Source: an uncultured Dehalococcoidia bacterium (lineage in GTDB: Bacteria; Chloroflexota; Dehalococcoidia; Lucifugimonadales; CAZGRI01). From it: a stretch of DNA of 55,222 nucleotides. Position numbers and translations under genes: made by a program. Positions within the stretch are counted from its first letter, which is position 1; every line of letters begins with the position of its first letter. This document shows, one piece after another, positions 1 through 55,222 of the stretch. The notes under the pieces were generated by a model, which was given only the letters and a program-made list of their open reading frames with translations, did no database searches and was not told where the DNA came from. Location of the stretch: the NCBI GenBank assembly GCA_964528205.1, contig CAZGRI010000001.1:1-55222 (forward strand). The letters are read 5' to 3'.

Positions 1-746
1 TCGTACATGTCGATCTCCAGCCACAGCAGGTCGAACTGCTCCAGGACCTTGGCGATGCGCATGGCCGACTCGGGTTTGAAGTTGAAGTTCAGGTCTAGGT
101 TGATGTCGACGTCGGGGCCGACCGCGTCCCGGAAAGTGCCGATGAGGGTCTCGATGTGCCGCAGGAGCTGCTTGCTGACAACCTGGTCCGTGGTCCCCGT
201 GCCGCCGCCGAAGCCACCGAACCAGACCGTCGCCGGGTCGCCGGGCATCACGATGTTGGTCTTGAGGGCGGTGAAGCCGCGGTTGACGACCTCGCGGCCC
301 AGATTGGCGATGTCGTCCATGGACCTGAGGGGCGGCGTGCCCAGGATGTCGGGATGCCGCGCCCTTGTGGTCCCACAATGGGACCAGTAGACCCGGACCT
401 TGTCTCTGGTGGGGCCGCCGAACAGCTCGACCACGGATATTCCAAGCGCCTTGGCCTTGATGTCGATGAGGGCGCAGTCGATGCCGGCGATGGCCTTGGC
501 GGCGATGCCGCCGGGGCTCTGACGTGTGCCCCGTATCATGTCCCAGAATCGCATTTCGAACGCCCGTGGGTCCTGGCCGATGAGCAGCGGCTTCAGGTCC
601 TCGATGGTGCCGACGACCCCGTTGGGCGACCTGCCGTCGCTGCAGTCGCCGTATCCCGTCACGCCCTCGTCGGTCGTGATCTTGACGAAGGTCCATGGGC
701 GCCAGCCCGCGTCGACAACAAACGTCTCGATCCCGCTGATCTTCAT
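1..746 (-). CDS. Enolase-superfamily enzyme (mandelate racemase/muconate lactonizing enzyme family, sugar-acid dehydratase-like). N-terminal ~248 codons only; the C-terminus runs off the left edge.
   Basis: Absent from the ORF track because no stop lies in the window. My reverse-strand translation from ATG 746..744 reads MKISGIETFVVDAGWRPWTFVKITTDEGVTGYGDCS...AAKAIAGIDCALIDIKAKALGISVVELFGG...DINLDLNFNFKPESAMRIAKVLEQFDLLWLEIDMY. This is a typical MR/MLE capping domain plus the start of the barrel. AAGGAG lies about 8 nt upstream of the ATG. Confidence 0.8.
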   Translation of the reverse strand, partial: MKISGIETFVVDAGWRPWTFVKITTDEGVTGYGDCSDGRSPNGVVGTIEDLKPLLIGQDPRAFEMRFWDMIRGTRQSPGGIAAKAIAGIDCALIDIKAKALGISVVELFGGPTRDKVRVYWSHCGTTRARHPDILGTPPLRSMDDIANLGREVVNRGFTALKTNIVMPGDPATVWFGGFGGGTGTTDQVVSKQLLRHIETLIGTFRDAVGPDVDINLDLNFNFKPESAMRIAKVLEQFDLLWLEIDMY

Positions 747-844
747 CGTTAGGCTCCTTTACGGAATGGCTTGGCTCCCAATGGTCTCCTTCAACGACGC
801 ACACGGAATATATCACAGCGGGAGCAGGATCGGCTAAGGCCAGG

Positions 845-874
845 TTGACGGGCGTCGCAGTACCCCATTAGGAT
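845..874 (+). promoter_or_regulatory. Candidate sigma70-type promoter for the amidase gene
   Basis: TTGACG (845-850), an 18-nt spacer, then TAGGAT (869-874). This would give a short leader carrying GAAGGGGG ahead of ATG 906. The call rests on the motif match only. Confidence 0.3.
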
Positions 875-905
875 GGCGCTGATCTCGAACGAAGGGGGTC
901 GGACG

Positions 906-2327
906 ATGGATGAGGACCTGGCGTTTGCGCCGGCCTTGACTCTCAGGGAGAAGGTCGCGGCGAAGGAGGTGTCGCCCGTCGAGCTGACAGCGCTTTTCTT
1001 TCAGCGCATCGAGCGGCTGGACGGCCGGCTGCACTCGTACCTGACGCTGGTCCACGACGCGGCGCTGGCCGCGGCCAGCGCCGCGGAGCAGGTGGTGATG
1101 CGCGGTGAGTCGCTCGGTCCCCTGCACGGTGTGCCCATCTCGTTGAAGGACATGCAGATGACCAAGGGCATCCGCACAACCCAGGGGTGCGCCGTTTACG
1201 GAGACAGGATTCCGACGGCCGATTCGGCCGTGGCCGAGCGGGTGCGCCGGTCCGGGGCGATCGTTCTGGGCAAGACGAACACACCCGAGTTCGGGATGCT
1301 GGGCGCGACGGAGAACCGGCTGGGAGACGAATGCCGCAACCCCTGGAACGCGGAGCGCACCTCGGGCGGCTCCAGCGGCGGTGCGGCTTCCGCGCTGGCC
1401 GCCGGGCTCTGCCCGCTGGCCACGGGCGGCGACGGGGGTGGATCGATACGCATCCCGGCCAGCTTCTGCGGTGTCTACGGCATCAAGCCCACCCAGGGAC
1501 GGGTGTCCAGCTACACGGGCGTACCGGCGTCGGCCACGAACCTGACGAGCCAGCAGGGGCCCATGTCACGCACCGTGCGGGACTCGGCGCTGCTGCTCCA
1601 GGTCCTGGCGGGCCACGACGCACGGGACCCGGGCTCCCTGAGGGATGCGCCCGATGACTATCTGGCCGCCGCCGACAGGGGCGTTTCGGGACTCCGCGTC
1701 GCGTGGAGCCCCGACTTCGGATATGCGTCGGTCGACCCCGAGGTGGCGGAGGTCGCGGCCGGCGCCGTCGCGGTTTTCGAGGAGCTGGGCTGCTCGGTCG
1801 AGGAGTCGGACCTTGCCTTCGAATCGCCCCTGGACACCTGGTGGACGATATTCTGTACGAGCGGCTACGCGAGCTACGGGCACTTACTGGACGGGCACGC
1901 GGACGAGCTGACATGGTACGGGCGGATGTGCATCGAGGCCGGGCGGGATGTCACGGGCGTCGAATATGCGAGGGCACTGGGCCAGAGAGACGTGATGCGG
2001 GCCCAGATAGCCGACGTGTTCGACAAGGCCGACCTTCTGGTCTCGCCGACCATGCCCGTGCCGGCCTTTCCCGTCCAGCAATACCCGGAGAGTATCGGCG
2101 GCAAGAAGGCGTCGCCCAGCCCGGCCTGGGGCTTCATACCGTTCACACACCCGATAAACACGGTCGGCTACACCGCCGCCAGCGTGCCCTGCGGCTTCTC
2201 GTCGGATGGCATGCCCATCGGGCTGCAGATCGTGGGCCGCGAGGGCGACGAGTCCACGGTCATTGCTGCCTCGGCCGCCTTCGAGTCCGCCCGCCCCTGG
2301 GCCGACACGAAGCCGCCGGTGTCTTAG
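906..2327 (+). CDS. Amidase (amidase-signature family, GatA-like)
   Basis: ORF 873..2327. Amidase signature GGSSGGAASALAAG and LGKTNTPEFG. I chose the internal ATG 906 (MDEDLAF) because GAAGGGGG lies about 8 nt upstream; 873 remains possible. Confidence 0.9.
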   Translation: MDEDLAFAPALTLREKVAAKEVSPVELTALFFQRIERLDGRLHSYLTLVHDAALAAASAAEQVVMRGESLGPLHGVPISLKDMQMTKGIRTTQGCAVYGDRIPTADSAVAERVRRSGAIVLGKTNTPEFGMLGATENRLGDECRNPWNAERTSGGSSGGAASALAAGLCPLATGGDGGGSIRIPASFCGVYGIKPTQGRVSSYTGVPASATNLTSQQGPMSRTVRDSALLLQVLAGHDARDPGSLRDAPDDYLAAADRGVSGLRVAWSPDFGYASVDPEVAEVAAGAVAVFEELGCSVEESDLAFESPLDTWWTIFCTSGYASYGHLLDGHADELTWYGRMCIEAGRDVTGVEYARALGQRDVMRAQIADVFDKADLLVSPTMPVPAFPVQQYPESIGGKKASPSPAWGFIPFTHPINTVGYTAASVPCGFSSDGMPIGLQIVGREGDESTVIAASAAFESARPWADTKPPVS

Positions 2328-2336
2328 GTCTTCTTC

Positions 2337-3182
2337 ATGTTCTGTCCAAGCTGTGGCCACGAGAACGTTGAGGAAGCCCGCTTTTGTAGTTCATGCGGCT
2401 CCCCTTTGGTAGCTGCGCCGGAGTCATCTGAGGCGCGCCCATTTCGAGCACCCGGTTTGGAATCGGGCACCCTCCCACCAAGAGATCTGGGTGGGTTGAT
2501 AAGTGAGACATTTGCAGTGTATGGAAGGAGTTTCTGGCCGTTCGTATCGATCGCTGTCGTGCCCGAGATCGTCTTTATCGTTGCCGGGTTAGCTCCGATA
2601 TTTGCTGCTACGATACTATTCCTTGTGGGCATTCTCCTCTCTATCCTCGCCGCTGGCGCGGGAATCTATGCAGTAGCGCAGCATTATGTTGGTCCAGGTA
2701 TCGACGTCGGTAGGTGCTTTAGCGAGGCCTGGCAAAGGGCTTTCAATCTGGTCGTCGCCGCAATAGTTGTCTTTCTCGCTATCGTTGGCTCCGTGATCCT
2801 CATGGTCATTATCGTTGGGATTCCCCTGTTCTTCTATCTCTTTGTGATTTGGTTTTTCGTTTTCCACGTCATTATGCTCGAAAACCGGTATTCCTTGGCT
2901 GCACTTGGACGCAGTCGTCAGCTAGTGCGAGGAAGTTGGTGGCGTGTCTTCGGTATCGGGATCATCTTCGTGCTCTTGATGCTCGTATTAACTATAGTCT
3001 TGTCCATACCGGCAACCATCCTCGCATCTACCAACGCGGCCGCAGGTAACGTCGCTACAGCTGTAATTGGTACCTTGATGTCTCCCATAGCTTACATAGG
3101 CGGGACACTGGTCTATTTCGATCTGCGGGTTAGAAAAGAAGGTTACACCTTGGAGCTACTGGCTTCGGAAATGGGGCGCTGA
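2337..3182 (+). CDS. Zinc-ribbon domain-containing polytopic membrane protein (function unknown)
   Basis: The N-terminus MFCPSCGHENVEEARFCSSCGSPL has two CxxC pairs. It is followed by about 6 hydrophobic helices and a C-terminal YFDLRVRKEGYTLELLA motif. The gene is visibly AT-richer than its neighbours. It starts 9 nt after the amidase stop, and I see no obvious SD motif. Confidence 0.75.
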   Translation: MFCPSCGHENVEEARFCSSCGSPLVAAPESSEARPFRAPGLESGTLPPRDLGGLISETFAVYGRSFWPFVSIAVVPEIVFIVAGLAPIFAATILFLVGILLSILAAGAGIYAVAQHYVGPGIDVGRCFSEAWQRAFNLVVAAIVVFLAIVGSVILMVIIVGIPLFFYLFVIWFFVFHVIMLENRYSLAALGRSRQLVRGSWWRVFGIGIIFVLLMLVLTIVLSIPATILASTNAAAGNVATAVIGTLMSPIAYIGGTLVYFDLRVRKEGYTLELLASEMGR

Positions 3183-3240
3183 CACCTGTCAGGCTATTCC
3201 TGAGGGCGGGTGACCAGAGACATTGGGTGTAGTCGCACAC

Positions 3241-3621
3241 AACACTGGCCGCTGCGACTATGCGAAGTCCCTGGGCCGGATGGATGTGATGCGGGCCCAG
3301 ATGGCGGACGTACTCGTGAAAGTTGACCTTCTGGTCTCGCAGGCCATGCCAATACCGGCATTTCCTGTCCAGGGGTGCCCGGAGAGCATCGGCGGCCGCA
3401 AGGCGACACCCAGCCCCGCCTGGGGATTCATACAGTTCACACACCCGATAAACACGGTCGGCTACACCGCCGCCAGCGTGCCCTGCGGCTTCTCGTCGGA
3501 TGGCATGCCCATCGGGCTGCAGATCGTGGGCCGCGAGGGCGACGAGTCCACGGTCATCGCCGCGTCGGCCGCCTTCGAGTCCACCTGGCCCTGGGCCGAC
3601 GCCCGACCGCCGGTGTCGTGA
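3241..3621 (+). pseudogene. Amidase 3' fragment (C-terminal ~125 codons only), paralogous to 1955..2327
   Basis: ORF 3223..3621 translates to ...DYAKSLGRMDVMRAQMADVL...FTHPINTVGYTAASVPCGFSSDGMPIGLQIVGREGDESTVIAASAAFES.... This aligns colinearly with the last ~125 aa of the amidase. About 118 nt are identical (2146-2263 vs 3436-3553). No catalytic N-terminal two-thirds is present. Confidence 0.85.
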
Positions 3622-3640
3622 TCCATATCGGCCTCTAGAC

Positions 3641-3754
3641 CCGGCGAAGCCAGAAGATACCGGCGGCGTGCTGGCGGTCTACCTGGCCAGTCCGGCGTCC
3701 GACTACATGACCGGCCAGATCGTCTACATGGATGGGGGTCTGAAAGCGAAGTAG
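3641..3754 (+). pseudogene. Short-chain dehydrogenase (SDR) C-terminal remnant
   Basis: Frame-2 translation PAKPEDTGGVLAVYLASPASDYMTGQIVYMDGGLKAK* is the canonical SDR C-terminus (PEDia..v.fLaSd.asyvTGq...vDGG). No Rossmann or catalytic part lies upstream. Confidence 0.7.
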
Positions 3755-3848
3755 ACCGTCCAGCCGGACCCCCGGCGGGATTGACCCCGATCAGATAGTG
3801 AACTCGACCCACTCATGCAGACCGATGGGGGCTCCACGGCGTTGTCGA

Positions 3849-4145
3849 CTAACGTTGCCGTATCAGCCACCGGATCGGGAGCACGATCAGTATGCCGATC
3901 GCGCCCGCCACGCCGAGAACGGCGGGGACTATCAAGAAGGACACACCACCCAGTGCGCTCAAGATCAATACGGCGATGCCGATGACCAGGCCCACTTTCT
4001 GTAGACGCGTGAACGGCTTGGCTTCCCCGACAATCGGCGCTCGGTCCACTACCGCTTCGTCGAGCGGCGGCGCTCGCTCCACTACTGCTTCCTCGTAAAC
4101 CGGGGCACGCTCTACAGGTCTTTCCGCGACAGAAGCGTCTCTCAT
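3849..4145 (-). CDS. Small membrane-anchored hypothetical protein with an ERAP-type repeat
   Basis: ORF 3849..4214. The internal ATG 4145 is preceded by GAAGGAGG with about 8 nt spacing. The N-terminus carries three related units (VERAPVYEEAV / VERAPPLDEAV / VDRAPIVGEA). The C-terminal half has two hydrophobic helices. Confidence 0.55.
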   Translation of the reverse strand: MRDASVAERPVERAPVYEEAVVERAPPLDEAVVDRAPIVGEAKPFTRLQKVGLVIGIAVLILSALGGVSFLIVPAVLGVAGAIGILIVLPIRWLIRQR

Positions 4146-4717
4146 CGTACCGGCCTCCTTCCCTAGTCCCCTAGCGTAGGGCGACCCAGGAGGTGGGCGC
4201 CATCGGTCGAACACCCGATCTTCCGGCCTGCGGACACCCTAGATTCGCCGGCACGACGCCCTGGGACCGTCTGAGGTGTCCCGTTCCGTTGAAGTGACAT
4301 GCTCGCGGGTCTAGCAAGCAGGCCGTTGAGCGCTCGCCCGACCGAAGCCCCCGTCGACGTGGCCTGTCCCCCAGAGCGAAACGAACCAGTCGTGCTATAG
4401 ATTCCGGCCGTCGGACGATGGATGACTGGAATGAGAGGGGCCTACCTAGCTCATATCAGAGCTATCTGGCTAGGCCGTTCTGTGGCCGATGGTTCTCTTC
4501 CGAGGACAGAGGGACCGCGCGACTCTCAGGAAGGTGACGAACCCGGATATCACTTCCGAACGGGCGTGGGACGGTCCTGTCCACCCCGGTGGATTGGGCG
4601 TTGCGCCCGGGTCACGTATAGCCAGGAGAGCAACGGCGGTCGCAAGTCTGGTGAGCTCCGTAGGGACGGGCCGAATCCTCGGAGAGCTAGTCAAAGGGTG
4701 AGGGTGCGAACCCCACG

Positions 4718-5098
4718 TTACGGCTCCAGCTGCTCGGTGGTGCTGTCGGCGGACTGGAGCGAGATGTGGGTGAAGCCGGAGCCGGCCGTGGCCCCGTGCC
4801 AGTGCTTCTCGCCCTTAGGGATGAGGACTGTGTCCCCCTCGCCGACCTCGACCTGTTCCGCGTCGGTTGTCACCAGCCCCTTGCCGCTCGTTATGTAAAG
4901 AACCTGGTCGCTGGTGTGGGCGTGGAACTTGTTCCTGGCGCCGGCCGCGAAGCTCACCAGGCCGAAGTTGAAGTAGTCGCTGACCTCGCGGCCCACCAGC
5001 GGCCGCCGGGTGACCCTTCCGCCCACGAACAGCGGGGCGTTGGTCGCGTCTTCGCTGGGACCCGTGCCGTTCTTGATGACTTTCACTATCTGCCTCAC
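4718..5098 (-). CDS. Cupin domain protein
   Basis: Cupin motifs FHAHTSDQVLYITSGKG...GDTVLIPKGEKHWHGA. The maximal ORF reaches 5194, but its N-terminal part is Arg-rich junk. GTG 5098 has AAGGA about 7 nt upstream. Confidence 0.75.
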   Translation of the reverse strand: MRQIVKVIKNGTGPSEDATNAPLFVGGRVTRRPLVGREVSDYFNFGLVSFAAGARNKFHAHTSDQVLYITSGKGLVTTDAEQVEVGEGDTVLIPKGEKHWHGATAGSGFTHISLQSADSTTEQLEP

Positions 5099-5289
5099 TC
5101 GGATCCTTGGGTTTCGGGGCTTCCACCGGGGTATGTTCCCGACGTCGCCATGAATGATTCGACGTCGCCGTTGATGATACCATGCCCAGCGCATCCGAGG
5201 GACTTACGTCGCAGGGAGGATATTAGGCCATGAACCAGTACTCCGGATTGAATGTCGGTCTCGGCGCATTACCGCTGCTGACCGATGCC

Positions 5290-5687
5290 AGGACGCGATC
5301 GGATGGTTTGGTGAGGGAGAGATCAAGTTCTTTATGGACGGGGACCAGCGGTTCCCCACCATTGGCGGCACGGGAACAGAGGACTACTTTGGCGCCAGCT
5401 ACCGATTCCCAGAGGTCTGCAGCACAGCCTATTTGGGCAGCACGCTCAATCATCCAGGAACTGACGGCCCGCCCAAGTGGAGCCTCTACCGGTGGCACAT
5501 TCTCGATCCGATCCGGTTCCAGGAAGATCTGCGCGTCACCATCCAGGCTCTGGGATGGTGGCCCGGCCCGAATCGGAAATTCCAGCCCCTGGCGGATGAC
5601 ATCGCGTCCGTGGCCTACTGGTATCAGACGGAGCCACACATGGAGTTTCCGGATTTGCCGCCGTTTGAAGAACGGTACCCGAGATAG
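5290..5687 (+). pseudogene. DUF2961-family (glycoside-hydrolase-like) C-terminal fragment
   Basis: IGWFGEGEIKFFMDGDQRFPTIGGTGTEDYFGASY...YRWHILDPIRFQEDLRVTIQALG matches only the C-terminal third of DUF2961 proteins. Similarity continues upstream of the annotated ATG 5334 and then stops abruptly. The N-terminal ~250 aa are missing. Confidence 0.6.
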
Positions 5688-5721
5688 TAGAGTCCAGGAG
5701 AGCGCTTGGCGGCTGAGCCGG

Positions 5722-6240
5722 CTAGCCGGCCAGGGGCTGCACCAGGCACTCGCGGCAGACCGACTCGGGTATCAGCCCCCACCGCATCAGATGGCTGAAG
5801 ACGAAGCAGCCCGCGCAGAACCCGAAGACCGACTCCATCGTCGCGAACAGGGCCAGCACGCCGATCAGGCTCTTGGCCGTTGCCTCGGAGCCCGACGTAT
5901 AGAACACCAGAAGGGCTGTGACGGAGAAAACCAGGCCGATGGACTGGGCAAACCGCTTGGGCGGCCCCGGGACGGGACGGCTGGGATTGCCCGCCATGGG
6001 CACCAGCACCCGCGTCGCCAGCAAGCCCATCGGGCTCAGGGTCGGCCCCGTAGCCACCCGCGCCAGGAAGCCGTAGGCCAGCACGAACAGAAGCCATGAC
6101 TGGTCGGTCAGGATAATCGCTAGTGAAAGCGCGACGACCATGCCGGCCACCAGCCTGGCCGATATCTCGTTCACGGGGTTGGGAAAGCTGAACAGGTTTC
6201 TCAGCAGACCTTGTTCTTCGGTCTCGTTGGTCAGTCCCAT
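5722..6240 (-). CDS. DUF4395 family membrane protein
   Basis: Four hydrophobic segments and the family-typical C-terminus FGFCAGCFVFSHLMRWGLIPESVCRECL. ATG 6240 is preferred over TTG 6255. Confidence 0.7.
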   Translation of the reverse strand: MGLTNETEEQGLLRNLFSFPNPVNEISARLVAGMVVALSLAIILTDQSWLLFVLAYGFLARVATGPTLSPMGLLATRVLVPMAGNPSRPVPGPPKRFAQSIGLVFSVTALLVFYTSGSEATAKSLIGVLALFATMESVFGFCAGCFVFSHLMRWGLIPESVCRECLVQPLAG

Positions 6241-6405
6241 GGTACCGTCTCTCAAGTAGGATTCTAGTTTGGCGGATTAAAGAACAACCGAATCTTTGCC
6301 AGATCCGCGATTCATGGTCCGACAGGCTTACCATGAGCGGGAAAGATCCCCACCCGTTCACCCTGAGCTTGTCAATATCTGTTGCTGAAGTAATGTCCCT
6401 CTCGG

Positions 6406-6440
6406 ACAAAACAAAACCCTCGTCCGAAATGGCGAGGGCG
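6406..6440 (-). terminator. Rho-independent terminator (minus strand)
   Basis: On the minus strand: CCCTCGCC-ATTTC-GGACGAGGG (an 8-bp stem with a 1-nt bulge: CCCTCG/CGAGGG plus CC/GG) followed by TTTTGTTTTGT. Confidence 0.6.
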
Positions 6441-6668
6441 CCTCTCTACAACAGCGGGCCGGACGGGAATCAGTTGAACGCTAGAGGTAGATGCACCCCC
6501 TATCGGTTAGGCCTATACACGCGCAGGTCATCGTTCGGTCCATTGCCGTTCAAGTATAGCGTCGCGTCCGGCGGGAAGTCAAAAGGCCGGTCTCCGGGCC
6601 AAGCCCGTCGACCCCGCGGAACGGGCACCGTACACCATCAACATAAAAGGAACGTCCTCGCTCACTCT

Positions 6669-6695
6669 CTGGATTCTGGCTTCTGTCGGAATGAT
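6669..6695. repeat. REP-like GC hairpin repeat unit (degenerate copy)
   Basis: ctggattctggcttctgtcggaatgat, related to the units at 28612, 42579 and (inverted) 6830 and 42541. Confidence 0.6.
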
Positions 6696-6829
6696 GGAAA
6701 GGCATGGGGATGGTGGACAAGCCCGGGAGGGATACCACGCCACTTTGGCCGGGCTGCACCACGACCTCCATTCGGAGAACGCAAGCACACATGTCAGATG
6801 ACAAGTTGACCGCACGTCCCCCAGCGCCC

Positions 6830-6856
6830 GTCTTTCCGGCGAAAGCCGGAATCCAG
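6830..6856. repeat. REP-like GC hairpin repeat unit
   Basis: gtctttccggcgaaagccggaatccag. The internal stem is ccggc/gccgg around a GAAA loop. Confidence 0.7.
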
Positions 6857-6949
6857 GTAGACGGTCCCTCACACAGGCCTGGAGTCTTGACTCATGAACT
6901 AATACTCCGGGATCACGACTCTAGAGGCAAAACCCTCACGGGGAAAGCC

Positions 6950-8911
6950 CTATCGATCCCGGCCCAGGTGCTTGTCGAACCAGGCCAGCGTGCGGGATAG
7001 GTACTCCTCGCGGAGGCGCGGGTGGCCTCCCCTGAGGAACATGTGCGATGAACCCGGGAAGCGCACGAACTCCACCTCCTTGCCCAACCGTTTGAGGGCC
7101 ACGAAGTACTCCTCGCTCTGACCGATGGGGCACCGGTGGTCGTCCTCGCCGTGCATCAACAGGACCGGCGTCTCGACGCTGGGCGCATACGTGATGGGCG
7201 ACCGCTCCATGGCCAAGTCCGCGGACTCCCACGGCCTGGCGTGCCAGTTGAGCTCACCGAACCAGACCCCTATGTCGGAAGTGCCGTACATACTGTACAG
7301 GTCGGTACATGGGGCGCCCACGACGGCGGCCTTGAACCGGTGGTCGTGACCCACGATCCAGCTACTCATGTACCCTCCGTAGCTGTATCCGGTGACACCG
7401 AGGCGTTCAGAGTCGATGTACGGCTTGGCTGTCAAATCGTCCACCGCGGCCATGATGTCGAGATAGTCCTCTCCTCCCCAGTCCCCCAGCACAGCCTTGA
7501 CGAAGTCGACGCCGTAGGTCGACGAGCCGCGCGGGTTGACCGCCAGGACCACGTACCCGGCAGTCGCCAGCACCTGCTGGATAGGATTGAACGCATCGGC
7601 GAACACACCGTGGGGGCCACCGTGGATATCCAGGACCAAGGCGTAGGTTTCCGACGGGTCGAAGTCCGGAGGCAGCCAGACCCGCGACTCGATTTCCACA
7701 CCGTCCCGAGAGATGGTGGACTTCTCCAGACGGGCTGGAGGGTGCTGGTCGAGATAGGCCCGGTTATACAACGTGAGCTTTCGCTGAGTCCCGGTCGCCG
7801 TCTCGATCGAGGCGATGTCGCCAGGCGAGGCGGGCGCAGTCGCGACCATTGCGGCCCGGCGGGCGGTGGAGTCGAAAGCGGCAGCGCCGAGCTGAAGCCC
7901 GCCACCGGCTATCCATCGCACCTCTCCTCCTTGCACCGGTACCGCGCACAGGTAGGACTCTCCTCGCGCGTCCGCCAGGAACACGATATGGCCGTCGGGG
8001 GTCCACATGATCTCGGCCGGAGGCGTGACGGGTGGGTACCCGGCCTGTGGTGTGATGGAATCGTCGGTCAGCCGCCGGGGAGACTCACCGCGCTCCAGGA
8101 TGAACACCCAACCCTGACCCAGGCCGGCCGAGAGCTCGGCATCGTCCGAGCCGACCACGGCGATACGCCGGCCGTCGGGTGACCAGGCCAGCGGCCCAAC
8201 GCTGGCCAGCCCTTCCGACAATAGCTCGATCTCTCCTCCTGAGGCCGGCACCGCGTAAGCGCCGGTGGGGCTCATCACATCCCGATCGGGCCCCCGGTCG
8301 GACATGAAGGCGATCCTTGCCCCGTCCGGCGACCAGACCGGCGCGCCGTCGTCGCCATCGCCGTCTGTGATCTGACTAGCCTCGCCGGTCTCGGCGTCTA
8401 CCACGAACAGGTGCCGGAAGGCGTCGCCCCGCCAGCCGACGGTATCTCCCCTGTACTTGATGCGCCGCACCACACGGACCCGCGGGTCCGTCTTCGGGTC
8501 GTGGTCGTCGGGCAATCGGTCCGGGTCGACGTCGGACACTACGGCCAGAGAGAGTGAATCTGGAGACCAGGCGAACTCGCTCACCCCTCCGGGCAGTGTT
8601 GTCAGCCTGCGGGCCTCACCTCCGGTGGTCGGTATCGCCCAGAGCTGGCCGGCCCTCTTGTCGTCGCGGCGCAGGAACGCGATGGTCGTCCCGTCGGGAG
8701 AGAACTTGGGGGTGCTATCGTGATCGCCTGCGGTGAAGGGAAAGGGCTCGCCGTCGGGAAGCTCCATCGCCATGATACGCGACGGCGCTTCCATCGTCTG
8801 TTTGTCGACCTGGGACCTCGCGAACGCCAGCAGCGTCCCGTCGGGCGACAGTGATGGCGCTGATACGCCGACCAGTTGGTAGACCAGGTCGGGGCCTATT
8901 GGCTCAGGCAT
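6950..8911 (-). CDS. S9 family serine peptidase (prolyl oligopeptidase/acylaminoacyl-peptidase type) with an N-terminal PD40/TolB-like propeller
   Basis: PD40-type repeats (FSPDGTTIAF, WSPDGARIAF, WSPDGRRIAV). Nucleophile elbow GYSYGG, and a C-terminal ...HGEDDHRCP...GSSH. The start is set at ATG 8911 (MPEPIGPDLVYQL; AGGAGA 6 nt upstream), which matches the paralogue's N-terminus. Confidence 0.9.
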   Translation of the reverse strand: MPEPIGPDLVYQLVGVSAPSLSPDGTLLAFARSQVDKQTMEAPSRIMAMELPDGEPFPFTAGDHDSTPKFSPDGTTIAFLRRDDKRAGQLWAIPTTGGEARRLTTLPGGVSEFAWSPDSLSLAVVSDVDPDRLPDDHDPKTDPRVRVVRRIKYRGDTVGWRGDAFRHLFVVDAETGEASQITDGDGDDGAPVWSPDGARIAFMSDRGPDRDVMSPTGAYAVPASGGEIELLSEGLASVGPLAWSPDGRRIAVVGSDDAELSAGLGQGWVFILERGESPRRLTDDSITPQAGYPPVTPPAEIMWTPDGHIVFLADARGESYLCAVPVQGGEVRWIAGGGLQLGAAAFDSTARRAAMVATAPASPGDIASIETATGTQRKLTLYNRAYLDQHPPARLEKSTISRDGVEIESRVWLPPDFDPSETYALVLDIHGGPHGVFADAFNPIQQVLATAGYVVLAVNPRGSSTYGVDFVKAVLGDWGGEDYLDIMAAVDDLTAKPYIDSERLGVTGYSYGGYMSSWIVGHDHRFKAAVVGAPCTDLYSMYGTSDIGVWFGELNWHARPWESADLAMERSPITYAPSVETPVLLMHGEDDHRCPIGQSEEYFVALKRLGKEVEFVRFPGSSHMFLRGGHPRLREEYLSRTLAWFDKHLGRDR

Positions 8912-8986
8912 TGATGGTCTCCTATGTGACCTTCTCCCCACCGAATCTTGTGCCTATCCAGGGCCCGTCCCGGGAGGGGTGACGGC

Positions 8987-10963
8987 CTACACCTCTCTGC
9001 CCAACCATCTGTCGAACCATTCGAGCACGCGTGAGCAGTACTCCTCCCGCATCCGTGGATGGCCGGACCGGTAAAAGGAGTGGGAGCTGCCGGGGAACCT
9101 GACGTACTCCACCTCCTTGCCCAGGCGCTTCAGCGCCACGAAGTACTGCTCGCTCTGCTCGATGGGACAGCGAACGTCCTCCTCGCCGTGGAGCAATAGG
9201 ACCGGCGTCTCGACGTCGGCGACGTAGGTCAGCGGCGAGCGTTCCAAGAACTCATCGGCGTTGCCGTCGAACAGCTCCCCGAAGTGGATGTCGCTGAAGC
9301 GCACGCCGCTGTCAGAGGTACCGTAGTCGCTATACTGGTTGGTGGTCGGTGCACCGACGATGGCGGCCCGGAAGCGGTTGTCGTGTCCGACGATCCAGGC
9401 CGTCATGTAGCCCCCATAGCTATATCCAATGACGCCGAGCCGAGAGGTGTCCACGTAGGGCCTGGCGCTCGTTTCGTCCACGGCGGCCATTAGGTCCAGG
9501 AAGTCGGCGTTCCCCCAGTCGCGCTGGACCGCCCTCACGAAGTCGACGCCATAGGTCGCCGAACCCCTGGGATTCGGGGCCAGAACGATGTAGCCGGCGG
9601 TTGCCAGGACCTGCTGGGGAGGATGGAACGAGTCGTAGAAGCTGTTGTTGGGCCCGCCGTGGATGTCCAGGACCATCGGATAGCTCCCGGACGCGTCCAA
9701 GTCCGGCGGCAGCCACAGACGGCACTCTATCTCGACACCCTCACGCGACAGGGTGAACCTCTCCAGCCTCGCCGGTGAGTGGCTTCGAAAGTACGGCCGG
9801 TTGACCTCTGTTACACGGCGGCGAGCGCCGGTTGCCAGCTCGATGGTCTCGATGTCGCCGTACGTGTCGGGCGGCACACTCAACACCGCCGCGCGGCGGG
9901 CGTCGCGATCGAACGCGACGTCGGTGAACTGGGCCCCTCCACCGAGCCTACGAAGGCCCCGACCCTCGTAGGACAGCTCGCACACGTAGGACTCGCCCCG
10001 AACGTCCGCGAGGAACAGGAGCCGGCCGTCCGAAGTCCAGCGCCTGTCGGGCGTGCGGTCGGCGTAGCTGTACAGCGACGCCGGCATGATGGAGTCGTCG
10101 GTGATGCGGCGCGGCGGCCGGCCGGGCTCCAGGACGTACCACCACCCCTGCCACCCGGTGCCGACTGCGGGGTCATCTGAGCCTATGACAGCGAGCCTCT
10201 CGCCGTCTGGCGACCACACCGGCGCCGCCGCGCTCCAGAGCACCTGGGACCACTCCTCTGGCTCTCCTCCCTCGGCTGGGACCACGAAGGCGGCGGTATG
10301 AAACACCAGGTCGCGGTCCGGGCGGCGGTCAGAGGTAAACGCGATCCGGCCTCCGTCAGGGGACCAGGCGGGCGAGCCGTCGTCTCCCTCGCCGTGAGTG
10401 AGCTGACGGGAGTCGCCGGTCGAGCAGTCGACGACGAACAGGTGACGAAAGGCGTCGCCGCGCCAGCCCATGCCGTCGTCCCGGTATCGCAGGCGCCGCA
10501 CCACGCGGACGCGCGGGTCCGTCTTGGGGTCGTGACCGTCGGGCGGTCTGTCGGGGTCGACGTCCGAAACCACGGCCATACGTCGCGCGTCGGGTGACCA
10601 GGCGAAATCGACCACGCCTCCCGTCAGACGGGTCAGCTGTACCGCCTCTCCGCCGGATGTCGGGATAGTCCAGATCTGCGGCGTATTCCCATCGTCCGGT
10701 CGCAGGAACGCGATAGCCCTGCCGTCGGGCGAGAACTTCGGCGCCGTGTCCTGCTGGCCCGAGGTGAAGGGCACCGGCTCGCCGGCGGGCAGCGTCAGGC
10801 CCATGAGCTGCGAGCGGTACTCCATGGACTCTCGGTCGACCCTAGTGCGGACGAAGACCAGCCGCGAGCCGTCAGGCGAAAGCGAGGGGCTTGCGACGCC
10901 GGTCAGGTGATATACGAGGTCCGGGGCTATGGGACTCGGCACGGAACTGCCCAATTCTGACAA
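8987..10963 (-). CDS. S9 family serine peptidase, tandem paralogue of 6950..8911
   Basis: Same architecture as its neighbour (GYSYGG, HGEEDVRCP, GSSH). TTG 10963 is the maximal start. GTG 10942 (VPSPIAPDLVYHL) aligns best with the paralogue. Confidence 0.9.
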   Translation of the reverse strand: MSELGSSVPSPIAPDLVYHLTGVASPSLSPDGSRLVFVRTRVDRESMEYRSQLMGLTLPAGEPVPFTSGQQDTAPKFSPDGRAIAFLRPDDGNTPQIWTIPTSGGEAVQLTRLTGGVVDFAWSPDARRMAVVSDVDPDRPPDGHDPKTDPRVRVVRRLRYRDDGMGWRGDAFRHLFVVDCSTGDSRQLTHGEGDDGSPAWSPDGGRIAFTSDRRPDRDLVFHTAAFVVPAEGGEPEEWSQVLWSAAAPVWSPDGERLAVIGSDDPAVGTGWQGWWYVLEPGRPPRRITDDSIMPASLYSYADRTPDRRWTSDGRLLFLADVRGESYVCELSYEGRGLRRLGGGAQFTDVAFDRDARRAAVLSVPPDTYGDIETIELATGARRRVTEVNRPYFRSHSPARLERFTLSREGVEIECRLWLPPDLDASGSYPMVLDIHGGPNNSFYDSFHPPQQVLATAGYIVLAPNPRGSATYGVDFVRAVQRDWGNADFLDLMAAVDETSARPYVDTSRLGVIGYSYGGYMTAWIVGHDNRFRAAIVGAPTTNQYSDYGTSDSGVRFSDIHFGELFDGNADEFLERSPLTYVADVETPVLLLHGEEDVRCPIEQSEQYFVALKRLGKEVEYVRFPGSSHSFYRSGHPRMREEYCSRVLEWFDRWLGREV

Positions 10964-10972
10964 GCCTCGGCC

Positions 10973-11752
10973 CTACGCCGGAGCCTTGACGTAGGCGCCT
11001 TCGGGGTCCACCTCGTTCCTCAGCAGGTCCAGCTCTCGCTCGGTCGGGGCCTGGACGGTTGCCACCTCCGGCGCGACCAGAGGCTTGAAGGCGGTGTTCT
11101 CCGTTACTTGTTCGGACGAGACTCCCGGCATCAGCTTGTCCAGCTGCAGACGGCCCCGGGTCTTGTCGACGGACATGACGGTCAGGTCGGTGATGACGAA
11201 GATGTCTGGGTAGGGCACGGGCAGCCCGGCCTTCTTCCGGCCCTCGGGACCGTCGATGTAGCCCGGGCTGGTGATGTAGTCGCAGCGCTCGGGGAAGCGG
11301 CGTTTCTCGTGTCGTGAGATTATCAGTATCTTGCGGGCGTGTGAGGCCAGGTCGTTGGCCCCACCGCTACCGGGCAGCCTCACCTTGGGCTTCCGGTAGT
11401 CGCCGATGACCGTCGAGTTTACGTTGGCGAACTGGTCGATCTGCGCTCCACCCAGAAACGCCACGTCGGCGAGACCTCGCTGAAGCACTCCTCCAAGCGC
11501 ATCCAGGAGCGATCCGAGCCTGACCGCCCGGTGCATCACCCTCGGGTCGCAGACCGAGACGGGCGTGGGCACGACCTGGGGAGCAACCGGCCCGGTCTCA
11601 ACCACGTAGCACAGGTTGGGCGCGTGGTTCTTCTGGGCGAACAGTCCCGCCACCATCGGCAGGCCGGTGCCCACCATCACGACGTCGCCGTCCTCGATGT
11701 AGCGGGAGGCCTCGATGACCATCAGCTCGTCCAGCCCGTAATCCTGACTCAT
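10973..11752 (-). CDS. CoA-transferase subunit B (glutaconate/3-oxoacid CoA-transferase family)
   Basis: MSQDYGLDELMVIEASRYIEDGDVVMVGTGLP...GGAQIDQFANVN...RLPGSGGANDLA. The ORF-track N-terminal extension to 11944 has no homology-like character, so the start is set at ATG 11752. Confidence 0.85.
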   Translation of the reverse strand: MSQDYGLDELMVIEASRYIEDGDVVMVGTGLPMVAGLFAQKNHAPNLCYVVETGPVAPQVVPTPVSVCDPRVMHRAVRLGSLLDALGGVLQRGLADVAFLGGAQIDQFANVNSTVIGDYRKPKVRLPGSGGANDLASHARKILIISRHEKRRFPERCDYITSPGYIDGPEGRKKAGLPVPYPDIFVITDLTVMSVDKTRGRLQLDKLMPGVSSEQVTENTAFKPLVAPEVATVQAPTERELDLLRNEVDPEGAYVKAPA

Positions 11753-11997
11753 GCCGCTTCTCTCTCGCCCAAGACTCTGCAGTTGATGTTTCGACCATAA
11801 TGATACATCACCGCTGGAGAATTCCCCGGCACTGAGATCGGCAATCTCCTTACGGTCAGGCCGTCGCTCGGTTCGTAATGGTAAACTATGGCCACCCAGT
11901 TGGCTAAAGAGATGGTTCGAATGACCCAATCGTGCCCGGTTCACCGGCCGTGAGTCCAGCTGCCCTGCCGGGCCAGAGCCGCGGAAAGGAGGCGGGT

Positions 11998-13413
11998 ATG
12001 ACGAGCGAGCAAGAGATCGAACTGATCGCCCACCTGATGCGGCGTGCCGGTTTCGGGGCGACCCGCGATGAGATCGAGCGGCGAGCAGAGCAAGGCTATG
12101 AGGCGACTGTAGAGGAGCTGCTACATCCCGAGACGCAACCCGAGGTCGACGAGTACATGCTCTACCGTTACCTCCCGATGACCGAGATCGCGTTCAGCCA
12201 CGTGCAGGGCGTCACGCACTGGCTCTACTACATGGTACACACGAGGCGCCCCCTGCAGGAAAAGATGGCGCTCTTTTACCATCATCTGTTCGCTACGGGG
12301 GATGCCAAGGTCAACGCCCCCAACCATATGCTCAGGCAGGTCCGGATATTTCGGGATCGTGGCATGGGCAACTATAAAGAGCTGCTTGTTCAACTGGCCA
12401 GGGACCCGGCCATGATCTTCTGGCTCGACAACAACTTGAACCACAAGGGTGCTCCCAACGAGAACTGGGGGCGCGAGCTTCTGGAGCTGTTCTCCATGGG
12501 CGTGGGTAGCTACACCGAGAGCGATGTGCTCGAGTGCTCCCGCGCGTTTACCGGCTGGACGATCAGCCCCAAAATCCCAACCTCGCCGTACGGGCGCTTC
12601 TACTGGCGATTCGCCTACCGCCCCGAAGACCATGACTCCTCGGAGAAGACCTTCCTGGGCAACACGGGACGCCTCAATGGCGAGGACGTCATAGACATCA
12701 TCGTCCAGCAGCCGGCGTGCCACAGATTCGTCGCCCGGCATCTATACAACTTCTTCGTGGCCGACGAACCACCGGTACCCCTGTGGCCCAGTGAGCCTCC
12801 GCGGGACCCGGAGGCCATCAGGACGCTGTCCGATGCGTTTGTCAGCTCCGGCTGCGAAATGAGACCGGTGTTACGGACGCTCTTTAACTCCGACTTCTTC
12901 AAAGACGCCATGTATCAGAAGGTCAGGAGCCCCATCGAGGTTTTTGTTGGGACTGTCCGGCTCACCCGCGACCTCGAGGGGCCTGCTGCTGGACTTCCCA
13001 TCATAGAGCCGGTGGCCAAAGAGCCGGGCTATATGGGGCAGAGCATCCTAGATCCACCCAGCGTAGAAGGCTGGCACGCCGGCCAGGGCTGGATCAACAG
13101 CGGCACCCTGGCCCAGCGAATCAACTTCGTAACCGATCGCGTCAGCAATACCGATCTACCGGGTGTCCAGGACATCGTCAGTCGAGTGGCCTCCGGAGGT
13201 ACCTCGATGACGCCCGATGCGTTCGTCGAACGGTGCCTGGACCTGATCGGACCGCTCAGGGTGGACGATTCCACGCGAGCCGAGCTGGAGGCCCATGTCG
13301 AGACCGACGGGTCGTTGAACTGGGCTACAGACGAAGGGTTCGCCGACCTGTCCCGCCGCGTCGGAGACACCCTGGCGCTAATCGCTTCGACCAGGGAGTA
13401 CCAATTCGGCTAG
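11998..13413 (+). CDS. DUF1800 domain protein (copy 1), no signal peptide
   Basis: LIAHLMRRAGFGATRDEIE and RDPAMIFWLDNNLNHKGAPNENWGRELLELFSMGVGSYTE..SRAFTGWT. ATG 11998 follows AAGGAGG by 6 nt. Confidence 0.85.
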   Translation: MTSEQEIELIAHLMRRAGFGATRDEIERRAEQGYEATVEELLHPETQPEVDEYMLYRYLPMTEIAFSHVQGVTHWLYYMVHTRRPLQEKMALFYHHLFATGDAKVNAPNHMLRQVRIFRDRGMGNYKELLVQLARDPAMIFWLDNNLNHKGAPNENWGRELLELFSMGVGSYTESDVLECSRAFTGWTISPKIPTSPYGRFYWRFAYRPEDHDSSEKTFLGNTGRLNGEDVIDIIVQQPACHRFVARHLYNFFVADEPPVPLWPSEPPRDPEAIRTLSDAFVSSGCEMRPVLRTLFNSDFFKDAMYQKVRSPIEVFVGTVRLTRDLEGPAAGLPIIEPVAKEPGYMGQSILDPPSVEGWHAGQGWINSGTLAQRINFVTDRVSNTDLPGVQDIVSRVASGGTSMTPDAFVERCLDLIGPLRVDDSTRAELEAHVETDGSLNWATDEGFADLSRRVGDTLALIASTREYQFG

Positions 13414-13444
13414 TCCACGGCTGACGGAATGTAAGGAAGAGGCG

Positions 13445-14578
13445 ATGACTGCGACAGCCAAAGCCCCGGTACTGGTGGTGTTGCAACTTACCGGTGGCAA
13501 CGACTACATGAACACCGTCATCCCTTACGCTGATTCCAACTACTATGACAGCAGGCCGGCGCTGGGAATTCCGGAAGACACCGTCCTCAAGCTGGACGAC
13601 GAGGTGGGTTTCCATCCATCCATGAGAGCCATGAAGGAGATCTACGTCCGGGGTGACATGGCAATCATTCACGGAGTTGGCTACCGGAACCCCTCCAGGT
13701 CTCACTTCAGGTCGATGGACATCTGGCATACCGCCGAGCCGGACGGCGTGGCAACCGAGGGGTGGCTGGGCAGGGTGGTTCGAGAGCTCGATCCAGAGGG
13801 CGAGAACCCCGTAACCGCTGTAAACATCGGCCAGGGTCTGCCGCGGGCTTTGGTTGCTCCTGGCGCCTCCGTCTCGTGCGTTGCCGACCTGTCGACCTAC
13901 GGGTTGCTCACCGGCATCGAGCGGGAGGCGCGGCGCACGAAAATGCTGGACCGATTTGCGGCCATGTACGCCCCGGCCGTGGGCACCGGCGTTGTGACGG
14001 ACTATCTGAGGCAAACGGGTACGGACCTTCTGAAGGGGGTCGACATCTTGAAGTCGGCTCTGGCGCCATACACCTCCGACGTCGAGTACGCCTCCAACGG
14101 CATCGCCAGCAGCTTGCGCGACATCGCCACGATCCACCTGGCTGACTTGGGGACTCGTATCTTCTACACGGAGCATGGCAGCTTTGACACGCATGGGGCG
14201 CAGGCCGGCACACATGCCAGGTTGTGGAACGAGGTCTCCGAGGCGATCTCCGATTTTTGGCATGACCTCAGAGAGCATGGTGCGGACAACAACGTTGTGA
14301 TGCTCCTTTTCTCCGAGTTCGGTCGTAGAGTCCGAGACAACGGCTCCGGGACCGACCATGGTGCTGCCGGCGTGGCGTTTGCCATAGGTCCAAAGGTCAA
14401 GGGAGGCCTGTACGGAGAGTACCCCGAGACCGGGGCGGCGGCGCTCTCCGAGGGCGACCTGGTCTCGAACCTGGACTTCCGCAGCGCGTACTCCAACATC
14501 GTCGAAGACTGGCTGGGCCTCGACGCCACGCCGATCGTCAACGGCCGGTTCCAGCATCCGGGTTTCATCGCAGGATAA
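13445..14578 (+). CDS. DUF1501 domain protein (sulfatase/alkaline-phosphatase-like fold, copy 1), no Tat or Sec signal
   Basis: Begins directly at the conserved core, MTATAKAPVLVVLQLTGGNDYMNTVIPY. Other family motifs seen: GYRNPSRSHFRSMDIWHTA, HGSFDTHG, FSEFGRRVRDNGSGTDHG. AAGGAAGAGG lies upstream. Confidence 0.85.
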   Translation: MTATAKAPVLVVLQLTGGNDYMNTVIPYADSNYYDSRPALGIPEDTVLKLDDEVGFHPSMRAMKEIYVRGDMAIIHGVGYRNPSRSHFRSMDIWHTAEPDGVATEGWLGRVVRELDPEGENPVTAVNIGQGLPRALVAPGASVSCVADLSTYGLLTGIEREARRTKMLDRFAAMYAPAVGTGVVTDYLRQTGTDLLKGVDILKSALAPYTSDVEYASNGIASSLRDIATIHLADLGTRIFYTEHGSFDTHGAQAGTHARLWNEVSEAISDFWHDLREHGADNNVVMLLFSEFGRRVRDNGSGTDHGAAGVAFAIGPKVKGGLYGEYPETGAAALSEGDLVSNLDFRSAYSNIVEDWLGLDATPIVNGRFQHPGFIAG

Positions 14579-14580
14579 CC

Positions 14581-15588
14581 ATGCGGACTACGACAGTGTC
14601 CGGGCGTACCTGGAGCTTCAGTCACTCCTTGGGGGCCTTCAGCGAGGAGGGCAAGGGCTTTCTTCATCCCACAGACGTGGCCGTCGCTCCGGGTGGCGTC
14701 CTCTACGTCGTGAGCAGGGGCCAGTTCGCAACTATGGACTCCAAAATCTCCAAAGACCGGCTCAGGATCACGAAGCTGACCATCGACGAGGAGTTCATCA
14801 GCGAGTTCGCGACGGGCCATTTCAGCTGGCCCGCGGGACTGGCCCTGGACAGCCAGGGCAACCTCTGCTGCTCGGATGAGCGCGACAATGTGATTCGCGT
14901 CTACAGCCCGGACGGCCAGAAGCTGGATGCCTGGGGACGGGAAGGCGCTGACGTTGGCCAGTTCAGCGGCCCGTCCGGCCTCGCTTTCGACGGCGAGGAT
15001 ACTCTGTACGTAGTGGACACGTTCAACAGCCGAGTCCAGCGTTTCACGCGCGACGGCGCCGGTCTCGGGGGTTGGGGCGGCGCCGGCGTCGGTGAAGGGG
15101 AGTTCGACCGGCCCTGGGGGGTCACCATAGATGACAAGGGCGACGTCTATGTGGCCGATTGGGGAAACGACCGGGTCCAGAAGTTCGCGCCTGACGGCTC
15201 GTTCCTTATGAGCTTCGGCTCTGCTTCCTATGGAGGTGAGCTGGACCACCCGGCGGACGTGGCGGTCGATACCCAGGGCGACGTGTACGTGACCGACTGG
15301 GGCAACAAGCGTGTGCAGATCTACGATGCCACCGGCGAGATACTGACGGCGCTCTACGGCGACGCCATAGAGTTCTCGCAGTGGGGCCGGCTGAAGATGG
15401 AGGGCAACGAAGAGGTCGCCAAGGCGTACGCTAGGGTCGAGGATCTGTCCCCGCTGGGCAAATTCGACAGGCCAAGGGGCATAGCGATCGACGAGAGGGA
15501 CCGAGTCATCGTCGTTGACAGCACCCGCTGCCGGCTACAGGTCTACGCCAAGGAGGACGGCTACTCCGATCCTGAGTTCAACCTCTGA
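14581..15588 (+). CDS. NHL-repeat beta-propeller protein (copy 1)
   Basis: Repeated NHL units (PSGLAFDGEDTLYVVDTFNSRVQRF; PWGVTIDDKGDVYVADWGNDRVQKF; PADVAVDTQGDVYVTDWGNKRVQIY). The ATG sits 2 nt after the DUF1501 stop. Confidence 0.85.
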   Translation: MRTTTVSGRTWSFSHSLGAFSEEGKGFLHPTDVAVAPGGVLYVVSRGQFATMDSKISKDRLRITKLTIDEEFISEFATGHFSWPAGLALDSQGNLCCSDERDNVIRVYSPDGQKLDAWGREGADVGQFSGPSGLAFDGEDTLYVVDTFNSRVQRFTRDGAGLGGWGGAGVGEGEFDRPWGVTIDDKGDVYVADWGNDRVQKFAPDGSFLMSFGSASYGGELDHPADVAVDTQGDVYVTDWGNKRVQIYDATGEILTALYGDAIEFSQWGRLKMEGNEEVAKAYARVEDLSPLGKFDRPRGIAIDERDRVIVVDSTRCRLQVYAKEDGYSDPEFNL

Positions 15589-15635
15589 CACGTATCGCGC
15601 GCTCGACTCGATGATCTGAGGCTTCGAGACAGACG

Positions 15636-16559
15636 CTACAGCAGGCGGAGCATGGATGCCCGAAGCTGGTCCAGCCGGGTGATGTCAGTCGTCTTCCGCA
15701 GGTACTCGTCGAAGTCCTTGCAGTCGAGTATGGACCGCTGAACGTACTCGGCATAGGGCTCTCCGCCGGCGCGTGCCAGGGCCTGGTAGCTGCTGACCTC
15801 CTCCTCGTCGTGCTCGTAGTACCTGTAGGTCGACGTAGGGTACGCGCCCCAGGGCTGCTCCACCACGGCGTCGACGAAGATGTACGGAATGGTCGTCCGG
15901 TCGGGGTCGCGCCGGACCTCGTCTGTGCTGACCACCTCTTCGCAGCTCACGATTACGGCCTTGGAGGCCTTTACCATCTCGGGCTCCTGGGTCGTGAACC
16001 CCTCGATGATGACGTTGCCCATCTCGTCGGCCTTCTGGGCGTGGATGATGGAAACGTCAGGAGTGCACGCGGGCAGCAGGACCACGGGCTCGCCGGGGTT
16101 CCAGGGGTTGTCGACCAGCTCGAAGGGCTTTCGGTCATCGGCGCTCTTCTTGTTGAGTATGTCGGAGCCAAGCAGGCTCTTGATGGGCATGAACGGCAGG
16201 CCCAGGGAGCCCGCCAGGAACCGGGAGGCCATGCCCAGATGGCTGTAGTCGTCGACCTCCACGGTGCCCTCTTCGATGGCACGTCGCCAGCGGAACGCGA
16301 TACCAAACCGCTCGCTGTTGCCGGTCCCGCACTCGGTCCGTTTCACCAGGCCGGCGCCGACGAGGACGTCCATGGACATGGCTAGGTTGCACCCGACCAG
16401 GGTCAGGTCGCGTTTGCCCTGGCGTACGATCTCGTGGGCCATCGCCATGGCGCAGCGGCCTATGCTCTGGCCCCCCATGCCTATGGTGGCGCCGTCGAAC
16501 ACGAAGTTCGAGACCGCCTCAGACGCCGTCATGAGCTTGCTACCTGTCCGCTTTGACAC
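15636..16559 (-). CDS. CoA-transferase subunit A (glutaconate CoA-transferase A-like)
   Basis: MSKRTGSKLMTASEAVSNFVFDGATIGMGGQSIGRCAMAMAHEIVRQGKRDLTLVGC...SRFLAGSLGLPFMP. Confidence 0.85.
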   Translation of the reverse strand: MSKRTGSKLMTASEAVSNFVFDGATIGMGGQSIGRCAMAMAHEIVRQGKRDLTLVGCNLAMSMDVLVGAGLVKRTECGTGNSERFGIAFRWRRAIEEGTVEVDDYSHLGMASRFLAGSLGLPFMPIKSLLGSDILNKKSADDRKPFELVDNPWNPGEPVVLLPACTPDVSIIHAQKADEMGNVIIEGFTTQEPEMVKASKAVIVSCEEVVSTDEVRRDPDRTTIPYIFVDAVVEQPWGAYPTSTYRYYEHDEEEVSSYQALARAGGEPYAEYVQRSILDCKDFDEYLRKTTDITRLDQLRASMLRLL

Positions 16560-16778
16560 CTGGTTCGCCTTTCCTAGATGACCTGCGAGAGTCCGCCCCT
16601 ACCGGCCACACGGCCACGACCGCTGTCAGATATCGGAGCGGCTCGATGGGCCGCGCCATTGTATCAAAAGACAGCAGCTCAGGGCACACCGGGACCCCCA
16701 CCCCGTTCTTGCCGGGCGCGACGCCACGGTGTTAGACTCGTCAGACTCTGGCGCACCCTTGGTCAGGAGCTACTGACA

Positions 16779-18095
16779 GTGCCTAAGGGCGACCCTCGAA
16801 ACGGGGTCTACTATGGCTGGTTCGTGCTTGCCGCATGCTTCTTCGCCATGTTCGTATCGGTGGGTGGGCGCAACGGCTTCGGCGTGTTCATCATCGACAT
16901 GACCGACGACTTCGGCTGGAGCCGCGGGACCATATCCATGGCGATAGCGATCGGCTGGCTGGTCAACGGCGCCAGCCAGCCCTTCCTCGGTCGCCTGTAC
17001 GACAGGTTCGGCGGGCGCAGGACGATCTCCATCAGCCTCGTCGTGCTGGGCGCCGGCACGATGCTCCTGAGCCGGACCAATAGCGTCTGGTTTCTCATCC
17101 TGGTCTACGGCGTGGTGATGTCGGTGGCGGCGGGCGGCGCCTCGCTGGTCACCATCCACGCGCTTCTGGCCAGATGGTTCTATCGCAGACGGGGCCAGGT
17201 GCTGAGCATCTCCACGGCTGGGGCATCGGCGGGCGCCCTGGTGCTTGCGCCATTCGCCGCGTATCTGATCCTGGTGGTCGGCTGGCGCATGACGTGGACG
17301 GTGATGGGCGCAATGATACTCCTGCTGGCGGTGCCGCTAGCGTTTCTGATGATAAGGGACGATCCGGCCGACATTGGAGAACAGCCCGATGGCGACGGTG
17401 ACCGGAGTGATAGAGGCGGACGTCCCAGGTCGAGAGACGGCTATCAGCGGGGACCGCTTGAGGCCGACGACTGGCGGGAGTCGTACAGGACTCGCCCGAT
17501 GTGGCAGCTTACGGGCGCCTATTTCGTCTGCGGCATGACCACGGCGATAATATCGGCGCACTACGTTCCGTTCGCCATAGACCGGGGCGCCTCGCTCGGC
17601 ACCGCGGCCCTGGCCTTCGGGCTCATGAGCGGTCTCAACGTCATAGGCGTGCTGGCTGTGGGCACGATGTCCGACCGCCTGAGCCGGAAGAACCTGCTGG
17701 GCACGGTCTACGCGGTGCGTGGCCTCGCCTATCTGATGCTGCTGCTGGCCCCGGGCGCCTGGGCCCTGTGGGGGTTCGCCGTGATCGCGGGCATGTCGTG
17801 GATAGCCTCGGCCCCGCTGACCTCGTCGCTTACGGCGGACATCTACGGGATCAGGAACATGGGCGTGCTGAACGGCATGGCGACATTCTCCCATCAGATC
17901 GGAGGAGCCCTCAGTATCTACCTCGGTGGGACGCTCTACGACCTGTTCGGCGCATACGACGTGCCGTTCGCCATCGCGGGAGCGATGCTTGTGGGCGCCA
18001 GTATCGCGAGCTTCAGCATCAAAGAACGGGCGTACTCGTCGCGATACCAGCCGCCGCAACGCGTGCCGGTCCCCGCCGCCGCCGATGGCGACTAG
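16779..18095 (+). CDS. MFS transporter (oxalate/formate-antiporter-like or monocarboxylate type)
   Basis: About 12 hydrophobic helices and the motif GRLYDRFGGRRT after TM2. GTG 16779 has AGGAG 9 nt upstream. The ORF-track extension back to 16578 is Arg/Pro-rich and overlaps the divergent promoter region. Confidence 0.85.
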   Translation: MPKGDPRNGVYYGWFVLAACFFAMFVSVGGRNGFGVFIIDMTDDFGWSRGTISMAIAIGWLVNGASQPFLGRLYDRFGGRRTISISLVVLGAGTMLLSRTNSVWFLILVYGVVMSVAAGGASLVTIHALLARWFYRRRGQVLSISTAGASAGALVLAPFAAYLILVVGWRMTWTVMGAMILLLAVPLAFLMIRDDPADIGEQPDGDGDRSDRGGRPRSRDGYQRGPLEADDWRESYRTRPMWQLTGAYFVCGMTTAIISAHYVPFAIDRGASLGTAALAFGLMSGLNVIGVLAVGTMSDRLSRKNLLGTVYAVRGLAYLMLLLAPGAWALWGFAVIAGMSWIASAPLTSSLTADIYGIRNMGVLNGMATFSHQIGGALSIYLGGTLYDLFGAYDVPFAIAGAMLVGASIASFSIKERAYSSRYQPPQRVPVPAAADGD

Positions 18096-18130
18096 CCGGT
18101 CCGTCCAGGCCCGCGTCTGATCTGAGACAC

Positions 18131-19240
18131 GTGAAGATCTCGACTTCAACCACCCTGGTCCCCGCTCGCTACTCCAGGCCCCTCGACCGCGCGGACGGCT
18201 CCGAAGGCGGGTCGCTTATCGAGGTCTCCGACGACGGCGTCGTCCTCGACCTCGCCGGCGCCGTGCTGGATGGAGAGGACTTCACCGGCCTGGGATTCTA
18301 CGTCCACGACTGCGAGTCCGTCACGATCGAGAACGGCGTCATCAAAGGCTTCTACTACGGGATTAGGGCGGAAAACGTTCGCAGGCTGACCATCCGAAAC
18401 TGCGTCGTGTCGGACAATCACAACCCGCGGGATGTGGGATGGCTCCCGGACACCGGCGACCCGGTGGAGGACGGCTTCGGCGGCGGGGTCTATCTGCGTG
18501 ACGTGTCCGATAGCCTGTTTGAGAACAACGAGCTCAACGACAACTTCGACGGCATCCTGCTTGTGGGCTCGGACCGGAACACCCTCCGCAATAACAACGC
18601 GTCGTACAACAGCAACGTCGGGATCCACCTGGTCCGATCGAGCCACAACGTCCTGGAGGAGAACCGGGCGGACCACTGCATACGCTACACGGGCGATTTC
18701 TGGTGCGACACGGCCGACTCGGCGGGCATGCTCCTGGAGGAGTACTCCCATCACAACAGGATCGTGGGCAACAGCCTGCGCTATGGGGGCGACGGCTTCT
18801 TCATCAGGGCCAACAACCGGCACGGCTGCAGCCACAACTACGTGGCGAAGAACGACGCGAGCTTCTCGCCCAACAACGCCTTCGAGGCGGGTTTCTCCCA
18901 GCACAACCTCTTCGAGGACAACGTCGCGGACTTCTCCAACTACGGCTTCTGGCTCGGCTACTCCCGCAACACGACGGTTCGACGAAACAGCGTCAGGTCG
19001 AACCGCTTCGACGGAGTCGCCATCGAGGAGGGGCGCCACAACCTGATCGAGGAGAACGACATCGAGGGCAACCGGTACGGGATAAGGCTCTGGGGGGCAA
19101 TCTCGGACGACGACGAGGGCCCATCGGAGGTCTGTGCCGTCCGCGGCAATAGGATAACGGGATCGAGGGAGGCTGGAGTGGTGTTCCCCACGGGGGACAA
19201 CGTCTTTCGCGCCAACCGTAAGGACGTTGAGAGCTCGTGA
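18131..19240 (+). CDS. Right-handed parallel beta-helix repeat protein (NosD/pectin-lyase-fold-like)
   Basis: Serial PbH1-type repeats (IRNCVVSDNHN, FENNELNDNFDGILL, LRNNNASYNSNVGIHL, LEENRADH, IVGNSLRYGGDGFFI, FEDNVADFSNYGFWL, VRRNSVRSNRFDGVAI, IEENDIEGNRYGIRL). The ORF-track start 17501 overlaps the MFS gene. The first in-frame start after the MFS stop is GTG 18131, so the start is uncertain. Confidence 0.7.
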   Translation: MKISTSTTLVPARYSRPLDRADGSEGGSLIEVSDDGVVLDLAGAVLDGEDFTGLGFYVHDCESVTIENGVIKGFYYGIRAENVRRLTIRNCVVSDNHNPRDVGWLPDTGDPVEDGFGGGVYLRDVSDSLFENNELNDNFDGILLVGSDRNTLRNNNASYNSNVGIHLVRSSHNVLEENRADHCIRYTGDFWCDTADSAGMLLEEYSHHNRIVGNSLRYGGDGFFIRANNRHGCSHNYVAKNDASFSPNNAFEAGFSQHNLFEDNVADFSNYGFWLGYSRNTTVRRNSVRSNRFDGVAIEEGRHNLIEENDIEGNRYGIRLWGAISDDDEGPSEVCAVRGNRITGSREAGVVFPTGDNVFRANRKDVESS

Positions 19241-19253
19241 CGGCCCGGCCGCT

Positions 19254-19475
19254 ATGATTGGCGTACCAGAAAGCCTGAAGCCCGTCGTCTTCCTGGCCCA
19301 CCACTCCGAGCCGGGCGACCCCGACCTGCTGGAGTGGATCAGGCATCAGATCGACACGATGCTGGGCCTGGGCCCGCTCTACATCGTCGTGCTTCTCGGC
19401 ATCGTGGTCCTGGCCATCCCGCTGGGCATAACCGTGCTGTTCCTCCTCAACCGCCGCCGCGGGGCCCGGTCATAG
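19254..19475 (+). CDS. Small single-pass membrane protein (hypothetical)
   Basis: One clear TM helix (LGPLYIVVLLGIVVLAIPLGITVLFLL) followed by NRRRGARS. It begins 14 nt after the beta-helix gene. No clear SD motif. Confidence 0.35.
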   Translation: MIGVPESLKPVVFLAHHSEPGDPDLLEWIRHQIDTMLGLGPLYIVVLLGIVVLAIPLGITVLFLLNRRRGARS

Positions 19476-19493
19476 GGGCCCGCTCACAAGCTC

Positions 19494-22382
19494 CTAGATC
19501 GCGTCGGCCAGGACCTCGACCAGGTGTCTCGCCTTGCGGGCGGTCCCGTGCTCGATCTGCTGCCGGCAGGACACGCCTTCAGACACGACGGTGAAGTCGC
19601 CCTCCTGCTCCCGTATGGCCGGGAACAGGACCTGCTCGCCTATCTCCATCGACAGGTCGTAGTGCTCCTTTTCGAACCCGAAGGAGCCGGCCATCCCGCA
19701 GCAGCCGGACTCGATCTCCTCCGTGTCAGGACCCAGCGACCTCAAGACCTGCATCGCCGCGTCGGTCCCCACCAGCGCCTTCTGGTGGCAGTGGCCGTGA
19801 AGCAGCAACTTGCCAGGCGAGCCGTCGGTCTTGATGCGCGCTCCGTGCTCTTCGGCGGCGTGGAGGACGAACTCCTCGACGAGCATGGTGCTCGCCTGGA
19901 CCGCCCTGGCCCTGGGCTCCCCGTCCAGCAGGTCGACGTAATCGTCCTTGAAGCTCAGGATGCAGCTTGGTTCCAGCCCGACGAGCTTCGCGCCTCTCTC
20001 GACATAGGGGTATATGCGGTCCACGTTGTGCCGGGCGTTCCGGCGGGCCTTTTCCAGCATGCCTTTGGACAGCATCGGCCGGCCGCAACACCTCACGCCG
20101 GGGACGACGACGCGGAAACCCAGGTTCTCCAGGACTTTCACCGCCGCCCTGCCCAGCTCCGGATGGTTGTAGTTGGTGAAGGTATCGGGGAACAGTACCG
20201 CGTCACCGTGCTTCGCGTCCGCGGGAGAGGACCCTCCTCTGGCCTTGAACCACTGCAGGAAGGTCTGACCGGCGAACCTGGGAAGCTTTCGACTTCCTGC
20301 GATCCCCACCTGGGACTCGAGCAGGTCGGACACGACACTCGCTTCCATGGTCCAGTTGGAAAGCGGCGCGAAGAAGGAGCCCAGCTTGCTGAGGGTCGCG
20401 ATGTTCCCGAACATGAGGTCACGCAGGGAGTGGCCACGGGCCTTGTGGTAAGTATTCAGGAACTCGTACTTGAGCTTGGCGACGTCGACGTTGGACGGGC
20501 ACTCGGCCTTACAGCCTTTGCACGCGAGACAGAGGTCTAATACGTCGTGCATCTCCTTGCTGCTGAGCATGTCCGGCGGCAGAGCGCCCGACATGGCCGC
20601 GCGTAGCGCGTTGGCACGGCCTCTGGGTGAGTGCTCCTCGCCCCGGGTGGCCATGTAGGACGGGCACATCGTGCCCCCAAGCTTCCGGCACGCGCCCTGG
20701 CCGTTGCACATCTCGATGGCCGATGCGAAGCTGCCCTCCTGAGCGAAAGCGAAGCCGCTCTTGTACTCGACGGTGCTGTACGACGGCCCGGTCCTCAAGT
20801 TCTCGGTCATTGATGGAGGGTCGACGATCTTCCCCGGGTTCATGATGCCCTTGGGGTCGAAGGCGCGTTTGACATCGGCGAATGCCCGGCAGATCTGGGG
20901 TCCGAACATCTTCTCCAGCCATGGGCTGCGCACCAGCCCGTCTCCATGCTCCCCGCTGATGGATCCGCCGTACTCCAGGACCAGGTCGCTGATCTCGTCG
21001 GCGATGGACACCATGCGATCGACGCCGTCCTGCCGCTTCATGTCGATCAGAGGCCGGATGTGCAGACAGCCGACGCTGGCGTGCCCGTAGTATCCCGCCG
21101 TCGTACCGTTGGCGCGAACGATCTCGTCGAACCGCCTGACGAAGTCGGGCAGCACATCGGGTGCAACGGCCGTGTCTTCGACGAAAGGCAGGGGCTTCGC
21201 GTCTCCGGGCACGTTCATCATTAGCCCTAACCCCGCCTTGCGGAACGCCCAGACCCTGGCCTGGTCCGCCGGGTCCGTGAGTCGAGTGACCGCATAGCCA
21301 AGACCGCGCGTGGTCGTCATCCTCTCCAGGCGGTCGAGCTTGGACTCCACTTCAGCGACCGAGTCCCCCACCAGCTCGACCACCAGCAGCGCGTCCGGGT
21401 CTCCCTGGATGAAGTCCATCAGCCGGCTGTACTCCAGGTTGGAACGCGCCTGCCGGATAATCATGCTGCCGATCAGCTCGACCGCCGCTGGCTCCAGCTC
21501 CAGCGTTGCGACCGTCGCCTCCATCGACTCCAGCAGGGTGTTGAAGTGGAGGACGGCCAGCGCCTTCTCTTTGGGGATGGGCACTGTCCTGAGCTTCGCC
21601 TCCGTCACCGTCACCAGCGTGCCCTCGGAGCCCACGACGAACCGTGCCATGTTGAAGCCGCCGCCCGACAGCTCGTCCAGGTTATATCCCGACACCCTGC
21701 GCTGAATCTTGGGGTAGCGGGCCAGGACCTCCTCGCGGTTCGCCTCGCCGATGGCCAGCAGACTGCGGTAGATCTCGGGCTCCAGGCCGTCGCCGCTCGC
21801 CGCCGACTCCAGGGCGGCTCCATCCAGCGGGCCGTAGCGTGACCGGTCGCCGTTGGACAGGATCACGTCCAGGTCTATGACGTTGTCGACGGTCTTGCCC
21901 CACGTTATCGAGTGGGCGCCGCACGAGTTGTTGCCCAGCGCCCCTCCCACGTTGCCCCGGTTGCTGGTGCTTGGGTCCGGGGCGAACAGCACGCCGTGGG
22001 GCTGGAGACGCGCATTCAGCTCATCCAGAACGATGCCCGGCTGGGCCCGCACCCAGCCCTCCTCGGCGTTGACCTCGACGACGTTCCTCATGTACTTGGA
22101 GAAGTCGATGACTATGGCGTTGCCGACCGTCTGGCCGGCCAGGCTGGTGCCCCCGCCCCGGGGCAGGACCGGCAGCCCATGACGGTCCGCCTCCTCCACG
22201 ACCGCGATGACGTCCTCGTCGTTTCGGGGGATCACCACGCCGATGGGCTCGATCTGGTAGATGCTGGCGTCGGTGCTGTAGAGCACACGGGTCATCTTGT
22301 CGAAGCGCACCTCGCCCGACACCTGCCGCTTCAGGTCTTCGACGAGAGTCCCCATGTCCGAGTCCGTGAGCTTGGCCGTCAT
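19494..22382 (-). CDS. Fused FAD-linked oxidase / 4Fe-4S / CCG-domain protein (YdiJ-like 2-hydroxyacid dehydrogenase)
   Basis: N-terminal GlcD-like FAD-binding domain (VIPRNDEDVIAVVEEADRHGLPVLPRGGGTSLAGQ). Central Cys clusters CNGQGACRK..C and CLACKGCKAEC. Two C-terminal CCG-like motifs (CCG, CCGMAG). The start is set at ATG 22382 (MTAKLTDSD, GGAGG upstream). The ORF-track start 22577 reads into a repeat element. Confidence 0.85.
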   Translation of the reverse strand: MTAKLTDSDMGTLVEDLKRQVSGEVRFDKMTRVLYSTDASIYQIEPIGVVIPRNDEDVIAVVEEADRHGLPVLPRGGGTSLAGQTVGNAIVIDFSKYMRNVVEVNAEEGWVRAQPGIVLDELNARLQPHGVLFAPDPSTSNRGNVGGALGNNSCGAHSITWGKTVDNVIDLDVILSNGDRSRYGPLDGAALESAASGDGLEPEIYRSLLAIGEANREEVLARYPKIQRRVSGYNLDELSGGGFNMARFVVGSEGTLVTVTEAKLRTVPIPKEKALAVLHFNTLLESMEATVATLELEPAAVELIGSMIIRQARSNLEYSRLMDFIQGDPDALLVVELVGDSVAEVESKLDRLERMTTTRGLGYAVTRLTDPADQARVWAFRKAGLGLMMNVPGDAKPLPFVEDTAVAPDVLPDFVRRFDEIVRANGTTAGYYGHASVGCLHIRPLIDMKRQDGVDRMVSIADEISDLVLEYGGSISGEHGDGLVRSPWLEKMFGPQICRAFADVKRAFDPKGIMNPGKIVDPPSMTENLRTGPSYSTVEYKSGFAFAQEGSFASAIEMCNGQGACRKLGGTMCPSYMATRGEEHSPRGRANALRAAMSGALPPDMLSSKEMHDVLDLCLACKGCKAECPSNVDVAKLKYEFLNTYHKARGHSLRDLMFGNIATLSKLGSFFAPLSNWTMEASVVSDLLESQVGIAGSRKLPRFAGQTFLQWFKARGGSSPADAKHGDAVLFPDTFTNYNHPELGRAAVKVLENLGFRVVVPGVRCCGRPMLSKGMLEKARRNARHNVDRIYPYVERGAKLVGLEPSCILSFKDDYVDLLDGEPRARAVQASTMLVEEFVLHAAEEHGARIKTDGSPGKLLLHGHCHQKALVGTDAAMQVLRSLGPDTEEIESGCCGMAGSFGFEKEHYDLSMEIGEQVLFPAIREQEGDFTVVSEGVSCRQQIEHGTARKARHLVEVLADAI

Positions 22383-22500
22383 AGCCTCCGTCCAGTCCGC
22401 TAGGGTGCGCGCCACAGAGCGTTGTAATAGGATAGCCCGCCGGCTTACGCTTTGGGAAGCGGCTGTGGTCGCACACGAGTCGCGTCCGCCCGGCATGGTG

Positions 22501-22616
22501 GGCCTTATGCGGCGGGCAGACGTTTCAACCTCACTTCTTGGTTTCCCCTCTCCATGTCCGATGGAGAGGGGACTCACTCAACCGCGCCTCACCCATTGGC
22601 CAGGTAGGGGTGAGGT
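22501..22616 (+). repeat. Nested-hairpin intergenic element, copy 1
   Basis: Perfect 11-bp inner stem cccctctccat/atggagagggg (22545-22571). Outer pairing acctcac/gtgaggt. Confidence 0.75.
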
Positions 22617-22653
22617 CGGCGTCTTCCGCAAGTCGAGCCAGCCTGACATAGCG

Positions 22654-22769
22654 GGCCTTGTGCAGCGGGCAGACGTTTCAACCTCACCCCTTGTTTTCCC
22701 CTCTCCATCCGACATGGAGAGGGGACTCCCTCAACCGCGACTCGCCCTCTAGTCAGGCAGGGGTGAGGT
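22654..22769 (+). repeat. Nested-hairpin intergenic element, copy 2 (tandem, 153-nt offset)
   Basis: Same inner stem with a different loop (ccgac). Outer 10-bp pairing acctcacccc/ggggtgaggt. The 5' flank ggccttgtgcagcgggcagacgtttcaacctcac is shared with copy 1. Confidence 0.75.
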
Positions 22770-22850
22770 GCGACTCATTGACGGGCCTTCTTCCCGGAAC
22801 TTACACTTGCCGGACACAAACGCGGCCCCCTCTGGACGGTCCGCGACGAG

Positions 22851-23819
22851 GTGTGGAGCTTGACGGAATCCCCGGACAGTGCGTTGCTGGCAGAGATCGA
22901 GGCCCACGCGGTCGAAATCGCCCGTGGGGCCGGTGCGATGCTCGCGCGCGACTTTGGAAAGCCTCTGAAGGTCGAGTACAAGGACGAAAGGAAGAGGGAC
23001 CCCGTCACCGAGGTAGACAAGGAGGTCCAATCCTATCTGAAAAAGGCCATCCTGGACCGTTTCCCGGACCACGGTGTGCTGGGCGAGGAAGGGCAGGACG
23101 ACGACGGCCCGGCCCGGGAGTTCATGTGGGTCCTGGACCCACTGGACGGGACCAAGAACTACATAGGCGGGCTTCCTGTTTACTCATCGTCCATAGGCGT
23201 CATGCACAGGGGCAGCCCGATCGCCGGGGCCCTGTATGTGCCCTGGCCGTCAAAGGGGAACGGCGTGGTGCTCCACGCCCGAAGAGGCGGAGGCGCGTTT
23301 GTCGATGAGGAGCCGCTGTCCGTCGCCGACTCCCCGGAGCCCAAGGGCAACGCTCTGGTGACGCTGCCGGGACCGTGGATGGCCATGCTCCGGTTCGGCA
23401 AACCGATGCGAAGCAAGGTGGGAGAGGTCCGGGTCACAGGGAGCATCGCCTACGAGCTGGCGATGACCGCCAGAGGGGTGTTCCAGTACTCGATCACCCT
23501 GACGCCCCATCTGTGGGACATCGCTGCGGGGGCGGCGATAGTCCCGGAGGCGGGCGGTCTGGTGATGCTGGGACACCGGCCTAAGGGCTTTCGGAGCCTA
23601 CTCGCGCCCATCCGGTGGGAGCCGGTGGGCTCCCTGGTGCCCTCGTGGCGGGACGGCGAGACCACGCTGACGGACCTGCGTAGCTGGTCGATGCCCATGG
23701 CCTTCGGGGCCCCCGGGCCGGTCCGCTACGTCACTTCCAACATCGGGATCAGGTCCTCACTGAGGCGGAGGTTCACCAGACGCCTTCGGGGCATGATGCG
23801 CCGGAAAGGACATCGATGA
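22851..23819 (+). CDS. Inositol monophosphatase family protein (SuhB/CysQ-like)
   Basis: Motifs DPVTEVDKE, WVLDPLDGTKNY and WDIAAGAAIV. GTG start at 22851. Confidence 0.85.
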   Translation: MWSLTESPDSALLAEIEAHAVEIARGAGAMLARDFGKPLKVEYKDERKRDPVTEVDKEVQSYLKKAILDRFPDHGVLGEEGQDDDGPAREFMWVLDPLDGTKNYIGGLPVYSSSIGVMHRGSPIAGALYVPWPSKGNGVVLHARRGGGAFVDEEPLSVADSPEPKGNALVTLPGPWMAMLRFGKPMRSKVGEVRVTGSIAYELAMTARGVFQYSITLTPHLWDIAAGAAIVPEAGGLVMLGHRPKGFRSLLAPIRWEPVGSLVPSWRDGETTLTDLRSWSMPMAFGAPGPVRYVTSNIGIRSSLRRRFTRRLRGMMRRKGHR

Positions 23820-23976
23820 AGAAACCGTCGCGATCACGTTACCTCTAGCGTAGGGATTCTCAAGGCATCGGGGAAGAGGGAAGGTCACATAGGCGGACAG
23901 AGAGGTCGAGGCCCAGAGCGTGTCCAGGACCGCGGTGTGCTGCCAAAATAGTTGCTAACTGATGGGAGAACTGGAT

Positions 23977-24774
23977 ATGGATGTAACAGGAAGATCCGCC
24001 GTCGTCACCGGCGCTGGAAGAGGCATCGGCCGCGGCATCAGCTTAGTGTTGGCGCGAAACGGTGCTCATGTGGCCGTGGCTGACATTAACCTGGAAAGCG
24101 CCCAAAAAGTCGCCGCCGAGGTGACCTATTTCGGACGTCGGTCGCTGGGCGTGTCCTTGGACGTTACCGACCAGGAGTCCACCGACCGCATGGTCGGGAA
24201 AGCGATTGAATCGTTTGGCCGCATCGACATTCTGGTGAACAACGCCGGGGTCATTGGGGCAGAGGGCTGGGAACAGCGGGAGAAACCAGATGAGGATGAC
24301 TGGGACTTGACATTCGAGGTCAATGTTAAGGGTATCGCTAGGGTCACCGATGCAATCGTGCCAAGTATGAAGGAGAATCGCTATGGCAAGATCATCAATA
24401 TCGCCTCCATCGCCGCCCGCCAGGGAAGCCCCGGCAACCCACCTTACCCCGTCTCCAAGGCAGGAGTCATAAGCTTGACCCAGTCCCAGGCCCTGGAGCT
24501 GGCACCACACAACATCAATGTCAACGCCATCTGTCCTGGCCTGCTCTGGACCCCTATGTTTGAGAGAATAATCGATCGCTCGGCCGTGAGACCTAACCCG
24601 GAAGGCAAGTCAGATAGGGAGCTTTTCATGGACAGCGTCGCGGCTGGCATTCCCTTGGGCCGTGAGCAGACACCCGAAGACATTGGGAATCTGGCGTCGT
24701 TCCTGGCTTCCGATTACGCTTGCAACATAACCGGCCAGTCCATCAACGTGAGTGGCGGCCGCTTCATGAACTGA
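23977..24774 (+). CDS. SDR family oxidoreductase
   Basis: TGAGRGIGRG, NNAG, and S...YPVSK (YxxxK). ATG 23977 follows GGGAG by 8 nt; 23962 is possible. Confidence 0.9.
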   Translation: MDVTGRSAVVTGAGRGIGRGISLVLARNGAHVAVADINLESAQKVAAEVTYFGRRSLGVSLDVTDQESTDRMVGKAIESFGRIDILVNNAGVIGAEGWEQREKPDEDDWDLTFEVNVKGIARVTDAIVPSMKENRYGKIINIASIAARQGSPGNPPYPVSKAGVISLTQSQALELAPHNINVNAICPGLLWTPMFERIIDRSAVRPNPEGKSDRELFMDSVAAGIPLGREQTPEDIGNLASFLASDYACNITGQSINVSGGRFMN

Positions 24775-24837
24775 GGACGCTGATCCAGTCATCCATTGTT
24801 GAGGGACAGGACCTCTAACACCATCCCTATTTGGCGA

Positions 24838-25866
24838 TCAGGTTACCTCCAGCGTCGGGTTTCTCAGGGCATCGGCGTACTGGGTCCGGTCCAGCGGGAT
24901 GAATTCCTTCTGGTATACCTGGATGCGGTACGACTCGTAGTCGGCGATGAACAGGCGGAACTCGTCGTCTATACGGACCGATCTCGGCCGCCTCAGATAC
25001 TTCTCCTGTTCCATTCTCCCAGTCTCCCTGTGCCTGTTGGGCACAGCGTTTGTGAGCATATAGGTCCGGGCCACGCGGGATAGGGATGCGTCACCCCTGA
25101 AAGTCCAGATGTACCGGCCCTCCGCGTTAAACATCTGCACACGGTCGTTGCCCCAGTCCGCGACGTATATGTCGCCATGTCCATCGACCGCGATGCCGGT
25201 AGGCCTGTCGAACTCCGACTCGCCGGCGCCGGCCGAGCCCACGACGTTCTTCAGCTCGCCGTCGCCGGAGAAGACCTGAAACCTGTTATTGCCCCAGTCG
25301 GCCACATAGACGTCGCCGCGCTCATCGACGTGGAGTCCCCAGGGCAGGTCCATCTCTCCCGGCTGTGTGCCGTGCGAGCCGAAGCCGTCTATGTACTCGC
25401 CTTCGGGCGTGTACCGCTGGATCCTGTGGTTCTTGGAGTCGACGACGGCGAGGTTCCCCTCGGGATCGAAGGCTATGCCGGCCGGGCCGTCGAACTCACC
25501 GTCTCCGTCGCCGGTCGAACCCCACTTCGAAACGAACTCTCCGGCCTCGTCGAACCTTGTAATCCGGTTGGTCGACTCGTCGCTGACGAAGATATGTCCG
25601 TCATTGTTGGTGATGATCTGCACGGGCCAGATGAGCTCGCCATCGCCGGTCCCGTAGCGACCGAATTCCTGGAGCTCGTCGGTTAGCTGATCCGAGTCCT
25701 CTATGGACCAGATCCTGATCTGGGCGGTCCCCTCCGAGCGCATGAGTATGTAGATCTTGCCGTTCTCTCCGAAGGCGACGTCGGCGGGGAAGTTCGATAC
25801 CCGACGCATGCCGAGCGTCTTCAGATACGGGTAGCCTGCTCTGAGCAGACCGTGTGGGCGTCCCAT
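24838..25866 (-). CDS. NHL-repeat beta-propeller protein (copy 2)
   Basis: PAGIAFDPEGNLAVVDSKNHRIQRY; PWGLHVDERGDVYVADWGNNRFQVF; PTGIAVDGHGDIYVADWGNDRVQMF. GAAGGAGG lies 6 nt upstream of the ATG. Confidence 0.85.
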   Translation of the reverse strand: MGRPHGLLRAGYPYLKTLGMRRVSNFPADVAFGENGKIYILMRSEGTAQIRIWSIEDSDQLTDELQEFGRYGTGDGELIWPVQIITNNDGHIFVSDESTNRITRFDEAGEFVSKWGSTGDGDGEFDGPAGIAFDPEGNLAVVDSKNHRIQRYTPEGEYIDGFGSHGTQPGEMDLPWGLHVDERGDVYVADWGNNRFQVFSGDGELKNVVGSAGAGESEFDRPTGIAVDGHGDIYVADWGNDRVQMFNAEGRYIWTFRGDASLSRVARTYMLTNAVPNRHRETGRMEQEKYLRRPRSVRIDDEFRLFIADYESYRIQVYQKEFIPLDRTQYADALRNPTLEVT

Positions 25867-25884
25867 AGAGGCCTCCTTCAGAGC

Positions 25885-27021
25885 TCAGGACCTGAACGGA
25901 GATATCTGCTCGTAGTCACCCTTTACGATGGGTTGGGCCTCCACTTCGAGCCACTGCTCCAGTACCGTCCCGTAGATGCCCCGGAAGTCGATCGTGTGCT
26001 TCAGGTCCTCGCCGTGTTCCCAGTCTGCTGGGTCCAGGGAGGGGTATTCAGAGTAGAGGCCGCCGTCTATGCTGTTTCCGAACATAAAGGCGCCTCCACC
26101 GGAACCGTGGTCCGTCCCGCTGCCGTTGTCGCGCATGCGGCGTCCGAACTCGGTGAACGCGAACACGGTGACGCGGTCGCCGGCGTCGTGCTCTTCCAGG
26201 TCGTCCAGGAAGTCTGAGATCGCCCCTGAGACTTCCGTCATAAGCTTGGGGTGGCCCGCCAGTTCATTGGCGTGCGTGTCGTAGCCTCCGTGGCTCGTGT
26301 AGAAGACCCTCGTTCCGAGGTCAGCCAGATGGATCCTCGCGACGTCCCTGAGGCTCTTGGCTATTGCGTTGTCCGCGTACTCCACCGACGACGTGTACCG
26401 GTCCGCGACGTCGGATAGCAGGTCCGCTCCCTTGAGAACATCCACACCCGTCTGCCCTATGTATTCCGATACCGGCCCGGTGCCTATGGCCTGTCCGTAG
26501 ATCGATTTGAAAGCCTGGATGGCCTTGTCCCGCAACTGCTCCTGTTCGAGGCGGTTCATGACCCCGTAGCCTTCCAGGTCTCCGATAGACGTGACCGGCA
26601 CTCCCGCGACCGCCATCGCTCTCGGGAGCCCCTGGCCGATGTTCACTCCGGTGAGCACGTTCTCCGAGTTCGGGTCCAGCTCTCTGACGGCCTGCCCCAG
26701 CCAGCCCTCGCTGCCAATCCTGTCCGGTTCGGCGGTGTGCCAGATGTCCATCCCCCTGAAATGAGACCTGTTCGAGTCCGGGTATCCGATGCCCTGGATA
26801 ATCGCCATCCGCTTCTCGTCATAGAGTCTCTTGAAAGGGGTCGCGTTGGAGTTGATGGCGAGCTCATCAGTTATGGGCAGGACCTCGTCCCGACCGACGA
26901 CGATCTTCTTCCGGGCATCGTAGTAGTGCTCGTTGGTGTATGGCACTATCGTGTTGATAAAGTCGTTTCCGCCGGTAAGCTGAACGACTACGAGCGTGTT
27001 CTCCGCGGTACTTGTAGCCAT
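25885..27021 (-). CDS. DUF1501 domain protein (copy 2), no Tat or Sec signal
   Basis: MATSTAENTLVVVQLTGGNDFINTIVPY, GYPDSNRSHFRGMDIWHTA, HGGYDTHA, FTEFGRRMRDNGSGTDHG. Colinear with 13445..14578. Confidence 0.85.
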   Translation of the reverse strand: MATSTAENTLVVVQLTGGNDFINTIVPYTNEHYYDARKKIVVGRDEVLPITDELAINSNATPFKRLYDEKRMAIIQGIGYPDSNRSHFRGMDIWHTAEPDRIGSEGWLGQAVRELDPNSENVLTGVNIGQGLPRAMAVAGVPVTSIGDLEGYGVMNRLEQEQLRDKAIQAFKSIYGQAIGTGPVSEYIGQTGVDVLKGADLLSDVADRYTSSVEYADNAIAKSLRDVARIHLADLGTRVFYTSHGGYDTHANELAGHPKLMTEVSGAISDFLDDLEEHDAGDRVTVFAFTEFGRRMRDNGSGTDHGSGGGAFMFGNSIDGGLYSEYPSLDPADWEHGEDLKHTIDFRGIYGTVLEQWLEVEAQPIVKGDYEQISPFRS

Positions 27022-27058
27022 GCTTGTCCCCCCGTGAGACCTTTCGGCTGAATTCGCG

Positions 27059-28465
27059 TTAGGCGAACTGGTAGTCGACGGTCGACGCCAGCATCTGCAG
27101 AACGTTGTGGACCCCTACAGAATCGGCGCCGTTTTCGTCCCTTATCTCACTCAGCTCCTTTGTATACGAGACCAGCGAGTTGTAGGTCGACTCGCTGACC
27201 CCGATCGCTCCCATAAGGTCCAGGCATCGGTCGACTATCTGTGACGGGTCGTCGTCGAGGCTGCCGGCGCGGGAGAGAATGTCTCTGACGCCGGGCTTGG
27301 ACCGGTCTTCGAACTGTCTCTCCACGAACCCGATCCTCTCGCTGAGAGTCCCGGAGTCGATCCACTCGTGGCCTGTATGCCATCCTTCCACAGTCGGGGG
27401 GTTCATCAGCCTCTGGCCCATGATCGCCAGCGGCCCTTCATACAGGGAGCCGTTCAGCGTCGTGACTGCGAACTCGTGAATGCCTGGACTTGGAGAGCTG
27501 AACTCACCGGTCTGCTTCAGCACGCCTGCTATAAGCTCGGTTGGGCTTTTGACCTTTCGGAGGTTGATCGACCTTCGGAAGAATTCGGAGCTGAACAGCT
27601 CCCTCAGGACCGCTCTCATGTCTCCGTCTGTTTCGATGAACACCTCCGAAAGCTGTGAGACGGCTTGTTTGTCCTTTGGCGGAACTGTCTGCCACGAAGG
27701 CACCTGTGTCTCGTCCTCTACAAAGAAGTTGTACAGGTGTCTGGAGATGAACCTGGCGGTCGCGGGCTGTCTGACGATGATATCGATTATGTCTTCGCCG
27801 TCGAAATTGCCCTTGTGGCAGAGGAACTCCTTCTCCCCCTCGTCGTGGTCTTCAGGCAGGAACTCGAACTCCGAGGGATAGTGCCCAACGGGATAGAGTG
27901 AAAGAGGCTGTCGGAAAGTCCATCCGGTAAACGCGCGGGAGGCGCCCTTTATATCGTCCTCCGTGTAGTTTCCGACGCCCATCGAGAACAACTCCAGTAG
28001 CTCTCTGCCGTAGTTCTCATTGATCTCGTCCTTGTGGTTCTCATTGTTGTCGAGCCAGAAGATCATGGCGGGATCGCGGGACAGCTCCAGCAGTATTCTC
28101 CTGAGATTCGTCATGCCCACTTCGCGGAACATGCCGATCTCTCTGTACATGGAGTGGCCGTGCTCGCTCTTACCCCAGGCGGCAGGGAAGAGATGGTGCA
28201 GGAAGAGGGACATCTTCTCTTCGAGCGGCCGCCTGGTGTTTACCATTCGGTACAGCCATTTGCCCACGTGGATGGCGACCTGCTCGCCGCCGTAGTACCG
28301 GTCCACGTAAGAGGTGTCCACGGCCGGAAACCGCTCCGGCGTCACCAGGTCGTCGACGATTTCCTCATAGGTCTGCTCTCTTGTCAGAACGTCGAGCTCC
28401 GCCGGCGTGGCTCCGAAGCCCGCGCGCCTCATCAGGTGGGCCACAAGCGATCGATCGGATTTCAT
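27059..28465 (-). CDS. DUF1800 domain protein (copy 2), no signal peptide
   Basis: LVAHLMRRAGFGATPAELD and RDPAMIFWLDNNENHKDEINENYGRELLELFSMGVGNYTE..SRAFTGWT. ATG 28465 has GGAGGAG 8 nt upstream. Confidence 0.85.
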   Translation of the reverse strand: MKSDRSLVAHLMRRAGFGATPAELDVLTREQTYEEIVDDLVTPERFPAVDTSYVDRYYGGEQVAIHVGKWLYRMVNTRRPLEEKMSLFLHHLFPAAWGKSEHGHSMYREIGMFREVGMTNLRRILLELSRDPAMIFWLDNNENHKDEINENYGRELLELFSMGVGNYTEDDIKGASRAFTGWTFRQPLSLYPVGHYPSEFEFLPEDHDEGEKEFLCHKGNFDGEDIIDIIVRQPATARFISRHLYNFFVEDETQVPSWQTVPPKDKQAVSQLSEVFIETDGDMRAVLRELFSSEFFRRSINLRKVKSPTELIAGVLKQTGEFSSPSPGIHEFAVTTLNGSLYEGPLAIMGQRLMNPPTVEGWHTGHEWIDSGTLSERIGFVERQFEDRSKPGVRDILSRAGSLDDDPSQIVDRCLDLMGAIGVSESTYNSLVSYTKELSEIRDENGADSVGVHNVLQMLASTVDYQFA

Positions 28466-28611
28466 GACAGATTCTCCTCCGGCATCACCACACACTCCTT
28501 CCGCGGAAGGACTTGGCTCTCGGTGATACCATGGACCCAATCATAGCGGCGCTGTCAACCGTTCCGGACTGCGGTCTACATACCATATGTCCGTGGTGTC
28601 TAGCCAGCCTT

Positions 28612-28638
28612 CTGGATTCCGGCTTTCGCCGGAATGGC
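28612..28638. repeat. REP-like GC hairpin repeat unit
   Basis: ctggattccggctttcgccggaatggc. The stem is ccggc/gccgg. Confidence 0.7.
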
Positions 28639-28651
28639 GGGCCCGTGAGGA

Positions 28652-28721
28652 CGGGACGTCCCGGTGGGCTTCAAACTGGGCACTTCAGTGTCCGGGACGT
28701 TACGCTCTCCCGGACTGAAGT
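28652..28721. other. Cluster of inverted repeats: a perfect 12-bp palindrome plus a ~14-bp-stem hairpin
   Basis: cgggacgtcccg (28652-28663). acttcagtgtccggga (28682-28697) pairs with tcccggactgaagt (28708-28721) with a 2-nt bulge. The core TCCGGGAC/GTCCCGG recurs four times. Confidence 0.5.
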
Positions 28722-28809
28722 CCGGGGTTTGATCCCCATGAAACGACAGGAGATACCCATAGCGCAGACCGGCCTCCGCCCGGTGGAAGGTCGTCCCGTG
28801 GAAGGATGC

Positions 28810-28860
28810 CTACTCGCCCCGGACCTGTTTGAACAGGCGTAGCCAGTTGCCGCCCAACAC
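28810..28860 (-). pseudogene. 51-nt remnant of an M19 dipeptidase 3' end
   Basis: The minus-strand translation VLGGNWLRLFKQVRGE* compares with the intact M19 C-terminus ...MGGNWLRLFEQVWGE* (29887..). About 60 nt align at roughly 85% nucleotide identity, judged by eye. Confidence 0.65.
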
Positions 28861-28870
28861 GTTACCGTCT

Positions 28871-29617
28871 CTAGTCTCGCGGGGCGCTCCGAAGCCCTTG
28901 GGTGACCGATGCCACCTCCTCCACGATCTCTAGGGGATTCCAGCCGACTTCGGCCTTGTCCCGGAAGAATCTGCCAGTGAGCTCCCTCGGCTGCGTGATC
29001 AGCCAGAGAGCGGTCTCGGCGGACTCGCGCGGGTCCCCCGGCGCGTTGGGAGCCATATCGGTTCGGACCATACCCGGCGACATCGCGTTCACGGTTACCC
29101 TGCCCGACAGAGCGTTGGCGGAGGCGATGGTCAGGGCGTGCAGGGCTGCCTTGGAGACACCGTAGGCGCCCAAGAGGCGCGGCGAGACAATGCCACTGAT
29201 AGACCCCACGTTGACGACCCGGGGGTCCTCTGCTTGGAGCAGGAAAGGCAAGAGCCGCTTGGTGCAGAGGTAGGGACCGATGACGTTGACCCGGAGCGTG
29301 GACTCGAAGACCTCGTCCGGCTGGCCCGCCAAGTCTCGACCTTGAGGTGGGGAGATCCCAGCATTATTGACCAGGATATCGAGCCGCCTCCAGTTCTCCT
29401 GGACCCATGCGGCCATCCGGTCCACATCCATGGCTACAGAGACGTCGGCCTGCAAGGTCAGAAGATCCGGCAGCCCCTCTCGGGCCTGAGCCAGCCTGGC
29501 ATGATCCCGAGAGATGGCCAGGACGCGCGCGCCGTTTTCCAGGAAAATCTTGGCGATCTGGTAGCCGATGCCGCGACTCCCGCCGGTGACGACGGCAAGC
29601 TTGCCTGAGAGAACCAT
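28871..29617 (-). CDS. SDR family oxidoreductase
   Basis: TGGSRGIGYQ, NNAG, and S..YGVSK. The second ATG (29617) sits 6 nt after AAGGAAG. Confidence 0.9.
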   Translation of the reverse strand: MVLSGKLAVVTGGSRGIGYQIAKIFLENGARVLAISRDHARLAQAREGLPDLLTLQADVSVAMDVDRMAAWVQENWRRLDILVNNAGISPPQGRDLAGQPDEVFESTLRVNVIGPYLCTKRLLPFLLQAEDPRVVNVGSISGIVSPRLLGAYGVSKAALHALTIASANALSGRVTVNAMSPGMVRTDMAPNAPGDPRESAETALWLITQPRELTGRFFRDKAEVGWNPLEIVEEVASVTQGLRSAPRD

Positions 29618-29886
29618 ACACATCTTCCTTTCTACTCGTTGATGATGTCTACTTTCGTCCGTCTGTCCGATCAGGTTGCATTTCGAGTATATGATTTGCT
29701 GTCAATCAGCGGGGGCTGTTGCCGAACTCGACCGAGGGGCTGGTCCTGGACATGATGGGGGGAGCGGTGGCCTTCGGGCCACCTCTCTGGCGAAGGCCTT
29801 GCGATTGGTCAACCGTGCCCCGAAACGGGACAGTGCGCTTTATCGGGCGATGGCAGGTAGGGGAAGTGACCTTCGTGGAGGACGGC

Positions 29887-30888
29887 CTACTCGCCCCAGA
29901 CCTGTTCGAACAGCCGCAGCCAGTTGCCCCCCATGACCTTGGCGATATCGTTGGCCTGATATCCCCTGGCGCTCAGGGCGAGCGCGATGTTGAAGAACTT
30001 GTCCGGCGTCTCCATGCCTTCCGGGTGGACCAGCGGGTCGGGATAGGCCACGTTCCTTTCCTGGAGCTTCGTCCCCTGCTGGGAGAATATCCAGTCGAAG
30101 AAGGCCTTTGGCTGATCCTGGGTGAAGTCGGTGCCGATGCCGACGTGGTCTATGCCCACCCTCTCGACCAGGTCGTCGATGGCGTCCACGTAGTCGTCCA
30201 GGGTGGAGTCGAAGCCTTTTCTGAGAAACGGCGGAAAGGCGTTGGCTCCTATGACACCGCCCTTTTCGGCGATCAGGTCCAACGCGTCGTCGGCCTTGTT
30301 CCTCACGTGATCGAAGAACGCCCGGGCGTTGGCGTGGGTGCAGGCGACGGGCTGCTCGGAAAGCTCGGCCGCGTCCAGAGTCGTGCGGTCGCCGACGTGG
30401 GACAGGTCTACCAGGATGCCCAGTCGGTTCATCTCTCTGACCGCGTCGACGCCGAAGTTGCTGAGCCCCTCGTCGGTGCGTTCGTAGCACCCGTTGCCCA
30501 GCAGGTTACGCTCGTTGTAGGTGACCTGTATGATCCTGACTCCGAGGGAGTGGAAGAGCGCCAGCCGGTCGAGGTCGTTCTCGATGGGGGAGGCGTTCTG
30601 CCACCCGAAGACGACGCCTACATCGCCCTGCTCCTTGGCCTGCATGATCTCCCGGACCGACGTGGCCTGGACCAGGTGGTCCTCGGTCCTGAACCTTCGC
30701 AGCCACGCCTTGATGTTGTCCACGCACTCCCGGTAGTTCTCCCAGACCGTTATGGTCGCGTTGATGGCGCTGACGCCGCCGGCGTGCAGGCTCCTGTACA
30801 CCGCCGGGCTGTCCCAGTTGCTGACGTTCAGCGCGTCGATCACTACGGAGCTGTCATACAGTCTGTTAACGGAGTCTTGTTGGGTCAT
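29887..30888 (-). CDS. Membrane (renal-type) dipeptidase, peptidase family M19
   Basis: VIDALNVSNWD..., DLSHVGDRT, HVGIGTDF, NWLRLFEQV. ATG 30888 lies 5 nt after the upstream gene's TAG and 8 nt after GGAG. Confidence 0.85.
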   Translation of the reverse strand: MTQQDSVNRLYDSSVVIDALNVSNWDSPAVYRSLHAGGVSAINATITVWENYRECVDNIKAWLRRFRTEDHLVQATSVREIMQAKEQGDVGVVFGWQNASPIENDLDRLALFHSLGVRIIQVTYNERNLLGNGCYERTDEGLSNFGVDAVREMNRLGILVDLSHVGDRTTLDAAELSEQPVACTHANARAFFDHVRNKADDALDLIAEKGGVIGANAFPPFLRKGFDSTLDDYVDAIDDLVERVGIDHVGIGTDFTQDQPKAFFDWIFSQQGTKLQERNVAYPDPLVHPEGMETPDKFFNIALALSARGYQANDIAKVMGGNWLRLFEQVWGE

Positions 30889-30893
30889 GCTAT

Positions 30894-32132
30894 CTACTCC
30901 GGGAAGAGCGACATCTGGTCCTTCGGCGACGGCTCCCGGGGGCGCTGGCTCCGGAAGTGTTTGCTCAGCCACAACTCCTGGTTCTGGTAGGAGGAACCAA
31001 TATCCGGCCCGTAGAGCTTCTCAGGGGGCTTCGCCATCGTCTCGAACTCCAGCCGGGCGATCCGCTGGCCGTGCTCGAGCGCAAATGGGACATCGTGCGC
31101 CCTTACCTCCAGGACCGCCCGGCTGCCCGCGCTTCGGTCCGTGGGAGGATATCCGAAGCCGGGGTCGAAGAACCCTGCGTAGTGGGTCCTCAGCTCCCCA
31201 CTGGTGGGGTCGTACGCAGCCAGCTCCGCCGCAAGGTCCTCGTTGACGGCAACACGCTCACTCGATACGAGGAGATAGAACTCCTCGGGTTCCAGGATCA
31301 GGCGATGGCCTCGGATAGACTCCACGGGCTCCCAGAAGTCCTCCGCCCGGTACTCCCCTCGCTTCGATAGATCGAGGAGTGCGCTGTTTTTCTTGGCACG
31401 GTATCCGACGTGCCCATCGGCGTCGCCCAGGAGGTCCACCGTCAAGAACACGCCTTTGGCGATGTCTGCGGGCTCGTAACCTGTGCCGGGCGAGTATAGC
31501 AACGGAGACCTGGCGTGTTTCCGCTGGAGCTCCGCGGTAGTGACCCTTTTGTCCCCATGCACAAGCCTGACCTGATTGAGAGATAGTCCCTCTTGTACCT
31601 GGACGGTAAACGAGCGTGACACCACCTCGAGATACACCGGGCCCGAGTAGTTTTCCGGGATTTCGTCGAAGCCGGTGCCGTGGTCGACCACTACGCGTGT
31701 GAAGATGTCCAGCCGGCCCGTCGAGCTCTTGGGGTTGGCTCTCGCACTCACCCGGGACGGCAAGTTCATGCGCTCCATCAGGCGGATCAGATAAGGACGG
31801 TTCCTCTCCAATACCGCGCCGTCGCCGCTGAGAGGGATTTCGGGCCCGATCTGATGCTCGCGCAGCCTGCTGTGTACTGTCTTGCTTCCCGGCAAAAAGC
31901 TGCTTCTGAGTCTGTAGGCCGTGGCGCCCAGCCGGAGGTCAAGGCTCGCCGGCTGGATACTCGCTTCCGGGACCTCGTTGTCAGCGGCCGTTACCCACCC
32001 GCGACGGATTGCGTCCACCAGCTCTCCGTCGGGAAGAACGCCCTCGGGGAATCCCGGTGGAAGCGTTTCGCCGAGGACGGAGCGGTCGGGCTCTTGATGG
32101 CCGGTCGAACTCAGAGTCTGCTCCGCTTTCAT
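30894..32132 (-). CDS. Long-form 2'-deoxycytidine 5'-triphosphate deaminase-like protein (DCD family)
   Basis: IQPASLDLRLGATAYRLRSSFLPG, RANPKSSTGRLDIFTRV, and a second half with LEVRAHDVPFALEHGQRIARLEF. This is the duplicated dCTP-deaminase/dUTPase-like fold. Confidence 0.7.
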   Translation of the reverse strand: MKAEQTLSSTGHQEPDRSVLGETLPPGFPEGVLPDGELVDAIRRGWVTAADNEVPEASIQPASLDLRLGATAYRLRSSFLPGSKTVHSRLREHQIGPEIPLSGDGAVLERNRPYLIRLMERMNLPSRVSARANPKSSTGRLDIFTRVVVDHGTGFDEIPENYSGPVYLEVVSRSFTVQVQEGLSLNQVRLVHGDKRVTTAELQRKHARSPLLYSPGTGYEPADIAKGVFLTVDLLGDADGHVGYRAKKNSALLDLSKRGEYRAEDFWEPVESIRGHRLILEPEEFYLLVSSERVAVNEDLAAELAAYDPTSGELRTHYAGFFDPGFGYPPTDRSAGSRAVLEVRAHDVPFALEHGQRIARLEFETMAKPPEKLYGPDIGSSYQNQELWLSKHFRSQRPREPSPKDQMSLFPE

Positions 32133-32268
32133 GATCTTCGATCCTGCGGGCGAGTTGCCGTAGCCATTGCAGTGGCCGCGCTGGAGTGGCGTCGAGCCGC
32201 CACGCGTCCGCGAATTGCGGTCTGCCCGGTCCGCACCCGGTCAGGTCACGTGACGGACTGAAGCCCGC

Positions 32269-33063
32269 CTACTTCTCGGCGACCACCGGGTTGGACAGCA
32301 CGCCGATCCCCGAAGCCTCGATCTCGACGACGTCGCCCGGTTGGATAGGGCCTACGCCATGGTCGGTGCCCGTCAGGATTACGTCGCCCGGTGAAAGACT
32401 GATGGCGGTGCTCAGATACGAGACCAGGAACGGGACAGTGAACAGAAGGTCGGAGGTGTTGAAGTCTTGCTTGGTTTCGCCGTTTACGCGGGCCTTTAGC
32501 TGCTGGTTGGCCGGGTCCAGGTCGGTCTCGATGACCGGGCCCAGAGGGCAGAAGCTGTCGAACCCTTTGCCGATCAGCAGGGTGCCCATGTCCATCTCTG
32601 CAAACTGGATCATGCGGGCGCTCACGTCGTTCCCGCAGCAGTAGCCCAGGACGTAGTCCAGCGCGTCGGCCTCGGACACGTGGCGGGCCTCCTTGCCGAT
32701 GACGACGACGAGCTCGGCCTCGAACTCGACCTGCTTGTCGCCACTCTCGGTTACGTGGGAAGAGCTTGGGTAGACGATCGGCTGGCCCGGCCCGGTTACC
32801 GCGGTGGAGGGCTTCATGAAGAGCATCGGGAACTTGGGCGTCTCGCGCCCGGTCTCCAGGATATGAGCCTTGTAGTTGAGCCCCGCGCCTATGACCTTGC
32901 CGGGGTCCACCGGCGCCAGCACCTGTAGGTCGCCCAGCTTGCCGGCATCGGCCCCGACGTCGAACCTGCCGAAGGGCGAGCCGACGAGCTCCCGGACGGT
33001 ATCGTCCGGACCCAGGACGCCGTACCGGGCCTCCCCGTTGCTGTCGTAACGCAGTATCTTCAT
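32269..33063 (-). CDS. Fumarylacetoacetate hydrolase (FAH) family protein
   Basis: MKILRY..., GAGLNYKAH, FMKPSTAV, EAELVVVIGK, KGFDSFCPLGP and PGDVILTGT. Confidence 0.9.
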   Translation of the reverse strand: MKILRYDSNGEARYGVLGPDDTVRELVGSPFGRFDVGADAGKLGDLQVLAPVDPGKVIGAGLNYKAHILETGRETPKFPMLFMKPSTAVTGPGQPIVYPSSSHVTESGDKQVEFEAELVVVIGKEARHVSEADALDYVLGYCCGNDVSARMIQFAEMDMGTLLIGKGFDSFCPLGPVIETDLDPANQQLKARVNGETKQDFNTSDLLFTVPFLVSYLSTAISLSPGDVILTGTDHGVGPIQPGDVVEIEASGIGVLSNPVVAEK

Positions 33064-33081
33064 GCCATCAATGTCCTTTCG

Positions 33082-34044
33082 CTAGGAAGCCGTCGTGACC
33101 GAGGGCGCCGACTCGCGCTTGAAAGCCTCGTACATCCCAGCCACGTCCGCTTCCATCGGGTCGCCGTCGTGGGCCAGGATGCGTATGCCCAGGTCGAACT
33201 CGTCGCCCCGGTTGAGGACGATCTTCTCCGTCTGGACCGGGTTCACGTTGATGCTGCCAAAGTCGAAGGCGATCCAGGGGATCCCCTCGGCCGACGCGTG
33301 GGGGATGACGGTGATGCCAGCTTGTTTTCCGTGCGCAGCCGGGCCGAACATCGACACCCAATCGGCCATGGCGCCGGTTATATCCCCGGCCGTCTTCCGT
33401 CCCTCGGAGTCCAGCAAAGAGCCGCCGTTGATGGGCCGCATCTGGTCCTCCAGGCGAATCGTGTAGTAGGCGTGGCGCGCGGGGCCGATTGTGACGTCCC
33501 AGTCGGTGGGCCGGAGCTGGGAGCGTATGTCGATGACGTTGGCCACGTCGCCGGGACGGATGTCGATGGTGCGGGTCTCCTCGGCCACCACGCGGCGTCC
33601 CAGAGGCGGCGGAGCGCCCCACTCCTCGGGGCCCTGCCACTGTACTTGCTGCACGATCCTCAGATGGTCGTCCGAAACCTCTTCGGCGTCGAACGAGGTC
33701 ACCCAGATTCGGCCGGGCGACCGGCCCTGGAAGGTGGCGTTGACGTAGAAGTTGTACGTCGCCTCCTCGATCAGCGCGGACTGCTTTGGTATCAGGGGCG
33801 GCAGCATGACGAAGAAGACGTCGGCGCTTATCGTGATCGAGTTGTGGTGGGGATGGTCCACCGGGCTCTCCGTGGTCAATGGAACGCCCGAAGGGCTGTA
33901 GACGGGATACAGGTAGGCTCGTTCCAGCCCCTGAGTCAGGTCCGTGATGGGTTTGCCCCGCCAGCTGATCTTGACGTTGCGGAACCTGGGGGTGGCCCCT
34001 TTCGGCAGGTTGAGCTCCTCGACGCCGACCTCGAAGTTTTTCAT
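33082..34044 (-). CDS. PmoA-like / DUF6807 family protein
   Basis: YLYPVYSPSGVPLTTESPVDHPHHNSI resembles the family's HPY.HP...P.G......P.DH.HH motif. It lies directly downstream of a Gfo/Idh/MocA oxidoreductase, which is the usual partner. ATG 34044 follows GAGGAGAAGG by 8 nt. Confidence 0.6.
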   Translation of the reverse strand: MKNFEVGVEELNLPKGATPRFRNVKISWRGKPITDLTQGLERAYLYPVYSPSGVPLTTESPVDHPHHNSITISADVFFVMLPPLIPKQSALIEEATYNFYVNATFQGRSPGRIWVTSFDAEEVSDDHLRIVQQVQWQGPEEWGAPPPLGRRVVAEETRTIDIRPGDVANVIDIRSQLRPTDWDVTIGPARHAYYTIRLEDQMRPINGGSLLDSEGRKTAGDITGAMADWVSMFGPAAHGKQAGITVIPHASAEGIPWIAFDFGSINVNPVQTEKIVLNRGDEFDLGIRILAHDGDPMEADVAGMYEAFKRESAPSVTTAS

Positions 34045-34098
34045 GTTGCCCACCTTCTCCTCGACACGACTGCGTGTCTGTCCAGGCGATTCGCGGCC

Positions 34099-35175
34099 TC
34101 AGACCTTGACGGTGCGTCCCGTAGTATACGCCTCCACCGCGGCGTGAGTCACGCGGACGGATTTCAGATTGTCGCGACCCGAGGTCTGCGGCTCGCGGCC
34201 CTCGGCCACGGCGCTCAACATCTCGCCCATGGAGCCGCCCCACGCGTCCGGCGCCCACTGGCCTTCGATCTGGAACGACTGTCGTTGGGAGGGGTCGTCC
34301 TTGAAGGAAACCACCAGCTCCGTTCGGGCGTCCCGGAGGGTGCCGTAGCGGGCGACGAAGGCCGAGCCTTCCGTGCCGTCCAGGTACCAGGCGTATGGGG
34401 AGTGGTGAAGGGCGGGGGCGATGTTGTTGAAGTGGAGCGAGGCCATCAGATCGGAGGGCTCGAAGTCGCACAGCAGCGTGTAGATCATCGGGTCGACGGC
34501 ATTCTGCCCGGGCACGTGAATCGCCGTCGCCTTCACCTGGGTCGGCGTTCGGCCCGTAAAGTAGCGTGTCAGGTCGACGTAGTGTATGCCGTTGTCGATC
34601 ATCGTCATGTGGGGGAAGTCCAGGAAGGGGAAGTCGGCGCCGTCCTGGTACTGCCGGTGAAAATGCACGACGCTGAACAGCGGGCCCAAGACTCCACTCT
34701 CCGCCACGACCTTCAGGGCGCGGTGGTAGGACGCCCAGCGGGCCTGCTGGTTGACCATGAGGGTAACGCCGGCCTGCTCGCAGACTTCCGCGATCTGCTG
34801 TGCCTCTTCAAGGGTCGGCGCCACGGGCTTCTGCGATAGCACATTCTTGCCGGCCGCCGCGATCTTCTTGACGATCTCCAGCCGCTCGGCCGGTCGCACG
34901 GTCAGGTCGACGATCTGGACGTCATCCCGGTCCAGCACGTCGTCGACATCGGTCGTCCAGAAGGGGACCCGGTACTCCTCGGCGACCTCGCGGGCGCGCT
35001 CCTCCACCACGTCGCAGACGGCCGTGAGCCGGTACCCGAACTTGCGATAGGCGGGCAGGTGTGCGCTCTGAGCGATGTTTCCACAACCGATGAGTGCGAT
35101 GCCATGGCTCTCCACGATCTCCGCAGGGGGAGCCTCGGGGGTGTAGTCACTGGGGCTAAGATCGATGGCCTGCAT
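34099..35175 (-). CDS. Gfo/Idh/MocA family oxidoreductase
   Basis: N-terminal Rossmann IALIGCGNIAQSAHLPAYRKFGYRLTAVCD and EKP-type motif SQKPVAPT. ATG 35175 follows AGGGAGAG. Confidence 0.9.
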   Translation of the reverse strand: MQAIDLSPSDYTPEAPPAEIVESHGIALIGCGNIAQSAHLPAYRKFGYRLTAVCDVVEERAREVAEEYRVPFWTTDVDDVLDRDDVQIVDLTVRPAERLEIVKKIAAAGKNVLSQKPVAPTLEEAQQIAEVCEQAGVTLMVNQQARWASYHRALKVVAESGVLGPLFSVVHFHRQYQDGADFPFLDFPHMTMIDNGIHYVDLTRYFTGRTPTQVKATAIHVPGQNAVDPMIYTLLCDFEPSDLMASLHFNNIAPALHHSPYAWYLDGTEGSAFVARYGTLRDARTELVVSFKDDPSQRQSFQIEGQWAPDAWGGSMGEMLSAVAEGREPQTSGRDNLKSVRVTHAAVEAYTTGRTVKV

Positions 35176-35285
35176 TTCTCTGTCTCTCCCTCGCTCGAGA
35201 TCTGGGCAATGACACTCTGCCACGGTCGCGGCCGGGTGTCAATCGAGGTTTCACGTAGAGCGATATCGGATCGGTGCTGCGCCGG

Positions 35286-36422
35286 CTAAGGCACAAAGAT
35301 CTGGAGGCCGCCGCCCGCCTCGACTCTGGCCGAGGGGATGTGCTGGTCCGTAACGAACTGCTCCAATCCGGCGCCCGGCGCCAGCAGGAATATCCGTTTG
35401 GTCGCTATCCCCCTGGGAGGCGCGGAGCCGACGGTCGCAATCATGAGGCGCCCGGCCGACTCGTCGATTACCAGGTCAGTCTCGCCCTGCTCCAGGTCCA
35501 ACGTCCCGAGCCTCTCGACATGCCCGTCGAGTGCCAACATCACGATATCGACCGAGCCCGGCCCCGACTCCGCTATGGCCCAGTAGATGGCGCAATCCCC
35601 GTAGAATACGCCGCGAGACGTCGGCCAGATGCTCTCGGTGAATACAGAATCGATCTCGCTTGTAGTGAGGACATCCCCGGAAGATGGGTCGAAACGCAGC
35701 AGTTGCGAGCCGTCGACCCAGGCGAGCTGGCCGCCTACCGACTGAAAGCGAGGCGCCTCGGCCGCAAGCTCCGTCTCGGCGGCCGAGCCCAGCCTCTTGA
35801 CGGCTAGCTGGCCGCCGCCGCTGCGGTTGCCGAACAGGTCGGTCTTCACCTCTCGCATGAAGTAGACGTCGTCGCCCAGGATGGTGAACCACTCGGCGTT
35901 GATGTCGGTGTTGGAGATGGAGGCGCCTGTGTACGGGTCTATCTCCTCGATGCCGAAGCTGTTGTTGTCGGACGTCCAGTCGGCGCCCCAGTCCCTTATG
36001 ATGAACAGCCGTCCCTCGACCGTCACCGCGTAGATGGCGTTCTTGGCGTAGCTTGGCGAGGTCGCCGACTTCATCAGATCGATTCCCCCTGTCTCGGGGA
36101 TGATCCTCAGTATGCCCAGCGAGCTCTCCTCCCAGGTGATGCCGGTCCCGCGGAGCGACCCGGTGCGGGTGTCGAAACGGGTACGGTAGAACAGAGCCGG
36201 GGAACCGGCCTGGACCGCATCGAGGGAGCCCGCGGCCTCGTCCTCGGCGACCCCTTCCGCGGGCGGCGTGGGGGTTGGGGTAGTCACCGCAGCTGGAGTG
36301 CCTGTGTCTCGGACGTTGGCCGCACCTTCGTCGGCGGTCGTGGAGGACTCCGAGCCGGCACAGGCGACCAAGGCACAGAGACCGGCGGCCAACGCCAGGC
36401 TTGCTAGCACGACATCTCGCAT
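35286..36422 (-). CDS. Putative lipoprotein with a beta-propeller-like repeat body (DUF5050-like)
   Basis: The signal plus lipobox MRDVVLASLALAAGLCALVAC|AG is followed by a Thr/Pro linker (TPAAVTTPTPTPP). The body then shows repetitive beta-strand-like segments. GAGGAG lies 9 nt upstream of ATG 36422. Confidence 0.6.
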   Translation of the reverse strand: MRDVVLASLALAAGLCALVACAGSESSTTADEGAANVRDTGTPAAVTTPTPTPPAEGVAEDEAAGSLDAVQAGSPALFYRTRFDTRTGSLRGTGITWEESSLGILRIIPETGGIDLMKSATSPSYAKNAIYAVTVEGRLFIIRDWGADWTSDNNSFGIEEIDPYTGASISNTDINAEWFTILGDDVYFMREVKTDLFGNRSGGGQLAVKRLGSAAETELAAEAPRFQSVGGQLAWVDGSQLLRFDPSSGDVLTTSEIDSVFTESIWPTSRGVFYGDCAIYWAIAESGPGSVDIVMLALDGHVERLGTLDLEQGETDLVIDESAGRLMIATVGSAPPRGIATKRIFLLAPGAGLEQFVTDQHIPSARVEAGGGLQIFVP

Positions 36423-36659
36423 GACGGCTGTGCTCCTCAGGATATGCGCCCGGCGGCCCAAACTCGGCGGGGGTCCCATGATGACAGCATACCCCATCGA
36501 CCGCCCGGCAAACACCCGAAGAAGCGCCGCTACCAGATGATCGGTGGAGTGTCGGAGGACGGGACGCCGCGGCGCTCTCTGGCATTCCGCCAGGGTCTCA
36601 TCTAGCCACCTATCGGCGCGTCTTCCAAGTGCCGCCCCCGGACTAATACGAGTGAATCA

Positions 36660-37796
36660 TCAAGACTCGTATCGTCCATACTCCAGGGCGGAGTCGAACA
36701 TGGCGATCACGTTCTCCGGCGGCACGTCAGCCTGCATGTTGTGGACCGAGCCCATGACGTAGCCGCCACCGGGAGCCAGGTCTCCGATCCTTCTCTTCAC
36801 CTCGTTGCGAACGTCCTCGGGTGTGCCTCTGGGCAGTACCTCCTGGGTGTCGATGGCGCCCCAGAAACTCAGGTCGTCGCCGAACTCCGTCTTGAGCCGT
36901 GCCGAGTCCATGCCCGTGGCCGAGACCTGCACCGGGTTGAGGACCTCGACTCCAATGTCTATGAAGTCTGGGATGAGGGCGTACACCGAGCCGTCGCTGT
37001 GCATGAAGACCTTCGCGTCGGTCTTGCTCTTGATGGACTCCACCAGGCGGCGATGGTACGGCTTCACCTTTTCGCGGTAGACCTCCGGCCTCATGTATGG
37101 GCGGTCCTGGAACCCCAGGTCGTCTCCGAAGCAAACGACGTCCACGTACTGTCCCATCTCGCCCAGGGCGAACTCCGCTATCCCGGAGCTGACGGCAAGG
37201 GAGTGCTCCATCAGCGCCTCCGCCGCCGCGGGATTGAGGAAGAGGTCCTCCAGCCACTGGGTGAAGCCCCTCATTATCTGGCAGGTCAGTACCACGCCGT
37301 AGGGAAGGCTGAGGACCACGGCGTAGTCCGTCTCCCGGCGAAGCCTCATGGCCCGCTCCTTGAAGCCCTCGAGCCGGCTCGGGTCCCTGGGTTCCGGCCA
37401 GGGGTGCGCGTCGATCTCCGCTACGGTTGGCTCCCCTTTCTGGAACGGGCCCTCTCGGAAGATGTAGTGGCCGCCCTCCTCGGGTCTGGCCCAAACGACG
37501 CCCCATTCGTCCCGGTAGGAACGGTCGTCAAGCTCCGTGTCGGGCCTCCCCATGTACAGGCCGCGACAGTCGATGTCGAAACGCCGGAGCACGGCCTCCG
37601 AAGGAAGGGCCGTCTGGCTATGGCCTCGCTTCCGGGCCTGGTCTGCCTCGCTACCGATTCCGAGGTACTCGATCAGGTTGTCGTAGGCGGTCTCGTTGAT
37701 CCCGGTGGCGATTCCCTGGCCGAGGTCTCGCGGCACCCGGTCCGGCTCCTCGTGGCTCAGCGCCTTCAAAACCCTCTCCCGGTGACTCATCGTCAT
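36660..37796 (-). CDS. Uroporphyrinogen decarboxylase (URO-D) family protein, MtaA/CmuA-like
   Basis: MTMSHRERVLKALSHEEPDRVPRDLG... and HSDGSVYALIPDFIDIGVEVLNPVQ. AAGGAG lies 7 nt upstream of ATG 37796. Confidence 0.8.
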   Translation of the reverse strand: MTMSHRERVLKALSHEEPDRVPRDLGQGIATGINETAYDNLIEYLGIGSEADQARKRGHSQTALPSEAVLRRFDIDCRGLYMGRPDTELDDRSYRDEWGVVWARPEEGGHYIFREGPFQKGEPTVAEIDAHPWPEPRDPSRLEGFKERAMRLRRETDYAVVLSLPYGVVLTCQIMRGFTQWLEDLFLNPAAAEALMEHSLAVSSGIAEFALGEMGQYVDVVCFGDDLGFQDRPYMRPEVYREKVKPYHRRLVESIKSKTDAKVFMHSDGSVYALIPDFIDIGVEVLNPVQVSATGMDSARLKTEFGDDLSFWGAIDTQEVLPRGTPEDVRNEVKRRIGDLAPGGGYVMGSVHNMQADVPPENVIAMFDSALEYGRYES

Positions 37797-38043
37797 GGCA
37801 CATCTCCTTGCCGAGGTGGTGGTCCTTCCTGCCCGCAATGCGATGGCAACACCTCGGCGTTACACAGGGGTTACAAGAAGTGGGATCGACGCCACGTTCA
37901 TTCTCGGCGTCGACGGTCATAAGCCATGGTTATGCTGCCGATAGTAAACAATGTATTGGTGCTTATGCCTGGGCTTGGCTATATTGTGGAGTGTTAGGAC
38001 TCACTCCAGACGGCGGGGTGAAGATCGTCGGAGGAATTCAAGG

Positions 38044-38817
38044 TTGGTAGCACTGGTGTTGGTCAGCGGCTTAATGGCGGGGTTCCTGGGCGGCATGCTG
38101 GGGCTGGGCGGCGGGATACTGCTTGCGCCCATACTGCTTTACGCTCCGGGAGCGGTGGGGCTCGACGGCCTTGCCGTCAAGGAGATCATGGGGTTGACCA
38201 TGGTACAGGCGTTGGCCGGCGGCCTCTCGGGTCTGGCCAGACACCAGTCCTTCGGTTTCGTGTCCTGGCGCCTGGTGTTGCACATGGGGGTGCCCCTGGC
38301 CGCGGCGGCCCTGGTCGGGGCGATGGTGTCATCGAGGGTGCCCGACAACGTTCTGCTGGCGCTGTTCGCGAGCATGGCGCTGATCGCCGCGGGGCTAGCG
38401 TTCGTTAGAGGCGGGAGCGCGGTCTCGGACGGCGGCGCAGAGGCCAAGCCGGTCTTCAATGTGCCTCTGACCCTGGCTTGCGGCACCGCCGTCGGACTCG
38501 GGGGCGGGATGGTGGGGCAGGCGGGGGGATTCCTGTTGATCCCGTTGATGATCTACGTACTGCGCATTCCGACGCGCTTCGCCATCGGGAGCAATCTGGG
38601 GATCATCCTGTTCCCCGCCGTGGCGGGTCTGGCGGGCAAGCTGGGCACCGCCCAGGTGCCGCTGCTTCTGGCGATTGCGCTGGTTGGGGGCACGGTGCCG
38701 GGCGTTCTGCTCGGCTCGCTGGTGAGCCGCCGTGTCAGGCCGCGGGCCCTTCGCTACGGGCTCGCCGGTGTCGTCACAGTGGCCGCCGTAGGCATCTGGC
38801 TGGACATCTTCCTATAG
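38044..38817 (+). CDS. TauE/SafE (TSUP) family anion exporter
   Basis: Two halves each carry the G-rich motif (GFLGGMLGLGGGILLAP; GLGGGMVGQAGGFLLIP). About 8 TM helices. TTG 38044 follows GGAGG by 9 nt. The ORF-track start 37951 adds an Arg-rich non-membrane head. Confidence 0.8.
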   Translation: MVALVLVSGLMAGFLGGMLGLGGGILLAPILLYAPGAVGLDGLAVKEIMGLTMVQALAGGLSGLARHQSFGFVSWRLVLHMGVPLAAAALVGAMVSSRVPDNVLLALFASMALIAAGLAFVRGGSAVSDGGAEAKPVFNVPLTLACGTAVGLGGGMVGQAGGFLLIPLMIYVLRIPTRFAIGSNLGIILFPAVAGLAGKLGTAQVPLLLAIALVGGTVPGVLLGSLVSRRVRPRALRYGLAGVVTVAAVGIWLDIFL

Positions 38818-38821
38818 GCGA

Positions 38822-39871
38822 TCAGGTCGTCGACATCGCGACGCCCAGCTCGCCGGCGACTCTGCCTATATCGGCCCAGTACACGTCTGGGATGTCGATG
38901 CCCTCTTCGAGCCGCCGTTGCCGTGTCTCCTCCTCGATCTCACCGGGGGCATATACACGCTCGAAGCCGGGCAGCGGCCTGGCGGAATGCACCCAGTCCC
39001 CCAGCCCCTCGGTCTGTCCGGTGTACGTGTCCAGGTCGGTAAAGGACTCTATGTCGATGGCCATCAGCATCACGCCTCCGCCGCCGTCGGCCTCCCTCTC
39101 GCCCTGGGTGCAGCCAGCCAGGCTCAATGGGCCGACAATCATCTCCATCATCATGTTCAGGCCGTAGCCCTTGTGGCCGAACTGCATGTCGCCCAGAGGC
39201 AGGATCGCCGTGTCCAGGTCGTCGTATCGATGGCCGTCCGACAGGTACTCCCCCTTCTGGTCGATCAGCCAACCGTCGGGCAGCGGTTTGTCGTTGGCCA
39301 CCATCTGCCGGATCTTGCCGCCGGCCACGACGCTGAGAGACATGTCCAGCATAAAGGGCGGGCCGTTGCGCCGCGGAACGGCGAAGGACAGGGGGCTGGG
39401 TCGCAGCCGCCGGTCGGCGCTGCCGAAGGGGCCCATGAACATGCCGCCGACGTTGGTCCAGAGCATGGCCACCATGCCCTGCTCGGCTACGAGCGGCGTG
39501 TAGTGACCGAGCCTGGCGATGTGGGTGACGTCCCGGAGCGCAACGGTGCCGAAGGTCGAGGCCCGCGCCTTCTCTACCACCAGGTCGACCACCCTGTTCA
39601 TGGCCACGATCCCGTTGGCCCCGTGGCCGTCGATGATGGCCAGCGTTGCGTTTTCCCGGATCACCTCGTGGGCTTCCCAGCCGACGTAGGCGCCGTCCTT
39701 CATGCTTCCAACGTACCGGGGCACGAGCCATACGCCGTGGGAGTCGTGGCCGCAGAGGTTACTGTCCACCTGATGGTCCGAGATTATCCGCGCGTCCTCC
39801 TCCGGGAGTCCCGTGGCCCGGTATATGCGGAACGCTACGTCCCTGAGTACGTCGTGGCTTATGTTGGGCAT
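38822..39871 (-). CDS. Ldh_2 family (malate/L-lactate/sulfolactate-type) dehydrogenase
   Basis: SNLCGHDSHGVWLVPRYV, IIDGHGANG, FGHKGYGLNMMMEM. Confidence 0.85.
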   Translation of the reverse strand: MPNISHDVLRDVAFRIYRATGLPEEDARIISDHQVDSNLCGHDSHGVWLVPRYVGSMKDGAYVGWEAHEVIRENATLAIIDGHGANGIVAMNRVVDLVVEKARASTFGTVALRDVTHIARLGHYTPLVAEQGMVAMLWTNVGGMFMGPFGSADRRLRPSPLSFAVPRRNGPPFMLDMSLSVVAGGKIRQMVANDKPLPDGWLIDQKGEYLSDGHRYDDLDTAILPLGDMQFGHKGYGLNMMMEMIVGPLSLAGCTQGEREADGGGGVMLMAIDIESFTDLDTYTGQTEGLGDWVHSARPLPGFERVYAPGEIEEETRQRRLEEGIDIPDVYWADIGRVAGELGVAMSTT

Positions 39872-39887
39872 GGTTGATCCTCTCCAG

Positions 39888-40952
39888 CTAGTCGAAGGTC
39901 AGCACCGTCCGGGCCGTGACGCCCGCGTTCATGTCGTCGAACGCCTCGTTGACCTCGTCCAGGGGCCTGTACTTCGTTATCAGCTCGTCGACCTTCAGCC
40001 GGCCGTCCATGTACAAGTCCAGAAGCCAGTGGAAGTCCACTCTGGGCCGCGCGGCGCCGTAGTAGGTGCCCATGACTGTGCGGTCCTGCCCGAGAGGCCC
40101 TCCCGGAAGCGACAGATCAGAAGACAGGCCTATGGTCACCGCCGTCCCGCCGGGACCCAGGGACTCGTACGCCTGGGTCAGGACCTCCAGCAGGCCGATG
40201 ATGTCGAACGCGTAGTCGGCCCCGCCGTCGGTGATCTCCCGAACCCGCTTGACCGGGTCCTCACGGTCCGCGTTGACGAAGTGGGTCGCGCCCATCTCCT
40301 CGGCTTTTTGAAGCTTGAAGTCGACCTTGTCGACCGCGATGATCTTCGACGCCCCCGACAGGACGGCGCCCTGGACGGCGTTGAGGCCGACGCCGCCGCA
40401 GCCGAAGATCGCCACCGTGCTGCCGGCCTCGACCTTCGCCCGGTTGATGACGACGCTGACGCCGGTGGCGACGGCGCAGCCGATCAGGCACGCCTTCTCC
40501 AGCGGCGCGTCATCCCGCACCTTCACGGCCGCGTCGGCCAGGACGACGGTCTCCTCAGAGAAGGTCGCCAGCGTATGGTAGCAGTACTGGCCGTTCCGGC
40601 TGAAGCGCGACATGTTTCCCGGCCCCCTGCGAAAGCCGGTGGGGTACCCGACGCAGATGTTGGGTCGGCCCATTGCGCAGTAGCGGCAGCGGCCGCACTG
40701 GGGGGTCACGGAGAAGATCACGTGGTCGCCGGGCGCCAGGTCTCGTACGCCGGGGCCTACCCGCTGGACGATGCCGGCTCCCTCGTGGCCAAGCAGCAAG
40801 GGCACGGTGTCAGCGGTCAGCCGGTGCCAGTCGCTGCGACAGACACCGGCGCTGACCATCTTGACCCGGACCTCCCCGGCCTCGGGCTCGTCCAGGTCGA
40901 GGTCGTCGACTCTCACCGGTGTTCCCGGCTTTTCCAAGAATGCGGCTTTCAT
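39888..40952 (-). CDS. Zn-dependent alcohol dehydrogenase (MDR superfamily)
   Basis: GVCRSDWH, GHEGAGIV, the structural-Zn cysteines CGRCRYC, and the Rossmann motif IFGCGGVGL. ATG 40952 follows AAGGAG by 7 nt. Confidence 0.9.
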   Translation of the reverse strand: MKAAFLEKPGTPVRVDDLDLDEPEAGEVRVKMVSAGVCRSDWHRLTADTVPLLLGHEGAGIVQRVGPGVRDLAPGDHVIFSVTPQCGRCRYCAMGRPNICVGYPTGFRRGPGNMSRFSRNGQYCYHTLATFSEETVVLADAAVKVRDDAPLEKACLIGCAVATGVSVVINRAKVEAGSTVAIFGCGGVGLNAVQGAVLSGASKIIAVDKVDFKLQKAEEMGATHFVNADREDPVKRVREITDGGADYAFDIIGLLEVLTQAYESLGPGGTAVTIGLSSDLSLPGGPLGQDRTVMGTYYGAARPRVDFHWLLDLYMDGRLKVDELITKYRPLDEVNEAFDDMNAGVTARTVLTFD

Positions 40953-41191
40953 GGGACTGCTCCTTTCACCTCGACGCAAATGTAGTCCCCGGCAACGAAC
41001 GTGTCAACCGGCGTCATCGCGTAACCGCAGACTGACCCGCATGTCGCGCAATGTGGAATCCGCATTCGGGTGATCGAGGAGGGCTTTACGCCGGTGGACG
41101 GTCTGGGCTACTGTGGTCGGGCCTCTCTCAAGGTGGAGGTTCGCTGTTGAGAATCCGCAACCGCGTCGTGGCGGCGAGGAGGTCCTGGCCA

Positions 41192-41611
41192 ATGGAAGTA
41201 CGATTCGTCGCGGGGTTTGGGCCCATAGTCGCCGATGCGGAAGACGCCCGCCGCTTCTATGGCGAAAAGCTGTCGCTCCCGCTCAAGGTTGAGCCGGGCA
41301 GCGACTACACCGAGGTCGACGTGCCGGGATTGAAGCATTTTGGGCTGTGGACGCTGCGCGACGCCGCGCAGAGCACGTTCGGCACCCCCGAATGGCCTGC
41401 AGGCGTCCCCAGGCCGCAGGCGACTCTGGAGCTCGAAGTCGACGACGTCGATGCCGCCGTCGGCGAGCTCAGAGACAAAGGAGTGGAGCTTCTCCAGGAA
41501 ACCAGGATTGAGCCCTGGGGACAGACCACTGCTCGACTGCTATCCCCGGAGGGCCTGCTCATCGGCATCACCTACACTCCGGCGCTGCGGGAGGCGAGTG
41601 CGGACTCGTGA
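41192..41611 (+). CDS. VOC/glyoxalase family protein
   Basis: The size of ~139 aa fits the family. Beta-alpha-beta-beta-beta type segments are present (FYGEKLSLPL...; ELEVDDVDAAVGELRDKGVELL). GAGGAGG lies upstream of ATG 41192. Confidence 0.65.
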   Translation: MEVRFVAGFGPIVADAEDARRFYGEKLSLPLKVEPGSDYTEVDVPGLKHFGLWTLRDAAQSTFGTPEWPAGVPRPQATLELEVDDVDAAVGELRDKGVELLQETRIEPWGQTTARLLSPEGLLIGITYTPALREASADS

Positions 41612-41687
41612 CCGGCGCCGGAACCTCGACGTATCGACCGCCCTTTGGGCCTCACCTGCACGCCTAGAGGCGGGAGGGAGAGAAAGA

Positions 41688-42506
41688 ATGTCCGCGATCG
41701 AGAGATGGACCCGCAGAGTCGAAGCACATCACACCCAGTCGCTGGCGGTCCACGAGCAGGACTCGTGGAGAGAGGACTTCTGGCGTCCCTATGCGTCGGC
41801 TTTTCGCGCCGATCCCTCTCGGGACGACGATCCAGTGGTCAACAGGCTCGTCCAGGAGGCGGACGAGGACACCGCGCTGCTGGACGTCGGCGGCGGCGCC
41901 GGCCGGCTGGCTCTCCCGCTGGCCTTGAAGTGCAAACACGTGACGGTCGTGGATCCGTCAGGCGCCATGCTTGAGCAGCTGAGAGCCGCCATGAGGGAAA
42001 ACGAAATCGGCAACGTCGGCATCGTCGAGGGGACGTGGGAGGAGGCTACCGCGCCGGCGGCCGACGTCGTTCTGTGCGCTCACGTCCTCTACGGCGTTGC
42101 GGACGTAGCGCCGTTCATCAGGAAGATCGAGTCCCATGCCCGCAGGTCGGTGCTGGTCGTGTCCTTCTTCGACGCGCCCCAGTCCTACCTTGGACCTCTG
42201 TGGAAGGCTGTCCATGGACAGGACCGCATCGACCTTCCCGCTCTTCCGGAGCTGATGGAGGTGCTGTGGGAGATGGACATCTACCCCGACGTAGAGATGT
42301 TCCAGGCCGGGCCGTCTCAGCGTTTCGACGCCCACGAAGATGCGGTCCAGCAGGTGGCCCGCCGGCTTTACGTGGCTCCCGGCACAGACCGGGAGCGTCG
42401 CCTGCGACGAGCGGTCGAGGACCTCATGGTGCAAACGCCGGACGGCCTTACGCTACAGGACGCACGCCCCCGACGGCTGGGCTTGGTGAAGTGGAGCCGG
42501 GCCTAG
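41688..42506 (+). CDS. Class I SAM-dependent methyltransferase
   Basis: Motif I LLDVGGGAGRLALPLA. An acidic post-I residue follows (VTVVDPS). GGGAGG lies upstream of ATG 41688. Confidence 0.8.
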   Translation: MSAIERWTRRVEAHHTQSLAVHEQDSWREDFWRPYASAFRADPSRDDDPVVNRLVQEADEDTALLDVGGGAGRLALPLALKCKHVTVVDPSGAMLEQLRAAMRENEIGNVGIVEGTWEEATAPAADVVLCAHVLYGVADVAPFIRKIESHARRSVLVVSFFDAPQSYLGPLWKAVHGQDRIDLPALPELMEVLWEMDIYPDVEMFQAGPSQRFDAHEDAVQQVARRLYVAPGTDRERRLRRAVEDLMVQTPDGLTLQDARPRRLGLVKWSRA

Positions 42507-42540
42507 TGTGGTGTCTCGTAAACAGCTTGCCACAGAACTC

Positions 42541-42605
42541 GTCATCCCGGCGAAGGCCGGGATCCAGTTGGCGAGTCTCTGGATTCCGGCTTCCGCCGGA
42601 ATGAC
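42541..42605. repeat. Inverted pair of REP-like GC hairpin units
   Basis: gtcatcccggcgaaggccgggatccag (42541-42567) and ctggattccggcttccgccggaatgac (42579-42605) are near reverse complements of each other. Each also folds on itself (cccggc/gccggg). A spurious ORF across them reads VIPAKAGIQ...WIPASAGMT. Confidence 0.8.
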
Positions 42606-42719
42606 GAGGGTAGGCGGGCGAGCCGATGGAAGCCCGACTGGTGTGAAGCCATATGCGAGCCACTACACCAGCACACAACGGTGTTGCTAAGCTGGACCCG
42701 GTACCGGGCCGTCCTGTTC

Positions 42720-43070
42720 TTAGCCCAGCTCCGCGGCCTCCCGTAGCAGCGCTGTCAAGGCGTCCAGATCGATCTCGTCGATGCTCCTGATCTTCACGTG
42801 CCGCATCGACTTGCCGGTGCCCTGGAGCAGACCTTGCGGGTCGGGAAGGTCGACCCCGCGGTGGAAGCCCAGGTTGACCGAGTCCTTGAGTGGCGCGATA
42901 TAGCAGAAGACGCTACCCGCCTCGTAGGAGATGGTCCCCCAACCCAGGTGACCGCGCTCGGTGGCCTCCGCCGCGACGTCGCGGACCAGCGCTCGCAGGG
43001 CTTCGGCCAGCTCCCGCACGCCCGGCCCGCCCCGGCTCAGGACCTGCTCAACGCTGTCGTGCTCGTCCAT
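42720..43070 (-). CDS. DUF1801 (YdhG-like) domain protein
   Basis: ISYEAGSVFCYIAPLKDSVNLGFHRG and MRHVKIRS. The ATG lies 3 nt downstream of the URO-D gene's TAG. Confidence 0.7.
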   Translation of the reverse strand: MDEHDSVEQVLSRGGPGVRELAEALRALVRDVAAEATERGHLGWGTISYEAGSVFCYIAPLKDSVNLGFHRGVDLPDPQGLLQGTGKSMRHVKIRSIDEIDLDALTALLREAAELG

Positions 43071-43075
43071 CTGGG

Positions 43076-44191
43076 CTAGCCGCCAGACGAGGTCTGGGCA
43101 GGGGTGTCGCCGAGCGGATAGTACCCGTGTTTCGCGCACAGCTCCAATACGAACTCGTAAGTCTCCACCGAAATGTCCGGCCCGATCGAGTGGGCCGCCA
43201 GTACGAGTCCTCCACCTATTCCGGCCTGTAGCACCCGGAGAACGTGTCGCTCGACCTCATCGCGATCACCCCGCGGCAGTATCTCGCAGTTGTCGAGGCC
43301 GCCGATTATCGCGAGCTTTCCGTCGTATTTCGACCTAATCGCTACCGGGTCCATCGCTGTACGCGCCTCCAGCGGATGGGTCGCATCGATTCCGGCCGCC
43401 ACCCACAGGTCGAAGAACTCCTCGTCATATCCGTCGCAGTGGTGGAAGACCTTGGCCGCGCCGGCCTCTTTGTACGCCCTTACCATCTTCACGAGGCTAG
43501 GGTAGAAGATCCTTTCGTAGGCATTGATCCCCATTATCGGCCCTCGGTTTGTCGCGATGTCGTCGTATATTCCGATGCCCGTCGACCCGAGACCGTAGCG
43601 ACGGATCTGTTCAACTCCCACCTGGGTCATATGGTCGGTGACGCGCTCCACAACGGCCTTTACCCATGCGGGGTCCTCGGCGATGTCGATCAAGAAATCC
43701 GTTATGCCGCGCATGGCCGACACTCGCAGATAGGGTCCACCTGTTTTGCAGAACACTGCGCGGCGCCCTCGGTGCTTGTCCGCCGTGGCCTGGGCTTCCT
43801 CGTACCGGGAATCAAGCAACGGATCGTCGAACTCCAGCTTGTCGGGATCGACTCGCGTCGGCAGTGCCGCCTCCACCTCCTCGTAGAAGAACCCTCCATC
43901 GACTCTGCGATGCAGTGAGCCCCACCCGGTCCTCTCCAGATACCCCTTCCCCGTGCGCTCTACGATCTCTGCACCGGTTGGCCAGGCCGTCTCATCGGCG
44001 GCGACCACCACCATATCCAAGTCGTAATAGTCGATCGGGTCCACCTCAGGCCCCAGGCGTTTCCTGCGGCGCCAGTCGTCGGTGAATTCGTCCCAGAACA
44101 GCTCGAATCGTGGCACCCGGTCCGGCTCTTGAAAGCTCAGTGCCTTCATGGTCCGGTCATGCCCCGACAGGTTATTGGATGTCGCTGTCAT
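43076..44191 (-). CDS. Uroporphyrinogen decarboxylase (URO-D) family protein, second paralogue
   Basis: MKALSFQEPDRVPRFE, HHCDGYDEEFFDLWVAAGIDATHPLE. AGGAGAGG lies upstream of ATG 44191. Confidence 0.8.
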   Translation of the reverse strand: MTATSNNLSGHDRTMKALSFQEPDRVPRFELFWDEFTDDWRRRKRLGPEVDPIDYYDLDMVVVAADETAWPTGAEIVERTGKGYLERTGWGSLHRRVDGGFFYEEVEAALPTRVDPDKLEFDDPLLDSRYEEAQATADKHRGRRAVFCKTGGPYLRVSAMRGITDFLIDIAEDPAWVKAVVERVTDHMTQVGVEQIRRYGLGSTGIGIYDDIATNRGPIMGINAYERIFYPSLVKMVRAYKEAGAAKVFHHCDGYDEEFFDLWVAAGIDATHPLEARTAMDPVAIRSKYDGKLAIIGGLDNCEILPRGDRDEVERHVLRVLQAGIGGGLVLAAHSIGPDISVETYEFVLELCAKHGYYPLGDTPAQTSSGG

Positions 44192-44483
44192 TCGTCCCTC
44201 TCCTGGAAGATACGCGCTCGTCGTCCCTTGAATACTACCTGTTTCGCGGCCGTTCTGTCATTTACGGCCCCCGAGAGCTCACGTCCGCGCAAGAGATCAT
44301 GGGCATTCACTTGGATTAAGCCATGACTCGGAAAGCGGCGAAGTACGGTCACGTGCCTGTCATGCAACGCGGTCAGTTCGACATGGGACCGGGCGGGACT
44401 TAGAATTGGAGTTGACCTGCGTGTTCCAATGGCGATGAGCGAAGTCAGGCAAGAGCGCGCGAGAAGAACCGGCGGCATTTGAG

Positions 44484-45092
44484 GTGACACACATCGGCCA
44501 GACACGAAGGACCCTCACCCTCGCGTCGATCCTACTCGTTGTCGGTGCACTTATCGCTCTGCTGGCCTTCGGACTGGCGAACCGGTCTCCCGTCACCGGC
44601 AAGAGCGGGATCACCAGGGTCGACAAGCCGGCCCCCTACTTTTCGCTGCCCCTGCTGGGCGGGGGCCAGTTGGTCCTGGAGGAGCACGTCGGCCAGCCCA
44701 TCGTAATCAACTTCTGGGCGTCGTGGTGCCCCCCTTGCATCCAGGAGGCCCCGGCCCTGGAGTCGGCCTGGCGGACATACCGATCGGAGGACGTGCTGTT
44801 CGTGGGCGTGGACATTCAGGACACCGAGGAGGATGCTGTCGAGTACGTCCGTGATCTTGACATTACCTATCCCAACGGACTTGACCGGGACGGCAGGGTC
44901 ACCATCGACTACGGTGTCATCGGCCTGCCTGTGACCTTCTTCGTTAATCGCGACGGCGTTATCCAACGACGCTGGGTTGGGGCCATCGACGAACGACGCC
45001 TGACCCAGTTCGTAGGAGAGCTGATCGCCGGGGCACGTCCTTCCGATAACCGAGCAGACGGGAACCTGGAGGGATACGTCGAGTTCGACTGA
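44484..45092 (+). CDS. TlpA/ResA-like membrane-anchored thiol:disulfide oxidoreductase
   Basis: N-terminal TM anchor (LTLASILLVVGALIALLAFGL) and thioredoxin motif NFWASWCPPC. GTG start. Confidence 0.85.
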   Translation: MTHIGQTRRTLTLASILLVVGALIALLAFGLANRSPVTGKSGITRVDKPAPYFSLPLLGGGQLVLEEHVGQPIVINFWASWCPPCIQEAPALESAWRTYRSEDVLFVGVDIQDTEEDAVEYVRDLDITYPNGLDRDGRVTIDYGVIGLPVTFFVNRDGVIQRRWVGAIDERRLTQFVGELIAGARPSDNRADGNLEGYVEFD

Positions 45093-45102
45093 ACCCGGTC
45101 GC

Positions 45103-45133
45103 TTGACGCACCGGGGGAGCGGTCGGGTATCAT
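45103..45133 (+). promoter_or_regulatory. Candidate promoter upstream of birA
   Basis: TTGACG (45103-45108), a 19-nt spacer (long), then TATCAT (45128-45133). Motif only. Confidence 0.25.
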
Positions 45134-45199
45134 CCTGACGAGCCCGAGGCGTTCTCAACGGGCCTTCGACCTGTTCCAGCCACCTGTGGGGTCCCCACC

Positions 45200-45982
45200 T
45201 TGGCATACGCCGACTTCGATATCGATGCTCTCCGTGTCGCAATGGGCGGGCGCCTTGTGGGACGCAGGCTGGTCTACCACGAGCGGGTCACTTCCACTAT
45301 GGACGAGGCCGGGAGACTCGCCGAAGAGGGCGAGCCAGAGGGCACCGTCATCATTGCGGAGGACCAGACAGCGGCGCGCGGCCGCTTCGAACGGCGCTGG
45401 GTGTCGCCCCCGGGCGAGAACCTGTACTTCTCAGTCGTGCTGAAGCCCGCTCTGGACCAGCTACCCTATGCAAACATGGCTGCGGCCTTGGCGGTCGCCC
45501 GGGCCGTGAGCTCCATCGGTGGCCTGCGGCCCACCATCAAGTGGCCCAACGACGTGCGGATAAACGACCGCAAGCTGTCAGGCATCCTGGTCGAGGCGGA
45601 GCTGGAGTCACGAGAGGTGCCCTTCGCCGTCGTCGGGGTTGGCCTCAACGTCAACTTCGACCCGTCCCGATATCCTGAGATCGCGGCTACGGCCACCAGT
45701 ATCTATCGAGAGACCGGCAAACGGACGGACCGCACCCTGGTGCTGCGGACCGTGTTGGAGCATCTCGACGATCTCTACGGCGGCGTGAAGAACGGACTCT
45801 CGCTGACCGCCGACTGGGCCGCCATGCTCGACACGTTGGGGCGGGACGTGGAGGTCCGGTGGAAGGATTCCGTTGTGAAGGGTCGCGCCGACTCGGTCGA
45901 CGACCAGGGAAGCCTGGTCCTGACCCGCCCCGACGGGTCGACGTTCAAGGCGACGGCCGGCGAGGTGACCCTACAGTTGTGA
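45200..45982 (+). CDS. birA: Biotin--[acetyl-CoA-carboxylase] ligase, group I (no HTH domain)
   Basis: TSTMDEA, QTAARGRFERRWVSPPGENLYFSVVL, KWPNDV, KLSGILVE. TTG start is uncertain. Confidence 0.85.
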   Translation: MAYADFDIDALRVAMGGRLVGRRLVYHERVTSTMDEAGRLAEEGEPEGTVIIAEDQTAARGRFERRWVSPPGENLYFSVVLKPALDQLPYANMAAALAVARAVSSIGGLRPTIKWPNDVRINDRKLSGILVEAELESREVPFAVVGVGLNVNFDPSRYPEIAATATSIYRETGKRTDRTLVLRTVLEHLDDLYGGVKNGLSLTADWAAMLDTLGRDVEVRWKDSVVKGRADSVDDQGSLVLTRPDGSTFKATAGEVTLQL

Positions 45983-46030
45983 CCACGCCGTCGTACGATA
46001 TGTACCTCATCTGGTTTTGGAGAGTGACCT

Positions 46031-46834
46031 ATGCTCGAGAGACTGAGCCTCGACGGTAAGACGATCGTCATAACCGGCGGCGGAACGGGCCTGGGCCGGG
46101 AGATGGCCCTGACCATGGCCAGGGCCGGCGCCGACCTGGCGATCGCGTCCCGGCGCGCGGGCCCGATCGAGGAGGTGGCGGGGCTGGTCATGGACATGGG
46201 ACGCCGGAGCCTGGCGGTGGCCACCGACGTCACCGACTCCGACCAGGTAGACTGCCTGTTCAAGGCCTCTCTGGACGAGTTCGGCAAGGTGGACGTTCTG
46301 GTCAACAACGCGGGCATCGTCCGGGGCCAGGGCGGGATCCCCATATGGGACGTAACCGACGATGACTGGCGGATTGGTATAGATACCAACCTGACGGGGT
46401 CCTTCTACTGCAGTCGGGCGATATCCAGGCACATGGCTGAGAGGGGCGGGGGCAAGATCGTCAACGTCGCCTCCGGCTTCGGCCTTCGCGGAGGGCGGGA
46501 CAACTACATGTACGCGTGCGGCAAGGGGGGGATTGTGCAGCTCACGCGTACCCTGGCGACCAGCCTGGGCAGGTACGGCATAAGCAGCAACTGCATCGTC
46601 CCGGGCTTCATACCCACGGCCGGCACCGACGCATCCCGCGAGAACCTGCCTCGGGGCGAGTTCATCCCCATTGGCAGGGTAGGGAGGCCCGTTGAGATCG
46701 GTCCCGTCGCGGTCTTTCTGGCGTCCGCCGCGTCGGACTACATGAACGGCGAGATGCTGGTCGCCGACGGCGGAGGCCTCGCCGGAGGCTTCGCCCCCAC
46801 GGGCTACGCCCCCGACATACCCCTGGAGGTGTAG
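46031..46834 (+). CDS. SDR family oxidoreductase (catalytically complete)
   Basis: TGGGTGLG, NNAG, Ser in NVASGFG, and YACGK (YxxxK). Confidence 0.9.
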   Translation: MLERLSLDGKTIVITGGGTGLGREMALTMARAGADLAIASRRAGPIEEVAGLVMDMGRRSLAVATDVTDSDQVDCLFKASLDEFGKVDVLVNNAGIVRGQGGIPIWDVTDDDWRIGIDTNLTGSFYCSRAISRHMAERGGGKIVNVASGFGLRGGRDNYMYACGKGGIVQLTRTLATSLGRYGISSNCIVPGFIPTAGTDASRENLPRGEFIPIGRVGRPVEIGPVAVFLASAASDYMNGEMLVADGGGLAGGFAPTGYAPDIPLEV

Positions 46835-46870
46835 TGTCTGGTGACACAAATGCCCGGACTCCGGCGTCGT

Positions 46871-46966
46871 CTCAACCTCACCCCCGTTCCCCCTCTCCAC
46901 GGCTGTGGAGAGGGGGCGCCGTAGATCTAGTGCCCACGGTGTTCCACTTGGGGGTGAGGTTTCAAT
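46871..46966 (+). repeat. Nested-hairpin intergenic element, copy 3
   Basis: Inner 12-bp stem ccccctctccac/gtggagaggggg. Outer 12-bp pairing aacctcaccccc/gggggtgaggtt. Confidence 0.7.
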
Positions 46967-47016
46967 GCAGCTCGCACAACCCATCGCGTCGGAGACATTG
47001 AATCAAGGAGCAGAGC

Positions 47017-47775
47017 ATGCCGATTCCTCAAGAGTGGGACCTGACCGGAAAGACGGCCCTGATCACGTCCGACAAAAGGGGCTGGACGCCGTTCCTGGCC
47101 TCGGCGCTTGCTGAGGCCGGGGCAGCAGTGGTCGTGGCAGGCGCCGACGGTTCGGATGGCTCCGAGGCCGTGGCCGCGATCGAGAAGCAGGGGAGTTCAG
47201 CCCGGTTTCTCGCCACCGACGTCACCGATACGGACGCCGTGGCGGGCGCGGTGAGCGAGGCCGTCTCCCGGTCCGGCAGGGTCGACGTGCTGGTCAATAA
47301 CGCCCAGGCTGAGTTCGGCAAGCCGTTTGTCGAGGTCACCGACCAGGAGTGGCAAACGGCCATGGACTTCAACGTCAAGTCCACCTTCCTGTTTTGTCGC
47401 GCGGCCGGCCGGCACATGCTGGACCGGGGCGGAGGCCGCATCGTGAACATAACATCGGGCCTGGCGGTCCGGGGGCTGTGGAACTCGGCGGTCGCATGCG
47501 CGGGCCACGGCGCGGTGCACCAGCTAACCTCGGCGCTGGGCCTGGAGTGGGCGAGAAGCAACATCAGGGTCAACGGCATCGGCGCCGGCTGGATATCCAC
47601 TGAGCCCCATACCGAGGAGTCTCAGAAGGAGCTGCTGGTGAGATACTTGCCGTCCAGGCGCAAGGGCCATCCCACCGACCTGGCGGGGCTCCTCGTCTAC
47701 CTGGCGTCCGACGCCTGCGACTTCGTGGCGGGCCAGACCGTATTCATCGACGGCGGAGCCCTGGCCCACGCATAG
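47017..47775 (+). CDS. SDR-fold protein with degenerate cofactor and catalytic motifs (probable pseudo-enzyme subunit)
   Basis: ITSDKRGW replaces TGxxxGxG. NNAQ replaces NNAG. The YxxxK position reads V-ACA-G when aligned to the neighbour (NYMYACGKGG vs NSAVACAGHG). AAGGAG lies 7 nt upstream. Confidence 0.8.
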   Translation: MPIPQEWDLTGKTALITSDKRGWTPFLASALAEAGAAVVVAGADGSDGSEAVAAIEKQGSSARFLATDVTDTDAVAGAVSEAVSRSGRVDVLVNNAQAEFGKPFVEVTDQEWQTAMDFNVKSTFLFCRAAGRHMLDRGGGRIVNITSGLAVRGLWNSAVACAGHGAVHQLTSALGLEWARSNIRVNGIGAGWISTEPHTEESQKELLVRYLPSRRKGHPTDLAGLLVYLASDACDFVAGQTVFIDGGALAHA

Positions 47776-47799
47776 GAATCCGACCGGTTGAGGACGGGC

Positions 47800-48561
47800 A
47801 TGAACGACGAATCCGAACTGAGGAGACAGTTGAGGGCCGAGTGGGAAGGTTTGGCGGAGGAGTTGATCCGGCTCCATGTTGAAGGTGAAGACGAGCTCCG
47901 AGAGTTCCTGCTTGATGGCTGGATGTTGGGTGCCGTGGGTGACGTCTCCGGTCTCAGGGTGATCGACCTCGGCTGCGGTGAAGGACGGTTTGCGCGGATG
48001 CTGACCGAGTCCGGGGCCAAGGTCACCGGCGTTGACCTGTGCCGGCCCTTGATCGAGTACGCGGAGAGTCACCGTGCTGGGGACGAGACTTACCTGTGCG
48101 CGGATATGGAGGACCTGGACGGGGTTCCCGACGACGCGTTCGATCTCGCCGTCTCGTACGTCAGCCTCGTGGACGTGCTGGACATGCAACGCGCTATTTC
48201 AGCTACGTTCAGGGTGATGCGTTCCGGCGGGAGGTTCGTGGTATGCAACGTTCACCCTATGCGCACGGCGAGCGTCGGCTGGATTAGACAAGGCGACGTG
48301 AAGCTGCACTACCCCGTCGACAACTACTTCGACGAAAGCGCGCGGGAGTTGAGGTCTCGCGGAGGCAAGCCGTGGACCAACTTCCACCGGACCCTGGAGA
48401 CGCATGCCAGGACGTTTCTCGACGCAGGGTTCGTGATCGAGGCGATTCGAGAGCCGACGCCGACGCACGAACAGGCCGAGCAGCACCCTTACATCGATGA
48501 CGAGCTGCGCGTGCCGAACTTCATTATCTTCGTGCTGCGGAAGCCAGAGAAGCATGAATAG
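47800..48561 (+). CDS. Class I SAM-dependent methyltransferase
   Basis: VIDLGCGEGRFARML and KVTGVDL. The ATG follows GAGGA. Confidence 0.85.
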   Translation: MNDESELRRQLRAEWEGLAEELIRLHVEGEDELREFLLDGWMLGAVGDVSGLRVIDLGCGEGRFARMLTESGAKVTGVDLCRPLIEYAESHRAGDETYLCADMEDLDGVPDDAFDLAVSYVSLVDVLDMQRAISATFRVMRSGGRFVVCNVHPMRTASVGWIRQGDVKLHYPVDNYFDESARELRSRGGKPWTNFHRTLETHARTFLDAGFVIEAIREPTPTHEQAEQHPYIDDELRVPNFIIFVLRKPEKHE

Positions 48562-49318
48562 AATGCACGAAGCAAACCGCAAGGGCTGGGATGCCGCGTC
48601 GCCACACTGGCAGGCGACGATCGAGGAGCGCGTGGATTGGCGCAGATGCCCTGCTGATCCGACCATTGCCCTGAGCCGGCAAGAGCTGGACCACCTGGGT
48701 GACGTGTCCGGGAAGGACGTTGTCGTACTCGGCAGCGGCGATAACCTGGTCGTGTTCGCCCTGGCGGGAATGGGAGCGCGGGTCACCTCGCTCGACATTT
48801 CCCAGAATCAGCTAGATACCGCCGCCGAGAGGGCGAAGGAGATCGGACTCGATGTCGCGTTCGTCCGGGCCGACGTGGTCGATCCGAGCTCGCTGGGAGA
48901 CCAGAGCTTTGACCTGGCCTACACCGGCGGCCACGTCGCCGCCTGGGTCTCGGACCTGAGGACCTACTACTCGGAGACCTGCCGGATTCTCCGAGCGGGA
49001 GGGATGTTCATGGTGAGCGAGTACCATCCCTTCCGCCGAATCTGGCAGGACTCGTCCAGCGACCTCAAGATAGCGTTCAGGTACTTCGACCGGGGCCCCC
49101 ACGAGTACGACCGCTCAGATGACGTACCGGGCGCACCGGCCGGCTCCCTTCGCAGCTACGAGTTCCACTGGACCGTCGGCGACTACGTGTCGGCGCTCAT
49201 GGACGCCGGTTGCGAGCTGCTGGCGATAGACGAGTTTGGCGACGAGCCCCAGCGCTGGGAGGGCGCACCGATGGAGGGCCTGCCCCACCATCTACTCTTA
49301 GTCGGCAGAAAGAGATAG
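48554..49318 (+). CDS. Class I SAM-dependent methyltransferase
   Basis: VVVLGSGDNLVVFALAGMGARVTSLDIS. ATG 48554 overlaps the upstream stop (ATGAATAG). Confidence 0.8.
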   Translation: MNRMHEANRKGWDAASPHWQATIEERVDWRRCPADPTIALSRQELDHLGDVSGKDVVVLGSGDNLVVFALAGMGARVTSLDISQNQLDTAAERAKEIGLDVAFVRADVVDPSSLGDQSFDLAYTGGHVAAWVSDLRTYYSETCRILRAGGMFMVSEYHPFRRIWQDSSSDLKIAFRYFDRGPHEYDRSDDVPGAPAGSLRSYEFHWTVGDYVSALMDAGCELLAIDEFGDEPQRWEGAPMEGLPHHLLLVGRKR

Positions 49319-49347
49319 CCAGCCGGCCGGTCTAAACCGGAGCAGTC

Positions 49348-49620
49348 GTGATTGAAGTAAAGGTCAGGCCCAGGGCCAGGCTCAACAGCGTCGAGGTAGA
49401 GGGCGGACGCAGGCTTCGTGTAAGCGTGACCGCTGCCCCTGAGGGAGGCAAGGCCAACGAGGCGGTCGTGACCCTTCTGGCCAAGAGCCTCGGAATCCCG
49501 AAGAGCACGATAGGTGTCGTCCGGGGCCACCGGTCGGCTGACAAGCTCCTGGATGTCGCGGGACTTTCCTTCGATGAGGTCGCCGCCGGGCTCGGCGGCG
49601 GACCCAAAGCACCGCGGTAG
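49348..49620 (+). CDS. DUF167 (YggU) family protein
   Basis: VKVRPRARLNSVE...RVSVTAAPEGGKANEAVVTLLAKSLGIPKSTIGVVRGHRSADK. GTG start, with GGAG 6 nt upstream. Confidence 0.8.
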   Translation: MIEVKVRPRARLNSVEVEGGRRLRVSVTAAPEGGKANEAVVTLLAKSLGIPKSTIGVVRGHRSADKLLDVAGLSFDEVAAGLGGGPKAPR

Positions 49621-49774
49621 TCACCCTGCCGCATGCCTGCCGTGGTGTAGGACAAGGCTTAGAACGCCAAGCCTCGCACCGCCGCATCTATACGATTGAG
49701 AGGCGAGCAGGGGCCGTGAGGGCCATTACGGAGAGGCAGGGGGCAGCTGATCGCCGGTCGGGACGGAGCTGTCG

Positions 49775-50242
49775 TTAGCCTGCAGTGTCCCGCTCGGCCT
49801 CCTCCAACACCTCCAGCCGATTGTTGAAGTCGTGGCTGATGATCCTCTCCGCGGTGATCCTCAGCATCACCGAGTCCACGTCGCCCCGCATCTCTCGGTA
49901 ACGACGCGCCTCCTCGTCGGACCCTTTGTACAGTCTGGTCACGCGCCACCTGATGTCCTCCACGCCCGGGCTGTCCGCCTCCAGTATCTCGGCCCGGCCA
50001 TGGACCATCACCGCCCGCGCGTCGGGGTGGCCGGCGACGATGCACAGGCTGATCCGATCATCCCGCATCAGATTTCGGTGCTTCGCGCTCCCCCTTTCGG
50101 TCCCGACGTATAGCAGCCCGCCTTCGTAGAGGAACCAGACGGGACTCAGCTGCGGGGCCCCGTCCGTCCGGTTCGTGGCGAGCACCGCGTGGCGCGGCGT
50201 GCGCAGGAACTCTTCTACCTCGGTGGGGGTCATCTCGAACAT
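49775..50242 (-). CDS. Pyridoxamine 5'-phosphate oxidase family (PPOX-class, possibly F420-dependent) protein
   Basis: EVEEFLRTPRHAVLATNRTDGAPQLSPVWFLYEGGLLYVGTERGSAKHRNL. GGAGGAAGG lies upstream of ATG 50242. Confidence 0.75.
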   Translation of the reverse strand: MFEMTPTEVEEFLRTPRHAVLATNRTDGAPQLSPVWFLYEGGLLYVGTERGSAKHRNLMRDDRISLCIVAGHPDARAVMVHGRAEILEADSPGVEDIRWRVTRLYKGSDEEARRYREMRGDVDSVMLRITAERIISHDFNNRLEVLEEAERDTAG

Positions 50243-50330
50243 AGGGAATCCTTCCTCCGGTGGTGTCGGCACGGCTCGACCGGAGTGATGATCATACTGG
50301 AACGACGTAAGTGCAGGCTTTGTAGCGGCT

Positions 50331-50582
50331 TTACAGGGTGCCTACCACGGGCAGCACGATGAAGTTGAGCAGCAGCAGCGCGACCATCGGGCTCAGATCG
50401 AACATCCCGAACCGGGGGAGCACTCGCCGAATGGGAGCGATCAGCGGCTCGGTGATCTGGATCAGGACCGAGCTGATCGGGTCACCTCCCCGAGGGGAAA
50501 CCCAGGACATGATGACCCGCCCGAATATCGCCATGTTGAAGGCGTAGATCAGGTAGGTCAGGTATGTCGCGATAATGTCCAA
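50331..50582 (-). CDS. yggT: YggT family membrane protein
   Basis: FGRVIMSWVSP...ITEPLIAPIRRVLP..G.FDLSPMVALLLL. The TTG start is 3 nt after the proC stop. GGGAGGG lies upstream. Confidence 0.75.
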   Translation of the reverse strand: MDIIATYLTYLIYAFNMAIFGRVIMSWVSPRGGDPISSVLIQITEPLIAPIRRVLPRFGMFDLSPMVALLLLNFIVLPVVGTL

Positions 50583-50585
50583 GTC

Positions 50586-51386
50586 CTACCCTCCCAGCGC
50601 GTTCGATCTCTCGTACGCGGCGATCACGGCGTCCATGACCGAGGCGCGGAACCCGTCTCTCTCCATGTGCAGCAAAGCCTCGATCGTCGTGCCGCCGGGC
50701 GACGTAACCATGTCCTTCAGGTCCGCTGGATGGCGGCCCGACTCCTTCACCAGCTGTGTGCTGCCCAGCACGGTCTGCAGGGCAAGCTGTCTGGCGGTAT
50801 CTCGGGGCATGCCCAGATAGACGCCGGCGTCGATCAGGGCCTCGATGAACAGGAACACGTAGGCCGGACCGCTGGCGCTCAGGGCCGTGGCCATGTCGAT
50901 CAGTTTCTCATCGGGGACGTATAGCTCCTCCCCCAGGGCCCCCAGGATCTCCTTCGTCGCCGCCGTCACGCTCTCAGGGACCTCCGGGGTCGCCGTCCAG
51001 ACGCTCATGCCCGCGCCGATCTGGGCCGGGGTGTTCGGCATGACCCGGACCACGGCCCGGTGGTCGAGCCCTCCCGTCAGCGTGGCGATGGTGGCGCCGG
51101 CGACTATGGACACGACGGCGCTCGACTCCGCCAGGTCGCCGTTGAGCTCGCTCAGTATCTCCGGGAGGTTTTGCGGCTTCACCGCCAGGACGACCATGTC
51201 GGCGCCCTCTATCGCCTGGGAGTTCTTCGCAACGGCCTTGAGGCCGTGCTCGCTCTCCAGGTACGACCTGCGGGCCTCGACGGGCTCGCCGATCCGGACG
51301 TCCTGAGGCTTCGCCAGGTCAGACGCGAGGATCCCCCCGATCAGCGCCTCGGCCATCACACCCCCGCCTACGAATGAGATATTCAT
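50586..51386 (-). CDS. proC: Pyrroline-5-carboxylate reductase
   Basis: MNISFVGGGVMAEALIGGIL, VVLAVKPQ, and C-terminal SPGGTTIEAL. Confidence 0.9.
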   Translation of the reverse strand: MNISFVGGGVMAEALIGGILASDLAKPQDVRIGEPVEARRSYLESEHGLKAVAKNSQAIEGADMVVLAVKPQNLPEILSELNGDLAESSAVVSIVAGATIATLTGGLDHRAVVRVMPNTPAQIGAGMSVWTATPEVPESVTAATKEILGALGEELYVPDEKLIDMATALSASGPAYVFLFIEALIDAGVYLGMPRDTARQLALQTVLGSTQLVKESGRHPADLKDMVTSPGGTTIEALLHMERDGFRASVMDAVIAAYERSNALGG

Positions 51387-51496
51387 GGTCTCTTTCAGAT
51401 CTCTCCGGACACATTGGAGCTTTCCCACCGCTTAAGTATATTATTCCGCCCAGACGTGTATGTGGGGGACATCCCCAGACCTCCGGCCCAGTGATG

Positions 51497-52501
51497 CTAG
51501 GGCAGACGGCTTTCGCTGGCGAGCGATACCGCCACTTTCAGCGCCTCCAGCATGCTCTTATGGTCGGCTACGCCCTTGCCGGCGATGTCGAAGGCGGTGC
51601 CGTGGTCCACGGACGTCCGGACGAAGGGCAGTCCGAGGTTCACGCTGACGCTCCTGACCCAGTCGTGGACCTTGATCGGTATGTGCCCCTGGTCGTGGTA
51701 CATCGCCAGGACGGCGTCGTACTTGCCGTCTATGGCCTGGTTGAACACTGTGTCCGCCGGGACCGGCCCTGTGGCGTCGATGCCCAAAGCTCGGGCATCG
51801 TCAACCGCTGGTCCGATGTGTACCTCCTCCTCGTCGCCGATCAACCCCCCATCGCTGGCGTGGGGGTTCAGGGCCGCGACCCCGATCCTCGGGCCGGCGA
51901 ACCCCCACTCCTTGAAGCTGACGTCGGTAAGCTTGATCTTGGCCAGGACGTTCTCGCGGGTGACGTAGTCGCAGGCCACCCGCACCGAGCGGTGCGTCGT
52001 CAGGTGGACGACCCGCAGCGTTCCCGCCATCAGCATGGTCGCCACTTCCCCCGCGCCCGTCTGGCTGCGGAAGATCTCCATGTGGCCGATGTCCTTATGG
52101 CCCGCCAGGCTGCACGCCTCCTTGTTGATCGGCGCCGTCGCGATCGCGCTAACGCGGCCTGAAGCGGCCAACTCTCCAGCCCTCAGGACCCACTCCACCG
52201 ACGCCTTGCCCGCCACGCTCGACACCTGGCCGTAGTCGATCTCGTCGAAGTCCAGGTTCTCCAGGTCCAGCACGTCGATGGCGCCGGCTTGCCCCGCCAC
52301 GTCGTCCAGCGAGTGTGCGACCCGAGTCGAGGTGGCCGAGCCGATCAGCCTGAGAGCGTCGTCCATGGCACGCGCGCTGCCGACCACGAAGGGCCGGCAC
52401 TTTTCGTATGCATGCCCGTCCAGCAGCGCCTTGGCGGTCACCTCCGCGCCGATCCCGGCGGGGTCGCCCATCGTTATGGCCACAAACGGCTTTTCGCTCA
52501 T
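51497..52501 (-). CDS. pdxA: 4-hydroxythreonate-4-phosphate dehydrogenase family (PdxA/PdxA2)
   Basis: VAITMGDPAGIGAEV, GHMEIF, ALNPHAGDGG-like ALNPHASDGG, YHDQGHIP, TSVDHGTAFDIAGKG. ATG 52501 follows AAAGGA. The ORF-track extension to 52648 is unsupported. Confidence 0.85.
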   Translation of the reverse strand: MSEKPFVAITMGDPAGIGAEVTAKALLDGHAYEKCRPFVVGSARAMDDALRLIGSATSTRVAHSLDDVAGQAGAIDVLDLENLDFDEIDYGQVSSVAGKASVEWVLRAGELAASGRVSAIATAPINKEACSLAGHKDIGHMEIFRSQTGAGEVATMLMAGTLRVVHLTTHRSVRVACDYVTRENVLAKIKLTDVSFKEWGFAGPRIGVAALNPHASDGGLIGDEEEVHIGPAVDDARALGIDATGPVPADTVFNQAIDGKYDAVLAMYHDQGHIPIKVHDWVRSVSVNLGLPFVRTSVDHGTAFDIAGKGVADHKSMLEALKVAVSLASESRLP

Positions 52502-52664
52502 CAGGTCCTTTATTTGGGAGAGGCGTACGGGCGGTTGGCGAACGGCCCCTACCGTCCGTGTGATGACTCGGACAGCCCACCCCTCAGACGCATCGGAGAA
52601 AGCTCTCCACCGCTGTAATCGGGCGAACTCGGGCAGGCTCCCCAACAATTATACGGCTGCGGGC

Positions 52665-52698
52665 CACAAAAAACGAGGGACTCGGTTTCCCGAGCCCC
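52665..52698 (-). terminator. Rho-independent terminator downstream of nrdJ
   Basis: On the minus strand: GGGGCTCGG-GAAA-CCGAGTCCC (9-bp stem with one mismatch, GNRA loop) followed by TCGTTTTTTGTGG. Confidence 0.7.
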
Positions 52699-52744
52699 GG
52701 CGTCTTCTTCAGAATCGTCTGGGATATGCCCTCCAGCCTGAATC

Positions 52745-55216
52745 CTATTCACACTTGTTGTAGCCGCAGTCCAGGCAGTGCAGACAGCCCTCCTGGTGTA
52801 TGAGGTAGCCCGAGCACTCGGGGCAGCGGGCGCCGCTGGTGACGATGGGGTTGCCGTTACCGTTGCCGTTCGCGTGACCGGTCCGCTCGGTGGTCGATGG
52901 AAACAGGCCTAGCTGCGCCGTGCTGTCGCCCTTGGCGGGGAGCTCGGTAGCCGTCCCCTGGTCCTCATGCAGATGGCGGCTGAGCGCCAGCGATACCGCG
53001 TCCGCGGGTGAGCGGACCAGCGTGCCTCCGTCCCATACCGGGTCGCACGTAATGCCCTTGAGCTGCTCCACCACCTGGTCGGGGTCGACGCCTGAGCGCA
53101 GCGCTAGCGAGATCAGACGCGATATGGCGTCGATGCTGGCCGAGTCGCAGCCGCCGGACTTGCCAGACGTGGAGAACACCTCGAACGGGTGGCCGCCCTC
53201 GTCGAAGTTGATCGTAACGAACATGGTCCCGTGGCCCGAGCGGACGCGCTCGGTGACGCCCTTGACCATGGCCGGCCGCTGTCGCGGGACCAGCAGGTGT
53301 TCCGCCGACTCTGCGACCTCTTCTCCACCGGTCTCCAGCACCTGCATCGACTTTGAGCCGTCCCGGTAGACCGTGACGGCTTTGCAGCCCGTCTCCCAGG
53401 CCAGCCGGAAAGCGTCTTTGACGTCCGCAACCGAGGCGCTGTTGGGCAGGTTGATGGTCTTGGAGACCGAGTTGGTAACGTGCTTCTGCCACGCGGCCTG
53501 CATGCGGACGTGGGCCTCCTGGCCGATAGCCATCGACGTCCGGTAGACTGAGTCGTCGACCCCATGCTCCGCCAGGATGGCCGCGGCCTCGTCCGGCCGC
53601 TCCGCTATGAGCTCCAGGACCTCCTCCGCCTGGTCTCCCAGCCGGTCGACCAGCGTCTCACGCACCGACGCCGGCGCGTCCAGCAGACGTGAGCTCGACC
53701 CTTCGTGGTCCTTCCACAGGACGTTGGACCACCAGGCCGTCGCGAAGTGGGGCTCGACGCCGCTGGAGCACCCGGCGATCCGGCTGATGGTGCCGGTGGG
53801 CGCTATCGTGATCACGCTGGAGTTCCGTACCGGCGCCATGCCCCGCTCTTTGAGCGCCGACCGCTCGTACTCCTGGAACGGGCCCCGCTCCTCGGCCAGC
53901 AGACGGGACTCGTCCCAGGCCTTGTCCTTGATGAAGCCGGCCAGCCTGTCGGTCAGCTCCAGCGCCTCGTCCGAGTCGTAGGGCATGTCGAGCCTGACCA
54001 GCGCGTCGGCGAAGCCCATGACGCCCAGGCCTATCCGCCTGGTCGCAAGGTTGACCTCCCTCAGCGACTGCAATGGGAAGGAGTTGACGTTGATCACGTC
54101 GTCCAGGAACCTGACCGACGTGCGGACCGTCTCCTCCAACGCATCCCAGTCGAAGTCGCCGTCGCCGATGTGGCGGTCGAGGTTGATGGACCCCAGGCAG
54201 CAGTTGCCGTGGTCCTCCAGGAACTCCTCGCCGCACGGGTTGGAGGTCTCGATCAGGCCCATCTGGGGGTTGGGCGCGGTCTCCCACACCCTGTCGATGA
54301 ATACGACGCCCGGGTCGCCCGTCGTCCAGGCCGACTCGGCGATCTCGTCCCACAGCTCGCGGGCCGGGACGGAGCCCATGGCCTCGCCGTTCCGCGGGTT
54401 GACCAGCTCCCAGTCGTCGCCGGCGTCTACGGCCTTCATGAACTCATCGGTCAGTTGGACGGAGATATTGAAGTTCTGAAGCGTGTCGTCGCCGTCCTTG
54501 CAGTGGATGAACTCTCGTATGTCGGGATGGCTGTCCCTGAGCTGTCCCATGTGGGCGCCCAGCCGGAACGCGCCCTGGGTCAGGGTCGCGCCGACCGAGG
54601 AGTAGAGCTTCATGACGGCGATGGGCCCGCAGGCCTCGCCGTGGGTGGTCGATATATAGTCCTTCCTGGGCCGTAGCTTGGAGAAGCCGAAGCCGATGCC
54701 GCCGCCCCACTTCTCGATCATCGCCGCGTCGCGGGCGACGTCCATGATCGAGGCCATCGTGTCCTCGGGGGACACTACGAAGCAGGCCGAGAGGCAGCCC
54801 CGGCCGGTCCCCGCATTGACCAGGGTGGGGGAGTTCGGCAGGAACTTCAGGGACGACAGCAGGCTGTAGAAGCGGCCCTCCCAGACCTTGCGCTCGCCCT
54901 CCTCCTCTCCCTCTGCGATGGCACGGGCCACACGCCGGAACAGATCCTCGGGCGTCTCCTTGGGGACGCCGTTCTCGTCCTTGATCAGGTAGCGCTTCTC
55001 GAGAATGATGCGGGCGTTCTCCGACAGCACCGGCTCGTCCGCGTGGGCGTCGGAACCATGCCCGTTGCCGAATCCGTTGGCCTTGAGCGTCTCCGCCACG
55101 GCCTGGGCGACTTCGCCCGAAACCCCGGCCGACTCCAGGGCCTCGGCAACGTCATCCGTGACCCTGTCCTTGCCTTTTCCGCGCTGTTTTCCGCCTGGTG
55201 TGTTGTCCTCCAACAT
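52745..55216 (-). CDS. nrdJ: Adenosylcobalamin-dependent (class II) ribonucleotide reductase
   Basis: ARIILEKRYL, FLPNSPTLVNAG, active-site SNPCGEEFL, TISRIAG. C-terminal zinc ribbon CPECSGYLIHQEGCLHCLDCGYNKCE. The start at 55216 lies only 6 nt from the window edge. Confidence 0.9.
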   Translation of the reverse strand: MLEDNTPGGKQRGKGKDRVTDDVAEALESAGVSGEVAQAVAETLKANGFGNGHGSDAHADEPVLSENARIILEKRYLIKDENGVPKETPEDLFRRVARAIAEGEEEGERKVWEGRFYSLLSSLKFLPNSPTLVNAGTGRGCLSACFVVSPEDTMASIMDVARDAAMIEKWGGGIGFGFSKLRPRKDYISTTHGEACGPIAVMKLYSSVGATLTQGAFRLGAHMGQLRDSHPDIREFIHCKDGDDTLQNFNISVQLTDEFMKAVDAGDDWELVNPRNGEAMGSVPARELWDEIAESAWTTGDPGVVFIDRVWETAPNPQMGLIETSNPCGEEFLEDHGNCCLGSINLDRHIGDGDFDWDALEETVRTSVRFLDDVINVNSFPLQSLREVNLATRRIGLGVMGFADALVRLDMPYDSDEALELTDRLAGFIKDKAWDESRLLAEERGPFQEYERSALKERGMAPVRNSSVITIAPTGTISRIAGCSSGVEPHFATAWWSNVLWKDHEGSSSRLLDAPASVRETLVDRLGDQAEEVLELIAERPDEAAAILAEHGVDDSVYRTSMAIGQEAHVRMQAAWQKHVTNSVSKTINLPNSASVADVKDAFRLAWETGCKAVTVYRDGSKSMQVLETGGEEVAESAEHLLVPRQRPAMVKGVTERVRSGHGTMFVTINFDEGGHPFEVFSTSGKSGGCDSASIDAISRLISLALRSGVDPDQVVEQLKGITCDPVWDGGTLVRSPADAVSLALSRHLHEDQGTATELPAKGDSTAQLGLFPSTTERTGHANGNGNGNPIVTSGARCPECSGYLIHQEGCLHCLDCGYNKCE

Positions 55217-55222
55217 CTTTCC

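Follow-up and report, generated by a model that had tools for sequence, protein, structure and literature searches.

Two DUF1800–DUF1501–NHL gene triads without export signals in a SAR202 genome fragment: a candidate cytoplasmic version of a widespread protein pair

What would a DUF1800–DUF1501 pair do inside the cell, and what part would a neighboring NHL beta-propeller play in it? This question was raised by a SAR202 (Chloroflexota) fragment of 55,222 nucleotides, the whole of which is here called the window, where two DUF1800–DUF1501–NHL triads were found, at 11998-15588 on the forward strand and at 24838-28465 on the reverse strand, with the genes co-directional in each. In copy 1, the gene for DUF1800 (11998..13413, +; 471 aa, all-alpha) was followed after a 31-nt spacer by that for DUF1501 (13445..14578, +; 377 aa), and the gene for a six-bladed NHL propeller (14581..15588, +; 335 aa) began with an ATG at 14581, 2 nt past the DUF1501 TAA at 14576-14578. 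These spacings had been reported in an earlier sequence-only reading of the region, and every detail was correct when read directly. Copy 2 consisted of DUF1800 (27059..28465, -; 468 aa), DUF1501 (25885..27021, -; 378 aa), and NHL (24838..25866, -; 342 aa), separated by spacers of 37 and 18 nt, respectively. A Shine-Dalgarno sequence, AAGGAGG, was located 7 nt upstream of the DUF1800 ATG at 11998 and also upstream of the copy 2 NHL ATG at 25866, while GGAGGAG preceded the copy 2 DUF1800 ATG at 28465. Public gene calls agreed on all the starts (471, 377, 335, 468, 378, and 342 aa). The matches of all six proteins to Pfam models exceeded the gathering scores: PF08811 gave E values of 1e-98 and 2.5e-90 for copies 1 and 2 (331.8 and 304.4 bits vs. 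a cut-off of 26.1, with model positions 1-418 of 419 covered), PF07394 gave 8e-27 and 5.5e-25 (94.8 and 88.8 bits vs. a cut-off of 27), and the NHL repeat gave 5e-39 and 7e-39. The three families were thus recognized at both sites, in agreement with the assignment and with the recurrence of the triad in the same gene order that had been proposed before. The copies shared 47% identity in DUF1800, 51% in DUF1501, and 36% in NHL and, to judge from these values, the two triads are old paralogues. When compared with the PADLOC anti-phage defence models, DUF1800 and DUF1501 had no match, and NHL had only a weak, repeat-level one (29.6 bits).

The sequence-only reading had claimed that none of the three proteins carries a signal peptide and that DUF1501 starts directly at its conserved core. 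Using a heuristic signal test, no twin-arginine motif followed by an h-region was detected in any of the six proteins of the window, and none contained a hydrophobic segment, the highest Kyte-Doolittle average over 19 residues being 1.15. The N-termini, conserved in 71 orthologues, gave the test additional support. The ATG of DUF1501 copy 1 at 13445 lies 13 residues ahead of the QLTGGND motif, with no start codon upstream; here and in NHL, the start was the first start codon past an in-frame stop. The longest reading frame of DUF1800 copy 1, from a GTG at 11932, added 22 non-hydrophobic residues. The copy 2 DUF1501 N-terminus was MATSTAENTLVVVQLTGGND, and the triad DUF1501 orthologues from 80 genomes all started with M-x-x-x-K-K-D-P-V-x-V-V-L-Q-L-T-G-G-N-D. 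Where a reading frame could be extended, the extension was neither conserved nor hydrophobic, and no genuine upstream start exposing a Tat or Sec signal was found. Both claims therefore held, and a cytoplasmic location is what we infer for the triad from these N-termini.

As a control, we used 80 loci of canonical DUF1501, of which 56 had enough flanking sequence to look for an NHL gene. A leader with an RR motif was present in 75/80, as expected from the statement that DUF1501 is normally Tat-exported, and DUF1800 was encoded upstream in 50/55. No NHL gene was found beside canonical DUF1501 in the 56 loci, nor any FUR gene in the 80. The canonical DUF1800 proteins had mostly no signal, with an own Tat-like leader in about 10/59; a signal-less DUF1800 is, consequently, not unusual in itself. 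When DUF1501 proteins were clustered at 50% identity, the signal-less ones collapsed into 2-3 representatives, and nearly all the other full-length relatives among the matches listed (all ≤46% identity) had an N-terminal extension. About 20 of these N-termini were read, and all but one were textbook Tat leaders, with RRxFLK and then a hydrophobic stretch. Signal-less DUF1501 proteins thus form a clade of their own, a point that the sequence-only reading had listed for checking, and the DUF1501 clade without a Tat leader is the clade with the NHL gene.

Outside this genome, the gene order and strand of the triad were kept at about 63-69 of the 80 species-level GTDB loci with the closest DUF1501 relatives, mostly from Dehalococcoidia or SAR202. 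The triad was also present at loci L002-L006, L095, L177, and L179, and was thus found in a lineage with 40% identity (L095), in Tectimicrobiota, and in Rokuibacteriota; the signal-less form therefore occurs in at least three phyla. The pairwise-identity matrices of the three proteins were correlated (r = 0.87-0.90), and the nearest neighbors were identical for all three genes, showing that the genes are inherited and diverge together. The NHL adjacency is thus conserved outside this genome, and the three genes are, as proposed earlier, not chance neighbors. The median pairwise identity was 60% for DUF1501, 55% for DUF1800, and 43% for NHL, which diverges fastest. DUF1501 stood alone in 7/80 loci, and no DUF1800 was detectable in two, so the partners are not strictly obligatory in cis. 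The gap between DUF1501 and NHL in relatives was often 30-150 nt, without overlap; in L095, the two genes overlapped. Extra NHL paralogues were found at some loci, and genomes held at least two diverged triads. In L095, a gene for a Peripla_BP_2 lipoprotein overlapped the start of the triad, a link to iron-type uptake.

The NHL protein was consistent with the six-bladed propeller of the sequence-only reading: besides the repeat matches, six blade motifs were readable in its sequence (P-x-G-[VIL]-A-x-D...YV-x-D...N-x-R-[VI]-Q), and its best sequence matches in the PDB were the six-bladed TRIM71 and PknD NHL domains (phmmer E = 7e-73 to TRIM71). An insertion between blades 5 and 6, at residues about 258-295, was conserved across orthologues, among which no invariant catalytic-looking residue cluster was observed. 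An assignment as ScyF, of scytonemin biosynthesis (NF035926), was rejected, since the 187 and 164 bits obtained were below the equivalog cut-off of 350. NHL may be a third subunit or a substrate adaptor, which the pair would have recruited on becoming cytoplasmic, and from the conserved gene order, the 2-nt spacing, and the shared divergence we infer a three-component DUF1800·DUF1501·NHL complex. It is also possible, though we give it clearly less weight, that the genes encode co-regulated steps of one pathway with no physical complex, NHL being an independent enzyme or binding protein. The wide DUF1501-NHL gaps in relatives, the loci with DUF1501 alone or with additional NHL genes, and the faster divergence of NHL would fit this arrangement; the tight co-divergence, the 2-nt spacing in the window, the gene overlap in L095, and a clade-specific insertion in a propeller that has no catalytic-looking cluster argue against it.

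The DUF1501 copy 1 protein was modelled with moderate confidence (pTM 0.81, pLDDT 72), and a Foldseek search of the PDB gave 94 matches at E ≤ 1e-3. Almost all of the best 50 of these were sulfatases (S1), LtaS, YejM, or phosphonate monoester hydrolase, in line with the sulfatase/alkaline-phosphatase-like fold suggested earlier, and no sequence similarity to any solved structure was detected. The invariant motifs were GGND(20), RSHF(85-88), DTH(248-250), EFGRR(291-295), and GTDHG(302-306). The defining features of the alkaline-phosphatase superfamily, i.e., the core alpha/beta fold, an Asp for metal binding behind strand 1, and a D-H pair close to the C-terminus, were all found, with residue equivalence taken from motif position. 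DUF1501 thus models as an alkaline-phosphatase/sulfatase-superfamily fold in which the metal and nucleophile motifs are preserved. It would be the catalytic subunit, a metal-dependent phospho- or sulfo-ester hydrolase or transferase, with D20, D248/H250, and D304/H305 as putative metal ligands and Ser86 of the invariant R-S-H-F as putative nucleophile, all assigned by motif position. In alignments, a type I formylglycine sulfatase was discarded as a candidate, because C/S-x-P-x-R was missing and the corresponding segment was G-Y-x-N-(S/P)-x-R-S-H-F-R-S-M-D. The model of DUF1800 copy 1 generated with AlphaFold was confident (pLDDT 82.6, pTM 0.87) but had no match among PDB folds; this protein would be an obligate helical partner of DUF1501. 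In exported versions of the pair, DUF1800 has its own Tat leader or, having none, would probably hitch-hike on DUF1501, which would imply a pre-folded complex.

Further indications came from regulatory genes in relatives. A gene for a putative dedicated repressor of the Fur family was located ahead of the triad or beside it in many relatives from several lineages, in at least three arrangements and in two phyla (Chloroflexota and Tectimicrobiota), which corresponds to only some 10% of the GTDB loci. An adjacent Fur gene and/or a 7-1-7 operator was found at L002-4, L006, L009, L010, L012, L015, and L177, and a FUR gene also adjoins the triad in L063, L073, L084, and L087. All FUR–triad operons examined had palindromic boxes upstream, and the predicted operator was a 7-1-7 box, TTRGAAT-N-ATTCYAA. 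Across all 180 loci, this exact pattern had only three occurrences, all of them at FUR–triad operons, and such a palindrome was present in only 0.3% of control windows; part of the enrichment of generic FUR boxes overlaps ordinary -10 TATAAT elements. A separate orthologous group had TTATAATCATTATCA at about -147. As a predicted operator stands at its own operon, the regulator appears to control, i.e., to autoregulate, its triad operon in these relatives. The adjacent regulators scored below every cut-off of the NCBIfam PerR, Fur, Irr, and Zur models. Given a Fur-family gene and an operator in relatives, the module would most likely be switched by a cytoplasmic metal signal or by peroxide, pointing to a function that responds to metal or peroxide; for the metal signal, iron or haem would be the leading guess. 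In the window, tblastn found no FUR homologue, no AAT-N-ATT palindrome was present, TNNTAATNATTANNA had no match at up to 2 mismatches, and the sole match to TTRGAATNATTCYAA had 3 mismatches, was intragenic, and was at chance level. The two copies here may have lost the regulator and the box or never had them, and may be expressed differently.

A catabolic role would be a different answer, and in our estimation an unlikely one. From dissolved organic matter, SAR202 would take up phosphonates or organic esters of phosphate or sulfate, and DUF1501, as an esterase in the cytoplasm, would take off the ester group with the aid of its helpers; the paralogues would reflect substrate diversification, and the Fur link would be secondary. 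The placement of DUF1501 nearest sulfatases and phosphonate monoester hydrolase by Foldseek is compatible with this, as are the two or more diverged copies per genome and the catabolic-enzyme neighbors in the window and in relatives, where CoA-transferases, SDRs, luciferase-like monooxygenases, hydantoinases, amidohydrolases, and an MFS transporter were encoded. However, the neighborhoods differed from locus to locus, and no transporter or catabolic gene was consistently linked in the window and the relatives examined. Moreover, the sole recurrent regulatory partner was a Fur-family gene and not a sugar or phosphate regulator, and the type I sulfatase signature is absent.

If the triad proteins were exported, through a signal that is not recognized or by riding along with a Tat substrate encoded elsewhere, they would lie outside the cytoplasm like the canonical pair. 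Piggy-back export is plausible for the family, since in canonical pairs a Tat-exported DUF1501 mostly has a signal-less DUF1800 beside it. For the triad, nevertheless, we consider it very improbable: the three proteins had no leader in the window, and neither had their orthologues at 80 genome loci; no candidate carrier gene was linked; and regulation through a Fur-family sensor of cytoplasmic metal, absent at the Tat-type loci, fits an intracellular role. Finally, an adjacency that is due to chance or to inherited synteny and is functionally meaningless, for which one could cite the often lineage-specific synteny of the genes around the triad (e.g., OTCase, Der, PlsY, and PriA), is effectively refuted by the conservation data, because the triad is retained in at least three phyla while its flanks change, two copies 36-51% identical occur in the same order in one genome, and NHL accompanies 0/56 canonical pairs.

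Collectively, we are inclined, by somewhat more than an even chance, to read the window as holding two old paralogous copies of a conserved cytoplasmic three-gene operon, with DUF1501 as the enzyme, DUF1800 as its partner, and NHL as a subunit or adaptor, the whole being Fur-switched in relatives. A more specific idea, which we advance tentatively and hold to be doubtful, is that the triad is an unrecognized metal-homeostasis system, with a cytoplasmic enzyme complex that, controlled by a Fur-family sensor of its own, would release or process inside the cell a metal-bearing compound such as iron, haem, or other metallophore cargo. If so, the very large Tat-exported DUF1800/DUF1501 family (>13,000 clusters at 50% identity) would carry out this chemistry in the periplasm. 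The triad itself is widespread among SAR202 members and further Dehalococcoidia, with additional occurrences in Tectimicrobiota and Rokuibacteriota. Its linked Fur-type regulator in relatives would offer a first experimental handle on two large uncharacterized families, for neither of which a function was reported in the literature searched.

Several known systems can be compared with the triad. As in autoregulated Fur-family operons, the regulator gene comes first in the FUR–triad operons and a 7-1-7 palindrome lies between promoter and start codon; unlike them, the triads of the window have neither regulator nor box, and the triad genes are not known to belong to a Fur-family regulon. Irr is not known to have CxxC pairs, whereas the triad-adjacent regulators have two. 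The L009 box, TTTAGAATCATTCTAAT, fits 13/14 specified positions of the Irr ICE operator consensus, TTTAGAA-N3-TTCTAAA (PMC1698941). With the alkaline-phosphatase superfamily (type I sulfatases, phosphonate monoester hydrolase, and the LtaS/EptA/YejM type), the DUF1501 model shares the core fold (Foldseek E = 1e-6 to 1e-4, TM about 0.4) and, at positions equivalent by motif, the Asp/His motifs for metal ligands and, following the second core strand, a hydroxyl nucleophile; it differs in its smaller size (377 aa) and in needing, or at least travelling with, a DUF1800 partner. The triad NHL has the repeat signature and six blades of other NHL propellers, i.e., TRIM71, the PknD sensor domain, ScyF, and peptidylamidoglycolate lyase (PAL), but it is stand-alone and signal-less, has the insertion between blades 5 and 6, and lacks the conserved His triad of the PAL type. 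In planctomycetes, DUF1501 is said in the PVC literature to pair with PSCyt/PSD1 (DUF1549/DUF1553) proteins, and so, as in the triad, with a large partner of unknown function. Those partners are exported, often with a cytochrome c domain, and we know of no NHL or Fur link for them; some triad-type DUF1800 relatives carry a precomputed PF07587 (PSD1) match. The closest system is the canonical DUF1800–DUF1501 pair (PF08811/PF07394), which has the same two families in the same order and, in its Tat-type DUF1501, the same invariant GGND, RSHF, DTH, EFGRR, and GTDHG. Canonical DUF1501 begins with a twin-arginine leader, mostly of about 40 residues within a range of roughly 30-70, which the triad DUF1501 does not have, and the co-directional NHL gene after DUF1501 and the frequent Fur-family neighbor are found on the triad side, against 0/56 and 0/80 control loci, respectively. 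The triad is, with the same slight preference as the explanation it belongs to, a cytoplasmic version of this widespread, uncharacterized pair, and what is new is the known exported pair without its export signal and with a beta-propeller partner.

Both gene sets were read from their ORFs, junctions and Pfam matches. Copy 1 occupied the forward strand, with the DUF1800 gene at 11998-13413 (PF08811), the DUF1501 gene at 13445-14578 (PF07394) and the NHL-repeat gene at 14581-15588, separated by spacers of 31 nt and then 2 nt; at the second junction, the DUF1501 TAA (14576-14578) was followed by cc and the NHL ATG at 14581. A strong Shine-Dalgarno sequence, AAGGAGG, was found ahead of DUF1800, and DUF1501 was preceded by AAGGAAGAGG. 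Copy 2 showed the same gene order on the minus strand (24838-28465), i.e., DUF1800 at 28465-27059, DUF1501 at 27021-25885 and NHL at 25866-24838, with spacers of 37 and 18 nt. The PF08811, PF07394 and NHL models matched the six proteins with scores far above the gathering scores, and the start codons used here were those of public gene calls for identical proteins. These data confirmed the family assignments, the co-directional packing and the recurrence of the set put forward in the sequence-only reading. Since the DUF1800, DUF1501 and NHL proteins were 47, 51 and 36% identical between copies, the two sets are old paralogues rather than the result of a recent duplication. The G+C content of the window was 64%, and the closest named protein-cluster member belonged to a MAG of a SAR202 cluster bacterium. 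When the surroundings of both copies were scanned for consensus promoters and terminators, all matches fell inside genes and were at chance level; an Rfam scan of the window detected no riboswitch or other RNA.

Copy 1 was placed between genes for the B (10973-11944) and A (15636-16559) subunits of a CoA-transferase (PF01144), both on the minus strand and opposite in orientation to the triad. Such subunit genes are usually adjacent, and L014, a comparison locus, had its distantly related A and B genes (33-35% identical) contiguous and divergently upstream of the triad; the split pair in the window therefore suggests a local rearrangement in its lineage. Just upstream of the B gene, tandem paralogous S9 prolyl-oligopeptidase genes (6950-8941 and 8987-10963, minus strand) encoded proteins of 663 and 658 aa, both with PD40 propeller N-terminal domains. 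The region between the triads (16578-22577) contained genes for an MFS transporter (16578-18095), a NosD-like right-handed beta-helix protein (17501-19240) and a 1027-aa fused protein with FAD-oxidase, 4Fe-4S and CCG domains. The MFS and beta-helix genes overlapped when their longest ORFs were taken, and the beta-helix gene was shorter, 369 aa, in the gene call of the nearly identical contig L007.

The claim that no triad protein has room for a signal peptide was borne out by the ORF limits, hydropathy and the N-termini of orthologues. The DUF1501 and NHL ORFs of the window started at the first start codon past an in-frame stop, and the two DUF1800 proteins could be extended by at most 22 and 25 residues, which were non-hydrophobic. 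None of the six proteins had a Kyte-Doolittle 19-residue average above 1.15, and a sequence scan found no hydrophobic region behind a twin-arginine motif in any of them. The HLMRRAGFG stretch of DUF1800 was considered as a possible Tat motif and rejected, because the Pfam domain begins with this conserved stretch and what comes after it is not hydrophobic. In 71 orthologues from other genomes, the DUF1501 N-terminus was invariably M-x-x-x-K-K-D-P-V-x-V-V-L-Q-L-T-G-G-N-D, and where the ORF could be extended upstream, the extension was non-conserved, non-hydrophobic and often overlapped the DUF1800 gene. Confidence that the module is cytoplasmic is high.

Signal-less DUF1501 proteins also formed a clade of their own, a point that the sequence-only reading had put up for checking. 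At the 90% identity level, a word-indexed search with DUF1501 returned over 8,000 clusters; the top 120 of these were all 375-393 aa in length, and the named ones came from Chloroflexi or Dehalococcoidia MAGs. An exhaustive HMMER search over 1.84 billion 50%-identity representatives gave 13,454 DUF1501 relatives (clusters), among which this clade had two or three full-length representatives: P0241, P0244 and P0299 (64, 46 and 40% identical, respectively). In nearly all the other full-length relatives listed (at most 46% identity), the match started at about residue 30-80. The N-termini of about 20 of these were inspected, and all but one were textbook Tat leaders, e.g., MNPKLSRRDLLRHGATFIAVGIAAP; the exception, P0246, had a hydrophobic leader with no RR motif.

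As a control, Tat-type DUF1501 proteins were aligned, and the alignment was used to gather 80 metagenome loci. Here, 75/80 DUF1501 proteins carried an RR-motif leader, four a KR or Sec-like leader, and one, on a short contig, was signal-less. DUF1800 lay directly upstream in 50/55 loci. An NHL gene within 4 kb was found in none of the 56 loci with at least 1.1 kb downstream, and a Fur-family regulator gene in none of the 80, indicating that both are specific to the signal-less DUF1501 clade; three Tat-type pairs examined singly agreed with these counts. Most canonical DUF1800 partners had no leader of their own, a Tat-like one being seen in about 10/59. The canonical pair would be exported folded, with the leaderless DUF1800 probably riding on DUF1501, an arrangement that would favour a physical association of the two proteins.

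To survey conservation, a DUF1501 alignment was scanned against one GTDB genome per species; in the 80 loci returned, all ORFs were searched by phmmer with the window proteins to call triads. Almost all loci were from Dehalococcoidia, SAR202 or Chloroflexota MAGs, many of them from sponges; single records bore the labels Entotheonella and Gammaproteobacteria. The gene order DUF1800, DUF1501, NHL on one strand was kept by about 69 of the 80 loci, or by 63 under strict spacing, while DUF1501 stood alone in seven and had only NHL beside it in two. The same triad was present on five further metagenome contigs and, with a signal-less DUF1501, in one Tectimicrobiota and one Rokuibacteriota MAG; the NHL adjacency therefore extends beyond this genome. 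On the high-G+C contig of P0299 (locus L095), whose genes were closely packed and some overlapping, a Peripla_BP_2 lipoprotein gene was followed by DUF1800, DUF1501 and NHL, and P0299 was signal-less at 40% identity. Pairwise identities of the three proteins correlated across 65 triads (r = 0.87-0.90). In agreement, the nearest neighbours of each window copy were identical for all three genes, being L009, L010, L012 and L015 for copy 1 (with L011 for DUF1501 and NHL) and L069, L078 and L062 for copy 2. Collectively, the three genes very probably constitute a co-functional unit. The proposal of an undescribed cytoplasmic three-gene module came through each of the refutation tests suggested with it, and no description of the triad was found in the literature searched.

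Clustering and a Pfam scan of about 240 ORFs flanking triads and 111 flanking canonical pairs showed no steady partner beyond the Fur-family gene, additional NHL paralogues and a 108-aa ORF lacking annotation, and no consistent transporter or catabolic partner. OTCase, Der, PlsY, MqnA, PriA and LRR proteins were rejected as partners, as they reflect lineage synteny. In 13 loci (L019:9237-9560, L021:9376-9777, L039:9317-9649, L048:9654-9980 and nine more), the conserved ORF of about 108 aa came directly after NHL and was co-directional with it, one example starting MTPEAKQRYIDLARERPDILCSEAPPEV. It matched no Pfam or NCBIfam model and was absent from the window, and its product may serve some lineages as a fourth component. 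Extra NHL paralogues stood in tandem after the triad at L030:7131-8192 and L035:9498-11731, and ahead of the Fur-family gene at L084:219-1250. In three loci, a lone signal-less DUF1501 gene with neither DUF1800 nor NHL was directly followed by a small gene for a retropepsin-like aspartyl protease of about 135 aa (PF13650 and PF13975; L052:8141-8560, L057:8142-8543, L088:8128-8565); L044 kept DUF1800 and NHL, with the retropepsin-like gene (8182-8661) between DUF1501 and NHL.

The DUF1501 model, built from a 43-sequence alignment (pLDDT 72, pTM 0.81), gave 94 PDB matches at E <= 1e-3, and the top 50 were almost all alkaline-phosphatase-superfamily structures, including S1 sulfatases, choline sulfatase, LtaS, YejM/PbgA, sulfamidase and phosphonate monoester hydrolase. 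The invariant residues stood where the fold would lead one to expect them: invariant D20 in GGND lay at the end of strand 1, and invariant R85-S86-H87-F88 followed the second core strand, at the superfamily's nucleophile position; D248-T-H250, E291-F-G-R-R and G-T-D304-H305-G were also invariant. Type I sulfatases carry a formylglycine motif, whereas DUF1501 lacks it. As the five invariant motifs did not vary among the Tat-type proteins either, the cytoplasmic and exported forms probably share their chemistry. The DUF1800 model (pLDDT 82.6, pTM 0.87) was mostly helical with a small sheet, and about 90 positions, many of them His, Glu, Asp or Arg, were invariant in 45 sequences. Its best Foldseek match in the PDB had E = 0.36, making this a confidently predicted fold with no PDB counterpart, and PDB sequence searches with DUF1501 and DUF1800 gave no match even at E <= 1. 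Pfam at E <= 10 detected no second family on either protein, NCBIfam had no model for them, and PADLOC models showed no sign of a defence system in the triad. Precomputed PF07587 (PSD1/DUF1553) matches were found on the triad-type DUF1800 proteins P0451, P0452, P0464 and P0484 (relatives of L040:5505-6950), hinting at kinship to planctomycete PSD1 partners of DUF1501. The NHL protein was, by sequence, a standard six-bladed propeller whose conserved positions were mainly the repeat signature, with a clade-specific insertion between blades 5 and 6 (residues ~258-295) and no conserved His cluster among orthologues. We interpret the protein as a non-enzymatic subunit, for binding or as an adaptor.

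A co-directional Fur-family gene (PF01475) directly preceded DUF1800 in L002-4, L006, L009, L010, L012, L015 and L177, which are the closest relatives of copy 1 and a Tectimicrobiota locus (L177). Genes of a second Fur-family subtype came right after NHL in L063, L073 and L087; in L084, the gene was instead upstream of DUF1800. The best NCBIfam scores of both subtypes were with PerR, Fur and Irr models and below every cut-off. In every upstream-regulator operon searched, the stretch from a TTGACA-type promoter to the regulator start codon contained a 7-1-7 palindrome: TTAGAATCATTCTAA in L009 and L015, TTGGAATGATTCTAA in L010, TTGGAATCATTCCAG in L012, TTAGAATGATTCTAC in L002 and TCGGAATCATTCCGA in L177. 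Palindromes with an AAT-N-ATT core and at least 6/7 arm pairs occurred in 0.3% of control 200-nt windows, and the exact degenerate pattern occurred three times in all 180 loci, each at an upstream-regulator triad operon. This predicted operator shares its core with the Irr iron control element, TTTAGAA-N3-TTCTAAA (PMC1698941), a resemblance that is no proof of a shared effector. In seven loci of another orthologous group with no adjacent regulator gene, a Fur/PerR-like box was conserved at about -147 (TTATAATCATTATCA in three; TTATAATCGTTATCA or TTATAATGGTTATCA in the other four). Some further apparent Fur boxes were discounted because they coincide with ordinary -10 elements; as generic box enrichment was partly inflated by TATAAT, palindromic boxes alone were relied upon. 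In many triads, a clear TTGACA-N17-TAnAnT promoter stood 60-130 nt upstream of DUF1800 (about 100-130 nt in L020, L022, L024, L025, L028, L029 and L032) and left a long leader, and an Rfam scan of nine such loci matched no family. In L177, a bufferin-like RiPP cluster (9884-11820, minus strand; BufA1 PF10048, MbnB/TglH PF05114, HvfC_N PF09836) was convergent with and next to the regulator–triad operon. Such clusters are linked to copper stress, and the adjacency may be coincidence. The regulator genes, the boxes and the Peripla_BP_2 gene in L095 point to a metal-responsive (iron or haem being the leading guess) or peroxide-responsive role, with moderate confidence in the metal link. No such gene or box was found in the window, and this clue is a lead on the triad family rather than a demonstrated property of the two window copies.

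The triad products would most likely form a cytoplasmic complex, in which DUF1501 would be a metallo-hydrolase or transferase, DUF1800 its obligate partner and NHL a clade-specific adaptor, placed in many lineages under a dedicated Fur-family repressor; confidence in these subunit roles is moderate. The literature searched for both families gave no function for DUF1800 or DUF1501. In an Entotheonella intracellular-vesicle fraction accumulating arsenic and barium, the DUF1800 proteins W4LJC4 and W4LDN1 were among the 15 most abundant proteins (PMC12981691). The signal-less triad is carried by L040, a MAG labelled Entotheonella. DUF1800 and DUF1501 are very large families, as one DUF1501 query reached 13,454 clusters at 50% identity, and the cytoplasmic triad is itself abundant, with DUF1800 and DUF1501 each returning over 8,000 clusters at the 90% identity level, mostly from marine and sponge-associated Dehalococcoidia. 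This abundance, the exchange of leader for NHL and, in several lineages, a dedicated regulator whose operator can be read make the function open to experiment: on the metal or oxidant that would release the repressor, on what the complex would bind and on the ester it would cleave. The triad is a new form of the already known, uncharacterised DUF1800–DUF1501 pair: the canonical pair has a Tat leader and no NHL gene, whereas the window type has lost the leader and gained an NHL partner, a natural experiment in its own right.
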